This document shows positions 1 through 54,228 of a stretch of DNA of 54,228 nt, one piece after another (positions within the stretch are counted from its first letter, which is position 1; each line of letters begins with the position of its first letter). Under the pieces are notes generated by a model. It was not told where the DNA came from. It did no database searches and worked only from the letters and a program-made list of their open reading frames with translations. Source of the DNA: Lentisphaeria bacterium (GTDB taxonomy: Bacteria; Verrucomicrobiota; Lentisphaeria; Victivallales; Victivallaceae). The DNA is taken from positions 1 through 54,228 of the forward strand of contig JAGBZM010000003.1 in NCBI GenBank assembly GCA_017628235.1, given 5' to 3'. The position numbers were made by a program, and so were the translations under genes.

Positions 1-321
1 AGGCAGCACCTCTGAATGGAGGCGATGTTGCGCAAGGCGGGCCTTGCGTAACGGTTGAGCCGCAATGAATAGAAACATCCGCCGGTTGGATCAAACCGTA
101 AAAAATAAGAATCAGCCTCCGGGGGCTTACCCGGACGTGGGCCGGCGGCGGAACGCCGGTCGCCGCCACAAGCGGCGAAACTTCGCGCAGCGGTTACGCT
201 GCCACAAGGCAGCACTTCTGAATGGAGGCGATGTTGCACAAGGCGGGCCTTGCGTAACGGTTGAGCCGCAATGAATAGAAACATCCGCCGGTTGGATCAA
301 ACCGTAAAAAATAAGAATCTG
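1..321. repeat. Tandem direct repeat: a conserved module of about 113-115 bp occurs twice (1-115 and 207-321) with a 206-bp period, separated by a non-homologous GC-rich spacer
   Basis: Direct comparison of the two copies shows only 2 substitutions (module positions 10 and 32). Similarity decays after ...aagaatc. The window starts inside or at a module, so more copies may lie upstream. Confidence 0.9.
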
Positions 322-473
322 CCCCCGGCGGCAACGTGCCGCTGCGATAAGCGCGCCTTCGCTGCGCCGGGCGCGGTTTGGGATCTGCCCGCATTACCCC
401 CTTGGAGCAGTCTGTACAGTCCGTTTTTGTCCGGACCTGTCCGTTTTGCGACCGTCCAAAAATTTCCGTCAGA

Positions 474-1499
474 TTATTTTTCGATGGAAAATTCGTACCG
501 GGTGATGCTGTGATGCGGTTTGCCCGGTTCCACCCTGATGGAGGGGAAGTCCGGATGATTCACTGCATCGGGCCAGGCCTGAGTTTCCAGACAGAAGCCG
601 CTGTTATGCTCATAACAACTTTTGCCGTTGATTTCATGATCGAGGCAATATCCCATATAGATCTGCACTCCGGGACGGCTGGTGTGTACCGCTAATTTGA
701 TTTTGGAGTCGCTCCCGGTAACAATTACCGCATTTTCCTGATAGTTATGATCGGCATGGCTCAGGACAAAGTTATTGTCAAAACCTTCGGGGAGGTCTTG
801 GAGGATATCGCGGAATTTCCGTCCATTACGCAGATCATAAGGAGTTCCGGTGACATCGATCAGTTTGCCGGTCGGCTGCAGATATTTGTCAGTTTCGGTA
901 ATGAAATCCGCTTTGGCGGTAATGGAGTGTCCGGCACAGTTTCCGGCATTTTCCCCATCGAGATTGAAGTAGGTGTGGGTGGTGAAGTCGGCTGCTGTCG
1001 GGCGGTCACTTTCGGCGGAAATTTCCAGTTCCAGAGTGTGATTGGGCAACAGCCGGTAAGCGGCCCGGACGAAAAGGTTTCCGGGATAACCGGCGTCTCC
1101 GTCCGGACTTTTCAATGTGAGAGTCAACTCGCTGGCTGTGGCATTTTCCACCTCCCAGAGCCGGTGGGAATAACCGAATCCGCCATGCAGTGAACAGATA
1201 TTGTTATCGTTGAGAAAAAGTTGGTATATTTTTCCGTCAAAGGTAAATCTGCCGCCGGAAATACGGTTGGGTACCCGGCCGACCAAAGTTCCCAGATACC
1301 GGGGATTGTCGAGGTATACTTCCGGATTTTTCCATCCCAGAACCACATCGCGCAAATTGCCTTGAACATCCCGGGTGTAAAGCGAAACGACACAGCCGCC
1401 GAAATTGGTGATATCAGCTCCGAAACCATCCGGAAGACGCAGTTTGAAAAGTTTTGCTTCCCGTTTATCCGGGAGTGTGAAAAATTTTTCGCCCGTCAT
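474..1499 (-). CDS. galM: Aldose 1-epimerase (galactose mutarotase)
   Basis: 341-aa ORF with family motifs GRVPNRISGGRFTFDGKIYQL, SLHGGFGYSHRLW, THTYFNL and CLETQAWPDAVNHPDFP. Confidence 0.9.
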   Translation of the reverse strand: MTGEKFFTLPDKREAKLFKLRLPDGFGADITNFGGCVVSLYTRDVQGNLRDVVLGWKNPEVYLDNPRYLGTLVGRVPNRISGGRFTFDGKIYQLFLNDNNICSLHGGFGYSHRLWEVENATASELTLTLKSPDGDAGYPGNLFVRAAYRLLPNHTLELEISAESDRPTAADFTTHTYFNLDGENAGNCAGHSITAKADFITETDKYLQPTGKLIDVTGTPYDLRNGRKFRDILQDLPEGFDNNFVLSHADHNYQENAVIVTGSDSKIKLAVHTSRPGVQIYMGYCLDHEINGKSCYEHNSGFCLETQAWPDAVNHPDFPSIRVEPGKPHHSITRYEFSIEK

Positions 1500-1517
1500 A
1501 TTTATCTCCTTGTATGT

Positions 1518-2438
1518 TTACGCTTCAGTACTCCGGAGCAGTTCCAGAGCGTTATTTCTGCCGACTTGCACCAATTCATCTGCCGTCAGGAAGTCCAGCG
1601 AAGCCAGAAATTTCATGCAGTCGCTCATCGTCGAAGCAGAACCGACCAGACACTGCTTGTCCGGATTGAAAAGTTTGCCGTCCGGATAAAGCACCGCCCG
1701 GTTGCCGAGCGTACTGTATTCTCCCGGCGGGAAGCCGGTCAGACTCGAAGCATCACTGGTGACGATGGTTTTGTCAACTCCTTTCACCCGGATGATGATT
1801 TTGATCAGTTCCGCCGGGAGATGGTGGCCGTCGGTGATGATCATGGCGGTCAACCTTTCTTCGGCCATTCCGGCATAAACCGGATTGCGGTGACGGTCGA
1901 TCATATTCGGGCAGCCGTTGCCCAGATGAGTGAGCAGCTGCGCCCCGGCATCAGCGGCTGAACGGACCTGATGGTAATCGGCCATGTGGTGTCCGACACT
2001 GACTGCGACATGGTGCTGCCGGAGATAGGTGACTGCTTCAGCGGCATTTTCGCAATCGGCGCCGAGGGTGACGATTTTGATTTTGCCATCGGCGGCGTTG
2101 AGCAGTCTGTCGATATTTTCCGTTGTCGGAGTGCAGGTGCAAGCCGGATCGTGCGCTCCGACAGCCCCGGAAACCGGAGAGATGAAAGGCCCTTCAAAAT
2201 GGATGCCGGGAATATGCCTGGTCAGACCGTATTTCTCAACGGTTTCCATAATCAGAGAAGCGTTGCGGCAGATTTTATCCAGCGGACCGGTGATGATGGT
2301 CGGCAGGAATATTTCAGTGCCGGATGCAATAAGTTCCTCTGCGGACTTGATGAATTTTCCGGCGGTCAATGCCGGATCGCTGTAATCAATGCCGTTGTGA
2401 CCGTTGACCTGCAGGTCAACCCAGCCTGGATTGAACAT
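1518..2438 (-). CDS. N-acetylglucosamine-6-phosphate deacetylase-like amidohydrolase, short form
   Basis: 306-aa ORF with SD GGAGGG about 5 nt upstream of the ATG. NagA-like motifs DLQVNG, HFEGPF, VGHHMA, THLGNG and ITDGHH. It starts directly at the barrel and lacks the N-terminal beta-sandwich strands. Located 18 nt upstream of galM on the same strand. Confidence 0.75.
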   Translation of the reverse strand: MFNPGWVDLQVNGHNGIDYSDPALTAGKFIKSAEELIASGTEIFLPTIITGPLDKICRNASLIMETVEKYGLTRHIPGIHFEGPFISPVSGAVGAHDPACTCTPTTENIDRLLNAADGKIKIVTLGADCENAAEAVTYLRQHHVAVSVGHHMADYHQVRSAADAGAQLLTHLGNGCPNMIDRHRNPVYAGMAEERLTAMIITDGHHLPAELIKIIIRVKGVDKTIVTSDASSLTGFPPGEYSTLGNRAVLYPDGKLFNPDKQCLVGSASTMSDCMKFLASLDFLTADELVQVGRNNALELLRSTEA

Positions 2439-2648
2439 TTTTTCCCTCCGTTTATAAAAAATGATGCAAATACTTGTTTTCTCACAGTACGGATGTTAAT
2501 ATACAGCGGCAGAAGTGAGAATGCAAATGGGAATATTTATGAAAAATTTTAAAAAAATCACTTGAAGTTTCAACCTTCCGAGTATAAAGTATAAACCAAG
2601 CAGCGCGTGAGCGCAACAGTAAAAACAAAATTTCAGGAGAAAACAAGT

Positions 2649-3365
2649 ATGATGTGGCTTGGAATCGTCGTCATGGTCATCGGTTTTATCGGTGTCCTTA
2701 TTTGTGCAAAAATCCAGCGGACCAATCCGTCCATCCAGCCGGTTGCCTTTTTGTGCGCGCTGGTGATGCTCGCCGGTTTGGGGATCTATTTCTGGATGTA
2801 CATGTTTCCGCCGCCGGACAGAAGCGGAGAGATCTTCCGGATGTCAGTTGCGGCCAAAGTGGCTTCCGAATTGAAAGGTCAGAAACTCACCTGGCTGGCG
2901 TCAGATACCACCAGCGAATATGCTCAGAAGATCAAAGCGGCATTTGAGGCTGCCGGCGGTTCCGCCGAGTGGGTCGAGGCCGGCGGCGGCGATATGGGTA
3001 TGGTCAATCCCGATGAGTTCAAAAAGATCATCGAAGGTCTCGGCGCGGATGATGTGGTCGTCGTGGATATTTCTCTGATGGAGATCGGCAACACCTTTGA
3101 TAAACTGCTCCGCAACGCCAAAGGCCCCAAGTACTTCCTTACGGACAGTGCTTCTCACCTCATGGGCATGAGAAATGCGGCTAAAGCGTTTGAAAACGGC
3201 ACCATTATCGGAGCGATCATCCCGCAGGACAAGATCGATGTCGAATTCAAACCGGATGAAGATGAACTGGATGAGGCATTCGATGCCCGTTATCAGGTCG
3301 TCAAAAAAGATAACTACAAAAGCTTCCTGGAACAGCTCGGTCTCAATACCGGCAAGCGCAAGTAA
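2649..3365 (+). CDS. Hypothetical membrane protein (2 N-terminal TM helices plus a soluble alpha/beta domain)
   Basis: The ORF track starts at a GTG at 2607. ATG 2649 is preferred because AGGAGA lies 8 nt upstream. Hydrophobic segments are MMWLGIVVMVIGFIGVLICA and VAFLCALVMLAGLGIYFWMYMF. No recognisable family. Confidence 0.6.
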   Translation: MMWLGIVVMVIGFIGVLICAKIQRTNPSIQPVAFLCALVMLAGLGIYFWMYMFPPPDRSGEIFRMSVAAKVASELKGQKLTWLASDTTSEYAQKIKAAFEAAGGSAEWVEAGGGDMGMVNPDEFKKIIEGLGADDVVVVDISLMEIGNTFDKLLRNAKGPKYFLTDSASHLMGMRNAAKAFENGTIIGAIIPQDKIDVEFKPDEDELDEAFDARYQVVKKDNYKSFLEQLGLNTGKRK

Positions 3366-3384
3366 TTCAGGAGCAGTGCAGATT

Positions 3385-3417
3385 ATGCGCCGGGAACTGA
3401 TTCCGGCGCATTTTTTA
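3385..3417 (+). terminator. Intrinsic terminator after the 2649-3365 gene
   Basis: 9-bp stem ATGCGCCGG/CCGGCGCAT with a 9-nt loop, followed by TTTTTT. Confidence 0.7.
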
Positions 3418-3501
3418 GTTTCCGGCGGGCGGTGAAACGCAAATGCCGGTAAAAATTTCACAATAACAGTCAACAATCAGTTGTTTTATAAAAGGTAAAT
3501 C

Positions 3502-3993
3502 ATGATTACAATCAAAACCACTAAAGGCGATATCAAACTGGAGTTGGATGCCGCTGCCGCCCCTGAAACCGTGAAAAATTTTCTCTCTTATGTCAGCGAG
3601 GGATTCTACAACGGTACTGTTTTTCACCGTGTTATTCCCGGATTCATGATCCAGGGCGGCGGATTTGATACCGACTTCGTTCAGAAAAAGACTCATGCTC
3701 CAATCAAAAACGAAGCTGCCAATCAACTGCCCAATAAACGCGGGACGATCGCGATGGCGCGGACAATGGTGGTGGATTCTGCTACCAGCCAATTCTTTAT
3801 CAATCTGGTGGATAACGACTTTTTGAACTTCAAAGCTCCGATCCCGCAATATTACGGCTATTGCGTTTTCGGCAAAGTTGTCGAAGGTATGGACGTGGTG
3901 GATGCTATCGCCCAAGTGGAAACTTCTTCCCGGGGAATGCATCAGGATGTGCCGGTCGAAAACGTCACCATCCTTGAAGTGACCGCCGACTGA
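3502..3993 (+). CDS. ppiB: Peptidyl-prolyl cis-trans isomerase, cyclophilin type (cytoplasmic)
   Basis: 163 aa with the cyclophilin signature [14 protein letters not shown]...KRGTIAMAR...SQFFINL and no signal peptide. Confidence 0.93.
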
Positions 3994-4022
3994 CAGAGCT
4001 TGTCTGTTCCCGTAAAATCTGC

Positions 4023-4069
4023 AGGGCTGCTGTACAAATACCAAAAGTGAACAGCAGCCCTTATTTATT
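4023..4069. terminator. Hairpin between convergent ppiB and the lipoprotein gene (probable bidirectional terminator)
   Basis: 11-bp stem AGGGCTGCTGT/ACAGCAGCCCT, with T-rich tracts on both sides when read on either strand. Confidence 0.6.
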
Positions 4070-4112
4070 GCCGCAGTGATTTTTCAACTGGAAAATTCCG
4101 GTGCGGTGCGGC

Positions 4113-4601
4113 TTATTTTTCCGGCTGCCAACGGAGAAATTCGGCGCGGATGACCCGGGTGAAATGGTTGGCACTGCCGGAAGTTGTGGAAGTCCGGTTG
4201 CGCCGGGTATTGACAAAATCCCGGTTGACATCGGTGTAGATCTGTTTCCAGTTGCCCTCTGTTTCATCGTAGTCCAGTGCGGTCATGAATGCCGGTGAAG
4301 TGCTGGCTTCATCCAAATCGGAAATCACTTGATGTTCAACGATCAGAATGGCATTGGCTCCGGATTCGGCGGCTTTTTGCCGGAGTTTGGAGATCATCCG
4401 GTCACGGGAGACCTCCTGATAGTTGCCCCGGGCGGTGGCCTGACCGAGAACCTCATACTTTCTGGTGATCTTTGACGAATCGGTAAATACTGCGATTTTG
4501 GTGTCACTTTCACCGGCAGCGACAGTTTTTCCGGTGTATTCGATGCTGACACAGCCGCTTAATATGGCGGCCGCAGACAAAATTACCAACAATTTTTTCA
4601 T
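4113..4601 (-). CDS. Lipoprotein of unknown function
   Basis: Internal ATG at 4601 chosen, preceded by GGAGAGA. The N-terminus MKKLLVILSAAAILSGC is a signal peptide with a lipobox. The upstream part of the 214-aa ORF has no coding character. Confidence 0.7.
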   Translation of the reverse strand: MKKLLVILSAAAILSGCVSIEYTGKTVAAGESDTKIAVFTDSSKITRKYEVLGQATARGNYQEVSRDRMISKLRQKAAESGANAILIVEHQVISDLDEASTSPAFMTALDYDETEGNWKQIYTDVNRDFVNTRRNRTSTTSGSANHFTRVIRAEFLRWQPEK

Positions 4602-4725
4602 AAAATATCTCTCCTGTTTTGCAGAAAATCGCGTTGGCCGCAGGGTGCGGGTGCGGCAAAATTCCGGTTTTATACATAATTTAATACGGTTGAAGCAATT
4701 TTTCAAGTTTTGCTGTTTGATTTTA

Positions 4726-4752
4726 TTGACAGTCGGTATTATTTTATATAAT
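4726..4752 (+). promoter_or_regulatory. Sigma-70-like promoter candidate for dapA
   Basis: TTGACA (4726-4731), a 15-nt spacer, then TATAAT (4747-4752). The spacer is shorter than optimal. Confidence 0.45.
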
Positions 4753-4801
4753 GACACAAGTTTTGATATTGTAACTTTATTTGAGGAAAGAGCCGGAGAT
4801 T

Positions 4802-5671
4802 ATGAATCTGCAGGGTGTTTATACTGCGCTGGTAACCCCGTTCCGCAACGGGGAAGTTGATTATGAAGCATTTGAAGCGTTGCTGGAACGGCAGATAGCC
4901 GGAAAAGTCGCCGGAGTGGTTCCGGTCGGAACTACCGGTGAATCACCGACGCTTTCTCCGGAGGAACACATCCGGGTCATCGCCCGTACGGTGGAGATCG
5001 TCAACGGACGTTGTCAGGTCATCGCCGGCAGCGGAGCCAACTCCACCGAAGAGGCCATCCATCTGACCCGGGAGGCGAAAGCCGCAGGAGCTGATGCATC
5101 TCTGCAGGTGACTCCCTATTACAACAAACCCACGCAGGAGGGGATTTACCGTCACTTTTCCGTCATCGCGGAAAAAAGTCAGCTGCCGGTGGTGTTGTAT
5201 AACGTCCCCGGACGGGCCGGAGTGCCGATCGCGGTGGAAACGATCGCCCGGTTGGCGGATAACCCTCTGATGGTGGCCGTCAAAGAAGCCGGCGGCAGTG
5301 TCGACCGGGTGTCCGCGATCAAAGATATTTGCGATATTACCGTGTTGAGTGGGGATGATTCGCTTACTCTGCCGATGATGTCGGTCGGTGCGGCAGGTAT
5401 CATCAGTGTCGCTTCCAACATCATTCCCGGAGAGTTGTCGGAGATGGTCGCTCTGGCTCTCAAAGGGGACTTTGCCGGGGCACTCAAGTTTCACCGGAAA
5501 TATTACGCGCTTTTCCGCGATCTGTTTATTGAGAGCAATCCCATTCCGGTCAAAGCGGCGATGGCTCTGCGCGGTGAGATCACCTGTGAATATCGTCTGC
5601 CGCTGTGTGAATTGAGTGCGGCGCATCAGGAAAATTTGAGCGATACACTGAAAAGGTGCGGCTTGCTCTGA
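4802..5671 (+). CDS. dapA: 4-hydroxy-tetrahydrodipicolinate synthase
   Basis: ATG at 4802 follows GGAG. Motifs are GVYTALVTPF, GTTGESPTLS and YNKPTQEG, with the typical length. Confidence 0.93.
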   Translation: MNLQGVYTALVTPFRNGEVDYEAFEALLERQIAGKVAGVVPVGTTGESPTLSPEEHIRVIARTVEIVNGRCQVIAGSGANSTEEAIHLTREAKAAGADASLQVTPYYNKPTQEGIYRHFSVIAEKSQLPVVLYNVPGRAGVPIAVETIARLADNPLMVAVKEAGGSVDRVSAIKDICDITVLSGDDSLTLPMMSVGAAGIISVASNIIPGELSEMVALALKGDFAGALKFHRKYYALFRDLFIESNPIPVKAAMALRGEITCEYRLPLCELSAAHQENLSDTLKRCGLL

Positions 5672-5752
5672 TTTACGGGAATCGGTATTTGGGGGTTTGA
5701 CCGGGCGGATATTCCGGTCAAACCATTTATATTTACGTGAGAGGGAGAAAAT

Positions 5753-6943
5753 ATGTTTTTGCTCCGGTTATTGAGTTATTTTGTGCCGTTTGCGGTCAAT
5801 TTTCTGCAAGGCGGATTTTTCTTTATCACCAGTTACCGCTTTGCGGAGGCCGGATGTTCCGGAGTTGTGATCGGCGGAGCATTGACTGCATGGGGGGCCG
5901 CCTACTGTCTGGTTACGATGATAACCGGCAGGCTTGCCAATATTTCCAATGCGTTGAAGTTTATCCTTTCCGGCGGTGGGATATTGACTCTTTCCTCTCT
6001 CGGATTTATTATTTTTTCCGGTGTTTATACTCAATTTCTATGGCTCTTTACTGCGGGTGTCGGTGCGGCACTTTTCTGTGCGCCGTTTCAGCTTTTTGCC
6101 AAATCCATTGAAAGCGGCAGCAATGAATCTCACGGTACAGTCTGGGCAACTTCTTTTTACACGATGACCTGGAGTGTCGGGTTCGCTTCCGGGCCGCTGG
6201 CATTTGCCCGGTTGTCTGTCCGAAGCGGTTTTATCGTGACTCTGATCCTTTCGCTGGCGGTGGTAATCAGTGTGCTGCTTATTGCTTTCCGGCGGCGTAA
6301 TGGTGCCGGAAGCCGGGAGTGTGCGGCATCAGATGCGGTTGCCGCGCAAGCCGGACAAACAGAGTATCCGGAGAAATATTTTACCAGATTGGCCATTCTC
6401 GGGTGGATCGTGGGAGGCTTGGGTACAGTCACCATCTGCCAGCTCCGGTCAATGTGGCCGAAATTGGGCAGCGATCTGGGGATCGCCCGGTATCATGTGG
6501 CGTATGTGCTGGCTCTGGTCAGTTATGCCCAGGCCCTGACGGCCCTGCTGCTTTGCCGCAGCCGGAATTGGATGTGCCGGAGATTTCCGTCCCTGCTTAT
6601 GAATGTGCCGGGGATTGCGGCGTTGCTGATTTTTGCTTTTGCCGGAAATACCTGCTGCTTCTATCTGGCGGCACTGCTTTACGGCATTTATTCCGGATGC
6701 ATGTATTTTTATCTGGTGTACCATTCGCTCGCTCACCCGGTCAGGAACAGCTTTTTTGTCGCCGGTAATGAAGTTATCGTCGGCGTAACCAGTATGCTGT
6801 CTCCGTTTATCGGCGGTATGCTGCTGGATATTTCCGGACGGAGCAATGCACCGTTTATCTTTGCCGCAGCGGTGATATTGCTGGCGTTGGCAATCCAATG
6901 GCTAATATTGAAACCTGGCAGCTCATCGGAGGATCGACTGTGA
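5753..6943 (+). CDS. MFS-type transporter (about 12 TM helices)
   Basis: 396-aa highly hydrophobic ORF with repeated 6+6 helix organisation. Substrate unknown. Confidence 0.75.
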   Translation: MFLLRLLSYFVPFAVNFLQGGFFFITSYRFAEAGCSGVVIGGALTAWGAAYCLVTMITGRLANISNALKFILSGGGILTLSSLGFIIFSGVYTQFLWLFTAGVGAALFCAPFQLFAKSIESGSNESHGTVWATSFYTMTWSVGFASGPLAFARLSVRSGFIVTLILSLAVVISVLLIAFRRRNGAGSRECAASDAVAAQAGQTEYPEKYFTRLAILGWIVGGLGTVTICQLRSMWPKLGSDLGIARYHVAYVLALVSYAQALTALLLCRSRNWMCRRFPSLLMNVPGIAALLIFAFAGNTCCFYLAALLYGIYSGCMYFYLVYHSLAHPVRNSFFVAGNEVIVGVTSMLSPFIGGMLLDISGRSNAPFIFAAAVILLALAIQWLILKPGSSSEDRL

Positions 6944-8769
6944 ATATTGCTGAATTTCAAAAAAGATTGCAGGATAATATCCTGGTATTTGACGGCGGAT
7001 TCGGAACCGAATTGTACCGGAGAAACTTTTTTGTCAATACCTCTTACGATGAATTGTCCCTGACCTCTCCGCAGGTCGTGACCTCCATCCATCAAGCTTA
7101 TGTCGAGGCCGGAGCAGAAGTATTGACCACCAATACCTACAATGCCAATTCCGCAGCATTGCAGCAGTTCGGCATTGCCGACCTGACGGAAAAGATTAAC
7201 CATGCTGCCATCGCTGCCGCCCGCAAAGCGGCTGCCGGGCATCCGGAAATATTGATCGCCGGTTCAATGGGGCCGGCCGTAAAAGAACGCCGGAGTGCCG
7301 TTGCCGAACAGTGCCGCTATCTGATCTCCGGCGGGGCAGACATTGTTATTTTTGAATCCATTTCGCGTATGGAAGAGTTGGAAACTGCCTTGACGGCATT
7401 GACGGATGACCGGACGGCGGCGGTGATAAGTTTTGTACTTTCCGCAGAGGCTCAGTTGGCTGACGGCAGTTCATGGGAAGCCGTTTTGCAGAGATTGCAG
7501 AGCGCGGCAGTTCCCCCGGCTGCACTCGGTCTGAATTGCGGTACCGGGCCGGAAACGACTCTGGCGGCTCTGGAAAAAATCATCCGTCAAACTCCGTATC
7601 CGCTGATCGTCCAACCAGGTTCGGGAGTGCCGAAAAATGTCGATAATCGCTTTATGCAAATGACCACTCCGGAATATTTCACCACTTATTCTATGCGTTA
7701 TTTGAATCTGGGCGCGCGCGGACTCGGCGGCTGTTGCGGAATCACCCCGGAACATATTTCCGATATGGTGCGTTCTCTCAAACCGCTGGCCGCAGGGGCC
7801 GCTAAAAATATCCCGGTGATCGAAGTGAAAGAACAGGAGGAATTGCCCCCTGTGCCGCTGGAAAAAAAGAGTTCGCTTGCTGCCAAACTCGCACAAGGAA
7901 AATTTGTCCGGCTGGTCGAATTGACCCCTCCCAAAGGATTTGATTTGACCGCAACAGTGGAAAAAGCAAAAATCTGTGCCGCAGCCGGCATCGATGCCAT
8001 AAATATCCCCGACGGACCACGCGCCAGCTGCCGCGTTTCCCAAATCATCACCGCTATCGAAATTCAGGAAAAAGCCGGTATCGAAACCGTTGTCCACTGC
8101 TGCGCCCGCGACCGCAATCTGATCAGTTTGCAATCCATGATCCTGGGATGTATGGCCAAAAAATTGCAGAATATCCTCTTTATTACCGGTGATCCGCCGA
8201 AATTGGGCGATTATCCGTTCAGTTCCGGTGTGTTTGATGTGGATGCCATCGGCATGGTCAAACTGCAATCACGGTTGAACCGGGGAATCGATGCCGGCGG
8301 ACAACTCCTCGGTAATGGCGTACAAACCGCCATCACCGCCGGCGTGGGCGCCGATCCCAACGCCATCGATATGGAACGCGAATACCGTCGTCTGGATGAA
8401 AAAATCGAGGCCGGTGCCGAATTTATTATCACTCAACCAGTCTTCGATCCGCCCACTTTGCTGAATTTTATTCAGAAATTGCGCCGCAAACATGATATCC
8501 CGGTCATTGCCGGAGTGTGGCCTTTTGCCAGTTACCGCAATGCCCTTTTTATGAAAAATGAAGTCCCCGGAGTCGTAGTGCCGGATTGGATCATGACCGC
8601 AATGGAAAACGCCGGAGATAAAGATGCCCAAAGAGAAGAAGGCATCCGGATCGCCAGAAAAATCCTGGATGAAATTTCCCCGGAAATCAACGGCGTAGCC
8701 ACCAGTGCTCCATTCGGCAACGTAAACACCGCCCTATCCTTACTTTCTTTTCACGGGAAAAGAAAGTAA
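6940..8769 (+). CDS. Bifunctional homocysteine S-methyltransferase / 5,10-methylenetetrahydrofolate reductase (YitJ type)
   Basis: The N-terminal Hcy-binding domain has GGCCGITPEHI and the C-terminal MTHFR domain has ITQPVFD. GTG 6940 is preferred as start: GGAGGA lies 6 nt upstream and there is a GTGA overlap with the MFS stop. The track ATG 6898 is the alternative. Confidence 0.85.
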   Translation: MNIAEFQKRLQDNILVFDGGFGTELYRRNFFVNTSYDELSLTSPQVVTSIHQAYVEAGAEVLTTNTYNANSAALQQFGIADLTEKINHAAIAAARKAAAGHPEILIAGSMGPAVKERRSAVAEQCRYLISGGADIVIFESISRMEELETALTALTDDRTAAVISFVLSAEAQLADGSSWEAVLQRLQSAAVPPAALGLNCGTGPETTLAALEKIIRQTPYPLIVQPGSGVPKNVDNRFMQMTTPEYFTTYSMRYLNLGARGLGGCCGITPEHISDMVRSLKPLAAGAAKNIPVIEVKEQEELPPVPLEKKSSLAAKLAQGKFVRLVELTPPKGFDLTATVEKAKICAAAGIDAINIPDGPRASCRVSQIITAIEIQEKAGIETVVHCCARDRNLISLQSMILGCMAKKLQNILFITGDPPKLGDYPFSSGVFDVDAIGMVKLQSRLNRGIDAGGQLLGNGVQTAITAGVGADPNAIDMEREYRRLDEKIEAGAEFIITQPVFDPPTLLNFIQKLRRKHDIPVIAGVWPFASYRNALFMKNEVPGVVVPDWIMTAMENAGDKDAQREEGIRIARKILDEISPEINGVATSAPFGNVNTALSLLSFHGKRK

Positions 8770-8770
8770 G

Positions 8771-8810
8771 CAAAGAAAAAGGGTTAAGTGCCGCCGTGAA
8801 GCGGCACTTA
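8771..8810 (-). terminator. Intrinsic terminator of clpB
   Basis: 10-bp stem TAAGTGCCGC/GCGGCACTTA (8785-8810). On the minus strand it is followed by CCCTTTTTCTTTG. Confidence 0.6.
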
Positions 8811-8827
8811 CGGTTGAGCATAATTGC

Positions 8828-11404
8828 TTATGCGAAGCTCAATTCTCCATCTTTGACCGAAACATCCACCTGTTGATTTTCATTGATCTCTCCGGCGATG
8901 ATCTTATGTGACAATGGCGTTTCCAGCAGCCGGATGACTGCCCGCTTCAACGGCCGCGCACCGAAGTCCGGATCATAACCGGCACGGGCAATGAATTCCA
9001 CCGCCGCTTCATCGACATTCAGCGTGATCCCGTTTTCCAGCAGCCGGGCCGCCAGCTTGTTGATCTGCAGTCGGGCTATTTTCTGCAGTTCCTTTTCCGA
9101 CAGAGATTTGAATATGAGCGTCTCATCTATCCGGTTGAGAAATTCCGGCCGGAAGTGACGGCGCAATTCCATATTCAATTCTGCTTTCAGAGTTTCCTCA
9201 TCCTTGTTCCGGCTGCTCAGGATCATGGAGCTGCCCAGATTGCTGGTCATAATGATGATCGTATTCTTGAAGTTGACCGTCCGCCCCTGCGAATCTGTTA
9301 CCCTGCCGTCTTCAAGTATCTGCAGAAGTATATTGAATACATCGCTGTGAGCCTTTTCGATCTCATCAAAAAGTACCACCGCATAGGGACGGCGGCGCAC
9401 CGCTTCAGTCAATTGACCACCCTCCTCGTAACCAACATATCCCGGCGGCGCACCGATCAGCCGGGAAACACTGAATTTTTCCATATATTCAGACATGTCT
9501 ATCCGGATCATGGCACGTTCATCGTCAAAGAGCTGCCGGGCCAGACTGCGGGCCAATTCCGTTTTGCCCACCCCGGTCGGACCGAGAAATATGAAACTGG
9601 CGATCGGACGGGCCGGATCGTGCAGTCCGGCTCTGGCCCGCAGAACCGCATCACTCACCGCAGAAACAGCCTCATCCTGTCCAATGACACTTTCATGCAA
9701 AGTCGCGGCCAGCGAGAGCAGTTTTTCTTTTTCGCTCTGCACCAGTTTGGTCACCGGGATATTGGTCCAGCGGCTGATGATATCTGCGATATCCTCTTCA
9801 TCGACTTCCTCTTTGAGCATACGCGAAGCGTGATCGTTCCGGATCGCGGCTTCGGCATCGGCAAGTTCTTTTTCCAATTTCGGAATGGTGCCGTGCCGCA
9901 ATTCAGCGGCGCGTTCCAGATCATAAGAACGTTCTGCTTTTTCCAGTTGTCCTCTGGCCAGATCGAGTGCTTCACGGCAGTCGCGCAGTTGAGCGATGGT
10001 ACGTTTTTCATTATCGTAACGTGCCTGCAGCTCTTTGCCTTTTTCCCGCAACTCGGCAGCCTCTTTTTCCAATTCCTCTCTCCGTTTGATGCCCGAAGCA
10101 TCCTTTTCATTACGCAAACTGGTCAATTCGATCTCCAACTGCATGAGTTTGCGCTGATTTTCGTCCAGTTCCCTCGGACTGCTGTCGATGCCGGTCCGCA
10201 GTGCGGCGGCAGCTTCATCGACCAGATCGATGGCCTTGTCCGGAAGGAAACGCTCGGAAATGTATTTGTCCGAAAGCACTGCGGCGGCGACCAATGCACT
10301 GTCTTTGATCCGGACTCCGTGATGCAGTTCATACCGTTCTTTCAGGCCTCGCAGGATGGAAATGGTATCTTCCACCCCCGGCGGATTGACCAGCACCGAC
10401 TGGAACCGGCGTTCCAGTGCGGCATCTTTTTCAATATATTTGCGGTATTCGTCCAGAGTGGTAGCGCCGATGCAGTGCAGTTCTCCCCGGGCGAGCATGG
10501 GTTTGAGCAAATTTCCGGCATCCATTGCCCCCTCAGATGCTCCGGCTCCGACAACGGTATGCAATTCATCGATAAAAAGGATCACTTTCCCATCACTGGA
10601 AGTTACCTCTTTAAGGACAGCTTTCAATCTTTCCTCAAATTCGCCGCGATATTTTGCTCCGGCGATCAAAGCTCCCATATCGAGTGCTGCCACCCGGCGG
10701 TCTTTGAGATTTTCCGGGACGTCACCGCGGACAATCCGGCGGGCCAGACCTTCGACGATTGCGGTTTTGCCGACTCCCGGTTCGCCGATAAGGACCGGAT
10801 TGTTTTTGGTACGGCGCGAGAGGATCTGGATGACCCGGCGGATCTCCTCATCCCGGCCGATCACCGGATCAAGTTTATCCTGCATCGCCATCAGAGTCAA
10901 ATCGCGCGAATATTTTTTCAGAGCTTCAAATGTACTTTCCGGGTCCGGGGAAGTTACGCGCTGGTTGCCGCGCAGACTTTGCAGGCTTTCCAGAATTTTT
11001 TCAGCTGAAATGCCCGACTCATGGAGTAATTCAGCGGCTTTGCCGCTTCCGCAGGCCAGAGCCAGGAAGAGGTGTTCGATACTGACATATTCATCGCCCA
11101 TTTCGCCGGCTTTTTTCGTGGCGTTATTCAAAACGGCACTGAATTCTCCGGTCATCGCTGCTTCCGGTTGGTTATCTCCTTCGAGCCGGGGCAGCTGGGT
11201 CATGGCTGCGGCAACTTTGTTCCGGAATAGTTCCCAGTTGACTCCGAGTTTTTCCAGAATCGAATTGACCAGATTTTCCCGGTCTTCCAGCAGGGCATCA
11301 AGCAGATGCAGCGGACGCAATTCGGTATTTTTTGCACTTTCGGCAAGTTGTTTGGCGAGCATCAGGGCTTCGCGGCTTTTATTGGTGAATTTTTCGATGT
11401 TCAT
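8828..11404 (-). CDS. clpB: ATP-dependent chaperone ClpB (two AAA+ modules with a coiled-coil middle domain)
   Basis: 858 aa with two Walker A sites ([18 protein letters not shown]), a long coiled-coil insert and the Clp N-domain. Confidence 0.97.
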
Positions 11405-11486
11405 AATAAAATCCTCCTTTGTTTCAGGTTTTCCATCCGGATTACAAGCAAAAAGTGTGCCGGAGAGGATTTTCAGGCCGGCTGAC

Positions 11487-11515
11487 TTGAAAAGCAGAGT
11501 GTGTCAGTGTATATT
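11487..11515 (+). promoter_or_regulatory. Sigma-70-like promoter candidate for the TrmH-family gene
   Basis: TTGAAA (11487-11492), a 17-nt spacer, then TATATT (11510-11515). Confidence 0.5.
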
Positions 11516-11567
11516 AATGACCCGGTAATGTGTCATATCAACACACTATAATGAAAGAATACGATTT

Positions 11568-12389
11568 ATGGAATTCATCTCCATCACCAGTGCCCAGAAT
11601 CCGGCACTGAAACATCTGGTCAAACTGCGTGACCGCCGTACCCGGGATAAAGAGAATCTGACTATTCTGGAGGGATACCGGGAGTTGACCCGGTCACGCG
11701 AATACGGTATGGAACTGGTGGAGTGCTACTTCTCTCCGGAACATTTCCTCGGCAGCAATGAATTTCCCCTGTTGGAGGAGATCGCCGCCTCCGGAGTGAA
11801 GGTCACACGTCTGGCTCCGCATCTGCTGGAAAAGGTTACTTACCGCGACCGTCCGGAGGGATTGCTGGCGGTGGCGAAAATGCGTAAGCATGAGTTGAGT
11901 CAGCTGCCGGAATTTGATGCTCCGTTATATCTGGTGGCGGAAACCATCGAAAAACCGGGAAATCTCGGTTCCATGCTCCGCAGTGCCGATGCCGCCGGAG
12001 CTGATGCCCTGATCGTATGTGAACGCAAAACCGATTTATACAATCCCAATGTGATCCGGGCCAGTACCGGAGCGATATTTTCGGTTCCGGTCGGTGTGTG
12101 TGACAATGCTTCGGCATTGGATTATCTGCGTAAGCGCAATATCAAGATCCTTGCGGCAACTCCGCATACTGATTTCAAATATACTGATGTGGATTTAACG
12201 CAGGGCGTGGCGGTCGTTGTCGGTGCCGAACAGACCGGATTGACTGATTTCTGGATGGAACAGGCGGATTTGAAAGTGAATATCCCGATGCTGGGCAAAA
12301 TCGATTCACTGAATGTGGCTTCTGCCGCCACAATTCTGCTTTATGAAGCTGCCCGGCAGCGGAAGTTTGTCCGGCGTGAAGAAAAATGA
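11568..12389 (+). CDS. TrmH/SpoU-family RNA 2'-O-methyltransferase
   Basis: 273 aa with SpoU motifs LVAETIEKPGNLGSMLRSADAAGA, VVGAEQTGL and IPMLGKIDSLNVASAATILLYE. Confidence 0.85.
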   Translation: MEFISITSAQNPALKHLVKLRDRRTRDKENLTILEGYRELTRSREYGMELVECYFSPEHFLGSNEFPLLEEIAASGVKVTRLAPHLLEKVTYRDRPEGLLAVAKMRKHELSQLPEFDAPLYLVAETIEKPGNLGSMLRSADAAGADALIVCERKTDLYNPNVIRASTGAIFSVPVGVCDNASALDYLRKRNIKILAATPHTDFKYTDVDLTQGVAVVVGAEQTGLTDFWMEQADLKVNIPMLGKIDSLNVASAATILLYEAARQRKFVRREEK

Positions 12390-12418
12390 TTTGCCGCACC
12401 TGACTGCCGGCAACTGTT

Positions 12419-12470
12419 TCCCGGTATTCCGGCCGGATTTATCCGGTATGGATGTGCCGGGAATTTTTTT
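12419..12470 (+). terminator. Possible terminator after the TrmH-family gene
   Basis: TCCCGG/CCGGGA closing stem around an internally structured loop, followed by ATTTTTTT. Confidence 0.45.
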
Positions 12471-12479
12471 ATCTGAATC

Positions 12480-12507
12480 TTGAAATACCTTGATTATGTG
12501 GTATATT
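12480..12507 (+). promoter_or_regulatory. Sigma-70-like promoter candidate upstream of the structured RNA region
   Basis: TTGAAA (12480-12485), a 16-nt spacer, then TATATT (12502-12507). It is immediately followed by a 7-bp hairpin and T-run (12517-12541), so its output is unclear. Confidence 0.35.
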
Positions 12508-12565
12508 ATCCATATTGCAGTCTGGGAGACTGCGGCTTTTTAAAAACCGTTATATTTCAGCAAAT

Positions 12566-12702
12566 GTGCCGAAAAGCCGACCAAGTTAAAACCATATTTG
12601 CGCGAATCGTTGAAAAAACAGCTCCGGGTGGATTGTGCCTGCACAACTTACCGGACACTTTCTTGTGTATTCGCGCTGGCTCTTGGTCGGGCCTTTCGGC
12701 AC
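12566..12702 (+). ncRNA. Candidate structured ncRNA with 6S-RNA-like architecture (long closing stem, internal loops, terminal stem)
   Basis: About 21-bp closing stem GTGCCGAAAAGCCGACCAAG / CTTGGTCGGGCCTTTCGGCAC. An 8-bp stem GCGCGAAT/ATTCGCGC follows. Then comes an asymmetric, largely unpaired central region and the terminal stem CCGG..GGATTGTG/CACAACTT..CCGG. Two G.U pairs work only on the plus strand. A T-run lies at about 12716-12725. Confidence 0.4.
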
Positions 12703-12784
12703 ATGCAGGGGGGTGTCCTTTTTTATTTCCTGATGTCTGATCTATGCGGCGAAAAGGAACTTTATCAGGAAAGGAATGTGTGTT

Positions 12785-13426
12785 ATGGCAGAATTCAATT
12801 TCAACTGCCGGAATTGCGGCAATGAACTTCGTGCCGCTGAAGAGTATCGCGGCATGGAAACCCTGTGTCCGTTGTGCGGGAAAAATACTGTCATTATGGA
12901 AAATGAAGCAGCCGCCAGCAAAATCCCGGTTAAAAAAATACCGCAAAAAATATCGGCTGTCAGTGATTTTTATCAGAAAAACCGGAAATCCTGTCTGATC
13001 GGAACCGCGTGGGCGGCATCGTTGGCTGTTTCAGTCTTGGCGACCGCCATGCTGTGCCGGGACAATGCTGCAAAAGTCAATTCACAACCAGTTGCGGTTC
13101 CCGCAGTTACTGCTGCTGCCACCGATCCGTCCGAATCGATAAAAAATAACATTCACACTCTCATCAACAACTATCTGGATGCACTCCAGAGGGGGTCTTA
13201 CAATATTACCGGATATTTTGTCGATCCGCGTGAGATAACGACTTTTAAGGGTGACATCGATGATTGGAAAATTATCGGTACTTCCGATAAGCAGTGGAAC
13301 AGTAAACGCAATTATGTGAAAGTGATAATAAACTTTTCCGATGGTTCAGTCGCGCGCAAACATTATACTTTTCGTGTGGAACAGCACAATAATCAGTGGA
13401 AAATCGGTCGTGTCGGCGATTTTTAA
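12785..13426 (+). CDS. Zinc-ribbon membrane-anchored protein of unknown function
   Basis: CRNCGNEL...CPLCGK zinc ribbon, one TM helix (LIGTAWAASLAVSVLATAMLC) and a C-terminal alpha+beta domain. ATG 12785 is preferred over 12776 on SD spacing. Confidence 0.6.
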   Translation: MAEFNFNCRNCGNELRAAEEYRGMETLCPLCGKNTVIMENEAAASKIPVKKIPQKISAVSDFYQKNRKSCLIGTAWAASLAVSVLATAMLCRDNAAKVNSQPVAVPAVTAAATDPSESIKNNIHTLINNYLDALQRGSYNITGYFVDPREITTFKGDIDDWKIIGTSDKQWNSKRNYVKVIINFSDGSVARKHYTFRVEQHNNQWKIGRVGDF

Positions 13427-13500
13427 CCAATAACCGGAAAACATACCGCCATTGCCGGAACTTCGCAAAGATCAGCGGTATTTCCATTTTTTCATTCAGG

Positions 13501-13542
13501 AAAAAATAAAGGGGCTGTTTTGCAACAGCCCCCTTGATTTTT
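13501..13542. terminator. Bidirectional intrinsic terminator between the zinc-ribbon gene and pnp
   Basis: 9-bp stem GGGGCTGTT/AACAGCCCC flanked by an A-run upstream and a T-run downstream. Confidence 0.75.
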
Positions 13543-13556
13543 CAGCAGTCACTGAA

Positions 13557-15671
13557 TCAGGCATCCATCTCTTTGAGCGCGGCTTTGCGGCTCAAGCGGA
13601 TTTTGCCGGAATTGTCAATGTCGATGACTTTGACGGTAACGAAGTCGCCTTCGCTGCAGATATCGGTGACTTTATTCACGCGGTAATCGGCCATTTCGGA
13701 GATGTGGAGCAGACCGTCCATGCCGGGCAGAATTTCCACGAAAGCACCGAAGTCACGGATAGTGACCACTTTTCCGCGATAGATTTTACCGACTTCCGCT
13801 TCGGCGGTGCTGGCGATAACGCGGTCTTTTGCAGCATTGAGCTGTTCGAGATTGGCGGCCATGATTTTGACAGTACCGTCTTCTTCCACGTCGATGCTGG
13901 CACCGGTTTCATCGGTGATGGAACGGATATTTTTACCGCCGGGGCCGATGAGGGCACCGATTTTGTCCGGATTGATCTTGACCACATCGATTCGCGGTGC
14001 GCGCGGACTGATATCGGCACGCGGTGCGGCGATGCATTCTTCGATGACATCGAGGATCTTCAACCGGGCGATCCGGTTGCGTTCCATTGCTTCGCAGAGC
14101 AGGTCGATCGGAATGCCCGGCAGCTTCAGGTCGAGCTGGAAACCGGTGATCCCGTCGCGGGTACCGCAAACTTTGAAGTCCATATCACCGAAGTGGTCTT
14201 CCGCACCGAGGATATCGGTCAGCAGCAGACGTTCACCATTGTCACCGGTGACCAGACCGCAGGAGATTCCGGCGACCGGAGCAGTGATCGGTACACCGGC
14301 ATCCATCAGTGCCAGAGTGGCACCGCAGACACTGGCCATTGAGGTTGAACCGTTGGAACTCATGATTTCGGAAACGCAGCGCACCACATAGGGGAATTCT
14401 GCCGGAACCACTTTGGCGACAGAACGCTCAGCCAGATTGCCGTGTCCGATCTCGCGGCGTCCGGGACCGGCGATCCGGCCGACTTCGCCGACACTGTAGT
14501 TGGGGAAGTTGTAGTGCAGATAGAAGCGTTTGACGGCATTGCCGGTGACGCTGGTCAGATCATCAAATTCCTGAGCATCTTTTTCATTGCCGAGCGTGGC
14601 GATGACCAGAGCCTGAGTTTCACCCCGGGAGAAAAGGGCACTGCCGTGAACCACCGGCAGCACATCCACTTCCGCAGAAAGCGGACGGATATCGGTAACA
14701 GTACGGCCGTCGGGACGGAAGTGTTTTTCCAGAATCAGTTTGCGGGTGATGGTACGCACATAATCATCGAAGCCTTTGGCAGTCTCCAGATTGAAGTCGG
14801 CATCACTCATATCGGAAAATTGTGCGCGCAGTGCGGTACGGGCATTAGCCAGCATGTCGTTAAGAGCATTCTGCCGGTTCTCTTTGCCGGGAATGGTGCA
14901 GGTACTCTCGATATCAGCCGCGCAGAACTCTTCCAGAGCTTTCTGGAGAGCTTCGGGAACCAGATAGTAATGATACTCTTTTTTGGCCCGTCCGGCGATT
15001 TTTGCCAGTTCGATCTGGGCGGCGCACTGCCGTTTGATCGCTTCATTGGCGCAGTACATTGCTTCGCGCATTTCGGTTTCGGTAACAAAGTTGGCTTCAC
15101 CCTCGATCATGATGACCTGATCGGGCATACCGGCGTAGATCAATTCGAGAGTGCTTTTTTCCATCTGGCTGCGGGTGGGGTTGACGATATACTGACCGTC
15201 GACTTTGCCGACCCGGACGGCACCGATGGGGCCTTCAAAAGGCAGATCCGAGAGCATCAGACTGGCGGAAGCACCGACCATCGCCAGCACATCGGCATCA
15301 TTGACTCCATCTGCACTCAAAAGCATGCACTGTACCTGAACTTCGTGGAAAAAGCCTTTCGGGAACAGCGGGCGGATGGGGCGGTCGATCATCCGGCAGG
15401 TCAGGATCTCTTTGGTAGAGGGGCGGCCTTCGCGTTTGATGTAACCGCCGGGAAATTTACCGGCAGCGGAGTATTTTTCGCGGTAATCTACCTGCAGCGG
15501 GAAAAAGTCGCTGCCTTCGCGGGGCTCACCGGAACAGGCGGCGGCGATGATAATGGTGTCTCCGAGCCGGACCAGACAGCTGCCGTTGGCCAGACCTGCC
15601 ATTTTACCGGTGGAGATTTCCATCGTTCTGGTGTCATCCAGTTGGAAGACGATTTTCTTTTCTTCACCCAT
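13557..15671 (-). CDS. pnp: Polyribonucleotide nucleotidyltransferase (PNPase)
   Basis: 704 aa with two RNase PH domains followed by KH and S1 domains ([18 protein letters not shown]). Confidence 0.97.
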
Positions 15672-15939
15672 GATACAATATTCCTTATGTATAGGTTATT
15701 ATTTGGCAGAGAGTCGAAGCGGAACGCTTCCTGACGGGGATGTTTCCGGAACATGACCGGCGGAATCCCGTTATCACATCCCCTGCTGTAAATAATTGGC
15801 ACAGGAGGTGATAACGACCGAATCCCACATGTCTTTTCTGCCCCGGTATCTCCGGCGGTTTACCGCTTCTCGACCCTGCATTGTTATACTTTTGAGGCGA
15901 TTATCGCAAATTGCCTCACTATAATATATCTTCACAAAC
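15672..15939 (-). promoter_or_regulatory. Long structured 5' leader of pnp
   Basis: 268-nt non-coding gap with partly overlapping 8-bp stems: GGGGATGT/ACATCCCC (15736-15743 / 15776-15783) and GTTATCAC/GTGATAAC (15770-15777 / 15808-15815). No rpsO ORF is present. Confidence 0.4.
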
Positions 15940-17076
15940 TTATTTTTTCAAGTCCGGCAGGTTCACCGAGGGGGCAATAGCTGACATTTTTTTATAATAA
16001 GTCAGTGCTGTTTGTGCTTTGGCGAGCTGTTTCGGGGCATCAGCCAGATCATTGCATGCGCTTTGTGCCAGTTGTGCGGCGAGGTCATTGCGGCCGATGC
16101 TGTGCAGTATCCGGGCATAATCCAGGGCATACATTGCTCTGGCGGCCGGGGTGGCGAAAGCCTGACTTTGCCAACCGGCGGCGGCCAGATCGATCGCGGT
16201 ACGCAGATCCAGTTTTTCCGGCGGCAGTTTGCATTCAGCAGCGGCAAAAGCGATCAGCACATCCGGTTTTCCGGCGAAATTCTTTTTCAATCTGGCGAAA
16301 AAATCCGGCAGCAGATCTGTTTTTTCCCGTTCTCCGATAAGCAGGTATTCCAATTCAAAGATCCGGTAATTTTCCGGTTCTCTCTGCTGGGCCTGATGAA
16401 GCAGGGCGAGGGCATCGGAGAAGCGGTCAAGTTTTTTCAGCAAAGTCAGCTGTTGTTTGAGCAGATCAAATTTTTCCGGATGTTTCTGATATTCTCCGGC
16501 AATTATGGCAAGGGCTTTTTCCGTTTCATTATTTTTCAATGCCGCATTGACATTATTTTCAAAGATTTCCACTCTGATCTCCTCTTTGAGATCAAATTTT
16601 CCCTGACGGCAGCGGCGCAATACTGCCGGCAGATGACGGAGACTGCCGCGCCAGAGGATGGTGCCGGATTTGTCCAGCAGCACCGTCAGCGGCATCGGAT
16701 CTCCCTGACGCAGAAGCAGTTTTTTCAACGCGCCCTTGTCGGCATTGACCGGAAAACCCAGCCGCAGTGCCCCGGGGAAACGCTGCAATCCGGACAATTC
16801 ACCGATTCCGGCCCCGATGAATCTGACATCTTTGCTGTTGTTTTCAGCGATATTGGCGACCCGGGAAAATTCTATCAGGGCCGCCTGATTCATCTCCCAG
16901 AGGAATAATACGGTAAAGTCTTTATCGGCAAGTTCCTGCAAAGTTCTGGTACTGCCATCCAGAAACAGCGGAGAGGGCAGATGTGAGAGCCGTTCGCCGG
17001 TGGATATTACTCCGGCACTCAACGGCAGCAGCGCAGCAAGAACGGTCAGCAAAAAACCATATTTTGCTGTCTGCAT
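15940..17076 (-). CDS. Secreted thioredoxin-like-fold (TlpA-like, no CxxC) plus TPR-repeat protein
   Basis: Internal ATG 17076 gives the signal peptide MQTAKYGFLLTVLAALLPLSAG. The TlpA-like pattern is VLFLWEMNQAA...FPVNADKG...PLTVLLDKSGTILWRG, with no Cys pair. The C-terminal half is helical-repeat. Confidence 0.7.
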   Translation of the reverse strand: MQTAKYGFLLTVLAALLPLSAGVISTGERLSHLPSPLFLDGSTRTLQELADKDFTVLFLWEMNQAALIEFSRVANIAENNSKDVRFIGAGIGELSGLQRFPGALRLGFPVNADKGALKKLLLRQGDPMPLTVLLDKSGTILWRGSLRHLPAVLRRCRQGKFDLKEEIRVEIFENNVNAALKNNETEKALAIIAGEYQKHPEKFDLLKQQLTLLKKLDRFSDALALLHQAQQREPENYRIFELEYLLIGEREKTDLLPDFFARLKKNFAGKPDVLIAFAAAECKLPPEKLDLRTAIDLAAAGWQSQAFATPAARAMYALDYARILHSIGRNDLAAQLAQSACNDLADAPKQLAKAQTALTYYKKMSAIAPSVNLPDLKK

Positions 17077-17077
17077 T

Positions 17078-17461
17078 TTACTGCTCTCCGCGATATGCTT
17101 CCGGAGGCAATTCCACATCGGAAACGCGCTCTTTTCTGTTTATTTTCCAGCGATTGTAGAAGTTATTTCCCCAACCGGCCAGTTTTCCTTCCTGAAAGAC
17201 CAGCGGGAAGCACTCCTCTTCGGTGATGAGGCCGTCGAGCCAGTTGCAGTCAAAGTAGTAATACCAGATGTCCGGCTGATTGAAACTCTCCTCTTTCAGC
17301 GGTTCACCCATAATGGTCAAAACTTCCGCTTTGGTCATGCCGATGCGGAGCTGTTTGGAATTGTTGATATTCTTTTCCGCGATCTTATAAGGATTGTACG
17401 ATTCACAACCGATACCGAATGCCAGAGCCATAAATCCGGCCAGAAAAATACGTTTCAGCAT
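17078..17461 (-). CDS. Small lipoprotein, BamE/SmpA-OmlA-like
   Basis: Lipobox FGIGC and the motif GMTKAEVLTIMGEP. Its stop is 1 nt from the start of the downstream gene. Confidence 0.7.
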   Translation of the reverse strand: MLKRIFLAGFMALAFGIGCESYNPYKIAEKNINNSKQLRIGMTKAEVLTIMGEPLKEESFNQPDIWYYYFDCNWLDGLITEEECFPLVFQEGKLAGWGNNFYNRWKINRKERVSDVELPPEAYRGEQ

Positions 17462-17535
17462 AATTTTTTCCTTTGTTTCATGTAAATTGTAAATTTTCTG
17501 TATCCGGTTAAATATAGCTCACAATCGGGCTTTTG

Positions 17536-19572
17536 TCAATAGTGAAGTACGATCATTTGATGACAGAGCAATTCCGGCAGGGTGAATTCCACAGTTCCAT
17601 CCGGTTTCCCGGTAAAAGGCAGGGCAGTTCCCTGCGGTTCACAGGTTACTTCCCGGATGGTCCGGGGCAGGCGCAGGGTGAATTTGACATTGTGTACCGC
17701 TGTCAACTCATCAATGACCTCTACCGGCTGGGTTTCGCGGGTGTACCGGTTGAATGGTTCGCTTTTCATTCCGCGCAGCGAAATATTGGCATAAAGGGCG
17801 TGGAAGACAAAACGTTTTTCCTCCGGCTGGTCGAAAATCGTCACCCGGCCCTGCGACGGCAGCGAGGTTTCCACCTGAAGTTCACCGGCCATAAGAGCTT
17901 TGATGCTGTTGGCGATAAAACTTTTCAATATAACATTGCCGTAAAGAGCGTAGAGGGTGAATACCGGATGGGCGAAGTAGAGAATATTTTTGGTCAGTAC
18001 TCCGGCACTGTAAGCGGAACATTCCGGTTTGTTCGGGGTGTGCCGGTGCGAACAGAAGTGCTGCCAGGTGCGGACAAAGTACGGATCGTAAACGTCTCCG
18101 AGCGATTTGCCGCCTTTGACTTTGATTTTTACCGACGGCCGGTACATTACAAACGGAGTATTGACTCCGGGCGGGGCAAATTCCGGGCTGCAGGCGATGA
18201 AGTTGGGGATCTGATCGGTAATGCCGTCAAACTCCACCGGCAGGTCAAAGGCGGGAGTATCATTCTCTTTACAGAATACTGCTTCGCCGGAAACGATCAG
18301 TTTGCCGCCGTTTTCAAGAAATTTATTCAATTTGTCCCGCAGAACGGCATCCGGACGCAGATCGTCGGCCAGGATCAGCAGATCATATTTGCTGAAATCT
18401 CCGGTATCATCCAGCCGGTCAAAGGGGATGTGGGATTCCAGAAGCAGCCGGGAAATACCGATCTCCACGCGCTCATCCAACTTCAAAGGTTTATGGTAGC
18501 CGACATTGGAGATGATCGCGGTCCGGGCAAAACTTTTCACATTGCGGCACCAGGGTTCTTTGGTTTCCACTTCGGCGAAAGCGTTTCCGATCAGGCGGCA
18601 GGTGCTTTCATCGAGCATGCCGGTGGGGTGCAGCTGGTCACCGACACTGCATTTTGAACCGTTGGCGATCATGGCGCAGCACTCGTAACGCAGAGCATCG
18701 AAAGATTTGAAGCCGCCGAATTCACCCCAGCTGAAGTGAAATTTGCCGGTCATCCCCATAAAATCCTTATCCTGTGTGCGGCAGTAAGCCGCCAGCAGCG
18801 GATAGTGGTCATACCCCCAGCCGCCGGTAGGCAGACTTTCAAGTTCAAAGTGGCTGTAATGTTCAAAAAGGTCACGGTTGCCCGGAGAGAGCAGATTGCT
18901 GTTGTTGTGGAATACCGGCAGATCCGGATTGACACTGCGGGCGGCGGCGGTGATCCGCTGCAGATATTTTTTCAGGGTCCGGCGGTCGAAACGGAGACGG
19001 TCATTTTCATCTTCCGGATTGTAACCTTCGGCCAGCATATCGCTCATGCACCGGGGACAGCAGCACTGATGCTGGACAATGATATCAAAGAACATACCAT
19101 CGGCATCGGGGAACATCCGGGCAGCTTCGGCGGTCAAAGCTTCCAGATAGTCAAGGTAGGGTGAGTTGAAACACAAACAGCGGTAACCCGGTTCCAACGG
19201 GGATTTGGCCCAGGAAGCCAATTCACCTTTACTGTTTATTTCCAGCCAGCCGGGTTCTTTTTCTGCGATATAGTTATTCAGTCCGGCGGTCAGATAGATG
19301 GGAACTTTCACTCCGATCTCATGGCAGGCATCGATCTGGGCGCGGAGCAGATTGAAGTCAAGATGCGGATGCATCATCCCGATTTTGGTCGGGTGGTAGC
19401 TGTAACCGTGATGGCAGCAGGAAAAACAGGTTATCGAATCAGCATGCGCCATCTGTAATCTTTCCTGCCACAATTTTTTATCAAATTTACTGCCGATCCC
19501 CGGAATGTGCGGGGAGGTATGGAAATCCAAATGGATTTGACGGAAACGCAGATCATGTTTCATGGGCTTCAC
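17536..19572 (-). CDS. Putative glycoside hydrolase (GHL6-like TIM barrel plus GH42-type trimerisation-like domain)
   Basis: 678 aa. The N-terminus RFRQIHLDFHTSPHIPG is, from memory, typical of the hypothetical glycosyl hydrolase 6 family. No signal peptide. Confidence 0.65.
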   Translation of the reverse strand: MKPMKHDLRFRQIHLDFHTSPHIPGIGSKFDKKLWQERLQMAHADSITCFSCCHHGYSYHPTKIGMMHPHLDFNLLRAQIDACHEIGVKVPIYLTAGLNNYIAEKEPGWLEINSKGELASWAKSPLEPGYRCLCFNSPYLDYLEALTAEAARMFPDADGMFFDIIVQHQCCCPRCMSDMLAEGYNPEDENDRLRFDRRTLKKYLQRITAAARSVNPDLPVFHNNSNLLSPGNRDLFEHYSHFELESLPTGGWGYDHYPLLAAYCRTQDKDFMGMTGKFHFSWGEFGGFKSFDALRYECCAMIANGSKCSVGDQLHPTGMLDESTCRLIGNAFAEVETKEPWCRNVKSFARTAIISNVGYHKPLKLDERVEIGISRLLLESHIPFDRLDDTGDFSKYDLLILADDLRPDAVLRDKLNKFLENGGKLIVSGEAVFCKENDTPAFDLPVEFDGITDQIPNFIACSPEFAPPGVNTPFVMYRPSVKIKVKGGKSLGDVYDPYFVRTWQHFCSHRHTPNKPECSAYSAGVLTKNILYFAHPVFTLYALYGNVILKSFIANSIKALMAGELQVETSLPSQGRVTIFDQPEEKRFVFHALYANISLRGMKSEPFNRYTRETQPVEVIDELTAVHNVKFTLRLPRTIREVTCEPQGTALPFTGKPDGTVEFTLPELLCHQMIVLHY

Positions 19573-19790
19573 CTTTTCATAGCTTTTTGCTTGACCGTTG
19601 ATTTTGTTTTCCCGTTAACATAGCACGATACAAGGGCAATGTCAAGCTTGGGAAACTGGAAATATTTTCAAACAACATGTTGAAAAATGTCAAATCTGTG
19701 CTATTTTTTACAAGGAGATGAGGTAATCGGAAAAGTTAATCAAAAAAGGATTGAAAAGATACCGTTGGTGAGATGAAAGAGGTAGTTTGA

Positions 19791-19864
19791 TCCGCCGTCG
19801 CCCTTCGGGTTATGGCGGGACAAGGAGGCTGCCCAAAGCGTTAACACCCGAAAACGCTCCTGTC
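19791..19864 (+). promoter_or_regulatory. Structured element in the leader of the GNAT gene (unclassified)
   Basis: The first stem is TCCGCC/GGCGGGA. A second is GACA(A)GGAG/CTCCTGTC, which encloses AGCGTT/AACGCT. The loop CCCGAA (19847-19852) is complementary to TTCGGG (19804-19809). Confidence 0.3.
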
Positions 19865-19937
19865 TCAGATCGCAGCGGGAATTTTCAGGATTTTGAAGTT
19901 GCCTCAAGAACATTATTGATATTTACCGGAGAGAAAA

Positions 19938-20384
19938 ATGATTATCCGTTTGAGTAAAGAGTATGACGACATTGCTGCCATCCACGATGCTTTGTACACC
20001 TACAACCTGTCGAAAACCGGTGAAGACCGGATCGATGTCCATGCCAAACATGAGGCGGAAGCAGAGGCGATGCTGGCTTGTGATGAGAGTGGAAAAGCAC
20101 ACGGCGGAATTGCGTTTCACTGGCAGAATGATCCGCGCCGGGTCTTTTTGGACTACTTTTTTCTGGATGACACTCTGCGCGGCGGCGGCAACGGCAAATA
20201 TATCTTTGAGCAGTTCCTCGCCCGGGTCAAAGCCGCCGGTGCGGTACGGGTCGATCTGACGACCAATACCTTTCAGGCTCCGGGATTTTATCAGAAAATG
20301 GGCTTCCGGATCGTTGCCGGAGAACCCAATCCGGTAAGACTGGTTCCGGAAAATATCCATTATACCATGCAGAAAGAATTTTGA
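19938..20384 (+). CDS. GNAT-family N-acetyltransferase
   Basis: 148 aa with an acetyl-CoA-binding motif region (RGGGNGKYIFEQF) and a C-terminal FYQKMGF. Confidence 0.85.
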   Translation: MIIRLSKEYDDIAAIHDALYTYNLSKTGEDRIDVHAKHEAEAEAMLACDESGKAHGGIAFHWQNDPRRVFLDYFFLDDTLRGGGNGKYIFEQFLARVKAAGAVRVDLTTNTFQAPGFYQKMGFRIVAGEPNPVRLVPENIHYTMQKEF

Positions 20385-20426
20385 TTTCCATACTCAGGCA
20401 GCGGCCGACGTGCCGTTGTGATAAAC

Positions 20427-20457
20427 GCGCCCCCTTTTGCCGGGCGCATTTTTTTTA
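20427..20457 (+). terminator. Intrinsic terminator of the GNAT gene
   Basis: GCGCCC/GGGCGC stem followed by ATTTTTTTT. Confidence 0.75.
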
Positions 20458-20542
20458 TCCTGCGGCGGCCGGCCAAAGCTCATGAAAAGCAGTGAAAAGC
20501 AGTTTCTTTGAAAAAAATCCTTTCCGAAAGTGCCAAAAACAC

Positions 20543-20571
20543 TTGACATGAATGGAAAGTTGGATTATGTT
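20543..20571 (+). promoter_or_regulatory. Sigma-70-like promoter flanked by a 7-bp inverted repeat (possible operator)
   Basis: TTGACA (20543-20548), a 17-nt spacer, then TATGTT (20566-20571). AACACTT (20538-20544) and AAGTGTT (20574-20580) bracket it. Confidence 0.5.
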
Positions 20572-20618
20572 TAAAGTGTTGATAATCATGAAATGGCAGA
20601 TGAAAAGGTGAAGAAAAA

Positions 20619-21671
20619 ATGATTATTCCCGGCAACCGTCGGATAACTCCCGGCAAGGTGGAAATTCTGGAGCAGGAGCTGCTGCAGGAACTGCAATCCG
20701 GAAAGTTTATCCATGATGACCGTTTCTATTCTGTCCGGGAGGTATCGGAAAAATATCAGGTGACGATGACGACAGCTTACCGGGCATTATCCGGCTTGAT
20801 CCGGCAGCGGTATCTTACCGGGCGCAACGGTTTGGGGGTATATGTCAATCTGCCGGAAACCAGACCTTTGCAGCTGGTGGCTGTGCCGCTGCGTTTGCGG
20901 GGTAATCCGCAGGTGTTGGATTTTTACGAAGCTTTATCCGCAGTAGCCGAGAAACGCGGTATCCGGCTGCTGATGGGCAATGGTGAACACTGTGATACTG
21001 AAATCGCATTTCTGCAGAAAGCGATTGCGGTTTCAGTGGATGGGGTGATCCGTTTCCCCTGCGGAGTAGGCGGAGTTGAGACCCGGGTCAGAAAAGAACT
21101 TTCCCGGCATCAGCTGCCGTGTGTGGCGGTCAATGACTGGTGGCGGTCAGGATGTTTTCCGACGGTGAAAACTGATGAAACGGACGGTTTGAATAGGATC
21201 ATGGATGCGCTTTATGCGGTCGGACACCGCAAAATTGCGCTGGTTCAGGAGACATTCAATGCCGCGCGGCCGGAGATCCAGCGGGCATTCTGGCGGTGGC
21301 ATTGGGAACATGATCTGCCGGTGGAATCTGATAACATATGTTACTGTCTTTCCGGCGGATTGCCGATGGCGTTGAGTCTGCACAAAATGCGGCAGTCCGG
21401 GGTGACGGCATTGCTCTTTTCCTACGGGATCAATATTCATGATATCTGGGACCGGGAAAACCGTGAGCTGCTGCCGCAATTCACTCTGGCGGCTCTGGAT
21501 GATATTCCGCTGGCGGAAACAGAGTTATTTGCCGCTTACCGTCATGATGATGTAAAAATGGCGGAAAAGGCATTTGACCTGCTGGAAAATTTCGGGTGCA
21601 ATCCGGTTGAATTGGTCGAAATTCCCGGAAAATTGATAATCAATACAAACCAAAATCGGTTAACAACATGA
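20619..21671 (+). CDS. GntR-type wHTH regulator fused to a LacI/PBP1-like sugar-binding domain
   Basis: The N-terminal wHTH is [39 protein letters not shown]. The remaining roughly 270 aa have periplasmic-binding-protein-like alternation. Confidence 0.8.
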
Positions 21672-21684
21672 AAGGAACCGGAAA

Positions 21685-22353
<669 letters not shown>

Positions 22354-22381
22354 TATTGGATAAGGGGAGCAGTTGAAAATT

Positions 22382-23800
22382 ATGAGAAAGTTTATAGTTA
22401 TGGGTTTGATGGCAGCCGGAGTCGCGGTTATGGCGGGAAGTTTGAAAATCGATGTGGATAGTCATGATATCGCGGTGCGTCCGGCGATCCCGGTGGTGAA
22501 TGCTCCGGCAGTACTGGCGGTGCGGGTCTCCGGAGCTATCTCCGGAATGCCGCTGACAGTCACCGCTGAAGTTGACGGCAGAAAAATCGGAGAAGTACAG
22601 CTCGCCGCCGGAAAAAATGAAGCGTTATTCGATTATAAACCGGAGAGTACCGGTTGGAAAAAAGTTTCCGTTACCGCCAAATGCGGCAAAGAGAGTGCCG
22701 TCGCGGAAAAGGTATTCCCGGTAACTGCCCGGAAACTGCATTTCCCCTGGTTCGGCAGTCACGATAATGAGGGAAAACTGGAATTGTGCAAATATCCGAC
22801 GATGGTTCTGGCAAAAAATGCCGGAGATATCGCTTACTGGAAACATCGAGGTGTGATGACCGGTAAGTGGCGGGGCGCAAAATTCAATGAGAAACAGGGG
22901 ATCGCCGAAGCCATGAAGTATTACCGCCGGGGGACGGAGGGATTTGATGCTATTATGATCGACGAGATCGGCAGTTATGATGACTTCAAGCTCCGGGAAA
23001 GTACCGAGTACAAGGGGCTGAAAGAGTTTTGTGCGGTCAACGAGGATCTCTTTGTCGCACTCTGGGTGTGCGGGGTGCCGACCACTTCCACGCTGAATCT
23101 GGCCAAAGGCCTTTACCGCAAAAAAGGTGTCGATCTGCTGATGCTGGAAAATTATGTGAATTATCTTATTCCCGATCTGAAAAGTTTCCGGCCCGATGAC
23201 ACCATGCGCTTCCGGATCGATCTGGCGCGCCGTCAGGATGTTCTGCACAGCTCCGTTATCACGGTCGGCATTCACGGCAATGCCAAAATTTTTACCATGA
23301 CCAATGACGAATTGGAAGAACAGGTGCGTACCATCAAACGCCTTGCTCCGGAAATGCCGGGTATGGGAATTTATGCCACCGGCAAAAAGATGACCAACCG
23401 GCCGCTGATATTCTTCGCGGATGAATTGTGTGCCAAATACTTTATTTCTCCGGTATTGACCCTCTATCCCAAAGCGATCCGGATCATTGACACGCCGGTG
23501 GCGGGAAAAAAGGTCAAAATCATCGGCAGAGTTTCCAATGCCGGCGGAATGGATTCCGGGGCGGTCACGGTCAATTTTTACTGCGGCAATCCGGCTTACG
23601 GCGGTAAACTTATCGGCAGCAGTAAAATCAACAGCGTACCGGCTTTCCGCATGGAGAGTTATCCGCTTCCGGCCGCCGTTGAGATCGACTGGACTCCGGA
23701 AAAACGCGGCAGTACTGAGATTTTCATGGAGATCATCCCGGAAAAAATGAGTGATACGCTGTTGGATCATCAGCAGATACTGCCGGTAATGGTACGGTGA
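22382..23800 (+). CDS. Secreted protein of unknown function: Ig-like domain, conserved TIM-like core, then C-terminal CARDB-like domain (paralogue A)
   Basis: Signal peptide MRKFIVMGLMAAGVAVMAG. The core shares colinear motifs with the next gene. The start could instead be TTG 22373. Confidence 0.7.
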   Translation: MRKFIVMGLMAAGVAVMAGSLKIDVDSHDIAVRPAIPVVNAPAVLAVRVSGAISGMPLTVTAEVDGRKIGEVQLAAGKNEALFDYKPESTGWKKVSVTAKCGKESAVAEKVFPVTARKLHFPWFGSHDNEGKLELCKYPTMVLAKNAGDIAYWKHRGVMTGKWRGAKFNEKQGIAEAMKYYRRGTEGFDAIMIDEIGSYDDFKLRESTEYKGLKEFCAVNEDLFVALWVCGVPTTSTLNLAKGLYRKKGVDLLMLENYVNYLIPDLKSFRPDDTMRFRIDLARRQDVLHSSVITVGIHGNAKIFTMTNDELEEQVRTIKRLAPEMPGMGIYATGKKMTNRPLIFFADELCAKYFISPVLTLYPKAIRIIDTPVAGKKVKIIGRVSNAGGMDSGAVTVNFYCGNPAYGGKLIGSSKINSVPAFRMESYPLPAAVEIDWTPEKRGSTEIFMEIIPEKMSDTLLDHQQILPVMVR

Positions 23801-23804
23801 AAAG

Positions 23805-25376
23805 ATGAAAAAGTTATGGTTGATTTCAGTTTTACTGCCGTTGTATCTGGGGGCTTTGGAGATCACAGAGTGCCGTCCGGCCGGCGGTAAAACACTGGTG
23901 GCGTGGAAAAATGCCCCGGCAGAATATGTGATGATCTACCGTTATTCGGAAAAGATCACTCCGCAAAATATCTTTTTTGCCGTTCGCCAGCGGTGCCGGG
24001 CCGCCGACGGCAGCTGCCTGATCGTGCCGAAGTCCGGCGGTCAGGGCTACTATATGGTGACATCGTGCGATAAATTCGGCAGAGAAACCCGCGATTATAC
24101 CATTCAGGCCGGGCCGGTGGATGAGAATCCGGCTTATACTTTGCCGCCGGTGGATTTTTCAGTCCGGAGTGACAAGCAGGGAACGAGGCTGGTGTGGAAA
24201 CCGCTGCCGCTGGAGATCCGGGGCATGAGCCGGACAATACAGCTCAAAAACAAGGCCGGTAAAGTTATTGAACAAGCACCGGTGTCCGCGACAGAATTCC
24301 GTCTGCCTGCGCCGCAGCCGGGGAAAAGCGAATTTTATACGGTGTGCATTCAGGATGTGAATGGCAGGGATTCTGCCGCAAAAAGTTACTTCTGTTACGG
24401 GGATTTCCCTGACTTCATGATCGATGGCCAAAGTAATGTGGTGAAAAATCAGGATGTCTTCTTGAGTACCCGCTATCCGGTTACCGGCCGGGAAAACCGT
24501 ATAGCGTTCCGGATAAGCAACTGCGGCGGAAAGGCTGGCAGTGCCGAAGTCACTCTGCCGGGGGTGATCCGGGAAAAGATTTCTCTGGACCCCGGAGAAT
24601 CGGTGATGGTCGCAGGAAATTGGCAGCCGGAAAAACGGGGAAAACATCAGCTGGCTTTGAATATCGCCGCCGACAGTGACCGGCAGAAGGAGAATAATTC
24701 ACTTCTGCTGCAGCTGCATGCGGCAGATAAGCCGCTGCACTTCATCTGGTACGGAAATGCCGCTGAATTGGATCACGCTACCGCCGGGACAGATAATCCG
24801 GAACACTGGAAACGGGTTGGCGGTAAAAGATTGCATATTTGTGTCAAATCGGATGATATTTCCGGTTACCATAAGATACTTGATTCAACGGATGCTCCGG
24901 ATGGTTTGCAGTATGATGAACTGGGCGGAAATATTGAACCGGAAAAATATATTTCCGTATTGCGCCAGTTGCGGAAAACCCATCCGCAGGCATTTATCGC
25001 TCTCTGGCACATCGGGGCAAATCTCAAGCCGGAAATCGTTGAAGCTCTGAAAGATGGTACGATCGATCTGGTGATGCCGGAGCGTTATCATACCTTTAAT
25101 GCTCCGATGGAAGAGAGTTTGAAAAAGGATATAAATATGCTTCGCCGGGTGGGCGTGCTGGATAAAACCATCATCGGTTTGGGCACTCACCGTAATTACG
25201 CCGGATTCGGCAGCGCGGAAGATCATGCGGCTTATCTGGAAAAACAGATCGCTCTGATTCGCAAACTTGCTCCGGAATCGCCGGGAATGGCATTTTTCAG
25301 TGCGGCCACATTGCCGGGATTGAAAGAGAAGGTCGATGATATGTGCCGGAAGTATTTTTTGGAAGGGGATAAATAA
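23805..25376 (+). CDS. Secreted protein of unknown function: beta-sandwich domains plus the same TIM-like core (paralogue B)
   Basis: Signal peptide MKKLWLISVLLPLYLGA. The C-terminal 215 aa align with paralogue A (PLHFIWYG, YDELG, FIALWHIG, DLVMPERY, IRKLAPESPGM, CRKYF). Confidence 0.7.
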   Translation: MKKLWLISVLLPLYLGALEITECRPAGGKTLVAWKNAPAEYVMIYRYSEKITPQNIFFAVRQRCRAADGSCLIVPKSGGQGYYMVTSCDKFGRETRDYTIQAGPVDENPAYTLPPVDFSVRSDKQGTRLVWKPLPLEIRGMSRTIQLKNKAGKVIEQAPVSATEFRLPAPQPGKSEFYTVCIQDVNGRDSAAKSYFCYGDFPDFMIDGQSNVVKNQDVFLSTRYPVTGRENRIAFRISNCGGKAGSAEVTLPGVIREKISLDPGESVMVAGNWQPEKRGKHQLALNIAADSDRQKENNSLLLQLHAADKPLHFIWYGNAAELDHATAGTDNPEHWKRVGGKRLHICVKSDDISGYHKILDSTDAPDGLQYDELGGNIEPEKYISVLRQLRKTHPQAFIALWHIGANLKPEIVEALKDGTIDLVMPERYHTFNAPMEESLKKDINMLRRVGVLDKTIIGLGTHRNYAGFGSAEDHAAYLEKQIALIRKLAPESPGMAFFSAATLPGLKEKVDDMCRKYFLEGDK

Positions 25377-25442
25377 GATGCTGCAATCTTATTTGCCGGG
25401 AAAATTTTACAAAAATTGAAACAATAGAAAGGAAAAAAGAAA

Positions 25443-26114
25443 ATGAAAAAAATCATGATGCTCCTCGCGCTGTCGGTTCTCGGTGCAGCAGCGGCAGAAC
25501 CCAAAACCGTCAAATTTGATTTTGCCACCCAGCCGGAACTGGCAGAGGCCACTTACAAAGATGTCCGCAATTTGGAGTATATGGAGCGATCCATCGCCAT
25601 CCCGCCGGTTTCCGGACAGAATTTTCAGGTGGAATTCAAACTTGCTGTCACCAATATCAAACCTTACGGCAATATCTGGGTGGGCGTATCCAACAGCAAA
25701 AGGAAAATGCAGAATGCTTTTGTCCGTTTCGGCAAATCCGATTCCGGAGCATTGCTTCACTTTTATTCCGGAGTGAGTTTCGGCAAGCCGGTCACTGCCA
25801 AACCCTGGAAAGGTCTGCAGAAACAGGATTATATCGTGCGTATCGAATATAACGCCGGAAGTATGCAGATCCGTTATCAGATCAGTGACGGCAGCGGCAA
25901 GCAGCTCCATGATACCGGTTTTGTCACCTGCCGGGTGCCGCTGAATCCGGACCGGATCTCCATCCGGGTTAATGACAATCCTGATTTCGGAGTCAGTACG
26001 ATCAATTACAATGCGGAAAAACAGTCTGTTTTTGCCCGCAGTCTGATCGGTTACGAGGGCAACACTCCGTATATGCTGGAAATGGAGATCAAAGAGGTCA
26101 CTCTGGTATTTTAA
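25443..26114 (+). CDS. Small secreted protein of unknown function
   Basis: Signal peptide MKKIMMLLALSVLGAAAA. The 223-aa sequence reads by eye as strand-rich (possibly a beta-sandwich), which is an impression only. No family recognised. Confidence 0.65.
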   Translation: MKKIMMLLALSVLGAAAAEPKTVKFDFATQPELAEATYKDVRNLEYMERSIAIPPVSGQNFQVEFKLAVTNIKPYGNIWVGVSNSKRKMQNAFVRFGKSDSGALLHFYSGVSFGKPVTAKPWKGLQKQDYIVRIEYNAGSMQIRYQISDGSGKQLHDTGFVTCRVPLNPDRISIRVNDNPDFGVSTINYNAEKQSVFARSLIGYEGNTPYMLEMEIKEVTLVF

Positions 26115-26120
26115 CGGCGA

Positions 26121-28556
26121 TCACCGTTTGACCGAGTGACGCATGGGAAGTGCGCGCGCCGGATCTTCGGGCCATTCGTGCTTGGGATAGCGGCCGCGCA
26201 TTTCGCTTCTTACCAGCTTCCACGATCCCTGCCAGAATCCCGGCAGGTCACAGCTTATCTGCACCGGCCGCCGGGCGGGAGAGAGCAATTCTATGCGCAG
26301 CGGTATGTGGTTTTTGCCGACAACCGGATGGGTGGTTACTCCGTAAAGTTGTTGGATCTGAATGGATAAAGTCGGTTGCTCTCCGGAGTAGTCGATGGGA
26401 AAAGTCATTCCGGTCGGGGCAGTGAAAAATTCCGGGCAGAAGCGTTCAAGCATCTGCAGTACATTAAAATCCAGATTATTGTGCAGCAGGTGATGCCAGT
26501 TGGTTTTTTTCAAATCAGCGAGCGAATTGATATTGTCCGGAAAATATGGAGCCAGCGAGAGCAGAAAGTCGGCGTTTATTTCCGGTACTCCGGTCAATCC
26601 GCTGTTTCTGGCGAAGTTTAATCTGACCGCCAGCGCATGCGCCCGTTTGTCTTCCGGCGGCGGCAGTTCAATTCTCCGGCGGAATGCTTCTTTGAGCAGG
26701 GCCGGAATGATCATTGCGCGTGAAGTGGCACACGGGCGGCTGTGCAAAGTAAGTTCACCGAGCTTTCGTTCATTGAATGAGAGCAGTTTTTCCGTATTCT
26801 GATCAAAGATGGTCGTACATTTTTCGGCAATGCGTCCGGCAAAATATTTTTCGATACTCTCTTTTTTTACCGGTACTGCCAGCCGGACGGCAGCATTGGC
26901 CGACGCAGTACCGTCAAGTCTGGCAATGGCGATGAACTCCTCCTGGCGCAGGAAATCATCTTCCTGAACGGCAGCGGCACTGCCGTTGGCCAACTGGTAG
27001 ATGACGGTGTTTTCTGTCCGGCGGCGGGCGATCCATTCCGGAAAAGCGATGGCGACCGGCAAACCGCAATCGGCATTTTCCGGTTCGACTTCCGGTGGAA
27101 AGAGCTTCAGCAGTCGCTGATACACGCTCTTTTGAATGTGAAAACTGCTGTTATTGGCGAGCATCCGGCGGAATCTTTCCTGCAGATCCGCAGTGTTGTA
27201 AGCGGCAAAATCATCTTTCTCCTCCAGTATTGCTGCGAATCCGGCGGCTATCCGGCGCAATTCCGGCGGTGAAAAGATCATCATCGCTGCGAGCCGGGGT
27301 GAAAGCGGCAGTGCGGCAGCCTTTTTTCCGGCGGAAGACGGACGGTTGTCCGGGGTGAAAAGAGCCAGTTCCCGCAAAAGTTTTTCTCCGGCGGCAACCG
27401 CCGGAAGCGGCGGGGCATCCATAAATTGCAAATCATCGATCCGGCTTCCCCAGCATCCGATGGCAAGACACAAACCGGAGAGTTCCGTCCGCAGTATCTC
27501 CGGCGGTATGGAACTGTTCATCCGGTCAAAGGTGAGGCGGTCGAAACAGCGGATCGCCACTCCCGGCGCAGTACGTCCGGCCCGTCCGGCCCGCTGGATG
27601 GCTGAAGCCCGGGTGATCCTCCGGTTTTCCAGAAAGTTCATCTGCGCCCCCGGCTGCCATTCCGCACGTTTCTCCCAACCGCAGTCGATCACGCAATCCA
27701 CATGGTCAATGGTCAGACTGCTTTCCGCGACGTTGGTGGCCAGAATTATTTTGCGGATACCCGGCGGCACCGGTGATAAAGCTGCCCGCTGCCGGTCCAG
27801 CGGGAGCGAACCATGCAGCTGACAGATGATAAAACCTTGATCTTGGAGGTGCTGCAGCATTTCGGAACAACGGGATATTTCCATCGCCCCCGGCAGGAAT
27901 ACGAGAATATGTCCCGGTGTGACATGCAGATTTTCCAATACGGCTCTGGCGGTCATCCGGGGAATGTCCCGGGGATGGGCGATATTTTCCCGGTAACGGA
28001 TGTCCACCGGGAAGCCCCGTCCGGGAACGGTTATTACCGGAGATGAGAGAAATTGTCCGGTTCTTTCATGTTCCATTGTCGCAGACATCACCGTTAAAAG
28101 CAGATCTTCCCGCAAAGAAGAACGCATATCCAGTACCAATGCCAGAGCCAGATCCGCATCGGCTGAGCGTTCATGGAATTCATCAAAGATCAGTGCGGAA
28201 ACTTTTTCCAGAGCCGGATCTTCCTGCAGCATCTGCAGTAAAATCCCCGGAGTGACCGCAAGAATACCGTCATCATCACATCTGCAGGATTCTCCGCGCA
28301 CGACAAACCCGGTGTCCCGGCCTGTTTGCAGACCGTGCATACCGGCAATGCCGTGTGCAGCGGCTCTGGCGGCGATCCGGCGCGGTTCGACCAGAACAGT
28401 CAGACCGCCGGAAGCAAGAGAACGGACCAGCACCGGAACCAGCATCGTTTTTCCGGCTCCCGGTTCAGCGGCGATGACGGCACACTTTTTTTCCTGCAGC
28501 GCGGCAGAGATCCGGTCGAGGTGATGAAACAGTGGAAGTTCAGGAAAGTTATTCAT
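26121..28556 (-). CDS. hrpB: ATP-dependent RNA helicase HrpB (DEAH-box)
   Basis: 811 aa with GAGKT, DEFHERS, the HA2/OB region and the HrpB C-terminal domain. Confidence 0.92.
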   Translation of the reverse strand: MNNFPELPLFHHLDRISAALQEKKCAVIAAEPGAGKTMLVPVLVRSLASGGLTVLVEPRRIAARAAAHGIAGMHGLQTGRDTGFVVRGESCRCDDDGILAVTPGILLQMLQEDPALEKVSALIFDEFHERSADADLALALVLDMRSSLREDLLLTVMSATMEHERTGQFLSSPVITVPGRGFPVDIRYRENIAHPRDIPRMTARAVLENLHVTPGHILVFLPGAMEISRCSEMLQHLQDQGFIICQLHGSLPLDRQRAALSPVPPGIRKIILATNVAESSLTIDHVDCVIDCGWEKRAEWQPGAQMNFLENRRITRASAIQRAGRAGRTAPGVAIRCFDRLTFDRMNSSIPPEILRTELSGLCLAIGCWGSRIDDLQFMDAPPLPAVAAGEKLLRELALFTPDNRPSSAGKKAAALPLSPRLAAMMIFSPPELRRIAAGFAAILEEKDDFAAYNTADLQERFRRMLANNSSFHIQKSVYQRLLKLFPPEVEPENADCGLPVAIAFPEWIARRRTENTVIYQLANGSAAAVQEDDFLRQEEFIAIARLDGTASANAAVRLAVPVKKESIEKYFAGRIAEKCTTIFDQNTEKLLSFNERKLGELTLHSRPCATSRAMIIPALLKEAFRRRIELPPPEDKRAHALAVRLNFARNSGLTGVPEINADFLLSLAPYFPDNINSLADLKKTNWHHLLHNNLDFNVLQMLERFCPEFFTAPTGMTFPIDYSGEQPTLSIQIQQLYGVTTHPVVGKNHIPLRIELLSPARRPVQISCDLPGFWQGSWKLVRSEMRGRYPKHEWPEDPARALPMRHSVKR

Positions 28557-29548
28557 TTTACTTTTTTCCCGGCGGCAAGCGGGTGGGCCCCGGCATAAAC
28601 TTTTTTCAGTCTTTCAGCACTGACATGGGTGTAGATCTGAGTGGTGGAGAGGTTCTCATGTCCGAGCATTTCCTGCACACTGCGCAGATCCGCCCCGGCA
28701 TCGAGCAGATGAGTGGCAAATGAGTGACGCAATTTATGCGGAGTGAAATCCGGCGGCAATCCGGCGGCCAGCAGATAATTTTTCAAGTTCCGCTGGAATG
28801 AACGCGCGGTCAGGCGCGAACCGCTTTGATTGAGAAACAGCGGAGAATTGCTCTCCCGTCCGCCGCCGGCGGCATTCCGGTAACGCAGATATTCGCGCAG
28901 AGCTTTTCTGGCCGGAGTGCCGAGCATGGCCAGACGTTCTTTTTTGCCTTTGCCGCGCACTTTGATGATGCCGCTGGAGATGTCGGCATCGGCATAATTG
29001 AGATTGAGGACTTCGCTGATACGCAGACCGCCGGAGTAGATGGCTTCGATGATTGCTTTGTCACGGGATGAAGAAAAGAGCAGACCGCCTGCTGAACGGA
29101 CACTGCCGGCAGCTTCAGCATCTTTCCACCAGGAGTCAACCGCATTGAGCAGCAATTCGATCTGGTTGATGCTCATCACTTTGGGCAGCGGTTTGTCGGC
29201 TTTGATTTTCGGCAGATCGCAAAAAGGGTTGCTTCTGACCGTGTTTGAACGCATCATGAAGCGGAAAAAAGAGCGCATGGCAGATAATTTGCGCTGGATC
29301 GAACGTTTGGCATTGCCGGCATCATGCAGGGCGATGACAAAAGAACGGGCCTGATCGCGGTCGACACTCTCCCATTGGTCAAAAGATAGATCCGAATTGC
29401 GGACAAGGACGGTAAATTCACTGATCCCGGCCAGGTATGCTGCAATGGTATGCGGCGAAGAATTTTTCTCCAACTGCAGATAACGGATGAATGCTTCGGC
29501 ATATTTTCCGGTTTTGACAGATTTTTTTTCGTTTTTCATTTGCACCAC
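28553..29548 (-). CDS. xerC: Tyrosine site-specific recombinase, XerC/XerD type
   Basis: 331 aa with RISE...HKLRHSFATHLL...LGHENLSTTQIYTHV catalytic motifs. There is a 4-nt ATGA overlap with the hrpB start. XerC and XerD cannot be told apart by eye. Confidence 0.85.
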   Translation of the reverse strand: MVQMKNEKKSVKTGKYAEAFIRYLQLEKNSSPHTIAAYLAGISEFTVLVRNSDLSFDQWESVDRDQARSFVIALHDAGNAKRSIQRKLSAMRSFFRFMMRSNTVRSNPFCDLPKIKADKPLPKVMSINQIELLLNAVDSWWKDAEAAGSVRSAGGLLFSSSRDKAIIEAIYSGGLRISEVLNLNYADADISSGIIKVRGKGKKERLAMLGTPARKALREYLRYRNAAGGGRESNSPLFLNQSGSRLTARSFQRNLKNYLLAAGLPPDFTPHKLRHSFATHLLDAGADLRSVQEMLGHENLSTTQIYTHVSAERLKKVYAGAHPLAAGKKVK

Positions 29549-29614
29549 GCGTATTAGTCAAGTATATTAAAATACTGTATATTTGTAAAAATGCAACAAA
29601 AAAGGAGAAAATTT

Positions 29615-30505
29615 ATGATGAATAAGGTGTTTTCGGCTGTTTTGGCAGCGGTGGTAAGTGTCAGTCTGGCAGCGGCAGAGGAGAAGCCGGCGGTCAAACC
29701 GGTCGTTCCCGGGAAAGTCAATGCTGATCTGCTCAATTTGCGGCTGGGGCCGGGATTGCAGCATCCGGTGATCGGCAAGGTCGCGGATAAAACTCAACTG
29801 CAGATCCGCCGGATCATCGGCAACTGGCTGGAAGTTGAAGCTCCGGAAACTCTGACCATTTATGTTTCTGAAGCCCGGATCAACCGGCAGGGCAAACTTA
29901 CCGGAGAGCTGAATATGCGTTCTGCGATGGATGCCAAGGCTCCCTGCTTCGGAACTCTCCCGGCCGGAACCGCAGTGGAAAAGATCGGCAGCAGCAAAAA
30001 CGGCTGGGTGCGGATCAAAGTTCCGGCAGCAGCGGACATCAAAGTTTATGCCGCTTCATTTCTGGTTAACTACGATCCGGCCAAGTTCGATGAAAAGGGC
30101 AATATTGCCGGAACAGTGCCGGCCGAACCGGAAAAAACACCGGCGGAAACCCCGGCCATTCCGGTGAAAGAGGAAAAAAACATCCCGGTGGAAACCCCGG
30201 TTCCGGCTGTCCCGGCGATCGAAGAGGTCAAACCGGAAGCCGAAGCCGCCAAAGCTCCGGAAAATGAGAGTGTCGAGCTGCAGGGAGTTCTGGTGAAGTG
30301 GAAATACAGCAACTCTTCCAAAACAGATTATACTTTGCTCACCGCACCGGAGGGGTTGAATCAGGCATTTGTCAACAGTGACGATCCGGCACTTCTCAAA
30401 GCTCTGGAAAACAAAAAAGTTAAAATTTCCGGCAAACCGGACGGCCGGTTCGGAGAAAATGGCGCAATCATCGTAAAAGTTGATTCGATCGTGGAAATAC
30501 AGTGA
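29615..30505 (+). CDS. Secreted protein with two bacterial SH3 domains and a Pro/Glu/Ala-rich linker
   Basis: ATG 29615 follows AGGAGA. Signal peptide MMNKVFSAVLAAVVSVSLAAA. The SH3b-like repeats are LNLRLGPG...GNWLEV and LNMRSAMD...NGWVRI. Confidence 0.75.
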   Translation: MMNKVFSAVLAAVVSVSLAAAEEKPAVKPVVPGKVNADLLNLRLGPGLQHPVIGKVADKTQLQIRRIIGNWLEVEAPETLTIYVSEARINRQGKLTGELNMRSAMDAKAPCFGTLPAGTAVEKIGSSKNGWVRIKVPAAADIKVYAASFLVNYDPAKFDEKGNIAGTVPAEPEKTPAETPAIPVKEEKNIPVETPVPAVPAIEEVKPEAEAAKAPENESVELQGVLVKWKYSNSSKTDYTLLTAPEGLNQAFVNSDDPALLKALENKKVKISGKPDGRFGENGAIIVKVDSIVEIQ

Positions 30506-30596
30506 AATTGTGCTTCTGCGGAATGATAATTGCATAATTTTTGCCGTCAGGGGTTGAAAAAATACCTTTGACGGTGTAATAGTATATAATCGGATA

Positions 30597-32561
30597 GTGT
30601 TATTAACCCAACAGAAAGGTGGAAAATTGGATAAAACAGAAGAATACAAACGTACGGATGACCGGGCGCGATTGCTGACCAAACTGTCAGTGATCGGGGG
30701 AATCGGGTCATTGATCTTGCTGATTGCGGTGCTGATTCTGGCGGCGAAGCGCGGCGGAGATGTCTTGTCTCTGGCGGCAGTGCCGTTTGCATTGGCACTT
30801 TTGTTTTCGGCGGTATCATTCATCTACGGTATCCTTTACGGTGCGGTGCAGCGGGAGGATGAGGAAAAGCGTCTGCTGGCCAAACGGATGGAGAGCCGGG
30901 CTCTGAATGTGGAGGAGGATGTCCGCTTTACCGCCGGGAGAAGTTTTACCAATTACACCCGTTTTGCTCCCTTTGTGATCGCCGCAGCGGCAATGGTGGT
31001 GATCGGTTTGATGTTGTGGAATAACGTGGAAACCTGGAGCTTGCGGAAAGATGCCGGAGTGGTGATGACCGGTTCGCCGGTGCATACTGCACTGATCGCG
31101 GCGGTGCTGATGATGGTCAGCGTGCTGTCCGGAGCATTTATGGTCGGTCAGTCCCGGATGCCGGGATTCCGCTGGCTGCGTCCGGTGGGCGCATGGCTGA
31201 TGATGGGATTTCTCACGCTTTGCGCCGCAGCGGTTTCCGCACTTTTTTACAGCAACAACATTGTGGAGGTCGATCCGGTTGTTTCCAAAGTGTTTTTCTG
31301 GATTTTCGTGGTGCTTGGCGGGGAATTTGTCGTCAATGCCGTGATTGAATTTTACCGTCCGCGCACGATCGGTGAGAGCCGTCCGGTCTTCGAGAGTCAG
31401 CTTTTGGCACTCTTTACCGAACCCGGCGGTGTATTGCGCAATATTGCTTCAGCCCTGGACTATCAATTCGGTTTCAAAGTTTCCGGTACCTGGATCTACG
31501 GATTTATTGAAAGATCATTTTTCCCGGTGCTGATCCTGTGGGGTGTGCTGTTCTGGGGATTCACGGCGGTGCATGAGGTCGGCCCCAATAATGTCGGTAT
31601 CCGCGAACAATTCGGCAAAGCCCTTACCGGCGAGGTACTTACTCCCGGTATTTATTGGACTTTACCGTATCCTTTCGGTACGATCCGGCAATTCAGCTGT
31701 ACCGAAGTCAAACGCCTGGTGATCGGTGAAAGCTCCGAAAGTGCCAAAGAGCGTGCCGCTTCGCCGGTGGTGCTGTGGACCAATGAACACGGCGTGGCCA
31801 AAGACCCGTTTGTGGTAGCGGTGAAAGAACCGGAAGTCAGAAGCGCGGATAAAAGTGCATTGAGTCTGGAAAGTTCAAGTATCTCATTTGTCAATATGGC
31901 CATCCCGATCGAGTACCGTATCCGGGAAGACGGAGTGGTCAAGTATGCTTACGGCAATGCCGATCCGGATGCGGTGATGAAAAAACTCGGTGAACAGGCG
32001 GTGGTCGAATTTCTGGCCGGTACGACGATGGAGGATTTCATGGCTTCCGGTCGCGGCCGCGCTGAAGCGGTACTGCAGCAGAATCTGCAGAAACTGGCCG
32101 ATCAGAATGAGTTGGGCGTGGAGATCATCCGCGTGGCGATCATGGATGCTCACCCGCCGGTGGAGAATGTCGCTCCGGCGTACCAGAATGTGATTGCTTC
32201 CATCGAGGAGCGTCAGACTGAAACTCTCAAGGCCGAAGCATACCGCAATACCGTGCTGCCGGCAGCGGAAGCTGCCGCATTCGGGATCGAAAAATCTGCT
32301 TTCAGCCGGGCCGAAAGTGCCAAGATCATTGCTGAAGCTGAAAGTGAACGCTTCAGCGAACAGCTTAAAGCATTCCGCAGTATGCCGCAGATGTTTATGC
32401 TCAACGCCCGAATGGAGGCTCTGGAAACTGACGGTGCCTCCATTCAGAAGTATGTGGTTCCGGCGGATATCAAAGACATGGTCTACCAGATGAATTTCGA
32501 GAAAAATGAACGGCTGGATCTGGTGAATCTGGATGTGTCCGAATTGAGTGATAAAAATTAA
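30597..32561 (+). CDS. Polytopic membrane protein with a C-terminal SPFH/band-7 domain
   Basis: About 330 aa with multiple TM helices, then the SPFH core (VGIREQFGK...PGIYWTLPYPFG) and a coiled-coil tail. The start is uncertain: GTG 30597 is followed by two TTA codons, and TTG 30627 is the alternative. Confidence 0.75.
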   Translation: MLLTQQKGGKLDKTEEYKRTDDRARLLTKLSVIGGIGSLILLIAVLILAAKRGGDVLSLAAVPFALALLFSAVSFIYGILYGAVQREDEEKRLLAKRMESRALNVEEDVRFTAGRSFTNYTRFAPFVIAAAAMVVIGLMLWNNVETWSLRKDAGVVMTGSPVHTALIAAVLMMVSVLSGAFMVGQSRMPGFRWLRPVGAWLMMGFLTLCAAAVSALFYSNNIVEVDPVVSKVFFWIFVVLGGEFVVNAVIEFYRPRTIGESRPVFESQLLALFTEPGGVLRNIASALDYQFGFKVSGTWIYGFIERSFFPVLILWGVLFWGFTAVHEVGPNNVGIREQFGKALTGEVLTPGIYWTLPYPFGTIRQFSCTEVKRLVIGESSESAKERAASPVVLWTNEHGVAKDPFVVAVKEPEVRSADKSALSLESSSISFVNMAIPIEYRIREDGVVKYAYGNADPDAVMKKLGEQAVVEFLAGTTMEDFMASGRGRAEAVLQQNLQKLADQNELGVEIIRVAIMDAHPPVENVAPAYQNVIASIEERQTETLKAEAYRNTVLPAAEAAAFGIEKSAFSRAESAKIIAEAESERFSEQLKAFRSMPQMFMLNARMEALETDGASIQKYVVPADIKDMVYQMNFEKNERLDLVNLDVSELSDKN

Positions 32562-32600
32562 CAATAAATAATATATAATATTTGGAGGCAGAATAGAATT

Positions 32601-33530
32601 ATGGCAAAGGGAAATTTTTTCAAACATTGGCCGACGATGTTTCTCGGTCTGATCGTGGCACTGATTTTGCTTACGGCGGTATTTTCGTTCCAGCTCAATC
32701 AGACTGAAGTGGCGGTACTCACGACTTTCGGCAGACCTTCGGTGGTCGAGGAAGCCGGACTGCACTTCCGCTGGCCGTTCCCGTTTCAGAAAGTTTACCG
32801 TTTCGACAAACGTATCCGTTGTTACGAGGGCAGCAGCGGCAAACTGGAAGAGACCGTGACCGAGGACGGACACAATATCATCGTCGGTATCTATGTCAAC
32901 TACCGGATCAGCGCAGTGGAAACGTTTTTCAGCAAACTCAAAGATATTTCCAATGCGGAGGATGTGCTGAACACTTTGATGCGGAGCGCGAAAAACACCG
33001 CTTTCGGCAAACGGAAATTCGATCAGGTGGTGAATGCTGACGGCAACATGCTCAAACTCAATGAGATCATGGCTGAGATCCAGAGTACTCTCACCCGTGA
33101 CACTTCTGCATTCGGCATCGAGATCGTCGATGTCGGCATCAACAGTCTGGGCGTACCGAAAACTGTTACCGAAAAGGTCTTTGAAAGAATGATCGCGGAA
33201 CGTAAACGCTTCGCGGATGAAAACATCTCCAAAGGTAAGAGCGAAGCGGAAAAGATCCGGGTCGAAGCCAATTTGGAACGCGATCAGAAGATCGCCCGCG
33301 CCGAGGCCGATGCTCTGAAACTGCGCGCGCAGGGTGATGCGGAAGCGGCTAAATTTTACAAGGAATTTGCCAAAGATCCGCAGCTTGCCGAGTTTCTCCG
33401 TAAGATCGAAGCTCTCCGGGTGATGATGAGAGGACGTACCACGATGGTGGTCAATACCGATATGCCGCCTTTTGATCTGTTGAAGCCCGGAACGGTTATT
33501 CCCGGGGTCAAAGCTTCTGAAACCAAGTAA
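32601..33530 (+). CDS. hflC: SPFH/band-7 protein, HflC-like
   Basis: N-terminal TM helix, then VLTTFGRP...GLHFRWPFPFQKV, GIEIVDVGINSLGVP and a MIAERKR coiled coil. Confidence 0.8.
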   Translation: MAKGNFFKHWPTMFLGLIVALILLTAVFSFQLNQTEVAVLTTFGRPSVVEEAGLHFRWPFPFQKVYRFDKRIRCYEGSSGKLEETVTEDGHNIIVGIYVNYRISAVETFFSKLKDISNAEDVLNTLMRSAKNTAFGKRKFDQVVNADGNMLKLNEIMAEIQSTLTRDTSAFGIEIVDVGINSLGVPKTVTEKVFERMIAERKRFADENISKGKSEAEKIRVEANLERDQKIARAEADALKLRAQGDAEAAKFYKEFAKDPQLAEFLRKIEALRVMMRGRTTMVVNTDMPPFDLLKPGTVIPGVKASETK

Positions 33531-33542
33531 CAAGGAGCGATC

Positions 33543-34682
33543 ATGGAGGACAACAAAAGCGTAATAACCAATGAATTCGACCGCAGCGGCCGTTATGATG
33601 CCGGGTTGAAGTCTTTGGCCAAAAGTCTGCGCGTGGCGTTTCTGCTGCTGTTGATCGGCATTATCGCCACCTTGATTTACTTTGTCAGCGGCGCGGGATA
33701 CTTTTCGGTTGAACCGCAGCAGGCGGTGATCGTGAGCCGTTTCGGCCGGATCGCCGGGACTTATACTTCCGGCGGACACTGGTTCCTGCCTTTCCCGGTC
33801 AATCAATTTATCCGGGTGCAGACCAGTCAGCAGCTGCTGGAAGTGGATTTCTCTGCCGCCGCAACTCCCAATGGCGGCGGTGATTCTCTGGAACCGGGCC
33901 GTGATACCTATGTGATGACCGGCGATGCGAATATTGTTCACAGTTCGTGGACCATCGCGTACCGGGTGGATAATCCGGAAAAGTTCTACTGCAATCTGCT
34001 TACTCCCCTGTTTCCGGTGGAAAACGGCAAAGTTACTCCCGATGATGAATTCAAAGATGCCGACGGTATGACCGGCACTCGCGGTCCGGTGACACTGTTG
34101 CGCAATCTTTTCCGGCGGGCAGTAATTACTGTTACCGCGCAATCGGTGGTCAACGACATCCTTTACGCCGGACAGAGCAAATACAGCGATGATGTGCGGC
34201 GGGAATTTGCCCGGCTGGTGACAGCCCATGATTGCGGTATCGTGATCGAAAATGTCGGATTGAACCGCATTTATCCGCCGGTGAAGACCAAAGAGGCGTT
34301 TGAAGAGGTCACTTCGGCAGCCAATGCCAGTTCGGCCTTGCGTAATGAAGCACTGGCTTACAAGGTCACTCAGGAAAATGAAGCGGTTTCCCGCAGTGCA
34401 GCGATCATTGCCGCTGCTGAAGCGTATAAAAACCGGATCACCGCCCAGCTGGAGGCCCAGAGCGACCATTTCAATAAGATTTACGAACAGCACCGGAATA
34501 ATCCAGGCACTCTGACGATGGCTCTGTACACAGAAATGCTCAAAGAGGTCGCCGCCGATGTCTATAAAGACGGTGACAAATTCGTGCTTGGTCCTCAGGG
34601 AAGCGGCAAATCTCTCTGGCTCAAACTTAACCGTGAACCGAAAACATCCACCGCTGCCGACGGTGCGGGGGAGGGTAAATAA
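33543..34682 (+). CDS. hflK: SPFH/band-7 protein, HflK-like
   Basis: Cytoplasmic tail plus a TM helix, then VIVSRFGRI...GGHWFLPFPV and MTGDANIVHSSWTIAYRVDNPEKFY. Confidence 0.75.
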   Translation: MEDNKSVITNEFDRSGRYDAGLKSLAKSLRVAFLLLLIGIIATLIYFVSGAGYFSVEPQQAVIVSRFGRIAGTYTSGGHWFLPFPVNQFIRVQTSQQLLEVDFSAAATPNGGGDSLEPGRDTYVMTGDANIVHSSWTIAYRVDNPEKFYCNLLTPLFPVENGKVTPDDEFKDADGMTGTRGPVTLLRNLFRRAVITVTAQSVVNDILYAGQSKYSDDVRREFARLVTAHDCGIVIENVGLNRIYPPVKTKEAFEEVTSAANASSALRNEALAYKVTQENEAVSRSAAIIAAAEAYKNRITAQLEAQSDHFNKIYEQHRNNPGTLTMALYTEMLKEVAADVYKDGDKFVLGPQGSGKSLWLKLNREPKTSTAADGAGEGK

Positions 34683-34684
34683 TT

Positions 34685-36718
34685 ATGAGCGAACATATTC
34701 ACAATCATCAGCATGGCTGTGCCTGCGGTCACGATCACCACGATCATGAGCATGATCACGGCCATTGCGCCTGCGGTCACGACCACCACCATGAAGACAG
34801 CACCTGCATTTGCGGCCATGACCACAAAGCCGAAGGCGGGGTCGGCCATGACCGGAGCATGGGCCGGGTGTTCTTTGCGCTGGTCGGCGGTATTCTGACT
34901 GCCAACAGTTTTATTCTGGAAGCACTTCTGCCGGAACAGCAGTTCGCTTCTTACATGTCAGCTCTTTTCGGAGCATTCATTCTGGCTCTGCCGATCATCA
35001 TCACTGCGGTGAAAGATTTGATCAAGGGTAAAGTTTACATGAATGAGCTGGTTGCATTGGCGATCCTTGCAGCTCTGGTCAAAGCTGACTTTCAGACGGC
35101 CGGGATTATCGCGTTCTTTCTGCTGGTGACCATCATCATCGAGACGCGTACCGCCAGCGGGGCCCAGCGGTCAATCGAGGAACTTATCAAGCTCACTCCC
35201 AATACCGCGAGTCTGATCGGCGCGGACGGCAGTGAAAAAGAGGTCGCCGCGCAGGATCTGCATGTCGGTGACCGCATCCGTATCCGTCCCGGAGAGAACT
35301 TCCCGGTGGATGGTCAAATCATTTCCGGTGAAAGTACCGTCAATCAGGCTTCCATTACCGGTGAATCAGTGCCGGTGGAAAAGGTCGCCGGAGATGATGT
35401 TTTCGCCGGTACCCAGAACCTGACCGGCGCAGTGGATGTCACAGTGACCAAAGTCGGCGGGGAAACCACGTTGGGCAAGGTCAAAGAGATGATCATGCAG
35501 GCGGAAGCCAGCCGTACCCCGGTGGTGCGGATCATCGACCGTTATGCCGGATATTATACTCCGACGGTGCTGATGATCGCCTGGATCACCTGGTGGTTCA
35601 GCCGGGATATGGATTCCGTGATCGCTTTTCTGGTCATTGCCTGTCCCTGTGCGGTGGTGCTGGCCACTCCGACGGCGGTGGTCGCGGCGGTGGCGGCGGC
35701 AGCGCGGTTGGGTATTTTTATCAAGAATATCAGCCATTTGGAACTTGCCAGCCGGATTTCAGCGTTTGTATTTGATAAAACCGGTACTTTGACCGACGGT
35801 CTGCTGTCAGTGGTCAAACTGCAGGGAGTTGACGGGGTCACTCCGGCGGAATTGCTCCGCAGTGCCGCTTCCGTAGAGCGTTTCAGTAACCACCCGACAG
35901 CTTTGGCGATCATCAAACTGGCGCAGGAAGCAGAACTGGAACTGGATGGTGTCACCGGATTTGCCGAAGAACACGGTAAAGGTGTTTCCGGAACGGTTGC
36001 CGGTTCGCTTTACCGGGTCGGCCGGGCCAACTGGATGCGGGAAAACGGCCTGCTGCTGCCGGAAAGCGATCCGGATGAAGCAGCCGGTATGAGTGTGGTT
36101 TATGTCAGTAAAGATGACAGGGTTCTCGGTTGGATCGGGTTCCGGGACAAGATCCGCAAAGAATCGCAGGTACTGCTTTCTGATTTGCGGCGGCTGGGTG
36201 TACGTTACTGTGCGATGGTCACCGGTGACCGGCAATCGGTTGCCGAAGAGGTCGCCGGTCAGCTCAATATCGATGAATTCAAAAGCGGTTGTTTGCCGGA
36301 AACCAAAGTCGAATTTGTGGAAAATGTCAAACGTGATCATACCGTGGCAGTGGTCGGTGACGGCGTGAATGACGCTCCGGCACTGGCCGCCGGAGATCTG
36401 GGTATCGCCATGGGAGCCATCGGCAGTGACATTGCGATCAACAGTGCATCAGTGGCGTTGATGACCAATGATTTGCGCCGGATCGCGATGCTGATTTTCC
36501 TAGCGAAAAAATCTCAGGTGGTCATCAATCAGAACTTGATTTTCGGTATGCTCTTTGTTTTCGGCGGTATGATCCTGTCGATCGTGGGCCTGATGACTCC
36601 GATCTGGGCGGCGGTGATCCATGCCGGCAGTACATTGGTGATCGTATTCAACAGTGCGCGTTTGGTGCGTACCGGAGAAGAACTGACTCTGGCCGATAAG
36701 GCAGAATCTGATAAATAA
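34685..36718 (+). CDS. Heavy-metal-translocating P1B-type ATPase with a His/Cys-rich N-terminus
   Basis: CPC in ACPCAVVLATP, DKTGTLT, GDGVNDAPAL and HAGSTLVIVFNSARL. The N-terminal 58 aa carry three CxCGHDH motifs. The ATG lies 2 nt after the upstream stop. Confidence 0.92.
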   Translation: MSEHIHNHQHGCACGHDHHDHEHDHGHCACGHDHHHEDSTCICGHDHKAEGGVGHDRSMGRVFFALVGGILTANSFILEALLPEQQFASYMSALFGAFILALPIIITAVKDLIKGKVYMNELVALAILAALVKADFQTAGIIAFFLLVTIIIETRTASGAQRSIEELIKLTPNTASLIGADGSEKEVAAQDLHVGDRIRIRPGENFPVDGQIISGESTVNQASITGESVPVEKVAGDDVFAGTQNLTGAVDVTVTKVGGETTLGKVKEMIMQAEASRTPVVRIIDRYAGYYTPTVLMIAWITWWFSRDMDSVIAFLVIACPCAVVLATPTAVVAAVAAAARLGIFIKNISHLELASRISAFVFDKTGTLTDGLLSVVKLQGVDGVTPAELLRSAASVERFSNHPTALAIIKLAQEAELELDGVTGFAEEHGKGVSGTVAGSLYRVGRANWMRENGLLLPESDPDEAAGMSVVYVSKDDRVLGWIGFRDKIRKESQVLLSDLRRLGVRYCAMVTGDRQSVAEEVAGQLNIDEFKSGCLPETKVEFVENVKRDHTVAVVGDGVNDAPALAAGDLGIAMGAIGSDIAINSASVALMTNDLRRIAMLIFLAKKSQVVINQNLIFGMLFVFGGMILSIVGLMTPIWAAVIHAGSTLVIVFNSARLVRTGEELTLADKAESDK

Positions 36719-36739
36719 TTGTCGTAAAAGGATTTGCAG

Positions 36740-37915
36740 ATGGAAAACAACTATGAACCGGTGGTGCAGGCAGTCGGCTTGACCAAAATGTTCCGGGATT
36801 TCTGGCACCGTCCGAAAGCCCGGGCGGTGAACGGTATTGATTTTGAGATCAAGCCAGGAGAAGTGGTCGGTTTGCTCGGTCCCAACGGTTCGGGTAAATC
36901 CACGACGGTGAAAATGCTTCTGGGGCTGCTTTATCCCACCGGCGGTAAGGTGACGGTTTTCGGGAAATCTCCCCGGGAAGTGGAGACTAAACGGGAGATC
37001 GGTTATCTGCCGGAGGAGTCATATCTTTATAAATTTCTGACTGCCGAAGAGACACTGAACTTTTTCGGTTCGCTTTTCAATATTTCGGCAGAGGACCGGA
37101 AGCGGCGCATCGATCAGCTGCTGGATATGGTCGGTCTGGCCCATGCGCGTTACCGCCGGGTCGGAGAATTTTCCAAAGGTATGGCACGGCGTATCGGTCT
37201 GGCCCAGGCGATGATCAATGACCCGGCGTTTCTGATCCTTGATGAACCGACCAGCGGTCTTGACCCGTTAGGATGCCGGGAGGTGAAAGATTTGATCCTC
37301 GCGCTGAAAAAACGGGGCAAAACGGTGCTTATCACCAGCCATCTGCTCAGCGATGTGGAAGATATCTGCGACCGGGTGATCATTCTGTACGGCGGCAAGA
37401 TCCGGGCTGAAGGAGCATTGGATGAATTGCTTACCGTCAGTGACAAAACCCGCATCCTTACTCCCCAGCTGCCGAAAGAGGCGATGGAAAAACTGCTCGG
37501 TCTGCTCCGGGAAAATCTGCATGGCGAACAATTCAATGTTGACCATCCCCGGCGGACACTGGAAGAATTTTTCCTCGATGTTATTTCACAAGCCAGACGG
37601 GAAAGTGTGGAAACAGCCGGTGTTTCCGGTTCCGGCGGCATAGCTGAATATCTGGTCGGTGATAAAGAAGATAAAAATGCGGTACTCAATTCGCTTCTGC
37701 AGGAAACTCCGGTTGAAGAGAAAACTGCGGCAGTTGCGGCAGCTGTTCCGGCAAAGAGCAGTGCGGATGAGAAGATCGCTTCGGTACTTGAAACGGAAAA
37801 AACGGCAGCGGTATCAGAGGCTCCGGCGACTGCCCGGTCTGGCGATACGGCAGAGAATATCCGCCGGGCCAATGATAAGTTGGATTCGCTGCTCGGCGGT
37901 AAATCAGGTGAATGA
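36740..37915 (+). CDS. ABC transporter ATP-binding protein (ABC-2 type) with a disordered C-terminal extension
   Basis: Walker A GPNGSGKST, signature FSKGMARR and Walker B FLILDEPTSGLD. ATG 36740 lies 7 nt after AAAAGGA. Confidence 0.9.
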   Translation: MENNYEPVVQAVGLTKMFRDFWHRPKARAVNGIDFEIKPGEVVGLLGPNGSGKSTTVKMLLGLLYPTGGKVTVFGKSPREVETKREIGYLPEESYLYKFLTAEETLNFFGSLFNISAEDRKRRIDQLLDMVGLAHARYRRVGEFSKGMARRIGLAQAMINDPAFLILDEPTSGLDPLGCREVKDLILALKKRGKTVLITSHLLSDVEDICDRVIILYGGKIRAEGALDELLTVSDKTRILTPQLPKEAMEKLLGLLRENLHGEQFNVDHPRRTLEEFFLDVISQARRESVETAGVSGSGGIAEYLVGDKEDKNAVLNSLLQETPVEEKTAAVAAAVPAKSSADEKIASVLETEKTAAVSEAPATARSGDTAENIRRANDKLDSLLGGKSGE

Positions 37916-39342
37916 TGAAAGCATTTAGAGCCATTGTAGCTTTGACCTTCCGCAATGCGGTGCGGTCGCATATTTTTCAATTGCTGCTGCTTTTGCTGCT
38001 GTTGTGTGTCACCGTCATTCCGGTGTCGGTGTCCGTCGGCAAACCGGAAGATCTGATCCGGGTTTCGCTGCTGTACAGTTTGTGGGCGGTCAGCATCATT
38101 CTTACTTTGTCATCACTGTGGCTGGGCTGTTACATCATGTCTCACGACATTGATACCTATCAGATCCACATGGTGGTTTCCAAACCGGTTTCCCGGATCA
38201 CGGTCTGGCTGGGCAAATGGACCGGCATCAATATGATAAATATTGTTCTGCTGCTGTTGTCGGCTCTGGCGGTGTATGCGATGGTGATGTTCCGCTACCA
38301 GAGTGCCGGGGAAGAGGGGGCATTGGCGGATCGTCAGCTGGCGCGGGAGAATGCGAAGTCGGAAAAAGAGAGGATCCGTTCTCAGGTGCTGGTTGGCCGC
38401 CGCAGTTATCTGCCCAAAGCGCGTGATCCGGAAAGGGCGGCAGAATTTGCGGTTCGCCGCCGGGTCATGGAGCTGCAGAAAGAGGGCAAACAGCTGCCGG
38501 ATTCGGAATTGATAAAGATGCGTGATGAGATCAAATCGCAGATCGACAAACTTCCGATCGAAGTGCAAAGCGGTGAAGCTTACCGCTGGATCTTTGAGAA
38601 TGTGCCGCAGGAGTTGAATGATACTTCGCTGATCCTGCGTTACCGTCCGTATCTGGGCAAAGTTTCCAGTGAAGACCAGCGCGAGAGCAGTATGCAGTGG
38701 GCGGTATTTATGCCGCACACGGGACAGGACGGCAGTTACGCGCTTTATCCTTTTGCTCTGACCAACGGTCCGGAATCCCATTTTACCGGGGTTTTCCATG
38801 AGAAAGAATTGCCCAAAGGAGTGATAACCAAAGACGGTACGGTGCTGGTGGAAACGGCGAACTTTGACCGGATGGGCGGTAAACACTACTATCAGACAGC
38901 CGACGGACCGAAATTGTTGATCCCGGTATGCAGTTTTGAGATGAATTATCTGCGGGCGATACTGGTAATGACGATCCAATTGCTGTTGCTTTCCGGTCTG
39001 GCGTGTGCATTCGGCGGATTTCTGACGATGCCGACGGCGGTATTCATGGTGGTCAGTTATCTGCTCTTCGGTGCGTTGTCGATGGTATTGACTGATTCAT
39101 CGTTTTTCCTGGAGTCGGCGTGGGATCATGCCGGGCAATTTCTGGCCAAAGCACTGCTGCTGATAGTTATTCCTCTGCAGCATTTTGATGTAACGGATCT
39201 GCTGTCCGGCGGTGATCTGATCGAGTTTTCCTATATTGGGGAATTATTTTTCAAATATTTTCTGCTGCGCGGTGTGCCGTTGTTCCTTTTCGGCATCTGG
39301 CTTTACCGGCGGCGTGAAATGGGAGCTGCGGTGAGAAAATGA
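37912..39342 (+). CDS. ABC-2-family permease-like membrane protein with a soluble insertion of about 200 aa
   Basis: ATGA overlap with the ATPase gene. The N-terminal TM bundle has VVSKPVSRITVWLGKWTG (ABC-2/NosY-like motif). A charged coiled-coil-rich insert follows, then C-terminal TM helices. Confidence 0.7.
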   Translation: MMKAFRAIVALTFRNAVRSHIFQLLLLLLLLCVTVIPVSVSVGKPEDLIRVSLLYSLWAVSIILTLSSLWLGCYIMSHDIDTYQIHMVVSKPVSRITVWLGKWTGINMINIVLLLLSALAVYAMVMFRYQSAGEEGALADRQLARENAKSEKERIRSQVLVGRRSYLPKARDPERAAEFAVRRRVMELQKEGKQLPDSELIKMRDEIKSQIDKLPIEVQSGEAYRWIFENVPQELNDTSLILRYRPYLGKVSSEDQRESSMQWAVFMPHTGQDGSYALYPFALTNGPESHFTGVFHEKELPKGVITKDGTVLVETANFDRMGGKHYYQTADGPKLLIPVCSFEMNYLRAILVMTIQLLLLSGLACAFGGFLTMPTAVFMVVSYLLFGALSMVLTDSSFFLESAWDHAGQFLAKALLLIVIPLQHFDVTDLLSGGDLIEFSYIGELFFKYFLLRGVPLFLFGIWLYRRREMGAAVRK

Positions 39343-40961
39343 ACAGATTTCGCAATATGACTCTGATTTTGGCACTGCTGCTGATCACGGCCGGGGTGCT
39401 TTTCGGCATCCGGCGCATTGAATACCGGTTGGACAGGGAAATCAATGAGCAGAAGCTCCGTTTTACCGGGGCGGTCAATGATGCACCGCCGGCGGTGGTA
39501 TTCACGACGGTGGCTCTGGGAAGTTTCCGGGGGCTGTTGGCAGATATTCTCTGGCTGCGGTCGGAGATGCTCAAAGGTAAGAAAAATTATTTTGAAATGG
39601 TGCAGCTGGCGCGTTGGATCACGGACTTGCAGCCCAATTATTCCGGCGGTACGGCTTATCTGGCGTGGAATTTGGCGTACAATATTTCAGTGACCAGTTC
39701 GGATTACGAGGATCGCTGGTACTGGGTCAACGAGGGTATTCAGCTGATCCGGGACAAAGCGATGCTTTACAATCCGGATGATCCGCTGCTTTTCCGGGAG
39801 TTGTCATGGATATATCTGCATAAGCTGGGAAATCTGATGGATGATGCCAACTTGTATTACAAGAATCAGATGGCGATCCAGATGACCAATATTCTCGGCA
39901 GCACGACTCCGGATTGGGAATTGCTGGCTTCTGCTCCGGAGAGCAAGGAGGCGTTTCTCAAAAAGTATCCGGAAAATTCTCCATTCTGGGAGGCGGTGAA
40001 AAAAGCCGGATACAACAATTACGATGAGTTGTTCATAGCCTTTCGTACTCCGGTCAAAGCGGCATTGCCGGAACAGTTGCGCCTCTATCTGCCGCAGGCT
40101 GAATTTGCGGCACTGGATGCATTTTTCCGGGCGGAACTGCTCCGTAATAAATTGAAGCTTGATCCGAAAAAGATGGTCGAAATCGACCGGAAATACGGGA
40201 AAATGGATTGGCGTGTACCGGAATCGCAGGCGATCTACTGGGCGACCCTGGGGGTGGAAAAGAGTTCAGCCGGCGGCCGTACTCCGGATATCAACTGTGT
40301 GCGTATCGTATCGAACAGTCTGCAGGCGGCATTCCGCAGCGGCCGGATATTGATGCTGGGGGAGGATGGCCGGAGCATTCAGTCGGTTCCCAATCTGAAT
40401 CTGGCAGATTCGGCGTATGCGGCGTTTGAAGTCGGTGAAGCCGAATATGGCGGCAGCGGCGCGGGCAACAGTTTCCGCAGTGCCAAAATAAATTATCTCA
40501 AAGACGCCATTCCGTTGATCTACATCAACGGCAATATAACCAAGGCGCAGGAGTTCTTTGACCGGCTGGTGAAGATCGACGGCCCGCAGAAGCGCAACAA
40601 TCTGGATGAGTTTGTCATGGTCGAATTTGCCGAAGATGTACGCGATGCGGATGTGGAAAAGGCCAGTTCAGTTATCAGCGGTCTTATCCAGCGGGCGATC
40701 ATCAATTTGCTCTACGGCAACCGCGATGCAGCTGTGGCCAATGAACGGCTGGCACGTTACATTCATGGCAGTTATGTGCAGAGAAACAAGGATGTCAAGC
40801 GCAATGTCCTGCCGCCTTACAACCGGATCAAGCAGGGGATTATCGACAACAGCCGCCGCAATCTGCCTCCGGCACTGGTCAGCATTCTGGAAGCGGAAAT
40901 CGGTGCGGAAAAAGCTGATGCTGCTGAAAAATTTATTCCGAAGGAGACAACGGCGATGTGA
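39339..40961 (+). CDS. Membrane-anchored all-helical protein of unknown function
   Basis: ATGA overlap with the upstream gene. N-terminal TM MTLILALLLITAGVLFGI. 540 aa, helical-repeat-like, no family recognised. Confidence 0.6.
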   Translation: MNRFRNMTLILALLLITAGVLFGIRRIEYRLDREINEQKLRFTGAVNDAPPAVVFTTVALGSFRGLLADILWLRSEMLKGKKNYFEMVQLARWITDLQPNYSGGTAYLAWNLAYNISVTSSDYEDRWYWVNEGIQLIRDKAMLYNPDDPLLFRELSWIYLHKLGNLMDDANLYYKNQMAIQMTNILGSTTPDWELLASAPESKEAFLKKYPENSPFWEAVKKAGYNNYDELFIAFRTPVKAALPEQLRLYLPQAEFAALDAFFRAELLRNKLKLDPKKMVEIDRKYGKMDWRVPESQAIYWATLGVEKSSAGGRTPDINCVRIVSNSLQAAFRSGRILMLGEDGRSIQSVPNLNLADSAYAAFEVGEAEYGGSGAGNSFRSAKINYLKDAIPLIYINGNITKAQEFFDRLVKIDGPQKRNNLDEFVMVEFAEDVRDADVEKASSVISGLIQRAIINLLYGNRDAAVANERLARYIHGSYVQRNKDVKRNVLPPYNRIKQGIIDNSRRNLPPALVSILEAEIGAEKADAAEKFIPKETTAM

Positions 40962-41089
40962 TTTGATAAAATCGGTTCGGGTTGTCTTAAGCGGTGCCGG
41001 AGAGAAGCTGGAAGCTCCGGCCGGCAGAAAATTTTTCAGCATAAAGGTGTACTCCGGGAAAGGCCGGAGTACGGATAGTCATATCGGGG

Positions 41090-42373
41090 ATGAAAGTGGA
41101 GGAGTTTATATTCGGTTCACAGCCAGGCAGTACGGGGAACTGGATAATATTTGCAGTCAGTCTTGCCTGTGCATTGTTTGTGTCACATATCTGTTCATTG
41201 ATGGAGGCGGCGATATTGAGCGTTACGCCGAGTCAATTGGCGGAATTGCGTCAGAAGCATCCGGCGATCGGTGATGTGGCGCAGAATTTAAAACGCGAAA
41301 TAGATAAGCCGCTGGCGGTGATTCTGATTTTGAATACAGCGGCACATACGATCGGTGCTGCTGTCGCCGGTGCGAGTTTTGCGGAACTCGGCTACGGCAG
41401 ATATATGGGGATATTTTCACTGATTTTTACTCTGGTGATGGTGCAGTATACTGAGCTGCTGCCCAAAACACTGGGGGTCAGATTTAATACCGTGATATTG
41501 AAAGTGGCAGTCCGACCGCTGTATATTGCGACACTGGTACTGGCACCGCTGATCAAATTGACCAAGTTCATCAACCGTCCTTTTGAGGGCAAAACTCCGG
41601 CGCGTCCGACTCCTGCGGAAGAGATTTCCGCACTGGCGGCGATGGCGAGGAGCAATCAGACGATTTCCAGCCGTCAGGAGAGGATCATCCGGATGGTGCC
41701 GTCACTTTCGGAAAAGTGCGCCGAGGATGTGATGATCGCACTGGAAGATGTCTCATTTCTGGATGCCGACATGTCCCTGGATGATGCGATCAACGCTACC
41801 GGAGATGATTTTCACACCCGTTATCCGTTGTGCATCGAGGGTGATCGCAGCCGGGTGCCGGGGTATGTGAATATCAAGGAGATCATTCTGGCGGTGCAGC
41901 ATGGCAAGGGCGATATGAAAGTATCGGATATCATGCGGCCGATAGCGTTTGCTGATTCCGATGACAGTGCATCCAAACTGCTGGAGATGTTTGCCGCCCA
42001 GCACTGCCATATGACGATCATCCGCGATGCCGGTTCCGGAAAAACATGCGGTCTGGTAACGTTGGAAGATATTGTGGAAGAGTTGATCGGGGATCTGGAT
42101 GATGAATTTGATCCGCTGCCCCGGACATTTTACGCGCCGGGAGATAATCTCTGGGTGGTCGGCGGCGGGGTGCCGCTGGCTCAGCTGGCGCGGGATACGC
42201 AGCTGGATCTGCCGCGCCGGGCGGAATCGGTATCATCGTGGTTCGGCCGGGAACTTGGTTCACAGGTGAAAGTCGGTGACCGGCTGATATGGAAAAATGC
42301 GGAACTTTTTGTCCGCAAGATCCGCCGCCGTCAGGCGTGGGAATTTCATCTTAAACGCAGAAAACTTATGTAA
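41090..42373 (+). CDS. CNNM/CorC-HlyC family protein (DUF21 TM domain, CBS pair and CorC_HlyC domain)
   Basis: 427 aa with the DUF21 motif MEAAILSV, a CBS pair region and a C-terminal transporter-associated domain. Confidence 0.85.
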   Translation: MKVEEFIFGSQPGSTGNWIIFAVSLACALFVSHICSLMEAAILSVTPSQLAELRQKHPAIGDVAQNLKREIDKPLAVILILNTAAHTIGAAVAGASFAELGYGRYMGIFSLIFTLVMVQYTELLPKTLGVRFNTVILKVAVRPLYIATLVLAPLIKLTKFINRPFEGKTPARPTPAEEISALAAMARSNQTISSRQERIIRMVPSLSEKCAEDVMIALEDVSFLDADMSLDDAINATGDDFHTRYPLCIEGDRSRVPGYVNIKEIILAVQHGKGDMKVSDIMRPIAFADSDDSASKLLEMFAAQHCHMTIIRDAGSGKTCGLVTLEDIVEELIGDLDDEFDPLPRTFYAPGDNLWVVGGGVPLAQLARDTQLDLPRRAESVSSWFGRELGSQVKVGDRLIWKNAELFVRKIRRRQAWEFHLKRRKLM

Positions 42374-42390
42374 ATATTTTATGAAAGGAA

Positions 42391-43107
42391 ATGGTAAATA
42401 TGCCGCAGGATATCAGAAAATTTCAGCAGGATAAAATATTGGTGTCGCCGTCGATTCTGGCGGCGGACTTCTGTGAATTGGGTAAAGAGTGTGAGGAGGT
42501 GGTCGCTGCCGGGGCCGAGATGCTGCATCTGGATGTGATGGATGGCAAAATGGTACCTAATATCTCCTTCGGAGTACCGGTAATCACCTCTTTGCGTAAG
42601 CGCAATCAGGCGATTTTTGATGTACACCTGATGATCGACCGTCCGCTGTTTTACACTCCGGCATTTGTAAAAGCCGGGGCGGATCATATTACATTTCATG
42701 TGGAGAGTTCCGATGATCCTCTGAAAACGATCGAATGCATCCATTCTCACGGCTGTACTGCCGGTATGTCTTTGCGTCCGGGGACTCCGGCCGAGGCTCT
42801 TTTCCCCTATCTGGATAAATTGGAAATGGTGCTGGTAATGACCGTCGAACCCGGTTTCGGCGGACAGAGTTTCATGGAGGATCAGGTTCCCAAGATCGCG
42901 GCGTTCCGCCGGGAGATCCTCCGTCGCGGTTTGCAGTGCCACATTGAAGTTGACGGTGGTGTCAGCGGCAAAACGGTGGAAAAGGTGGTTGCCGCCGGAG
43001 CGAATGTACTGGTTGCCGGTACGGCGGTATTCCGGCATCCGGAAGGAATGGTTGCCGGGGTGCAGGCATTGCGTGATGCTCAGGATAAATTTGACAGTGC
43101 GCTGTAA
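42391..43107 (+). CDS. rpe: Ribulose-phosphate 3-epimerase
   Basis: Motifs SPSILAADF, HLDVMDG, FDVHLM and VEPGFGGQSF. The start may be ATG 42400. Confidence 0.93.
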   Translation: MVNMPQDIRKFQQDKILVSPSILAADFCELGKECEEVVAAGAEMLHLDVMDGKMVPNISFGVPVITSLRKRNQAIFDVHLMIDRPLFYTPAFVKAGADHITFHVESSDDPLKTIECIHSHGCTAGMSLRPGTPAEALFPYLDKLEMVLVMTVEPGFGGQSFMEDQVPKIAAFRREILRRGLQCHIEVDGGVSGKTVEKVVAAGANVLVAGTAVFRHPEGMVAGVQALRDAQDKFDSAL

Positions 43108-43128
43108 TTGTCAGCAGGAGATGCAGAG

Positions 43129-43512
43129 ATGGTGGAGCTGGATTTTCAGAAAAGCGGCGGTTTGATTCCGGCGGTGGCGCAAGATTGGCGTACCGGAGAG
43201 GTGTTGATGCTGGCTTATATATCACCGGAATCCTGGGCGGAAACGCTTGCTTCCGGTTATGCCACTTATTTTTCCCGCAGCCGGGGAAAGTTGTGGAAAA
43301 AGGGAGAATCCAGCGGCCATCTGCAGAAAATCCACGCGATACTGGTGGATTGTGATCTGGATACGGTGGTATTCAAAGTCGAGCAGCTCGGTCCGGGAGC
43401 CTGTCATACCGGGCACCGGAGTTGTTTTTACCGGGAAGTTGCAGGGGATGAACTGCGCGAAATATCCGGAACGGTCTTTGATGCGGAAAAGGTATATCAG
43501 GTGAAAAAATGA
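43129..43512 (+). CDS. hisI: Phosphoribosyl-AMP cyclohydrolase (stand-alone HisI)
   Basis: GLIPAVAQD...VLMLAY...SRSRGKLWKKGESSGH...DCDLDTV...GPACHTGHRSCF. ATG 43129 lies 8 nt after GCAGGAG. Confidence 0.9.
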   Translation: MVELDFQKSGGLIPAVAQDWRTGEVLMLAYISPESWAETLASGYATYFSRSRGKLWKKGESSGHLQKIHAILVDCDLDTVVFKVEQLGPGACHTGHRSCFYREVAGDELREISGTVFDAEKVYQVKK

Positions 43513-45587
43513 GTGCGATCATCAATTTGCTGCGCCGGGAACTGCCTGAAATAAAAATTTCGGAAAATTTGTCCTACAAAGAATTGACCTCTCTGGGATG
43601 TGGTTCGGCTTTGCTGCCGGTGCTGGTGGAACCGGACACGGAACTCCAACTGGTCAAATTGCTGAAGTTGCTGACTAAAAAGGAACTGCCGGTTTTTCTT
43701 TTCGGTGCCGGGACCAATCTGGTCGGCAGTGACCGCCGGATCGAAGCAGTCGGAATCCGGCTCTCCGGCAAGGCATTTTCCCGCGTGGCGATCGATGGAA
43801 ATTGTGTGGTGTGCGGCGCGTATGCCAAATTGCCGCTGCTGGCGTCTCTCTGCGGTAAAGCCGGATTGGGCGGTTTAGCTCCGTTATCCGGCATCCCCGG
43901 CAGTATCGGCGGGGCTTTGCGGATGAATGCCGGAGCCAATGGGCAAGAGATATCTTCATCGGTCAAATCGGTACGCGGTTACTTCACAGACGGTCGGGAA
44001 TATTCTGCCGGCCGGGATGATATCCAATGGTTTTACCGGGGCAACTCCATTCCGGAAGAGGTGATAATCACGGAAGCGGTCTTTGAATTGAGTCAGAGTA
44101 ACGCTGCGCTGGAAGAGGAGGAAATCTGCCTGGAGAATGACCGGCGGCGCAAACGGGAACCGGCGGGGCGTACTGCCGGATGTGCGTTCCGTAATGTTTC
44201 GGTACAGGACAGTGCCGGAAAACTTATTGATGAATGCGGTTTGCGCGGTTTGCGGGTCGGAGATCTGGTTGTCAGCGCAAAGCATGCCAACTACCTGATG
44301 AATATCGGTGATGCAACGGAAGCTGATTATCTGGAAATGGTACGGATATTGCGGCGGGCAGTCAGTGACAAACACGGCTTCTATCTGCGGACAGAGATAA
44401 TTCCGGTGAATCCGGAACTTGCCGGATTGATCGAGAGCGACACTCCGGCTCCCCGGGTGAATATTCTGTGCGGCGGGGTCAGCAGTGAACGGGAGGTCTC
44501 TCTGAAAAGCGGTGAAACAGTTACCCGGGCTCTGCGGAATGCCGGATTCAAAGTCGATCATACCGATATCCGGAAATGCGAAATTACCCGGAGTATGCAG
44601 GAAGCTGATGTGGTTTATCCGGTGCTGCACGGCGGATTCGGAGAGGATGGTACGCTTCAGCGGATGCTGGAGGATGCTTCTATCCGTTTTGTCGGTTCCG
44701 GTTCGGCGTCCAGCTGGCTGGTCATGGACAAGATCGCCACGAAAAAACTGCTGGACAAGATCGCGCTGCCGACAGCACGTTGGGCGGTGGTGACACGGGA
44801 AAACAGGCAGATCCCGGCGGAATTGCACTTTCCGCTGGTGGTGAAAGCTCCGTGTGAAGGTTCGACCGTCGGTATCGAGATCGTACAGAATGCGGAAAAC
44901 TGGGAAGATGCTCTGGACAAGGTTTTCAAATATGCCGATGAATTGCTGGTCGAGGAATTTATCAAAGGTACGGAAATCACCGTTCCCATTTTGAATGCGG
45001 TGGCGATGGAAGTCATCGAAATCGTTCCGCCGGCCGGTGGAGTGTACGATTGGGATGCCAAATATGTCTATAAAAACGGTACGACGGAGTACTTCTGTCC
45101 GCCCCGGTCACTGCCGGAAGCGGTAACGGCACTTGCCAGAGAATATGCCTTGAAATTTTATCATGCGGCCGGATGCCGGGATATTCTGCGGGTGGATTTT
45201 ATTGTGGATGCCGACGGTGTGCCGCGTGTACTTGAGGGTAATTCCCTGCCGGGCAACACCGATCACAGTCTGGTACCCAAAGCGGCACAACATGCCGGAA
45301 TGTCGATGGAAAAGATGACCGCACTGATGGTATACTGTGCGATGAAACGTTCCGGAGAGGCTCCGTTGACGGTGGCTCCGGCCAAATCGCGGGGAAAAAT
45401 TTCCGGATTTTTCAGCCGGTTATTCAACACATTGTGCAATATGTCCGGATTGTTTGCTGCCGCAGTTCTGCTTTATGCCGGTTATGCCCGGCAGGAAAGT
45501 TCCGGAAATCTTCCGTCACTGGTTCTGATTTCCGGAGGGATACTGGTCGCAATATTTGCTTTGTGCCGTCAATTTGACCGCCGTTGA
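43509..45587 (+). CDS. murB/ddl: Fusion protein: UDP-N-acetylenolpyruvoylglucosamine reductase (MurB), D-alanine--D-alanine ligase (Ddl) and a C-terminal two-helix membrane tail
   Basis: Residues 1 to about 305 are MurB-like (GAGTNLVGSD, GIPGSIGGALRMNAGANG, SAKHANYLMN). Residues 315 to about 615 are Ddl-like (ILCGGVSSEREVSLKSG, PVLHGGFGEDGTLQ, LEGNSLPG). The tail is LFAAAVLLYAGYA...LVLISGGILVAIFALC. There is an ATGA overlap with hisI. Confidence 0.88.
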   Translation: MSAIINLLRRELPEIKISENLSYKELTSLGCGSALLPVLVEPDTELQLVKLLKLLTKKELPVFLFGAGTNLVGSDRRIEAVGIRLSGKAFSRVAIDGNCVVCGAYAKLPLLASLCGKAGLGGLAPLSGIPGSIGGALRMNAGANGQEISSSVKSVRGYFTDGREYSAGRDDIQWFYRGNSIPEEVIITEAVFELSQSNAALEEEEICLENDRRRKREPAGRTAGCAFRNVSVQDSAGKLIDECGLRGLRVGDLVVSAKHANYLMNIGDATEADYLEMVRILRRAVSDKHGFYLRTEIIPVNPELAGLIESDTPAPRVNILCGGVSSEREVSLKSGETVTRALRNAGFKVDHTDIRKCEITRSMQEADVVYPVLHGGFGEDGTLQRMLEDASIRFVGSGSASSWLVMDKIATKKLLDKIALPTARWAVVTRENRQIPAELHFPLVVKAPCEGSTVGIEIVQNAENWEDALDKVFKYADELLVEEFIKGTEITVPILNAVAMEVIEIVPPAGGVYDWDAKYVYKNGTTEYFCPPRSLPEAVTALAREYALKFYHAAGCRDILRVDFIVDADGVPRVLEGNSLPGNTDHSLVPKAAQHAGMSMEKMTALMVYCAMKRSGEAPLTVAPAKSRGKISGFFSRLFNTLCNMSGLFAAAVLLYAGYARQESSGNLPSLVLISGGILVAIFALCRQFDRR

Positions 45588-45601
45588 AAATCAACCGGCG
45601 G
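45577..45601. terminator. Hairpin spanning the two convergent stop codons (weak bidirectional terminator candidate)
   Basis: ACCGCCGTT / AAC(C)GGCGG stem with a 7-nt loop, containing TGA (45585-45587) and TCA (45591-45593). No clear T-runs. Confidence 0.3.
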
Positions 45602-47378
45602 CGGTAAATTCCACATCTCCGGCAACCGGAACGGCAACTTTGTGCCAACCGGGAGCCAGTTGCGTAACAGCACACTCTCTGCCGCAGCAGTCGCGGACGG
45701 AGGCGCGGGCGGCAACCGGCAGTTCAACCATGATTTCCGGCACATTGGAAGCATTTACCACCACTTCGGTGAATCCGGCAGCAAGTTTGCTGCAGGGTAC
45801 TTGCAGCCGGTCAAGGTACACGGCACTGACCGCTTCAACGCCGCTTTCACCGCGCAGCAGCGGATAATTCATATCCGGAAATGAGGGGATGAAGCTGCCT
45901 TGTACCAGAGCCGCCTGATGCTGTTTATAAAACTCCAGACGGTAACGGATCATTGCCAGATGGGAGGCGGAAATTTCGGCCAGTTTTACCGAAACTTGCG
46001 GTACGGCAAAGAGGACCGACAGGAGTTGTTTGGCTGCGGATTCGACCGGTTCGGCGTAATCCCAGCGCAGCATGTCGCCGTGAACCGCTGTCGAACCGGA
46101 GGAAAGGCGCAGATCTGCGATCCGGATCCGGTTGGCGGTGATATCTCCGGGACAGTCTGCCGCGCGCATCATATTGCCGTATTTACGGATGGCCGGGCCG
46201 ATGTACTTCTGCCGGAATTCGATCATGATGTCCGGCTTGATGGCTTTGAGGGCATTCATGATCCCGGTCATCAGGACATCGGTAGCCTGCGGGATGTTTT
46301 TGAAATCACGGCCGGCATAATTTTCTGCAATCGCCGGATCTGTCACATTTTCCGGCAGAGCCAGCCGGTCGATAAAGTCCAGTTTGAATCCATCCAGATC
46401 CCAATCCTGCAATGCTTGGCAGTAAAGATCGATCAGAAATTTACGCACTTCCGGGAAACGGGGATCAAGGACGGAAGCTTGAGACAATTCATTGGAAAAA
46501 AGAAATTTACCTTTGAATTTGGAGTAATTTTTACTGTCAAACCCCATAAAAGGCACCGAATACCAGAGCATATATTTCATGCCGAGATCGTGGATGCGTT
46601 TGACATGAGCAGCCATATCCTGTGAACGGTTGGGGGCCACCTCCCAGTCGCCGCAGCTGGCGTAGGTACAGATACCGTCGGCACTCTGCCAGCCGTCATC
46701 GACGATGACCAGATCCATTCCCGCTTTCTTTGCTTCGGCACACTCTTTTTCGATTTCATGGTCGGTGATATCTTTGTGATAGCTGTACCAGGTGGAGTAA
46801 AGCGGTTCAAAACCGGCTTGCGGAGTGATGTTCGGGGTGTATTCCGGGAGTTTTTCCAGAGATTCAAACGCCTGTCCGATGGCTTGACTGAAGTGGATGC
46901 GGCGGCGGTCAAAACGCAGTTTCACCTGATAAAATGTACCGGGAGGTTCCGGCATGGTGAAAAATTTTAATTGCGTATTGATTTCAAAAGTGTGTTCCTT
47001 CACTCCGCTTTGCCAGACGATCCGGCGCAGCGCATCGGAAACTGAACAGCACATGGCATTGGTATCATCCTGATTGATCAATCCCAGTACCGGCGCACCG
47101 GAGGCCAGTTCGCTGATAAAAGTTTCTCCCCACTCCGGCAGGAGGGTCTTATCCAGATGCAGATTGGCATTCCACCGGGTGGCAATCTCCCCTTTGGGAA
47201 TGCGGAACGCAACCAGCATCGCCGGGAATTCGTTTTCACTACTGCCGGTCAAGGTCAGGGTCAATTCGTCCACGCCGTCGGCAACTGCGGCAGCTGTATG
47301 GGATAACTGCCATGAATCATTATTTTCCCAACTGACATTGACGGTGTAACCGCCGGGCATCAAAATATCTCTTTTCAT
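45591..47378 (-). CDS. Alpha-galactosidase-like glycoside hydrolase (GH36/melibiase-like)
   Basis: 595 aa with VIVDDGWQ, MKYMLWYSVP, LDPRFPEVRKFL and LDGFKLDFID, patterns typical of the melibiase fold. No signal peptide. Confidence 0.7.
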   Translation of the reverse strand: MKRDILMPGGYTVNVSWENNDSWQLSHTAAAVADGVDELTLTLTGSSENEFPAMLVAFRIPKGEIATRWNANLHLDKTLLPEWGETFISELASGAPVLGLINQDDTNAMCCSVSDALRRIVWQSGVKEHTFEINTQLKFFTMPEPPGTFYQVKLRFDRRRIHFSQAIGQAFESLEKLPEYTPNITPQAGFEPLYSTWYSYHKDITDHEIEKECAEAKKAGMDLVIVDDGWQSADGICTYASCGDWEVAPNRSQDMAAHVKRIHDLGMKYMLWYSVPFMGFDSKNYSKFKGKFLFSNELSQASVLDPRFPEVRKFLIDLYCQALQDWDLDGFKLDFIDRLALPENVTDPAIAENYAGRDFKNIPQATDVLMTGIMNALKAIKPDIMIEFRQKYIGPAIRKYGNMMRAADCPGDITANRIRIADLRLSSGSTAVHGDMLRWDYAEPVESAAKQLLSVLFAVPQVSVKLAEISASHLAMIRYRLEFYKQHQAALVQGSFIPSFPDMNYPLLRGESGVEAVSAVYLDRLQVPCSKLAAGFTEVVVNASNVPEIMVELPVAARASVRDCCGRECAVTQLAPGWHKVAVPVAGDVEFTAAG

Positions 47379-47514
47379 AGAATAAATCCTTAATGTTATA
47401 CGTGCATTGCTTTAACATAACACCGGTAATGAAAAAGTCAATGTACATTCAGGAGTTATTATGAAATTACCGCCCGGAGTATGGCGGGTCGCGGCCCGCC
47501 ATAACTTTGTCCGG

Positions 47515-48639
47515 TTATTTTTTCTCCGGTGAAATTGAAATCAGTTTGGCCAGATTTGCCGCCATCCGCAAGAGATTTTTTTCCGTTCCGGCGATGGCAT
47601 CACTCAATGATACCGGGCCGGGAGCGATGCTGAAGCAGCCGCTGAATATCTTTTCCAGAGCAGCGGTATCTCCCTGCAATGCTCCGGAAACCAATACTGT
47701 CGGCACCTGATATTTGGCCGCAGCTTCGGCTACACAGGCGCATAATTTGCCGCAAACCGTCTGCTCATCACTGCGTCCTTCGCCGGTTATCACCAGATCC
47801 GCCTGGGGCAGCGCATTGGTAAATCCACTGTATTCCATGATCAGGGAGGCCCCGGAAACCAATTGGGCATTTAGTATTTTCCGCAGCGCGAATCCCAGAC
47901 CGCCGGCAGCTCCGTCACCCGGATGATCCGCCGGATCATTCCACAATTCTGCCCAGTGGTGCAAATTGGCATCCAGACTTTTCACCATTTCCGCCGTTGC
48001 TCCTTTCTGGGGGCCGAAGACCGCTGCTGAACCATTGGGACCGCACAGCGGATTGACCACATCGCACGCGACTTTGATCCGGCATTGAGTCAGCCGGGGA
48101 TCAAGTCCGGAAATGTCCACGCGCGCCACATCCCGCAAGCCGCCGCCGCCGATACCATCCGGCAACAGCAGATCGCGGCGGTCAAAAAATCTGGCTCCCA
48201 ACGCCTGAAGCATACCGGCTCCGCCATCGACTGTCGCACTGCCGCCGATGCCGATCAACAGATCGCGGTATCCGTGTTCCAACAGTTTGACCAGCATGGT
48301 TCCAACTCCGTAAGTTGTTGCAGCCAAAGGATTCAATTCATCGGAAGTCAGACGTTCAATGCCATTGGCTTCGGCACTTTCCAATACGGCGGTATCCGCA
48401 AGGAGTACAGCCTGCCCCGTCACCGGACGCATCAGCGCATCGGATGTGGGGATACGGATAAATTTTCCGCTGCGGGAAGCCGCCAGTGCACCAGCCATTC
48501 CTTCACCGCCGTCGGACAGGGCAATCGTAACGACTTCATCCTTCGGCCGGATGCTCTTCCAGCCGTCAGCAAGTATCCGTGCTACTTTTTCGGCCCGCAG
48601 AGAACCTTTATAGGAGTCCGGGGCAATAATGATCTTCAT
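47515..48639 (-). CDS. glxK: Glycerate kinase
   Basis: MKIIIAPDSYKGSL N-terminus, GGGSATVDGGAGMLQALG and ITGEGRSDEQT. Confidence 0.9.
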   Translation of the reverse strand: MKIIIAPDSYKGSLRAEKVARILADGWKSIRPKDEVVTIALSDGGEGMAGALAASRSGKFIRIPTSDALMRPVTGQAVLLADTAVLESAEANGIERLTSDELNPLAATTYGVGTMLVKLLEHGYRDLLIGIGGSATVDGGAGMLQALGARFFDRRDLLLPDGIGGGGLRDVARVDISGLDPRLTQCRIKVACDVVNPLCGPNGSAAVFGPQKGATAEMVKSLDANLHHWAELWNDPADHPGDGAAGGLGFALRKILNAQLVSGASLIMEYSGFTNALPQADLVITGEGRSDEQTVCGKLCACVAEAAAKYQVPTVLVSGALQGDTAALEKIFSGCFSIAPGPVSLSDAIAGTEKNLLRMAANLAKLISISPEKK

Positions 48640-50597
48640 GCTTTGTCCACCTTTATCCTGAACGAAGCTGCCGGGGAACCGGCGGCATTATAGATTGTAT
48701 TTTCCGGGAAATCGGCCCATGCATAATAAACTTCTGCGGCATCAGCTGCATTCCCGCCGGAGAGGATAATGGTATTGTTGTCAACTTTCACATTCTCTGC
48801 CGCCTGGCAAGTGCCGTTTTCACTGACCAGAAACAATCCACTGTTTTCAGCAGTCAGCTTCAAACCTTCCGCGCAGGCGAATTCAAGGATGATACTGTGA
48901 TCCGCACGCGCGGATGCTTTCACGATCTCCGGTCCGGACGGAACTGCTTGTGTACAGTCGTAAATATGATGCAATGCACACATGGCCAAACGTTTACCTA
49001 CATCCCGCTTGTTTTGCGGGTGGATGTCGTTTTCATCACCGATATCAATGGCTGAAACCATATATGTATCCGGATCATCTTTGGCCAGCAGCCGTTGAGA
49101 TTCCCGCAGTTCCGCCCAGATGGAATTCCGGAGAAAACTTTTCTTTTCGCCATATCCGGCTAATTGCACCATGATGAAAGGCATACGCGGCAATCCCCAT
49201 TGCCGCCGCCAGTCATCGATCAGAGCCTGCATGATATCCCGGTATTTCCGGGCATTTTTCAAAGTATCGGCGTTGCTCTCGCCCTGATACCAGATCACCC
49301 CGCGTATTGCTCCGGGGATCAGCGGCCGGATCATACCGTTGAAAAGGATGCCCGGAGTATTGGGATTGCCCGGGCCGAAAGCTGCCCGTTTACACTCCAC
49401 TTTGCCCCGGTCATATTCGCTGATAACGCGCCACTGTCCATTGAGCGCGATCTTTTCTCCGGTACTTTGATTGATCAATTCCCATTCGCCGTTGATCGAA
49501 CCGTCGTGAGCAAAAGAGAACGCTCTGATGGCGACACAATTCCTGCCGCCTTTGACCAATTCTCCGGGAATGGAGTAATTGCGTACCGCATTCCAGTACT
49601 CAGTGTCAAAGTCTTTGCCGGTACGTCCGATCTCTTTGCCGTTGAAGTAACTTATGTCGTGTTTATCGACGGTGCCGCCGGTCAGCAGCAGATCACATCC
49701 TGCCCATGAATCAGGTATTTCCACGTACTTGCGTACCCAGATGGCTCCGTTTCCGGAAATGTACTGTTTGATCCAGCTGCCGGGGATCTTCATGGTCTGC
49801 CACAGAGAATCATCAAATCCGGTATCGGCATACCCCATTGCTTCGCCGCTGTTGCCGCTGTCTTTTTGAACTTCCGGCAGATCATCATAGAGGCTGGATT
49901 CGGTGAAACTCTTTTCCCAGTTGTTTCCATGCCAGTGGATTTTCCGCAATCCGGCGGCATAACCGGCTGTTTCCGGAGCTGCGCACAGTGCCTGATAACT
50001 CATCCATGCTTCCGCAATCGTACCACCCTTCGCGGAGGAGATTATGCCGATGGGAACTCCCAACTGATATTGCAGGCCCATTCCGAACCATGACGCAACC
50101 GCCGACATTCCGCCGCAATTATCCGGAGACACCTTCTGCCACCGGCCGCCGCAGGTGGATTCCTCTGCCCCGGAGGTACACTCCGGCACTGTGAATATCC
50201 GGAATTGTTCCGGATCCATGATCATCTCCCGGAAAAGTTTTTCCTGTTCATCGGCTACTTTTCCCCGTCCGGAACCGCCGCTGCATATTCTGCTGCCCAG
50301 GGTGTATTCCATATTGGATTGGCCGGATGCCAGCCACACTTCACCGACCAGAATATCCCGGCAGACAACTTTTTCACCGCTGTCTCCGGGAATGAATACG
50401 GTCAACTCAAACGGGCCGCCGGCCGGATGGGCGGGAAGATACAACCGGAAATTCCCTGCCGCTGAAGAACGGGTGACGGAAACAACTCCGTCAAATTCAC
50501 ATTTTACGGTCTGTCCCGGCGCACATTTTCCCCATACCGGGATATCCATGTCCCGCTGTAAAACTGCGCCATCCTGAAAAATTGAAGCCAGAAACAT
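48636..50597 (-). CDS. Sialate O-acetylesterase-like SGNH hydrolase with an inserted beta-sandwich domain
   Basis: GEVWLASGQSNME and WYQGESN motifs. 653 aa, with a 4-nt overlap with the glycerate kinase gene. Confidence 0.85.
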   Translation of the reverse strand: MFLASIFQDGAVLQRDMDIPVWGKCAPGQTVKCEFDGVVSVTRSSAAGNFRLYLPAHPAGGPFELTVFIPGDSGEKVVCRDILVGEVWLASGQSNMEYTLGSRICSGGSGRGKVADEQEKLFREMIMDPEQFRIFTVPECTSGAEESTCGGRWQKVSPDNCGGMSAVASWFGMGLQYQLGVPIGIISSAKGGTIAEAWMSYQALCAAPETAGYAAGLRKIHWHGNNWEKSFTESSLYDDLPEVQKDSGNSGEAMGYADTGFDDSLWQTMKIPGSWIKQYISGNGAIWVRKYVEIPDSWAGCDLLLTGGTVDKHDISYFNGKEIGRTGKDFDTEYWNAVRNYSIPGELVKGGRNCVAIRAFSFAHDGSINGEWELINQSTGEKIALNGQWRVISEYDRGKVECKRAAFGPGNPNTPGILFNGMIRPLIPGAIRGVIWYQGESNADTLKNARKYRDIMQALIDDWRRQWGLPRMPFIMVQLAGYGEKKSFLRNSIWAELRESQRLLAKDDPDTYMVSAIDIGDENDIHPQNKRDVGKRLAMCALHHIYDCTQAVPSGPEIVKASARADHSIILEFACAEGLKLTAENSGLFLVSENGTCQAAENVKVDNNTIILSGGNAADAAEVYYAWADFPENTIYNAAGSPAASFRIKVDKA

Positions 50598-50688
50598 CCT
50601 GATATCCTTTTTTTGATTTTTATGTTATCTGTTCATCAGATAAGATACATCGCTTACTGAAAAAAACAACTTTTTTTACAAAAATCTC

Positions 50689-50717
50689 TTGTATTTTTTT
50701 CCGGGGTGAATTATATT
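50689..50717 (+). promoter_or_regulatory. Sigma-70-like promoter candidate
   Basis: TTGTAT (50689-50694), a 17-nt spacer, then TATATT (50712-50717). Confidence 0.45.
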
Positions 50718-50775
50718 CATATGGTGCGGGGCAGTGAGTTGTCCCGGAAACGGAAAATCTAACAGGGAGGTGGAT

Positions 50776-51606
50776 ATGGCTGTTTTGACGATCGCCAGAG
50801 AACTCGGAGCCATTGTCAGCGGAGAAGAACTTGCTGTGTGTGCAACTCTCGGTCTTCATTGTATCAGTCGGGCCACTCTGGAAAAACGCTTTCTGGAACT
50901 CGGGATCGACCGCAACTGTTTTCACCGTTTTGATGAGTGCCGACCGGGAATTGCCGGAGCAGTGACCAATGGTGCCAGCTGTTACTGGGAAAATTTGCGT
51001 ACCATTATCCTGCAGGAGCTGCTTCAGGACAATATTGCCATCATCGGACGCGGCGGCAACTTTCTGCTGTATGAATTGGTCGATTGCCTGCGGGTCAGAT
51101 TCGTTGCTCCCCGGGAATACCGTATCCGGCAGATCGCCAGAGAACGTGCCATTTCCGAAAATGAAGCCGGTAAAATCATCGCTCAGAGTGATGTCGACCG
51201 GGAAAAATTCTGCAATTTTTATTACGGAAAGAGTTGGAAAGACCCGGATAATTACGATCTGGTCATCAATACTGCGGAAATTCCGATGGAAAAAGTCGCC
51301 ATTCTGATCCCGCAACTGCTGCCGCCGCCGGTTTCCGGGGCAGAAAAACAGCAGTTGCAGCTGCTTATCCGGGCGCAGATCATCAAGCAGACATTGTGTG
51401 CCGCCCCGGAATTGCAGCTGCATTTTGCCGAGGTAATGGTTGATGAAAGCGGCACAGTCACTCTGCGCGGGAATGTTGCATCCTCCTCCGCTGCGCGGCG
51501 GGCGGAAGAGATCGTTGCCGCCATGCCGGAGGTCAGTGCGGTCAACAATGAGTTGGTCGTAGTACTCCAGGATATTCCCAACCGTTTGCCGCCATTCATG
51601 CATTGA
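50776..51606 (+). CDS. Cytidylate-kinase-like family protein with a C-terminal BON-like domain
   Basis: ATG 50776 follows GGGAGGTGG. The N-terminus MAVLTIARELGA and the NFYYGKSWKDPDNYDLVINT motif are typical of cytidylate_kin2-type proteins. The C-terminal VTLRGNVASSSAARRAEEIVAAMPEVSAVNNEL resembles BON. Confidence 0.7.
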   Translation: MAVLTIARELGAIVSGEELAVCATLGLHCISRATLEKRFLELGIDRNCFHRFDECRPGIAGAVTNGASCYWENLRTIILQELLQDNIAIIGRGGNFLLYELVDCLRVRFVAPREYRIRQIARERAISENEAGKIIAQSDVDREKFCNFYYGKSWKDPDNYDLVINTAEIPMEKVAILIPQLLPPPVSGAEKQQLQLLIRAQIIKQTLCAAPELQLHFAEVMVDESGTVTLRGNVASSSAARRAEEIVAAMPEVSAVNNELVVVLQDIPNRLPPFMH

Positions 51607-51638
51607 TCAGTTGTGGCGGTACCCGGTCAGAATGCCGG

Positions 51639-53177
51639 TCAGCGGATACGGGAGTTATATAAGACGGTGAAATTTTCCAGCGCGCGGTCATATATTTCCG
51701 CCTTGTTCCGATCCGGGACGATGATCGTTTCCGGGGCGCAGAATTTTTCCGTTAATCCGGCAAATGAGTACTTACCGATGCTGTTTGCCGCCCGCATGGC
51801 AGCTCCGAGTGCAGCGGTTTCCGCTGAACCTCCGGTGTAAACCGGTACCTGGAACACATCGGCGGCCAACTGCCGGAGCAGCGGACTGACGGAAGCTCCG
51901 CCGGTCAAACGGATGGAACGCAAATTAAGCATATTTCCGGCATGAAATCTGATGGTCAGCATTTGGGATTCCAGAAATGCTCGGATAAATTCGCCGGGAG
52001 AGAGTGCCCGGCAGTCAAAATCGTAAAGCATTCCCGGTGTTGATACCGGAGGTGTGGATTCCGGCAGCACAAAGGGCAGCAGCTGATGCCGGCCCGGAAA
52101 TGTCCGGTTGACTGCTGCGGCGGTCTCTTCCCAACTCAAATTGAATTTTTCCCGGATCACCTCCCGGGCAAGCGATCCGTTGGCAAAGCAGAGCAGCGTC
52201 ATGAATCCTCCGGCTGGATTGCCGAAGATATGACCGTAATTCCCTTTTATATCCGTCAGCGAACCGGCTGAACCGAAAAACGTATCACTGGTCCCCAGAG
52301 AAATTACGGCCGTACCGGGAGCGTAACCGCCGCAACCGATGAGGGATACCGGATTGTCGCCGGACCAGAGATTGACCGGGATGCCCGGACGCAAACCGTA
52401 TTTGGCAAAGTATCCGGATAATTTGCCCGGAGCCGCCGCTGATGGCGCACATGCCGGCAGTTTTTCCAATAATCCGGGGGCGGTAAATGCCGTTAACTCC
52501 GGATGCCACTGCATTGTCCGGAGATCCAGCAGATTCATTCCGGCTCCGTCGCCATGATCTATCGGCATATTTTCTCCGGCCAGTATCGAAGTCATAAAGG
52601 AACTCAGCAAATGGATGAATGTTGTCCGGCGGTACTTTTCTTCCTCTTCGCGGGAAAATTTCATGATCTGGGCGGCGGCAAAGCGCATTACTGCATCACT
52701 GCCCGTGATATCACGCAACTTTTTACCGAAGTGCTTCTGCAGCAATTCACACTCTTTGCCGGTGGACGCATCCATCCAGATCGGAGCTGCTGCCCGGCTC
52801 AATGCCGCTTGCAATCCGCTTGCCAGATCAGTATTTCCGAAAAGATTTTTCAACCTTTCCGGAAACGAATCATTCAGATATACTGTCCCATGCTGCTGAG
52901 CCGATCCGGAGATCCCGGAAACTTCCGCCAGCGGCCAATTTGCCTGATTCATCCGGGTGAAAAGCAGATCCAGCGCAGCGGCGAACATCAGCGGATCTGC
53001 CTGCCGGACCGCCGGATCGCTGTGCGGCAGAAATCCTGACGGCGAATTGTATTCCGGCAGATCCCTCCCGTAATGTACGCTTACAGTTTCACTGACCGTA
53101 CCTTTGGCCGGATCGATCAGCAGTGCTTTCATGCTCTGGGTGCCAAGATCAATACCTAAAAAGCTCATTTGCCGCAT
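51639..53177 (-). CDS. FGGY-family carbohydrate kinase (xylulokinase-like)
   Basis: FLGIDLGTQSMK N-terminus, GTSDT and a C-terminal GGASVSPLLRQLAADVF. The alternative start is ATG 53168. Confidence 0.85.
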   Translation of the reverse strand: MRQMSFLGIDLGTQSMKALLIDPAKGTVSETVSVHYGRDLPEYNSPSGFLPHSDPAVRQADPLMFAAALDLLFTRMNQANWPLAEVSGISGSAQQHGTVYLNDSFPERLKNLFGNTDLASGLQAALSRAAAPIWMDASTGKECELLQKHFGKKLRDITGSDAVMRFAAAQIMKFSREEEEKYRRTTFIHLLSSFMTSILAGENMPIDHGDGAGMNLLDLRTMQWHPELTAFTAPGLLEKLPACAPSAAAPGKLSGYFAKYGLRPGIPVNLWSGDNPVSLIGCGGYAPGTAVISLGTSDTFFGSAGSLTDIKGNYGHIFGNPAGGFMTLLCFANGSLAREVIREKFNLSWEETAAAVNRTFPGRHQLLPFVLPESTPPVSTPGMLYDFDCRALSPGEFIRAFLESQMLTIRFHAGNMLNLRSIRLTGGASVSPLLRQLAADVFQVPVYTGGSAETAALGAAMRAANSIGKYSFAGLTEKFCAPETIIVPDRNKAEIYDRALENFTVLYNSRIR

Positions 53178-53195
53178 ATTCCTTTCCCGGATGAT

Positions 53196-54228
53196 TTACA
53201 GATTGCACATCTGGCGGATGCAGGCCAGGTCTGCTGCGGATTGTCCTGTTGCTGATGACGGTTCTTTGATCCGGTCTGCCAGCGTCAGCGCGATATCCAG
53301 AGCTTCGGAACAGTTGCGGATAAAGCGGCGGCGGCTTTCCAGCTGATCTTTGACATCGGCTTCGGCCCGGAGCATGTGGCAGTCAAACTCCACCACACCG
53401 CGCCAGTTGAGTTTTTTCAAAGTGTGGAACATCATTACTGTTTCTTTCAGGCCTTCCGGTCCGACCAGCGGCGGAAAATCATCATCAAACTGCGCTTTGA
53501 TCTGACTGCCGAAGTGGAGAAATTTCAGCTTGTTCATACTGATGAGATAAGCTGCTGTCATCACCGGACTCATCAGCGCCATGCTTTCATGTTGGAGCAG
53601 TTCCGGATTTATCCCCCAGAAATCCGGTTCATTGAGCTTGCTGCAGATGAAGCCCACCGCATGACCGGATGTCGGCAGAAACATCTGACCGCGCGGTTCA
53701 TTGGGTTTGGGTTCGATCGTGCCGCCGATATAGTTGGTCATCCGGTTGGCCCGGATATAGTCAGTGACATTGTTCAAACCGTCAGCAAGATACTGGTAAA
53801 CCTTGTCCCACTGCGTGACCACCGGAACTTCAAAACCATCTCGCGCAACCCAGTATACATAATAGTCCGCATTGAAAAACTGCCCCAGACGTAAGGTCCT
53901 CTGGACTTTCAACCGGGCCAGACGGCGGATCTCCGGAGACGGATTGCAAAGACCGCCGTCGCGGAACATCGGATGGCCGTGCAGACTGCAGATCGACGAA
54001 TTTACCGAAACTCCGGCTTCGTCCAGTATCGATTTGATCTCATGAATTCTATCATACGCAGCACTTTTCGGATCAAGATCATCTTCCGGATTTTCCGGGT
54101 CCCAGGGAATCAGGTCATCATCATGGTAGGCGGTCGCTTCGATCAACCCGGCTTTCCCGGCTTCTGCAATCAACCGCGCCGTCTGCAAGGAATCTATCCG
54201 GTCAAGCACCGGCCCACCAAATGGATCA
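53196..54228 (-). CDS. Class-I xylose-isomerase-family protein, 5'-truncated by the window end
   Basis: The frame stays open to the window edge (..DPFGGPVLDRID..). Motifs are YHDDDLIPW, IEPKPNEPRG, NPELLQHE, FDDDF and EFDCH. Located 18 nt upstream of the FGGY kinase. Confidence 0.75.
   Translation of the reverse strand, partial: DPFGGPVLDRIDSLQTARLIAEAGKAGLIEATAYHDDDLIPWDPENPEDDLDPKSAAYDRIHEIKSILDEAGVSVNSSICSLHGHPMFRDGGLCNPSPEIRRLARLKVQRTLRLGQFFNADYYVYWVARDGFEVPVVTQWDKVYQYLADGLNNVTDYIRANRMTNYIGGTIEPKPNEPRGQMFLPTSGHAVGFICSKLNEPDFWGINPELLQHESMALMSPVMTAAYLISMNKLKFLHFGSQIKAQFDDDFPPLVGPEGLKETVMMFHTLKKLNWRGVVEFDCHMLRAEADVKDQLESRRRFIRNCSEALDIALTLADRIKEPSSATGQSAADLACIRQMCNL

Follow-up and report, generated by a model that had tools for sequence, protein, structure and literature searches.

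Introduction

The SusC/SusD PULs of Bacteroidota group the genes for secreted glycan-active enzymes with that for a regulator in one locus. Repressors of the AraR-like and LacI types are typical of catabolic operons. Hydrolases can also be dedicated to the cell's own polymers; PgaB, PelA, Sph3 and BcsZ have such a role in biosynthetic systems. Conserved Trp and Tyr residues together with acidic residues on the catalytic face are typical of glycosidases, and GH18 enzymes have a conserved Tyr on β6. The catalytic pair of DspB (GH20) is an adjacent Asp-Glu; D474 of PgaB aligns with that Asp, and PgaB lacks the second catalytic Glu (PMC5933820).

Few gene families have expanded as far in Planctomycetes, Verrucomicrobia and Lentisphaerae as that of the H-X9-DG/DUF1559 (SBP_bac_10) proteins, which have an N-terminal methylation-type helix and a C-terminal H-X9-DG; their function is not established. 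Their genes are heavily expanded and evenly spread around Planctomycetes genomes, and signal-peptide genes are reportedly frequent neighbours of them (PMC8567305).

We describe here a locus in which an H-X9-DG pilin-like gene is accompanied by genes for two paralogous proteins (A and B) and a small protein. We consider with moderate confidence that these four genes constitute a conserved extracytoplasmic enzyme module that is probably induced by sugar, in which A and B most likely act as glycoside hydrolases and the pilin-like protein would hold the enzymes or hand them over.

Organization of the locus

The stretch of DNA analysed (the window) was 54,228 nt long and came from a Lentisphaerae bacterium of gut or rumen. 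ORF calling revealed five plus-strand ORFs at 20619-26114: a regulator gene (20619-21671, 350 aa), the H-X9-DG pilin-like gene (21685-22353, 222 aa), the genes for A (22373-23800, 475 aa) and B (23805-25376, 523 aa), and a gene for a small orphan protein (25443-26114, 223 aa). The first-pass annotation had described five same-strand genes separated by 4 to 66 nt, and the gaps were indeed 13, 19, 4 and 66 nt in gene order. No strong internal terminator was found within the locus. A, B and the small protein have N-terminal hydrophobic signal-like segments, as read directly from the sequence. None of the five proteins (0/5) matched PADLOC defence-protein models.

Pfam scans of 35 window ORFs revealed no SusC/SusD, TonB receptor, sugar ABC importer or T2SS/T4P gene, which upheld the earlier description of the window. 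Nor was an assembly ATPase, platform protein, secretin or prepilin peptidase present among the scanned ORFs, a search confined to the window. Nine ORFs beyond the locus gave no match at the thresholds used. Three Band_7 ORFs (30597-34682) were left out of the scan, their identity being taken from the annotation of a related locus (L001) alone. As in SusC/SusD PULs, a regulator gene is grouped here with genes for presumably secreted, glycan-active enzymes; unlike them, the locus has no SusC/SusD or TonB-dependent transporter among the scanned ORFs, and its non-enzymatic partner is pilin-like. The earlier suggestion that it replaces a PUL is a way of framing the locus rather than a result.

Promoter region and regulator

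A GNAT gene adjoins the module in the window. On its 3′ side, the inverted repeat AAACGCGCCC/GGGCGCATTT is followed by T8 (20423..20455, plus strand); this hairpin is probably the terminator of the upstream unit, and would therefore set the locus apart as its own transcription unit. A candidate sigma-70 promoter, TTGACA-17-TATGTT (20543-20571, plus strand, 10/12 match), is bracketed by the perfect 7-nt inverted repeat AACACTT (20538-20544)/AAGTGTT (20574-20580), which spans 20538..20580 of the plus strand. The near-consensus promoter and the flanking repeat that had been noted before were therefore both present. Both promoter hexamers and the right repeat arm were invariant in three related loci (L001-L003), whereas the left arm differed at a single position in the closest relative. 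L004 has this promoter element upstream of the regulator gene and again upstream of the pilin gene. Promoter-like sites in the region were not enriched (11 observed vs 9 expected). The chance of a 7-mer inverted repeat anywhere in this intergenic region was ~31%, and that of one bracketing the promoter was ~1%, as judged post hoc. The inverted repeat is a weakly supported candidate for an operator. An alternative candidate regulatory element is the tandem direct repeat TGAAAAGCAG (two copies; 20483..20502, plus strand), located upstream of the -35 hexamer. Its core TGAAAAG-N3-TGAAAAG was unchanged in L001-L003 while neighbouring bases varied; over the whole 54 kb window, this 7-mer was counted 26 times.

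The regulator gave only sub-threshold matches. It matched Pfam GntR (PF00392) with E 9.5e-6 and 25.6 bits (cutoff 27) and the GntR protein of PDB 3tqn with E 0.0022. Weak LacI/RbsR-type sugar-binding matches covered residues ~80-212: the NCBIfam RbsR, CytR and CcpA models matched residues ~97-213 with E 7e-6 to 4e-3, far below cutoffs, and the LacI-family protein of PDB 4o5a matched with E 1.3e-5. These matches weakly suggest an AraR-like protein in which an N-terminal GntR winged helix precedes a LacI/RbsR-type sugar-binding fold at the C-terminus. The architecture is as the first-pass annotation described it, but at sub-threshold scores throughout. AraR of Bacillus subtilis has the architecture suggested here, a GntR winged helix joined to a LacI/GalR-type effector domain. 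Like an AraR gene, the regulator gene would head a carbohydrate-related operon; unlike AraR, its product has weak domain matches and the gene is not conserved with the module.

The four genes would lie behind one promoter, after the putative AraR-like repressor gene. Because of this arrangement, a sugar or oligosaccharide probably induces their expression.

Conservation of a four-gene module

The conserved unit comprises only the pilin-like, A, B and small genes. At least seven divergent Lentisphaeria/Victivallales lineages contained it, as did one Chthoniobacterales genome (L017), in the order pilin-A-B-small or A-B-small-pilin (L001-L005, L008-L011, L013-L017 and L085/L086); L083 contained the pilin plus a core gene. 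Identity of A across module-bearing lineages ranged from 93% down to 26%, and the four genes stayed together even where A was no more than 26-53% identical, although their order changed in some cases. Most distant A/B family members stand alone, without the pilin or small gene.

The regulator was not conserved in this way. Module-adjacent regulator orthologues occurred only in L001-L004, L008, L010 and L011, and PheS lies upstream of the module in place of a regulator in L013, L014 and L016. By type, an AraR-like GntR/LacI hybrid adjoins the module in two lineages, a LacI-type regulator in one, and none in others. The neighbourhood analysis thus bore out co-conservation of the pilin-like, A, B and small genes but not of the regulator, which is optional and outside the conserved core.

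Since H-X9-DG genes are so numerous, the pilin-like gene might be a chance neighbour of the enzyme genes, and the expansion and even spread of H-X9-DG/DUF1559 genes in Planctomycetes would allow this (PMC8567305). However, the pilin gene was adjacent to the module in every module-bearing lineage with enough flanking sequence, also after gene-order changes. In 81 related loci (up to 20 kb each), the 13 prepilin-like ORFs found were all module-adjacent (13/13), and the 54 kb window contained a single prepilin-like ORF, that of the module. A chance association is very improbable.

The pilin-like protein

The pilin-like protein (21685..22353) has a hydrophobic N-terminal helix followed by a globular domain ending in H182-X9-D192-G193. 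It passed TIGR02532 (22.7 bits; cutoff 16.3) and was slightly under the cutoff of Pfam N_methyl (PF07963; 20.2 vs 21.2). The motif was kept in 12/12 aligned orthologues. These results confirm the earlier assignment to the H-X9-DG prepilin-type proteins. The window protein did not match TIGR04294 (cutoff 19 bits) even at E 10, or DUF1559/SBP_bac_10 (PF07596; gathering score 23.3 bits). TIGR04294 was passed by the orthologues of L005 (24.0 bits) and L017 (23.5 bits), and PF07596 by those of L005, L013 and L015 (35.6-47.4 bits); the window protein is homologous to orthologues that pass PF07596 (tblastn E 6.6e-14).

Gly at position -1 (GFxxxE) is a requirement for prepilin peptidase cleavage. The residue preceding the FTLIE motif is Arg in the window protein (KRTR/FTLIE) and Arg, Thr, Pro, Ala, Val or Ser in the orthologues, with Gly in L017 alone; canonical cleavage of the pilin-like protein is therefore doubtful. 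The window protein thus differs from the H-X9-DG/DUF1559 family in falling below both family models and in having Arg, not Gly, at -1. Unlike the family at large, its gene belongs with a single, particular group of enzyme genes that is itself conserved.

The pilin-like protein is most likely located in the inner membrane via its N-terminal helix. It would either keep the enzymes at the envelope or deliver them to a type II secretion-like machinery whose genes lie elsewhere. A broader proposal, which is speculative and on balance unlikely, is that H-X9-DG proteins in general are cargo-specific adaptors, each serving a neighbouring set of secreted enzymes (here A, B and small) by docking it to a common machinery of type II secretion-like or pseudopilus character, or by tethering it at the envelope, and that the A/B core separately founds a new GH family in many phyla. 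If true, the adaptor function would explain why dozens to hundreds of H-X9-DG genes are scattered beside signal-peptide genes, and would represent a glycan-harvesting organization distinct from SusC/SusD loci. The tight pairing with one defined enzyme set offers a small, tractable system for H-X9-DG function, in which interaction, localization and secretion dependence are measurable.

Fold and conserved residues of A and B

A and B were 24% identical across 346 aa (BLASTP E 1e-16), which confirmed that they are paralogues. The AlphaFold2 model of A (pLDDT 86.5, pTM 0.86) consists of a putative signal peptide, an Ig-like sandwich (~25-118), a (β/α)8 barrel (~120-360) with eight alternating strand/helix units in the confident model, and a CARDB-like sandwich (~361-475). 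B has a putative signal peptide, a β-rich N-terminal region of ~300 aa with a weak CARDB match, and the same barrel core at ~305-520; the barrel-core profile matched 305-520 of P0016, the cluster representative of B (98% identical). Scores against CARDB (PF07705) were 15.9 bits for A and 15.3 bits for B, both below the gathering score of 22.7 bits. The model was matched by 39/88 family members (best E 2e-16), and residues 373-424 of A matched PDB 2kut (E 5e-5).

D197-E198, E259 and Y261 were invariant in the joint alignment of A and B, and nearly invariant in 88 distant members. D197 and E198 (within FDAIMIDEIG of A) follow β4 (193-197), E259 is in β6 (255-260) and Y261 at the β6 end; these placements are by strand position in the A model. 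Conserved Trp and Tyr residues accompany the acidic residues on the catalytic face of the barrel. The active site would comprise the Asp-Glu after β4 together with the Glu and Tyr on β6. Such an arrangement is reminiscent of GH20- and GH18-type enzymes, whose substrates are glycans that contain N-acetylhexosamine, an analogy that suggests a possible substrate class. Like GH20 (DspB) and GH18 (clan GH-K), A and B have a (β/α)8 barrel with acidic residues at the C-terminal end of β4. The invariant D197-E198 pair after β4 is GH20-like by resemblance only, without sequence membership, and the Tyr on β6 is GH18-like. Unlike GH18, A and B lack the DxxDxDxE motif; unlike both families, they have an extra invariant Glu on β6. 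No sequence similarity to either was detected, and the TM scores were only 0.47-0.63. The nucleophile Glu of clan GH-A is on β7, where the A/B family has no conserved acid.

In Foldseek searches with full-length A, the top 50 matches were all glycoside hydrolases, mostly GH2 (E about 1e-13, TM about 0.3). GH2 β-glucuronidases and β-mannosidases have the same architecture (Ig-like sandwich, TIM barrel, Ig-like sandwich); unlike them, A and B gave no Pfam GH2 match. The best matches of the core alone were PgaB GH153, GH18 chitinases, a GH18-like protein, GH53 and GH20, with weak scores (E 1.5e-5, TM 0.57-0.63). The structural comparison proposed in the first-pass annotation thus yielded a TIM barrel with glycoside hydrolases as best neighbours, though at modest TM. 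No Pfam or NCBIfam GH model matched A, B or the 88 distant members, the core profile found nothing among PDB sequences, and hhalign gave a probability of 0.1 against a GH18 protein of L005 (0.1-0.3 for GH18 and GHL6). The core, represented by 456 clusters at 50% identity in at least ten phyla, is by sequence an undescribed family, in neither Pfam nor solved-structure sequences. Assignment to a known non-glycan family had been named as an outcome that would speak against a glycan role; the core mapped to no such family.

The similarity to glycoside hydrolases might nevertheless reflect a generic TIM barrel, with A and B acting on or binding a lipid, peptide or phosphoester, or being inert surface proteins. 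Consistent with this, the core has no known family by sequence, and at TM about 0.6 non-glycosidase barrels are nearly as good matches (aldolases, HMG-CoA lyase and malate synthase, E about 1e-4). The small orphan protein gives no functional clue, and ceramidase and peptidase genes are near some relatives. However, all of the top 50 full-length structural matches (50/50) are glycoside hydrolases, the catalytic face has the glycosidase-typical Trp, Tyr and acidic residues, domains fused to family members are of carbohydrate-binding types (CBM96, GH2_N, F5/8 type C, Laminin_G_3 and NPCBM_assoc were found on A/B family members), and CAZyme neighbours recur in independent lineages. We therefore regard a non-glycan function as unlikely, and A and B as most likely glycoside hydrolases on the basis of the modelled fold and the context. 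If so, genomes from gut, rumen, soil and sea contain an unrecognized CAZyme family in the form of this core, and the glycan-degradation potential of those organisms would be under-counted.

Genes adjacent to the module in relatives

GH78 and PIG-L deacetylase genes were beside the module in L001, GH18 and sulfatase genes in one relative locus, and a gene for a Pel9A-like β-helix protein in one. One relative had GH95, GH123 and GH42M neighbours, another CBM96 and BNR protein genes, and sugar kinase genes were also among relatives' neighbours. The barrel fold, acidic residues, CBM fusions and CAZyme neighbours favour the earlier proposal of a glycan-acting module, although the structural similarity to glycoside hydrolases is of modest degree (TM 0.57-0.63). 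Fold and genomic context together support a glycan-acting module with a dedicated pilin-like partner.

The glycan might be the cell's own: the module could trim or remodel an exopolysaccharide, capsule or envelope glycan, in place of feeding on external glycans. [quoted passage not shown] It shares with A/B a barrel that is periplasmic or extracytoplasmic (presumably so for A/B) and has an acidic residue on β4; unlike A/B, PgaB carries a fused deacetylase and its gene is part of a synthase operon, and there is no sequence relationship. In the same direction point a GT2 chitin-synthase-like gene that adjoins a distant member (L084) on the opposite strand, the GNAT gene (window) or PIG-L deacetylase gene (L001) beside the module, and the several lineages without an adjacent sugar-responsive regulator. 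In contrast, neither the window nor most of the module loci contain a glycosyltransferase, polymerase or export gene, relatives' neighbours are catabolic CAZymes, sulfatases and sugar kinases, and AraR-like and LacI-type repressors typify catabolic operons. Processing of a self-polymer is accordingly rather improbable.

The small protein

The small protein (25443..26114), presumably a secreted partner within the module, had no Pfam or PDB relative, also by profile search. Its homologues were located directly 3′ of B in L001-L005, L008, L009, L011, L013, L015-L017 and L047. The small gene was duplicated in some lineages, and in Fuerstiella (L020) a homologue adjoins the core.

Gene organization of the locus

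The regulator gene (20619-21671, 350 aa) is followed on the + strand by genes for a pilin-like H-X9-DG protein (21685-22353, 222 aa), the paralogous signal-peptide proteins A (22373-23800, 475 aa) and B (23805-25376, 523 aa), and a small signal-peptide protein (25443-26114, 223 aa). All five ORFs were found where the first-pass annotation had placed them, with gaps of 13, 19, 4 and 66 nt, in that order. Because a hairpin with a T-run is present at 20423-20455, after the upstream GNAT gene, the five genes look like a separate transcription unit. No PADLOC model was matched by any of the five proteins, and a defence-system reading of the locus was discarded on this ground.

A divergently transcribed gene encoding a GHL6 protein (17536-19572) is located just upstream of the locus; a melibiase-like protein and a SASA esterase are encoded farther off, and the window also has genes for an FGGY kinase and an aldose epimerase. 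Among the window ORFs scanned there was no SusC/SusD, TonB receptor, sugar ABC importer, or secretion or pilus assembly gene, in agreement with the earlier statement that such genes, T2SS/T4P included, are missing from the window. Eight sizeable window ORFs had no Pfam match (threshold 1e-5; 1e-3 for 12776-13426), at 1518-2438, 2607-3365, 3415-4044, 4113-4757, 12776-13426, 37912-40961 and 50620-51603. Two of the eight (476 and 540 aa) come after an ABC ATPase gene and may encode its permeases.

Conservation of a four-gene unit

Gene neighbourhood, the check proposed in the first-pass annotation, was analysed over 81 loci with gene maps, tblastn searches, a core HMM and a scan for the prepilin motif, and annotated contigs were used as well. 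The module of pilin-like, A, B and small genes was present in the window's own lineage (L001-L003, L008, L009); in a lineage whose A is 53% identical (L004, L010, L011, L047), with two small genes as well as a third A-like paralogue; arranged as A-B-small-pilin in a 35% lineage (L005, L012), and also in L015; in rumen Victivallales (L013, L014, L016) and L085/L086; and in one Chthoniobacterales genome (L017). In L083, a more distant member, CBM96, pilin-like and core genes are consecutive. Distant family members in other phyla mostly stand alone; in Fuerstiella, a core gene is accompanied by two small genes, and the pilin-like gene is absent. All 13 prepilin-like ORFs detected in the 81 loci adjoin the module, and the window has none other than the module's own; gene-family density therefore does not account for the adjacency. 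The pilin-like gene is specifically co-conserved with A, B and small, and it is very improbable that it lies beside them incidentally.

The regulator had been described as a GntR winged-helix/sugar-binding protein. Its domain order, which we take to be an AraR-type architecture, was recovered, although the matches were weak: the GntR winged helix scored 25.6 bits (E 9.5e-6), below the cutoff of 27, and the LacI/RbsR-type sugar-binding domain was matched only weakly. A homologous regulator adjoins the module only in the window's lineage and the 53% lineage (L004 group). The L005 module is headed by a LacI-type regulator, and in L013, L014 and L016 PheS lies upstream of the module and the regulator is absent. 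The regulator is thus outside the conserved core, and the conserved unit consists of four genes, not five.

The A/B barrel family

A and B are true paralogues, as proposed (E 1e-16, 24% identity over 346 aa). An AlphaFold2 model of A, built on a 23-sequence alignment, was confident (pLDDT 86.5, pTM 0.86) and comprised an Ig-like sandwich (residues ~25-118), a (β/α)8 barrel (~120-360) and a CARDB-like sandwich (~361-475). D197, E198, E259 and Y261 are invariant in the barrel across A and B relatives, and further Trp, Gly and Pro barrel residues are invariant or nearly so. The D-E, E-x-Y and P...G motifs are conserved at ≥90% among 88 far more distant members. In the model, strand β4 ends in D197/E198 and β6 in E259/Y261, which places these residues on the catalytic face of a TIM barrel.

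Foldseek with full-length A returned glycoside hydrolases, mainly GH2, for all top 50 matches, at a TM of ~0.3. This value is low because domain orientations differ and is uninformative for the core, so the core was modelled (pLDDT 82.5) and searched separately. The best matches were PgaB/BpsB GH153, GH18 chitinases, a GH18-like protein, GH53, BT_0435, GH20 and GH5, all weak (E 1.5e-5 to 1e-3, TM 0.46-0.63). Interspersed among them were aldolases, HMG-CoA lyase and malate synthase. The structural affinity of the modelled core is best to glycoside hydrolases, but not decisively so.

At the sequence level, no Pfam model matched the core in any family member, and the core profile gave only chance matches to FSP1 among PDB sequences. 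phmmer of A and B against PDB sequences was empty except for one CARDB-like NMR structure matching the A C-terminus, and hhalign of the core profile with the L005 GH18 and the window GHL6 protein was negative (probabilities 0.1-0.3). The small protein likewise gave no phmmer match among PDB sequences, and a 12-sequence profile of its family found no relative in Pfam or PDB. The A/B core is a previously undescribed barrel family.

GH20 enzymes, DspB among them, have as their catalytic signature an adjacent Asp-Glu pair on β4, and the catalytic Asp of PgaB aligns with the Asp of the DspB pair (PMC5933820). D197-E198 of A resembles this pair, and on that analogy hexosaminidase-like chemistry is a reasonable guess for A and B, not a result.

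The family is widespread. An exhaustive profile search found 456 representative clusters at E ≤ 1e-3, 300 of them at ≤ 1e-10, and a scan of species-representative genomes found 74 loci. Members occur in Lentisphaeria/Victivallales, Chthoniobacterales, Planctomycetota, Armatimonadota, Acidobacteriota, Latescibacterota, Gemmatimonadaceae, Poribacteria, Aminicenantes and Hydrogenedentales, and in one Thermoplasmatota MAG. CARDB is the accessory domain in 39 of 88 members; Big_7, Laminin_G_3, GH2_N, CBM96, F5/8 type C and NPCBM_assoc were each found in a few.

In the 53%-identity lineage (L004, L010, L011; proteins P0004-P0008), A starts with a lipobox-like L-x-x-G-C, which suggests a lipoprotein. 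The window A, unlike these, begins with an ordinary signal peptide that lacks Cys.

Proposed function of the module

The first-pass annotation had proposed a sugar-inducible extracellular glycan-acting module with a pseudopilin-like anchor, replacing a PUL. Our analysis partly supported this and sharpened it to a four-gene unit with a specific pilin partner and a widespread, undescribed barrel family; the regulator is not conserved with it. We give roughly even chances to the locus being an extracytoplasmic glycan-processing module made up of a dedicated H-X9-DG pilin-like protein, two barrel enzymes and a small partner, here under an AraR-like sugar-responsive repressor. The pilin-like protein would act together with A, B and the small protein, and the repressor would govern the module in this genome. 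Neighbouring genes in relatives encode GH78, PIG-L deacetylase and M24 peptidase; a Pel9A-like β-helix protein and FAD oxidoreductase; GH18, sulfatase and URO-D-like proteins; GH95, GH123, ADP-ribosylglycohydrolase, GH42M/CBM4_9 and FGGY kinase; or CBM96 and BNR proteins. That the glycan processed is a self-made exopolysaccharide seems rather improbable. A non-glycan substrate or a non-enzymatic role for A and B is unlikely in our estimation.

URO-D-like genes (PF01208) lie beside family members in two unrelated loci, amid CAZyme and sulfatase genes (L005, 7168-8307 and 10012-11106; L082, 10506-11609).

The pilin-like protein

The pilin-like protein passed the TIGR02532 cutoff and contains the motif H182-X9-DG, as annotated earlier; it scored below TIGR04294 and PF07596, which orthologues in related loci pass. 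Arg, not the canonical Gly, precedes its FTLIE motif (21685-21760). Of the 11 orthologues whose prepilin motif is intact (L001-L017), 10 lack this -1 Gly and have Arg, Thr, Pro, Ala, Val or Ser instead; the exception is the Chthoniobacterales orthologue. It is therefore uncertain whether a canonical prepilin peptidase cleaves the protein, and questionable whether these proteins undergo processing at all.

DUF1559/H-X9-DG genes in one planctomycete often have signal-peptide gene neighbours (PMC8567305). The literature on H-X9-DG, DUF1559 or pilin-like proteins and glycan use yielded genome and proteome surveys and no functional study, consistent with the earlier remark that their function is not established.

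Comparison with the closest relatives

Nucleotide identity to L001, the closest relative and another Lentisphaerae species, was compared over 22282-26181. It was ~62-88% in the flanks, ~90% in gene A and 98-100% in the B and small block (23782-26181), and dropped back to 65-84% directly past the small stop codon. Protein identities were 75% (regulator), 62% (pilin), 93% (A), 98.7% (B) and 100% (small). This pattern looks like recent interspecies recombination or transfer of the block; an assembly chimera in the window is a possible source of the same identity.

Synteny with L001 is lost just upstream of the regulator promoter (window 17536-20384 against L001 1-8000). The window has the GHL6 gene (minus strand) and the GNAT gene there; in the 93%-identity relatives this place is taken by genes for GH78 rhamnosidase, an unknown protein, PIG-L deacetylase and M24 peptidase, on the same strand. 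Downstream, HrpB, XerC-like, SH3 and Band_7 genes are common to the window and relatives. In L002, a JGI contig of the same lineage, gene B (11424-12991) is split by a frameshift, with residues 1-464 in one frame and 465-523 in another; the cause is a sequencing error, or else the gene is a pseudogene.

Promoter and candidate regulatory sites

The promoter TTGACA-17-TATGTT (20543-20571) and the perfect 7-nt inverted repeat AACACTT/AAGTGTT bracketing it (20538-20544 and 20574-20580) were both present as annotated. Promoter-like matches were not enriched in the region (11 observed, 9.0 expected). In the closest relatives, the -35/-10 hexamers and right repeat arm are invariant, and one mismatch occurs in the left arm. 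Position and conservation make the promoter plausible, but evidence for the repeat as an operator is weak: the chance of a 7-mer inverted repeat is ~31% anywhere in this intergenic region and, by a post hoc estimate, ~1% around the promoter. An alternative candidate element, the tandem repeat TGAAAAG-N3-TGAAAAG (20483-20502), is conserved in these relatives at least as well as the inverted repeat.

Promoters of the L004/L010/L011 lineage bear a different element, CCTATTCACACCTATTCA, which neither supports nor refutes the window repeat. Immediately next to a consensus TTGACA-17-TATAAT promoter there is a conserved element, GACCTATTCACACCTATTCA, in which CCTATTCA is repeated in tandem (L004, ~5030-5100 and ~8840-8910; L010, ~1265-1330; L011, ~2993-3050). 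In L004, the regulator and pilin-like genes have a flavoprotein gene between them, and GACCTATTCACACCTATTCA with this promoter precedes both units, a hint that they are co-regulated in that lineage. Upstream of the LacI-type regulator in L005, a perfect 20-nt palindrome, TACCGCAAACGTTTGCGGTA (~205-235), is a typical LacI-family operator candidate.

A third TGAAAAG copy, at 20601, was considered for an operator half-site and discarded because the likely ribosome-binding site, AAGGTG, overlaps it; the identical string also occurs upstream of the GHL6 start codon. TGAAAAGGTG, found at 20601-20610 before the regulator start and at 19570-19579 (minus strand) before the annotated GHL6 GTG start, is probably a ribosome-binding context common to the two genes. 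GHL6 translation may in fact begin at the ATG located three codons past the annotated GTG.

Follow-up and report, generated by a model that had tools for sequence, protein, structure and literature searches.

The question raised by this locus is what three SPFH/band-7 paralogues are doing in one gene cluster with a P1B-type ATPase and an ABC-2-type transporter. The cluster lies in a window of 54,228 nucleotides, the whole stretch of Lentisphaeria DNA that was analysed, and comprises the following features:

30550 to 30590, plus strand: promoter-like element 5' of g1 (GGGGTTGAAAAAAT ... GGTGTAATAGTATATAAT), conserved in relatives, presumed function
30597 to 32561, plus strand: g1 (S1), HflK-like SPFH gene (open reading frame; likely true start TTG 30627)
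32601 to 33530, plus strand: g2 (S2), HflC-like SPFH gene (open reading frame and Band_7)
33543 to 34682, plus strand: g3 (S3), HflK-like SPFH gene (open reading frame and Band_7), stopping 2 nt ahead of g4
34685 to 36718, plus strand: g4, P1B-type ATPase gene (open reading frame and TIGR01525)
36734 to 37915, plus strand: g5, ABC ATPase gene (open reading frame and ABC_tran)
37912 to 39342, plus strand: g6, ABC-2-type permease gene (open reading frame; named through its orthologs)
39339 to 40961, plus strand: g7, gene for a membrane-anchored all-α (TPR-like) solenoid of 540 aa (open reading frame and AF2 model)
41090 to 42373, plus strand: g8, CNNM/CorC-type divalent-cation transporter gene (open reading frame with CNNM, CBS and CorC_HlyC domains)

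The seven plus-strand reading frames g1 to g7 and their junctions, as given in a preliminary description, were all reproduced, the start of g1 being the sole coordinate that changed. The genes from g1 to g5 are separated by 39, 12, 2 and 15 nt (the last becomes 21 nt if g5 starts at ATG 36740), g5-g6 and g6-g7 overlap by 4 nt, and a gap of 128 nt precedes g8. The start of g1 is more likely TTG 30627, because it is preceded by a Shine-Dalgarno sequence (AAAGGTGG) and because the conserved promoter-like element ends at about 30590. This element was recognized when the regions 5' of g1 from 13 related Lentisphaerota loci were aligned, and a consensus scan placed a TTGAAA/AATAGT site at 30554-30583. 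It is the only conserved element of its kind that was found and presumably drives the operon. Terminator-like sites were not found at the gene junctions, nor was a metal-responsive riboswitch or regulator gene found adjoining the block. The proposal that the genes form an operon is thus upheld by the single promoter-like element, the lack of terminator-like sites at the junctions, the tight junctions themselves and conserved synteny.

The synteny was studied in a Lentisphaerota sample of 80 fetched loci, 55 of them complete, and in all related loci together (n = 112). All seven genes, with order, strand and tight junctions unchanged, were present in all 55 complete loci, while the flanking genes varied from locus to locus. 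This indicates that the block is maintained beyond chance. Those genes that are present were colinear in 80/80 Lentisphaerota loci, and synteny within the phylum was kept down to 37-44% protein identity. The junctions g3-g4, g5-g6 and g6-g7 are conserved as a 2-nt spacing or a 4-nt overlap; the g3-g4 spacing is -4 to +6 nt in most loci, and g6-g7 is the tightest pair, its 4-nt overlap being nearly universal.

In Planctomycetota six of the genes recur in the same order (S1-S2-S3-ABC-permease-g7) with one-to-one orthology at 23-55% identity (47-55% for g5); gene order between the phyla survives protein identities of 23-33%. These blocks carry an extra, shorter permease paralog alongside the single nucleotide-binding-domain gene. 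The P1B ATPase behaves differently. In Lentisphaerota and the deep lineage L111 it forms part of the operon; its orthologs (49-52% identical, with the same M4, M5 and M6 signature) are divergently adjacent to the block in about 60% of planctomycete-type loci. Nine metagenome loci of planctomycete type show this arrangement, and L081 and L086 have a P-type ATPase in the same place. From the neighbourhood of the remaining 40% or so it is missing (L093, L095, L097, L099/L100, L110 and L112). At locus L075 g6-g7 is found alone, and at L085 only a g7 homolog. The absence of the ATPase and these solitary genes show that parts of the block are separable. The stable core is the SPFH trio with the ABC-2 transporter and g7, and the metal pump is a frequent accessory. 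The preliminary description, which had linked the SPFH proteins to a metal-efflux module (pump plus ABC-2 exporter), has to be revised here, as the planctomycete ATPase lies outside the operon, on the opposite strand, or is missing from the neighbourhood.

The assignment of g1, g2 and g3 to the SPFH/band-7 family was confirmed by Band_7 matches (E = 2.5e-12 for g1, at residues 327-548; 1e-29 for g2; 8e-19 for g3). HflK and HflC are their best PDB and NCBIfam relatives, with matches spanning the SPFH and coiled-coil regions. g2 exceeds the HflC equivalog cutoff (TIGR01932: 143.6 bits against 134.4), has HflC 7vhp_G as best PDB match (E = 2e-27), and is at least 90% identical to a protein that NCBI names 'protease modulator HflC'. 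The best PDB match of both g1 and g3 is HflK (7vhp_E for g1), and they score 83 and 116 bits for HflK (TIGR01933), both under the cutoff of 159. One N-terminal TM helix is present in g2 and in g3. g1 possesses a novel N-terminal domain, predicted to have about seven TM helices, for which no Pfam, PDB or permease relative was found. Since its seven hydrophobic segments start from an N-terminus predicted inside, the SPFH domain of g1 would be in the periplasm; hydropathy predicts a periplasmic position for all three SPFH domains. A cytoplasmic loop of g1, EFYRPR...FTEPGG...DYQFGFKVSGTW (residues ~250-300), does not vary between Lentisphaerota and Planctomycetota.

HflK/C encloses FtsH (PDB 7vhp), and alternating SPFH paralogs caging a membrane client, as in the E. 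coli HflK/HflC-FtsH complex (PDB 7vhp, 7wi3), would be the obvious model for g1-g3. These are HflK-, HflC- and HflK-like, and they share the N-terminal membrane anchors and the predicted periplasmic SPFH and coiled-coil regions. They differ in being three paralogs and not two, and in sharing an operon with an ABC-2 transporter, the α-solenoid protein and the P1B ATPase. By the E. coli analogy we infer that g1-g3 would together build a hetero-oligomeric ring or cage of HflK/C type, which would confine, gate or stabilize co-encoded clients instead of serving FtsH. The constant clients would be the ABC-2 transporter g5/g6 and the α-solenoid g7 closely coupled to it, and a frequent second client would be a specialized P1B ATPase (CPC in M4, His in M6). 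The 7-TM domain of g1 with its invariant loop would be the likely docking element, and the ABC-2/g7 unit may use ATP to transport a substrate that is probably not a metal, or to do mechanical work on it in the periplasm. We consider the chances about even that the seven genes are one operon for a single module of the inner membrane, conserved among PVC bacteria, in which a dedicated SPFH cage holds the ABC-2/g7 unit and often the P1B ATPase as clients with these outputs. The block may then be a rare instance of a bacterial SPFH scaffold tied to a fixed set of clients that does not include the FtsH protease. Its nomination as a candidate undescribed system stands, as literature searches found no published description of a system of this composition.

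The trio could also belong to ordinary HflK/C quality control, with g2 and g3 (and g1 as an extra subunit) modulating an FtsH encoded elsewhere. Co-expression would then reflect the surveillance by FtsH/HflKC of the assembly of multi-subunit membrane machines, and no dedicated cage would exist. The score and the NCBI name of g2 agree with this, as do two further facts: no solved structures other than HflK and HflC are related to g1-g3, and in E. coli, too, hflK and hflC lie apart from ftsH. By contrast, g1 and g3 remain well under the HflK cutoff, and the 7-TM domain of g1 with its invariant loop is absent from HflK. As had been claimed, ftsH is lacking here: tblastn (E <= 1e-5) revealed no FtsH homolog in the window or within 10 kb in the 112 related loci, where the partners of the SPFH genes are transporters and in no case ftsH. 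The trio is also tied to ABC-2/g7 genes by short or overlapping junctions in two phyla, which is unexpected for a housekeeping modulator. We therefore regard the quality-control explanation as unlikely. Of the three outcomes that the preliminary description had named as speaking against its proposal (no conservation, a split into separate units, SPFH genes always accompanied by ftsH), none was found.

The putative second client, g4, is a P1B ATPase (TIGR01525, 530 bits), about equidistant from CopA, sCoaT and ZntA, and shows the highest conservation within the block (64-96% identity). It has the full P1B core (TGES, CPC, DKTGT, HP motif, GDGxNDxP) in common with P1B-4 (sCoaT, 7qbz) and P1B-2 (ZntA, 4umv) pumps. 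CxCGHDH repeats at its N-terminus, CPC in M4, QNLxFG in M5 and H-x-x-S-T followed by FNSARLVRxGEE in M6 are kept in all orthologs. In the alignment the position of the M6 His is taken by Asp in ZntA and by Met in CopA. This His aligns with that of the HEGST motif of P1B-4, and the N-terminal tail is His-rich like the tails of Zn/Co pumps. Unlike P1B-4, however, g4 has CPC and not SPC in M4; it is without the Lys (M5) and Asp (M6) pair of ZntA and the YN and MxxSS motifs of CopA. The label 'Zn/Cd/Co-type' is at most tentative for a pump with CPC in M4 and His in M6. By its motifs, g4 belongs to a distinct P1B subgroup with its own signature, H-x-x-S-[ST] and FNSARLVRxGEE. Because of the His/Cys-rich tail and the M6 His, a divalent transition metal (Zn, Co, Ni or Cu(II)) would be a likelier export substrate than Cu(I).

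Within the core, g5 is a DrrA/GldA-like nucleotide-binding domain (ABC_tran E = 6e-34; drrA and GldA are the best NCBIfam matches, both under cutoff) with a low-complexity C-terminal tail. g6 gave no Pfam or NCBIfam match, even at E <= 10. Its planctomycete orthologs reach 32.6 and 28.2 bits against an ABC2_membrane_2 gathering score of 27.2, and two Lentisphaeria homologs have a precomputed PF12679 match; the name ABC-2 thus holds through orthologs but not for g6 itself. In the AF2 model (pLDDT 83) and by hydropathy, a periplasmic domain of about 210 aa (a helical stalk and a β-sandwich) is located between TM3 and TM4, and Foldseek likens it to CBM16 and lectin folds. With the whole chain LptG was the only Foldseek match, a weak one (TM-score 0.27-0.34). 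A Cys/His site conserved across the phyla was not found in the g6 permease, nor were conserved metal-ligand residues in the g6 and g7 families. With this and the lectin/CBM-like β-sandwich, the suggested role of the ABC-2 exporter in metal efflux is not sustained. g7 is a membrane-anchored α-solenoid (AF2 pLDDT 78.7) whose membrane side is ambiguous in prediction. Foldseek produced only generic TPR matches (TM-score < 0.25), and sequence searches of Pfam, NCBIfam and PDB revealed no relative. Described earlier as unknown, it does belong to an unnamed family, but it is no orphan: the family is large (2609, 1633 and 898 clusters at 50% identity for E <= 1e-3, 1e-10 and 1e-30) and occurs in at least two PVC phyla.

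These features bear on a further, rather improbable explanation, in which the block is a machine for periplasmic assembly or extraction and not for efflux. The ABC-2 transporter, β-sandwich and g7 would act as a mechanotransducer or extractor, the SPFH ring would set the membrane patch, and in loci that have it the P1B ATPase would supply periplasmic metal for the process. Models for such a machine would be NosDFY, which delivers metal to a periplasmic enzyme, and LptB2FG, which extracts lipid. The g6 layout of three TM helices, a periplasmic β-sandwich and three TM helices resembles LptF/G, and LptB2FG is built as a hetero-dimeric permease, an arrangement that the two permease paralogs and single nucleotide-binding-domain gene of Planctomycetes would allow. 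NosFY-NosD and GldAFG likewise combine an ABC-2 permease with a sizeable auxiliary protein, and NosY and GldF are in the same Pfam ABC-2 family that the g6 orthologs match. The tightness of g6-g7, the only part remaining in L075, is in keeping with such a unit. On the other hand, no sequence-level relation to NosY, NosD or LptF/G was found, the fold matches are weak (TM-score <= 0.34), the α-solenoid g7 differs from the β-helix of NosD and is not GldG-like, neither g6 nor g7 has conserved metal ligands, and no client enzyme is encoded nearby.

For the preferred reading, a dedicated cage with co-encoded clients, partial parallels exist. In Mycobacterium tuberculosis PacL1 scaffolds the P1B ATPase CtpC (PMC9374683) in 'metal efflux platforms' or effluxosomes (PMC9374683, PMC13043812). 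There too a P1B ATPase operon encodes a membrane scaffold/chaperone thought to cluster and stabilize the ATPase, and His/Asp-rich motifs occur in both (DLHDHDH in PacL1, CxCGHDH in the g4 N-terminus). PacL1 is, however, a small DUF1490 protein and not SPFH, the formation of its foci does not depend on flotillin, the platform includes no ABC transporter, and the two systems are not homologous. Flotillin (FloA) membrane microdomains of Staphylococcus aureus are reported to be needed for the ABC-dependent Isd/FhuC heme import system (PMC10147376), and thus link an SPFH scaffold functionally with a metal-related ABC transporter. FloA is a general scaffold encoded elsewhere with a cytoplasmic SPFH domain, whereas g1-g3 are a dedicated, co-encoded trio predicted to face the periplasm. 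Stomatin/NfeD and flotillin/NfeD operons (SPFH1, SPFH2 and SPFH5; PMC2636767) likewise join SPFH genes to a dedicated partner in a conserved operon. They differ in that g1-g3 belong to the HflK/C (SPFH3) type, whose members had no operon partner but each other in that survey, and in that no NfeD-like gene is present here, as had been stated before.

That these are chance neighbours, unrelated housekeeping genes without a functional link, is effectively refuted by the synteny data: each family is common alone and the ATPase and CNNM genes come and go between lineages, but the order is kept between phyla at 23-33% identity in changing surroundings, overlapping and 2-nt junctions are conserved, and there are two different arrangements in which the ATPase has become part of the cluster. 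The CNNM gene g8 follows g7 in 55/80 Lentisphaerota loci and is absent from the more distant Lentisphaerota loci and from every planctomycete-type locus; it is a late, lineage-restricted add-on.

The block at 30597-40961 on the plus strand consists of three SPFH genes (g1 to g3, encoding S1 to S3), a P1B ATPase gene (g4), an ABC ATPase gene (g5), a permease gene (g6) and a gene for a 540-aa α-solenoid protein (g7). The seven genes of the preliminary description were reproduced exactly by the ORF list, as were the junctions of 39, 12, 2 and 15 nt (21 nt with the ATG at 36740), the two 4-nt overlaps and the position of a CNNM-type gene (g8) 128 nt downstream of the block. The longest ORF of g1 starts at GTG 30597. 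Because a promoter-like element that is kept in 13 related genomes (window 30550 to ~30590) ends close to this codon, and TTG 30627, 30 nt further downstream, is preceded by the Shine-Dalgarno sequence AAAGGTGG, translation probably starts at the TTG and not at the GTG. The element upstream of g1 was the sole promoter-like element conserved among the relatives. A terminator and promoter consensus scan of the block revealed no site at any gene junction, and terminator-like matches inside genes were not enriched (21 versus 14.3 ± 3.8 in shuffled sequence). Riboswitches or other regulatory RNAs were sought with Rfam in the block and in six related loci, without a match. The following features were seen around and within the block.

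28553-29548, minus strand: XerC/D-type tyrosine recombinase, directly upstream of the block
29591-30505, plus strand: SH3-domain protein, directly upstream of the block
31884-34493, minus strand: 869-codon open frame antisense to g1-g3
~40998-41024: GC-rich inverted repeat in the g7-g8 spacer
41050-41071: perfect 8-bp hairpin in the g7-g8 spacer, TACTCCGG-GAAAGG-CCGGAGTA, with no T-run after it

The recombinase and SH3 genes are kept as a pair in the closest relatives only and therefore lie outside the module. Almost certainly the antisense frame does not represent a gene but mirrors the coding strand without meeting a stop codon. The repeats in the spacer could serve to process or attenuate the transcript between the operon and the CNNM gene, or could bind a protein there. 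A role in anti-phage defence was rejected: the PADLOC models matched g5 only, as a generic ABC ATPase, and none of the other seven proteins.

The source organism is placed in the Lentisphaerota, close to the Victivallaceae. For comparison, 80 Lentisphaerota loci were fetched around homologs of g7. The block genes present were colinear and on a single strand in all 80; the full set of seven was found in 55, the remaining 25 being cut by contig ends. Colinearity persisted to identities of 44% (g7), 40% (g1) and 37% (g3), and the full block is present in the complete genome of the cultured Lentisphaerota strain zth2 (CP071032, locus L064). The spacing of ~2 nt between g3 and g4 and the ATGA overlaps of g5-g6 and g6-g7 recurred in most loci. 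The colinearity, the junctions and the pattern of promoter- and terminator-like sites therefore speak against a block that is peculiar to this genome or that is split into unrelated units by internal promoters or terminators. Upstream, the neighbours fell into many unrelated clusters; downstream, the CNNM gene alone recurred (55 loci). No conserved regulator or extra gene was observed beyond the block, the flanks being unrelated between lineages. The product of g8 matched PF01595 (81 bits) and PF00571 (39 bits), as expected of the CNNM/CorC type, and scored slightly below the cutoff of 27 for PF03471 (CorC_HlyC; 26.5 bits). In 32 Lentisphaerota loci (L029, L043 and 30 others) the CNNM gene is immediately followed by one for a lipoprotein of ~170-280 aa with a lipobox Cys. 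In a few loci (L051, L059, L066) this lipoprotein gene directly follows g7, and the window has no such gene, with rpe in its place.

Planctomycete contexts were read in four cases (L081/L083, L086, L087 and L112). All four showed the same order: three Band_7 genes (encoding 680-757, 309-356 and 455-477 aa), followed by ABC_tran, an ABC2_membrane_2 permease and, as the last gene, a homolog of g7. Reciprocal BLAST revealed one-to-one orthology between the window genes and this block.

Identity of the window genes to their planctomycete orthologs
g1 (SPFH, polytopic N-terminus included): 24-29%
g2 (SPFH): 31-33%
g3 (SPFH): 27-29%
g5 (ABC ATPase): 47-55%
g6 (permease): 23-25%
g7 (α-solenoid protein): 31-33%

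Every planctomycete block has in addition a divergent gene for a second, shorter ABC-2-like permease paralog of 400-428 aa, whereas the Lentisphaerota have one permease only.

Second permease paralog, divergent from the S1 gene
L081, 412-1698, minus strand
L086, 353-1555, minus strand
L087, 994-2193, minus strand
L112, 1043-2245, minus strand

When metagenome contigs were scanned with the second-permease gene, 23 more loci were obtained, and the same block was present in all those with sufficient flank. Directly behind the second permease, nine of the 23 encode a P1B ATPase that is 49-52% identical to g4; in L081 and L086 this place is taken by a P-type ATPase gene, of which only the first 84 and 21 residues, respectively, are inside those loci. 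An ATPase gene was not found nearby in six metagenome loci (L093, L095, L097, L099, L100 and L110) or in L112. Locus L111, from a third, deep lineage that is ~30% identical to both phyla, shows the gene order of the Lentisphaerota, with the ATPase inside the block. Exceptions were L075, with g6-g7 only, and L085, with a lone g7 homolog (10001-11704) that has no SPFH or ABC neighbours; membership of the g7 family is therefore not confined to the block. On the opposite strand, ~2.9 kb upstream of this homolog, there is a VKOR-DsbA fusion gene, with an NHL-repeat gene between them.

As judged from orthology and gene order, the stable core is formed by the SPFH trio, the ABC-2 transporter and g7, with g6-g7 as the tightest pair, and the origin of the block predates the phylum Lentisphaerota. 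By the same comparison the CNNM gene is a late addition and the P1B ATPase a recurrent accessory. The ATPase entered the cluster in two different arrangements, and this is in itself a good argument for a functional link. The preliminary description had proposed a dedicated SPFH-transporter operon for metal efflux with the ATPase as its centre. The dedicated operon is supported; the metal-efflux framing of the whole module and the central place of the ATPase are not. The ATPase is missing near some planctomycete blocks and is not part of the core.

The assignment of g1-g3 to the SPFH family holds: Band_7 (PF01145, cutoff 23.6 bits) was matched by g1 (47.6 bits), g2 (104.2) and g3 (68.8), and likewise by the planctomycete S1-S3 genes. 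The nearest solved structures are HflK for g1 and g3 and HflC for g2. While g2 passes the HflC equivalog TIGR01932 (143.6 bits versus a cutoff of 134.4), it is well below the enterobacterial HflC model NF008259 (107.6 versus 427). The HflK equivalog TIGR01933 (cutoff 159.4) was failed by both g3 (116.4 bits) and g1 (83.2 bits). On these scores g1 and g3 are HflK-like, and neither is an HflK equivalog. A crude hydropathy method indicated ~7 TM helices N-terminal to the SPFH domain of S1; given an N-terminus inside, this domain is predicted to be periplasmic as in HflK/C. The N-terminal domain had no Pfam or NCBIfam match even at E <= 10, and a profile search of its family against PDB sequences gave chance matches only. 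A relationship with permeases was rejected, as hhalign against the second-permease family returned a probability of 0.2%. The most conserved stretch of S1 is a predicted cytoplasmic loop within the 7-TM domain, EFYRPR...FTEPGG...DYQFGFKVSGTW, which is invariant from Lentisphaerota through Planctomycetota.

As the preliminary description had noted, the usual partners of SPFH proteins are absent from the block. Pfam and NCBIfam gave no NfeD match among the block genes, and the junctions are too tight for any additional ORF, hence for an NfeD gene inside the block. A homolog of FtsH was found neither in the window nor within 10 kb at any of the 112 related loci, so that an invariable pairing of these SPFH genes with ftsH does not hold. 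In Escherichia coli ftsH is not linked to hflKC either, and for this reason the lack of a nearby ftsH does not decide on an association with FtsH. The similarity of g2 to HflC would suit an ordinary FtsH-modulating HflK/C complex with an extra subunit; set beside the constant company of the ABC-2 and g7 genes in two phyla, we regard this explanation as unlikely.

The most conserved gene of the block is g4 (64-96% identity). Its product passes the P1B model TIGR01525 (530.4 bits versus 346.25) and contains ITGES, IACPCA, FDKTGT and VGDGVNDAP, which are conserved in the orthologs and make up a full P1B core. It is about equidistant from CopA, sCoaT and ZntA. All orthologs have (A/S)CPC in M4, QNLxFG in M5 and H-x-x-S-[ST] in M6, followed by FNSARLVRxGEE. 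The M6 His aligns with the His of HEGST in sCoaT, with Asp714 of ZntA and with the Met of MxxSS in CopA. Membership of P1B-2 (ZntA-type Zn/Cd/Pb), which was judged by a Lys in M5 and an Asp in M6 (K693 and D714 of ZntA), was rejected: in the alignment to 4umv the Asp is replaced by His and the Lys by a hydrophobic residue, and g4 remained far under the cutoff of ZntA-specific models (341 versus 1240). P1B-1 (CopA-type Cu(I)), judged by YN in M5 and MxxSS in M6, was likewise rejected, as the alignment to 3rfu showed no YN and a His in place of the Met; g4 passes the broad subfamily TIGR01511 (417 versus 397) and fails the CopA equivalog (325 versus 1316). The P1B-4 type (CoaT/PfeT/CzcP) is marked by SPC in M4 and HEGxT in M6. 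The HAGST of g4 aligns with HEGST of 7qbz, but the Glu of HEGxT is missing and M4 has CPC in all orthologs.

Before the first TM helix of the Lentisphaerota g4 proteins there are two to four CxCGHDH repeats, together with a GHDRxMGR motif that is invariant. The planctomycete orthologs have a His-only N-terminal tail, and the tail is missing in L076, L080 and L111. Among close relatives of the window gene (34685-34870 for the N-terminus; orthologs in L001-L080) the repeats vary from ~1 to 4, and the GHDR(S/A)MGR that follows is invariant in L001-L080, L076 and L080 lacking the whole tail. To judge from this pattern the tail seems to be a fast-evolving region that senses or buffers metal. A small DUF1490 gene of the PacL type was not found beside g4 in the block by ORF list or Pfam.

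The P1B, ABC and CNNM/CorC identities given in the preliminary description were borne out for g4, g5 (an ABC ATPase) and g8 (with CNNM, CBS and CorC domains), and the ABC-2 identity of g6 holds via its orthologs only. The g6 protein had no Pfam or NCBIfam match even at E <= 10. Planctomycete orthologs reach PF12679 (32.6 and 28.2 bits versus a gathering threshold of 27.2), and two Lentisphaeria homologs have a precomputed match to it; its ABC-2 membership therefore follows from orthology alone. In the AF2 model (pLDDT 83), three TM helices are followed by a long helical stalk, a β-sandwich (~160-341) and three further TM helices with short external helices. Foldseek related the β-sandwich to sugar-binding folds of the CBM16, lectin and Fbs1 types (target TM-score ~0.4), and the whole chain to LptG alone in a weak match (TM-score 0.27-0.34). 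A profile search of the family against PDB sequences gave chance matches only, and there was no sequence or profile match between g6 and LptF_LptG. The predicted resemblance to LptF/LptG thus concerns a shared layout, the position of the β-sandwich, and not family membership. As a candidate metal site of the family, Cys73, His86, Met87 and Cys365 were rejected: the Lentisphaeria keep all four without exception, whereas the planctomycete orthologs do not. No Cys/His cluster of g6 is conserved across the phyla, and nothing was found that links the ABC-2 transporter, described earlier as part of a metal-efflux module, to metals.

The AF2 model of g7 (pLDDT 78.7) shows an N-terminal TM helix, a second, hydrophobic/amphipathic helix that is highly conserved (FTTVALG(S/G)FRGL), and an all-α solenoid. 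Foldseek returned generic TPR solenoids only (TM-score < 0.25) and no specific analogue. Neither Pfam nor NCBIfam gave a match even at E <= 10, one stray TPR_17 match was obtained among 13 diverse relatives, and the profile search of the family against PDB sequences yielded chance matches. A profile search with g7 collected 2609 clusters (50% identity) at E <= 1e-3, and 898 at the stricter E <= 1e-30. Among the distant members, at 26-38% identity, are proteins of Phycisphaerae and Planctomycetia that are annotated as hypothetical, and g7 and its relatives are labelled 'hypothetical' by NCBI and JGI. The layout of g6 would fit a periplasmic machine for assembly or extraction, of the NosDFY/Lpt kind, that the ATPase feeds. 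In view of the missing sequence relationship with LptF_LptG we hold this to be rather improbable as a separate explanation; it partly overlaps with the cage model that follows.

Observed directly are the operon-like organisation, the deep conservation of the neighbourhood, the homology of the SPFH proteins to the cage-forming HflK/C and the fold classes. We infer from these, with about an even chance of being right, an SPFH cage that has the ABC-2/g7 machine and often the P1B ATPase as its clients. The three SPFH proteins would co-assemble into an HflK/C-like ring or cage facing the periplasm, around these co-encoded clients, with the 7-TM domain of S1 and its invariant loop as the adaptor. 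The ATPase side would probably export a divalent transition metal; the ABC-2/g7 side has no visible connection to metals. More tentatively, and with the odds against it, the block may encode an undescribed supercomplex of the PVC bacteria, in which three paralogs form an HflK/C-type cage that has been turned over from FtsH to hard-wired clients. This cage would contain the ABC-2 machine, with its periplasmic lectin-like domain, and its α-solenoid partner, joined in many lineages by the specialised P1B ATPase (CPC in M4, His in M6); it would form a closed periplasmic/membrane micro-compartment into which metal is pumped and where it is handled. With the same order kept in two phyla, it is very hard to believe that the adjacency is meaningless.

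The known system nearest to g1-g3 in sequence is HflK/C-FtsH; the nearest in concept are the PacL1-CtpC metal efflux platforms of mycobacteria. PacL1 is a scaffold encoded beside a P1B ATPase, which it stabilises in membrane foci; in contrast to the present block, PacL1 does not belong to the SPFH proteins, and its foci are independent of flotillin (PMC9374683). For the coupling of SPFH and ABC proteins, a precedent is the flotillin-dependent heme import by Isd/FhuC of Staphylococcus aureus (PMC10147376). A survey of prokaryotic SPFH operons from 2009 described NfeD partners for SPFH1, 2 and 5 and no partner for the HflK/C type (PMC2636767). A full-text literature search found no account of this cluster. 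The block is thus real, conserved and, within the literature searched, undescribed. What would be new are the clients and the adaptor domain, an SPFH scaffold plus clients being already known.

The roles of bacterial SPFH proteins beyond the modulation of FtsH, and their choice of clients, are thereby touched upon. Most proposed SPFH clients come from co-localisation or from pull-downs with general scaffolds. Here, the operon itself encodes candidate clients and has retained them across at least two phyla, which makes the hypothesis of a dedicated cage directly testable. Newly defined are the large α-solenoid family of g7, which has no entry in Pfam and comprises at least 898 clusters (50% identity); the 7-TM domain fused to an HflK-like protein, with its invariant predicted cytoplasmic loop; an ABC-2 permease whose predicted structure has an LptF/G-like periplasmic β-sandwich; and a putative subgroup of P1B ATPases with the CPC/His signature.

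Two further features were seen elsewhere in the window.

20619-26114, plus strand: cluster of a weak GntR-like regulator followed by four ORFs
43509-45587: single 692-aa ORF, MurB (FAD_binding_4 and MurB_C) fused to a D-Ala-D-Ala ligase

The four ORFs behind the GntR-like gene (222, 475, 523 and 223 aa) had no Pfam match at 1e-4 or 1e-5. The MurB-ligase fusion has a hydrophobic C-terminal tail and is conserved in related Lentisphaerota loci.
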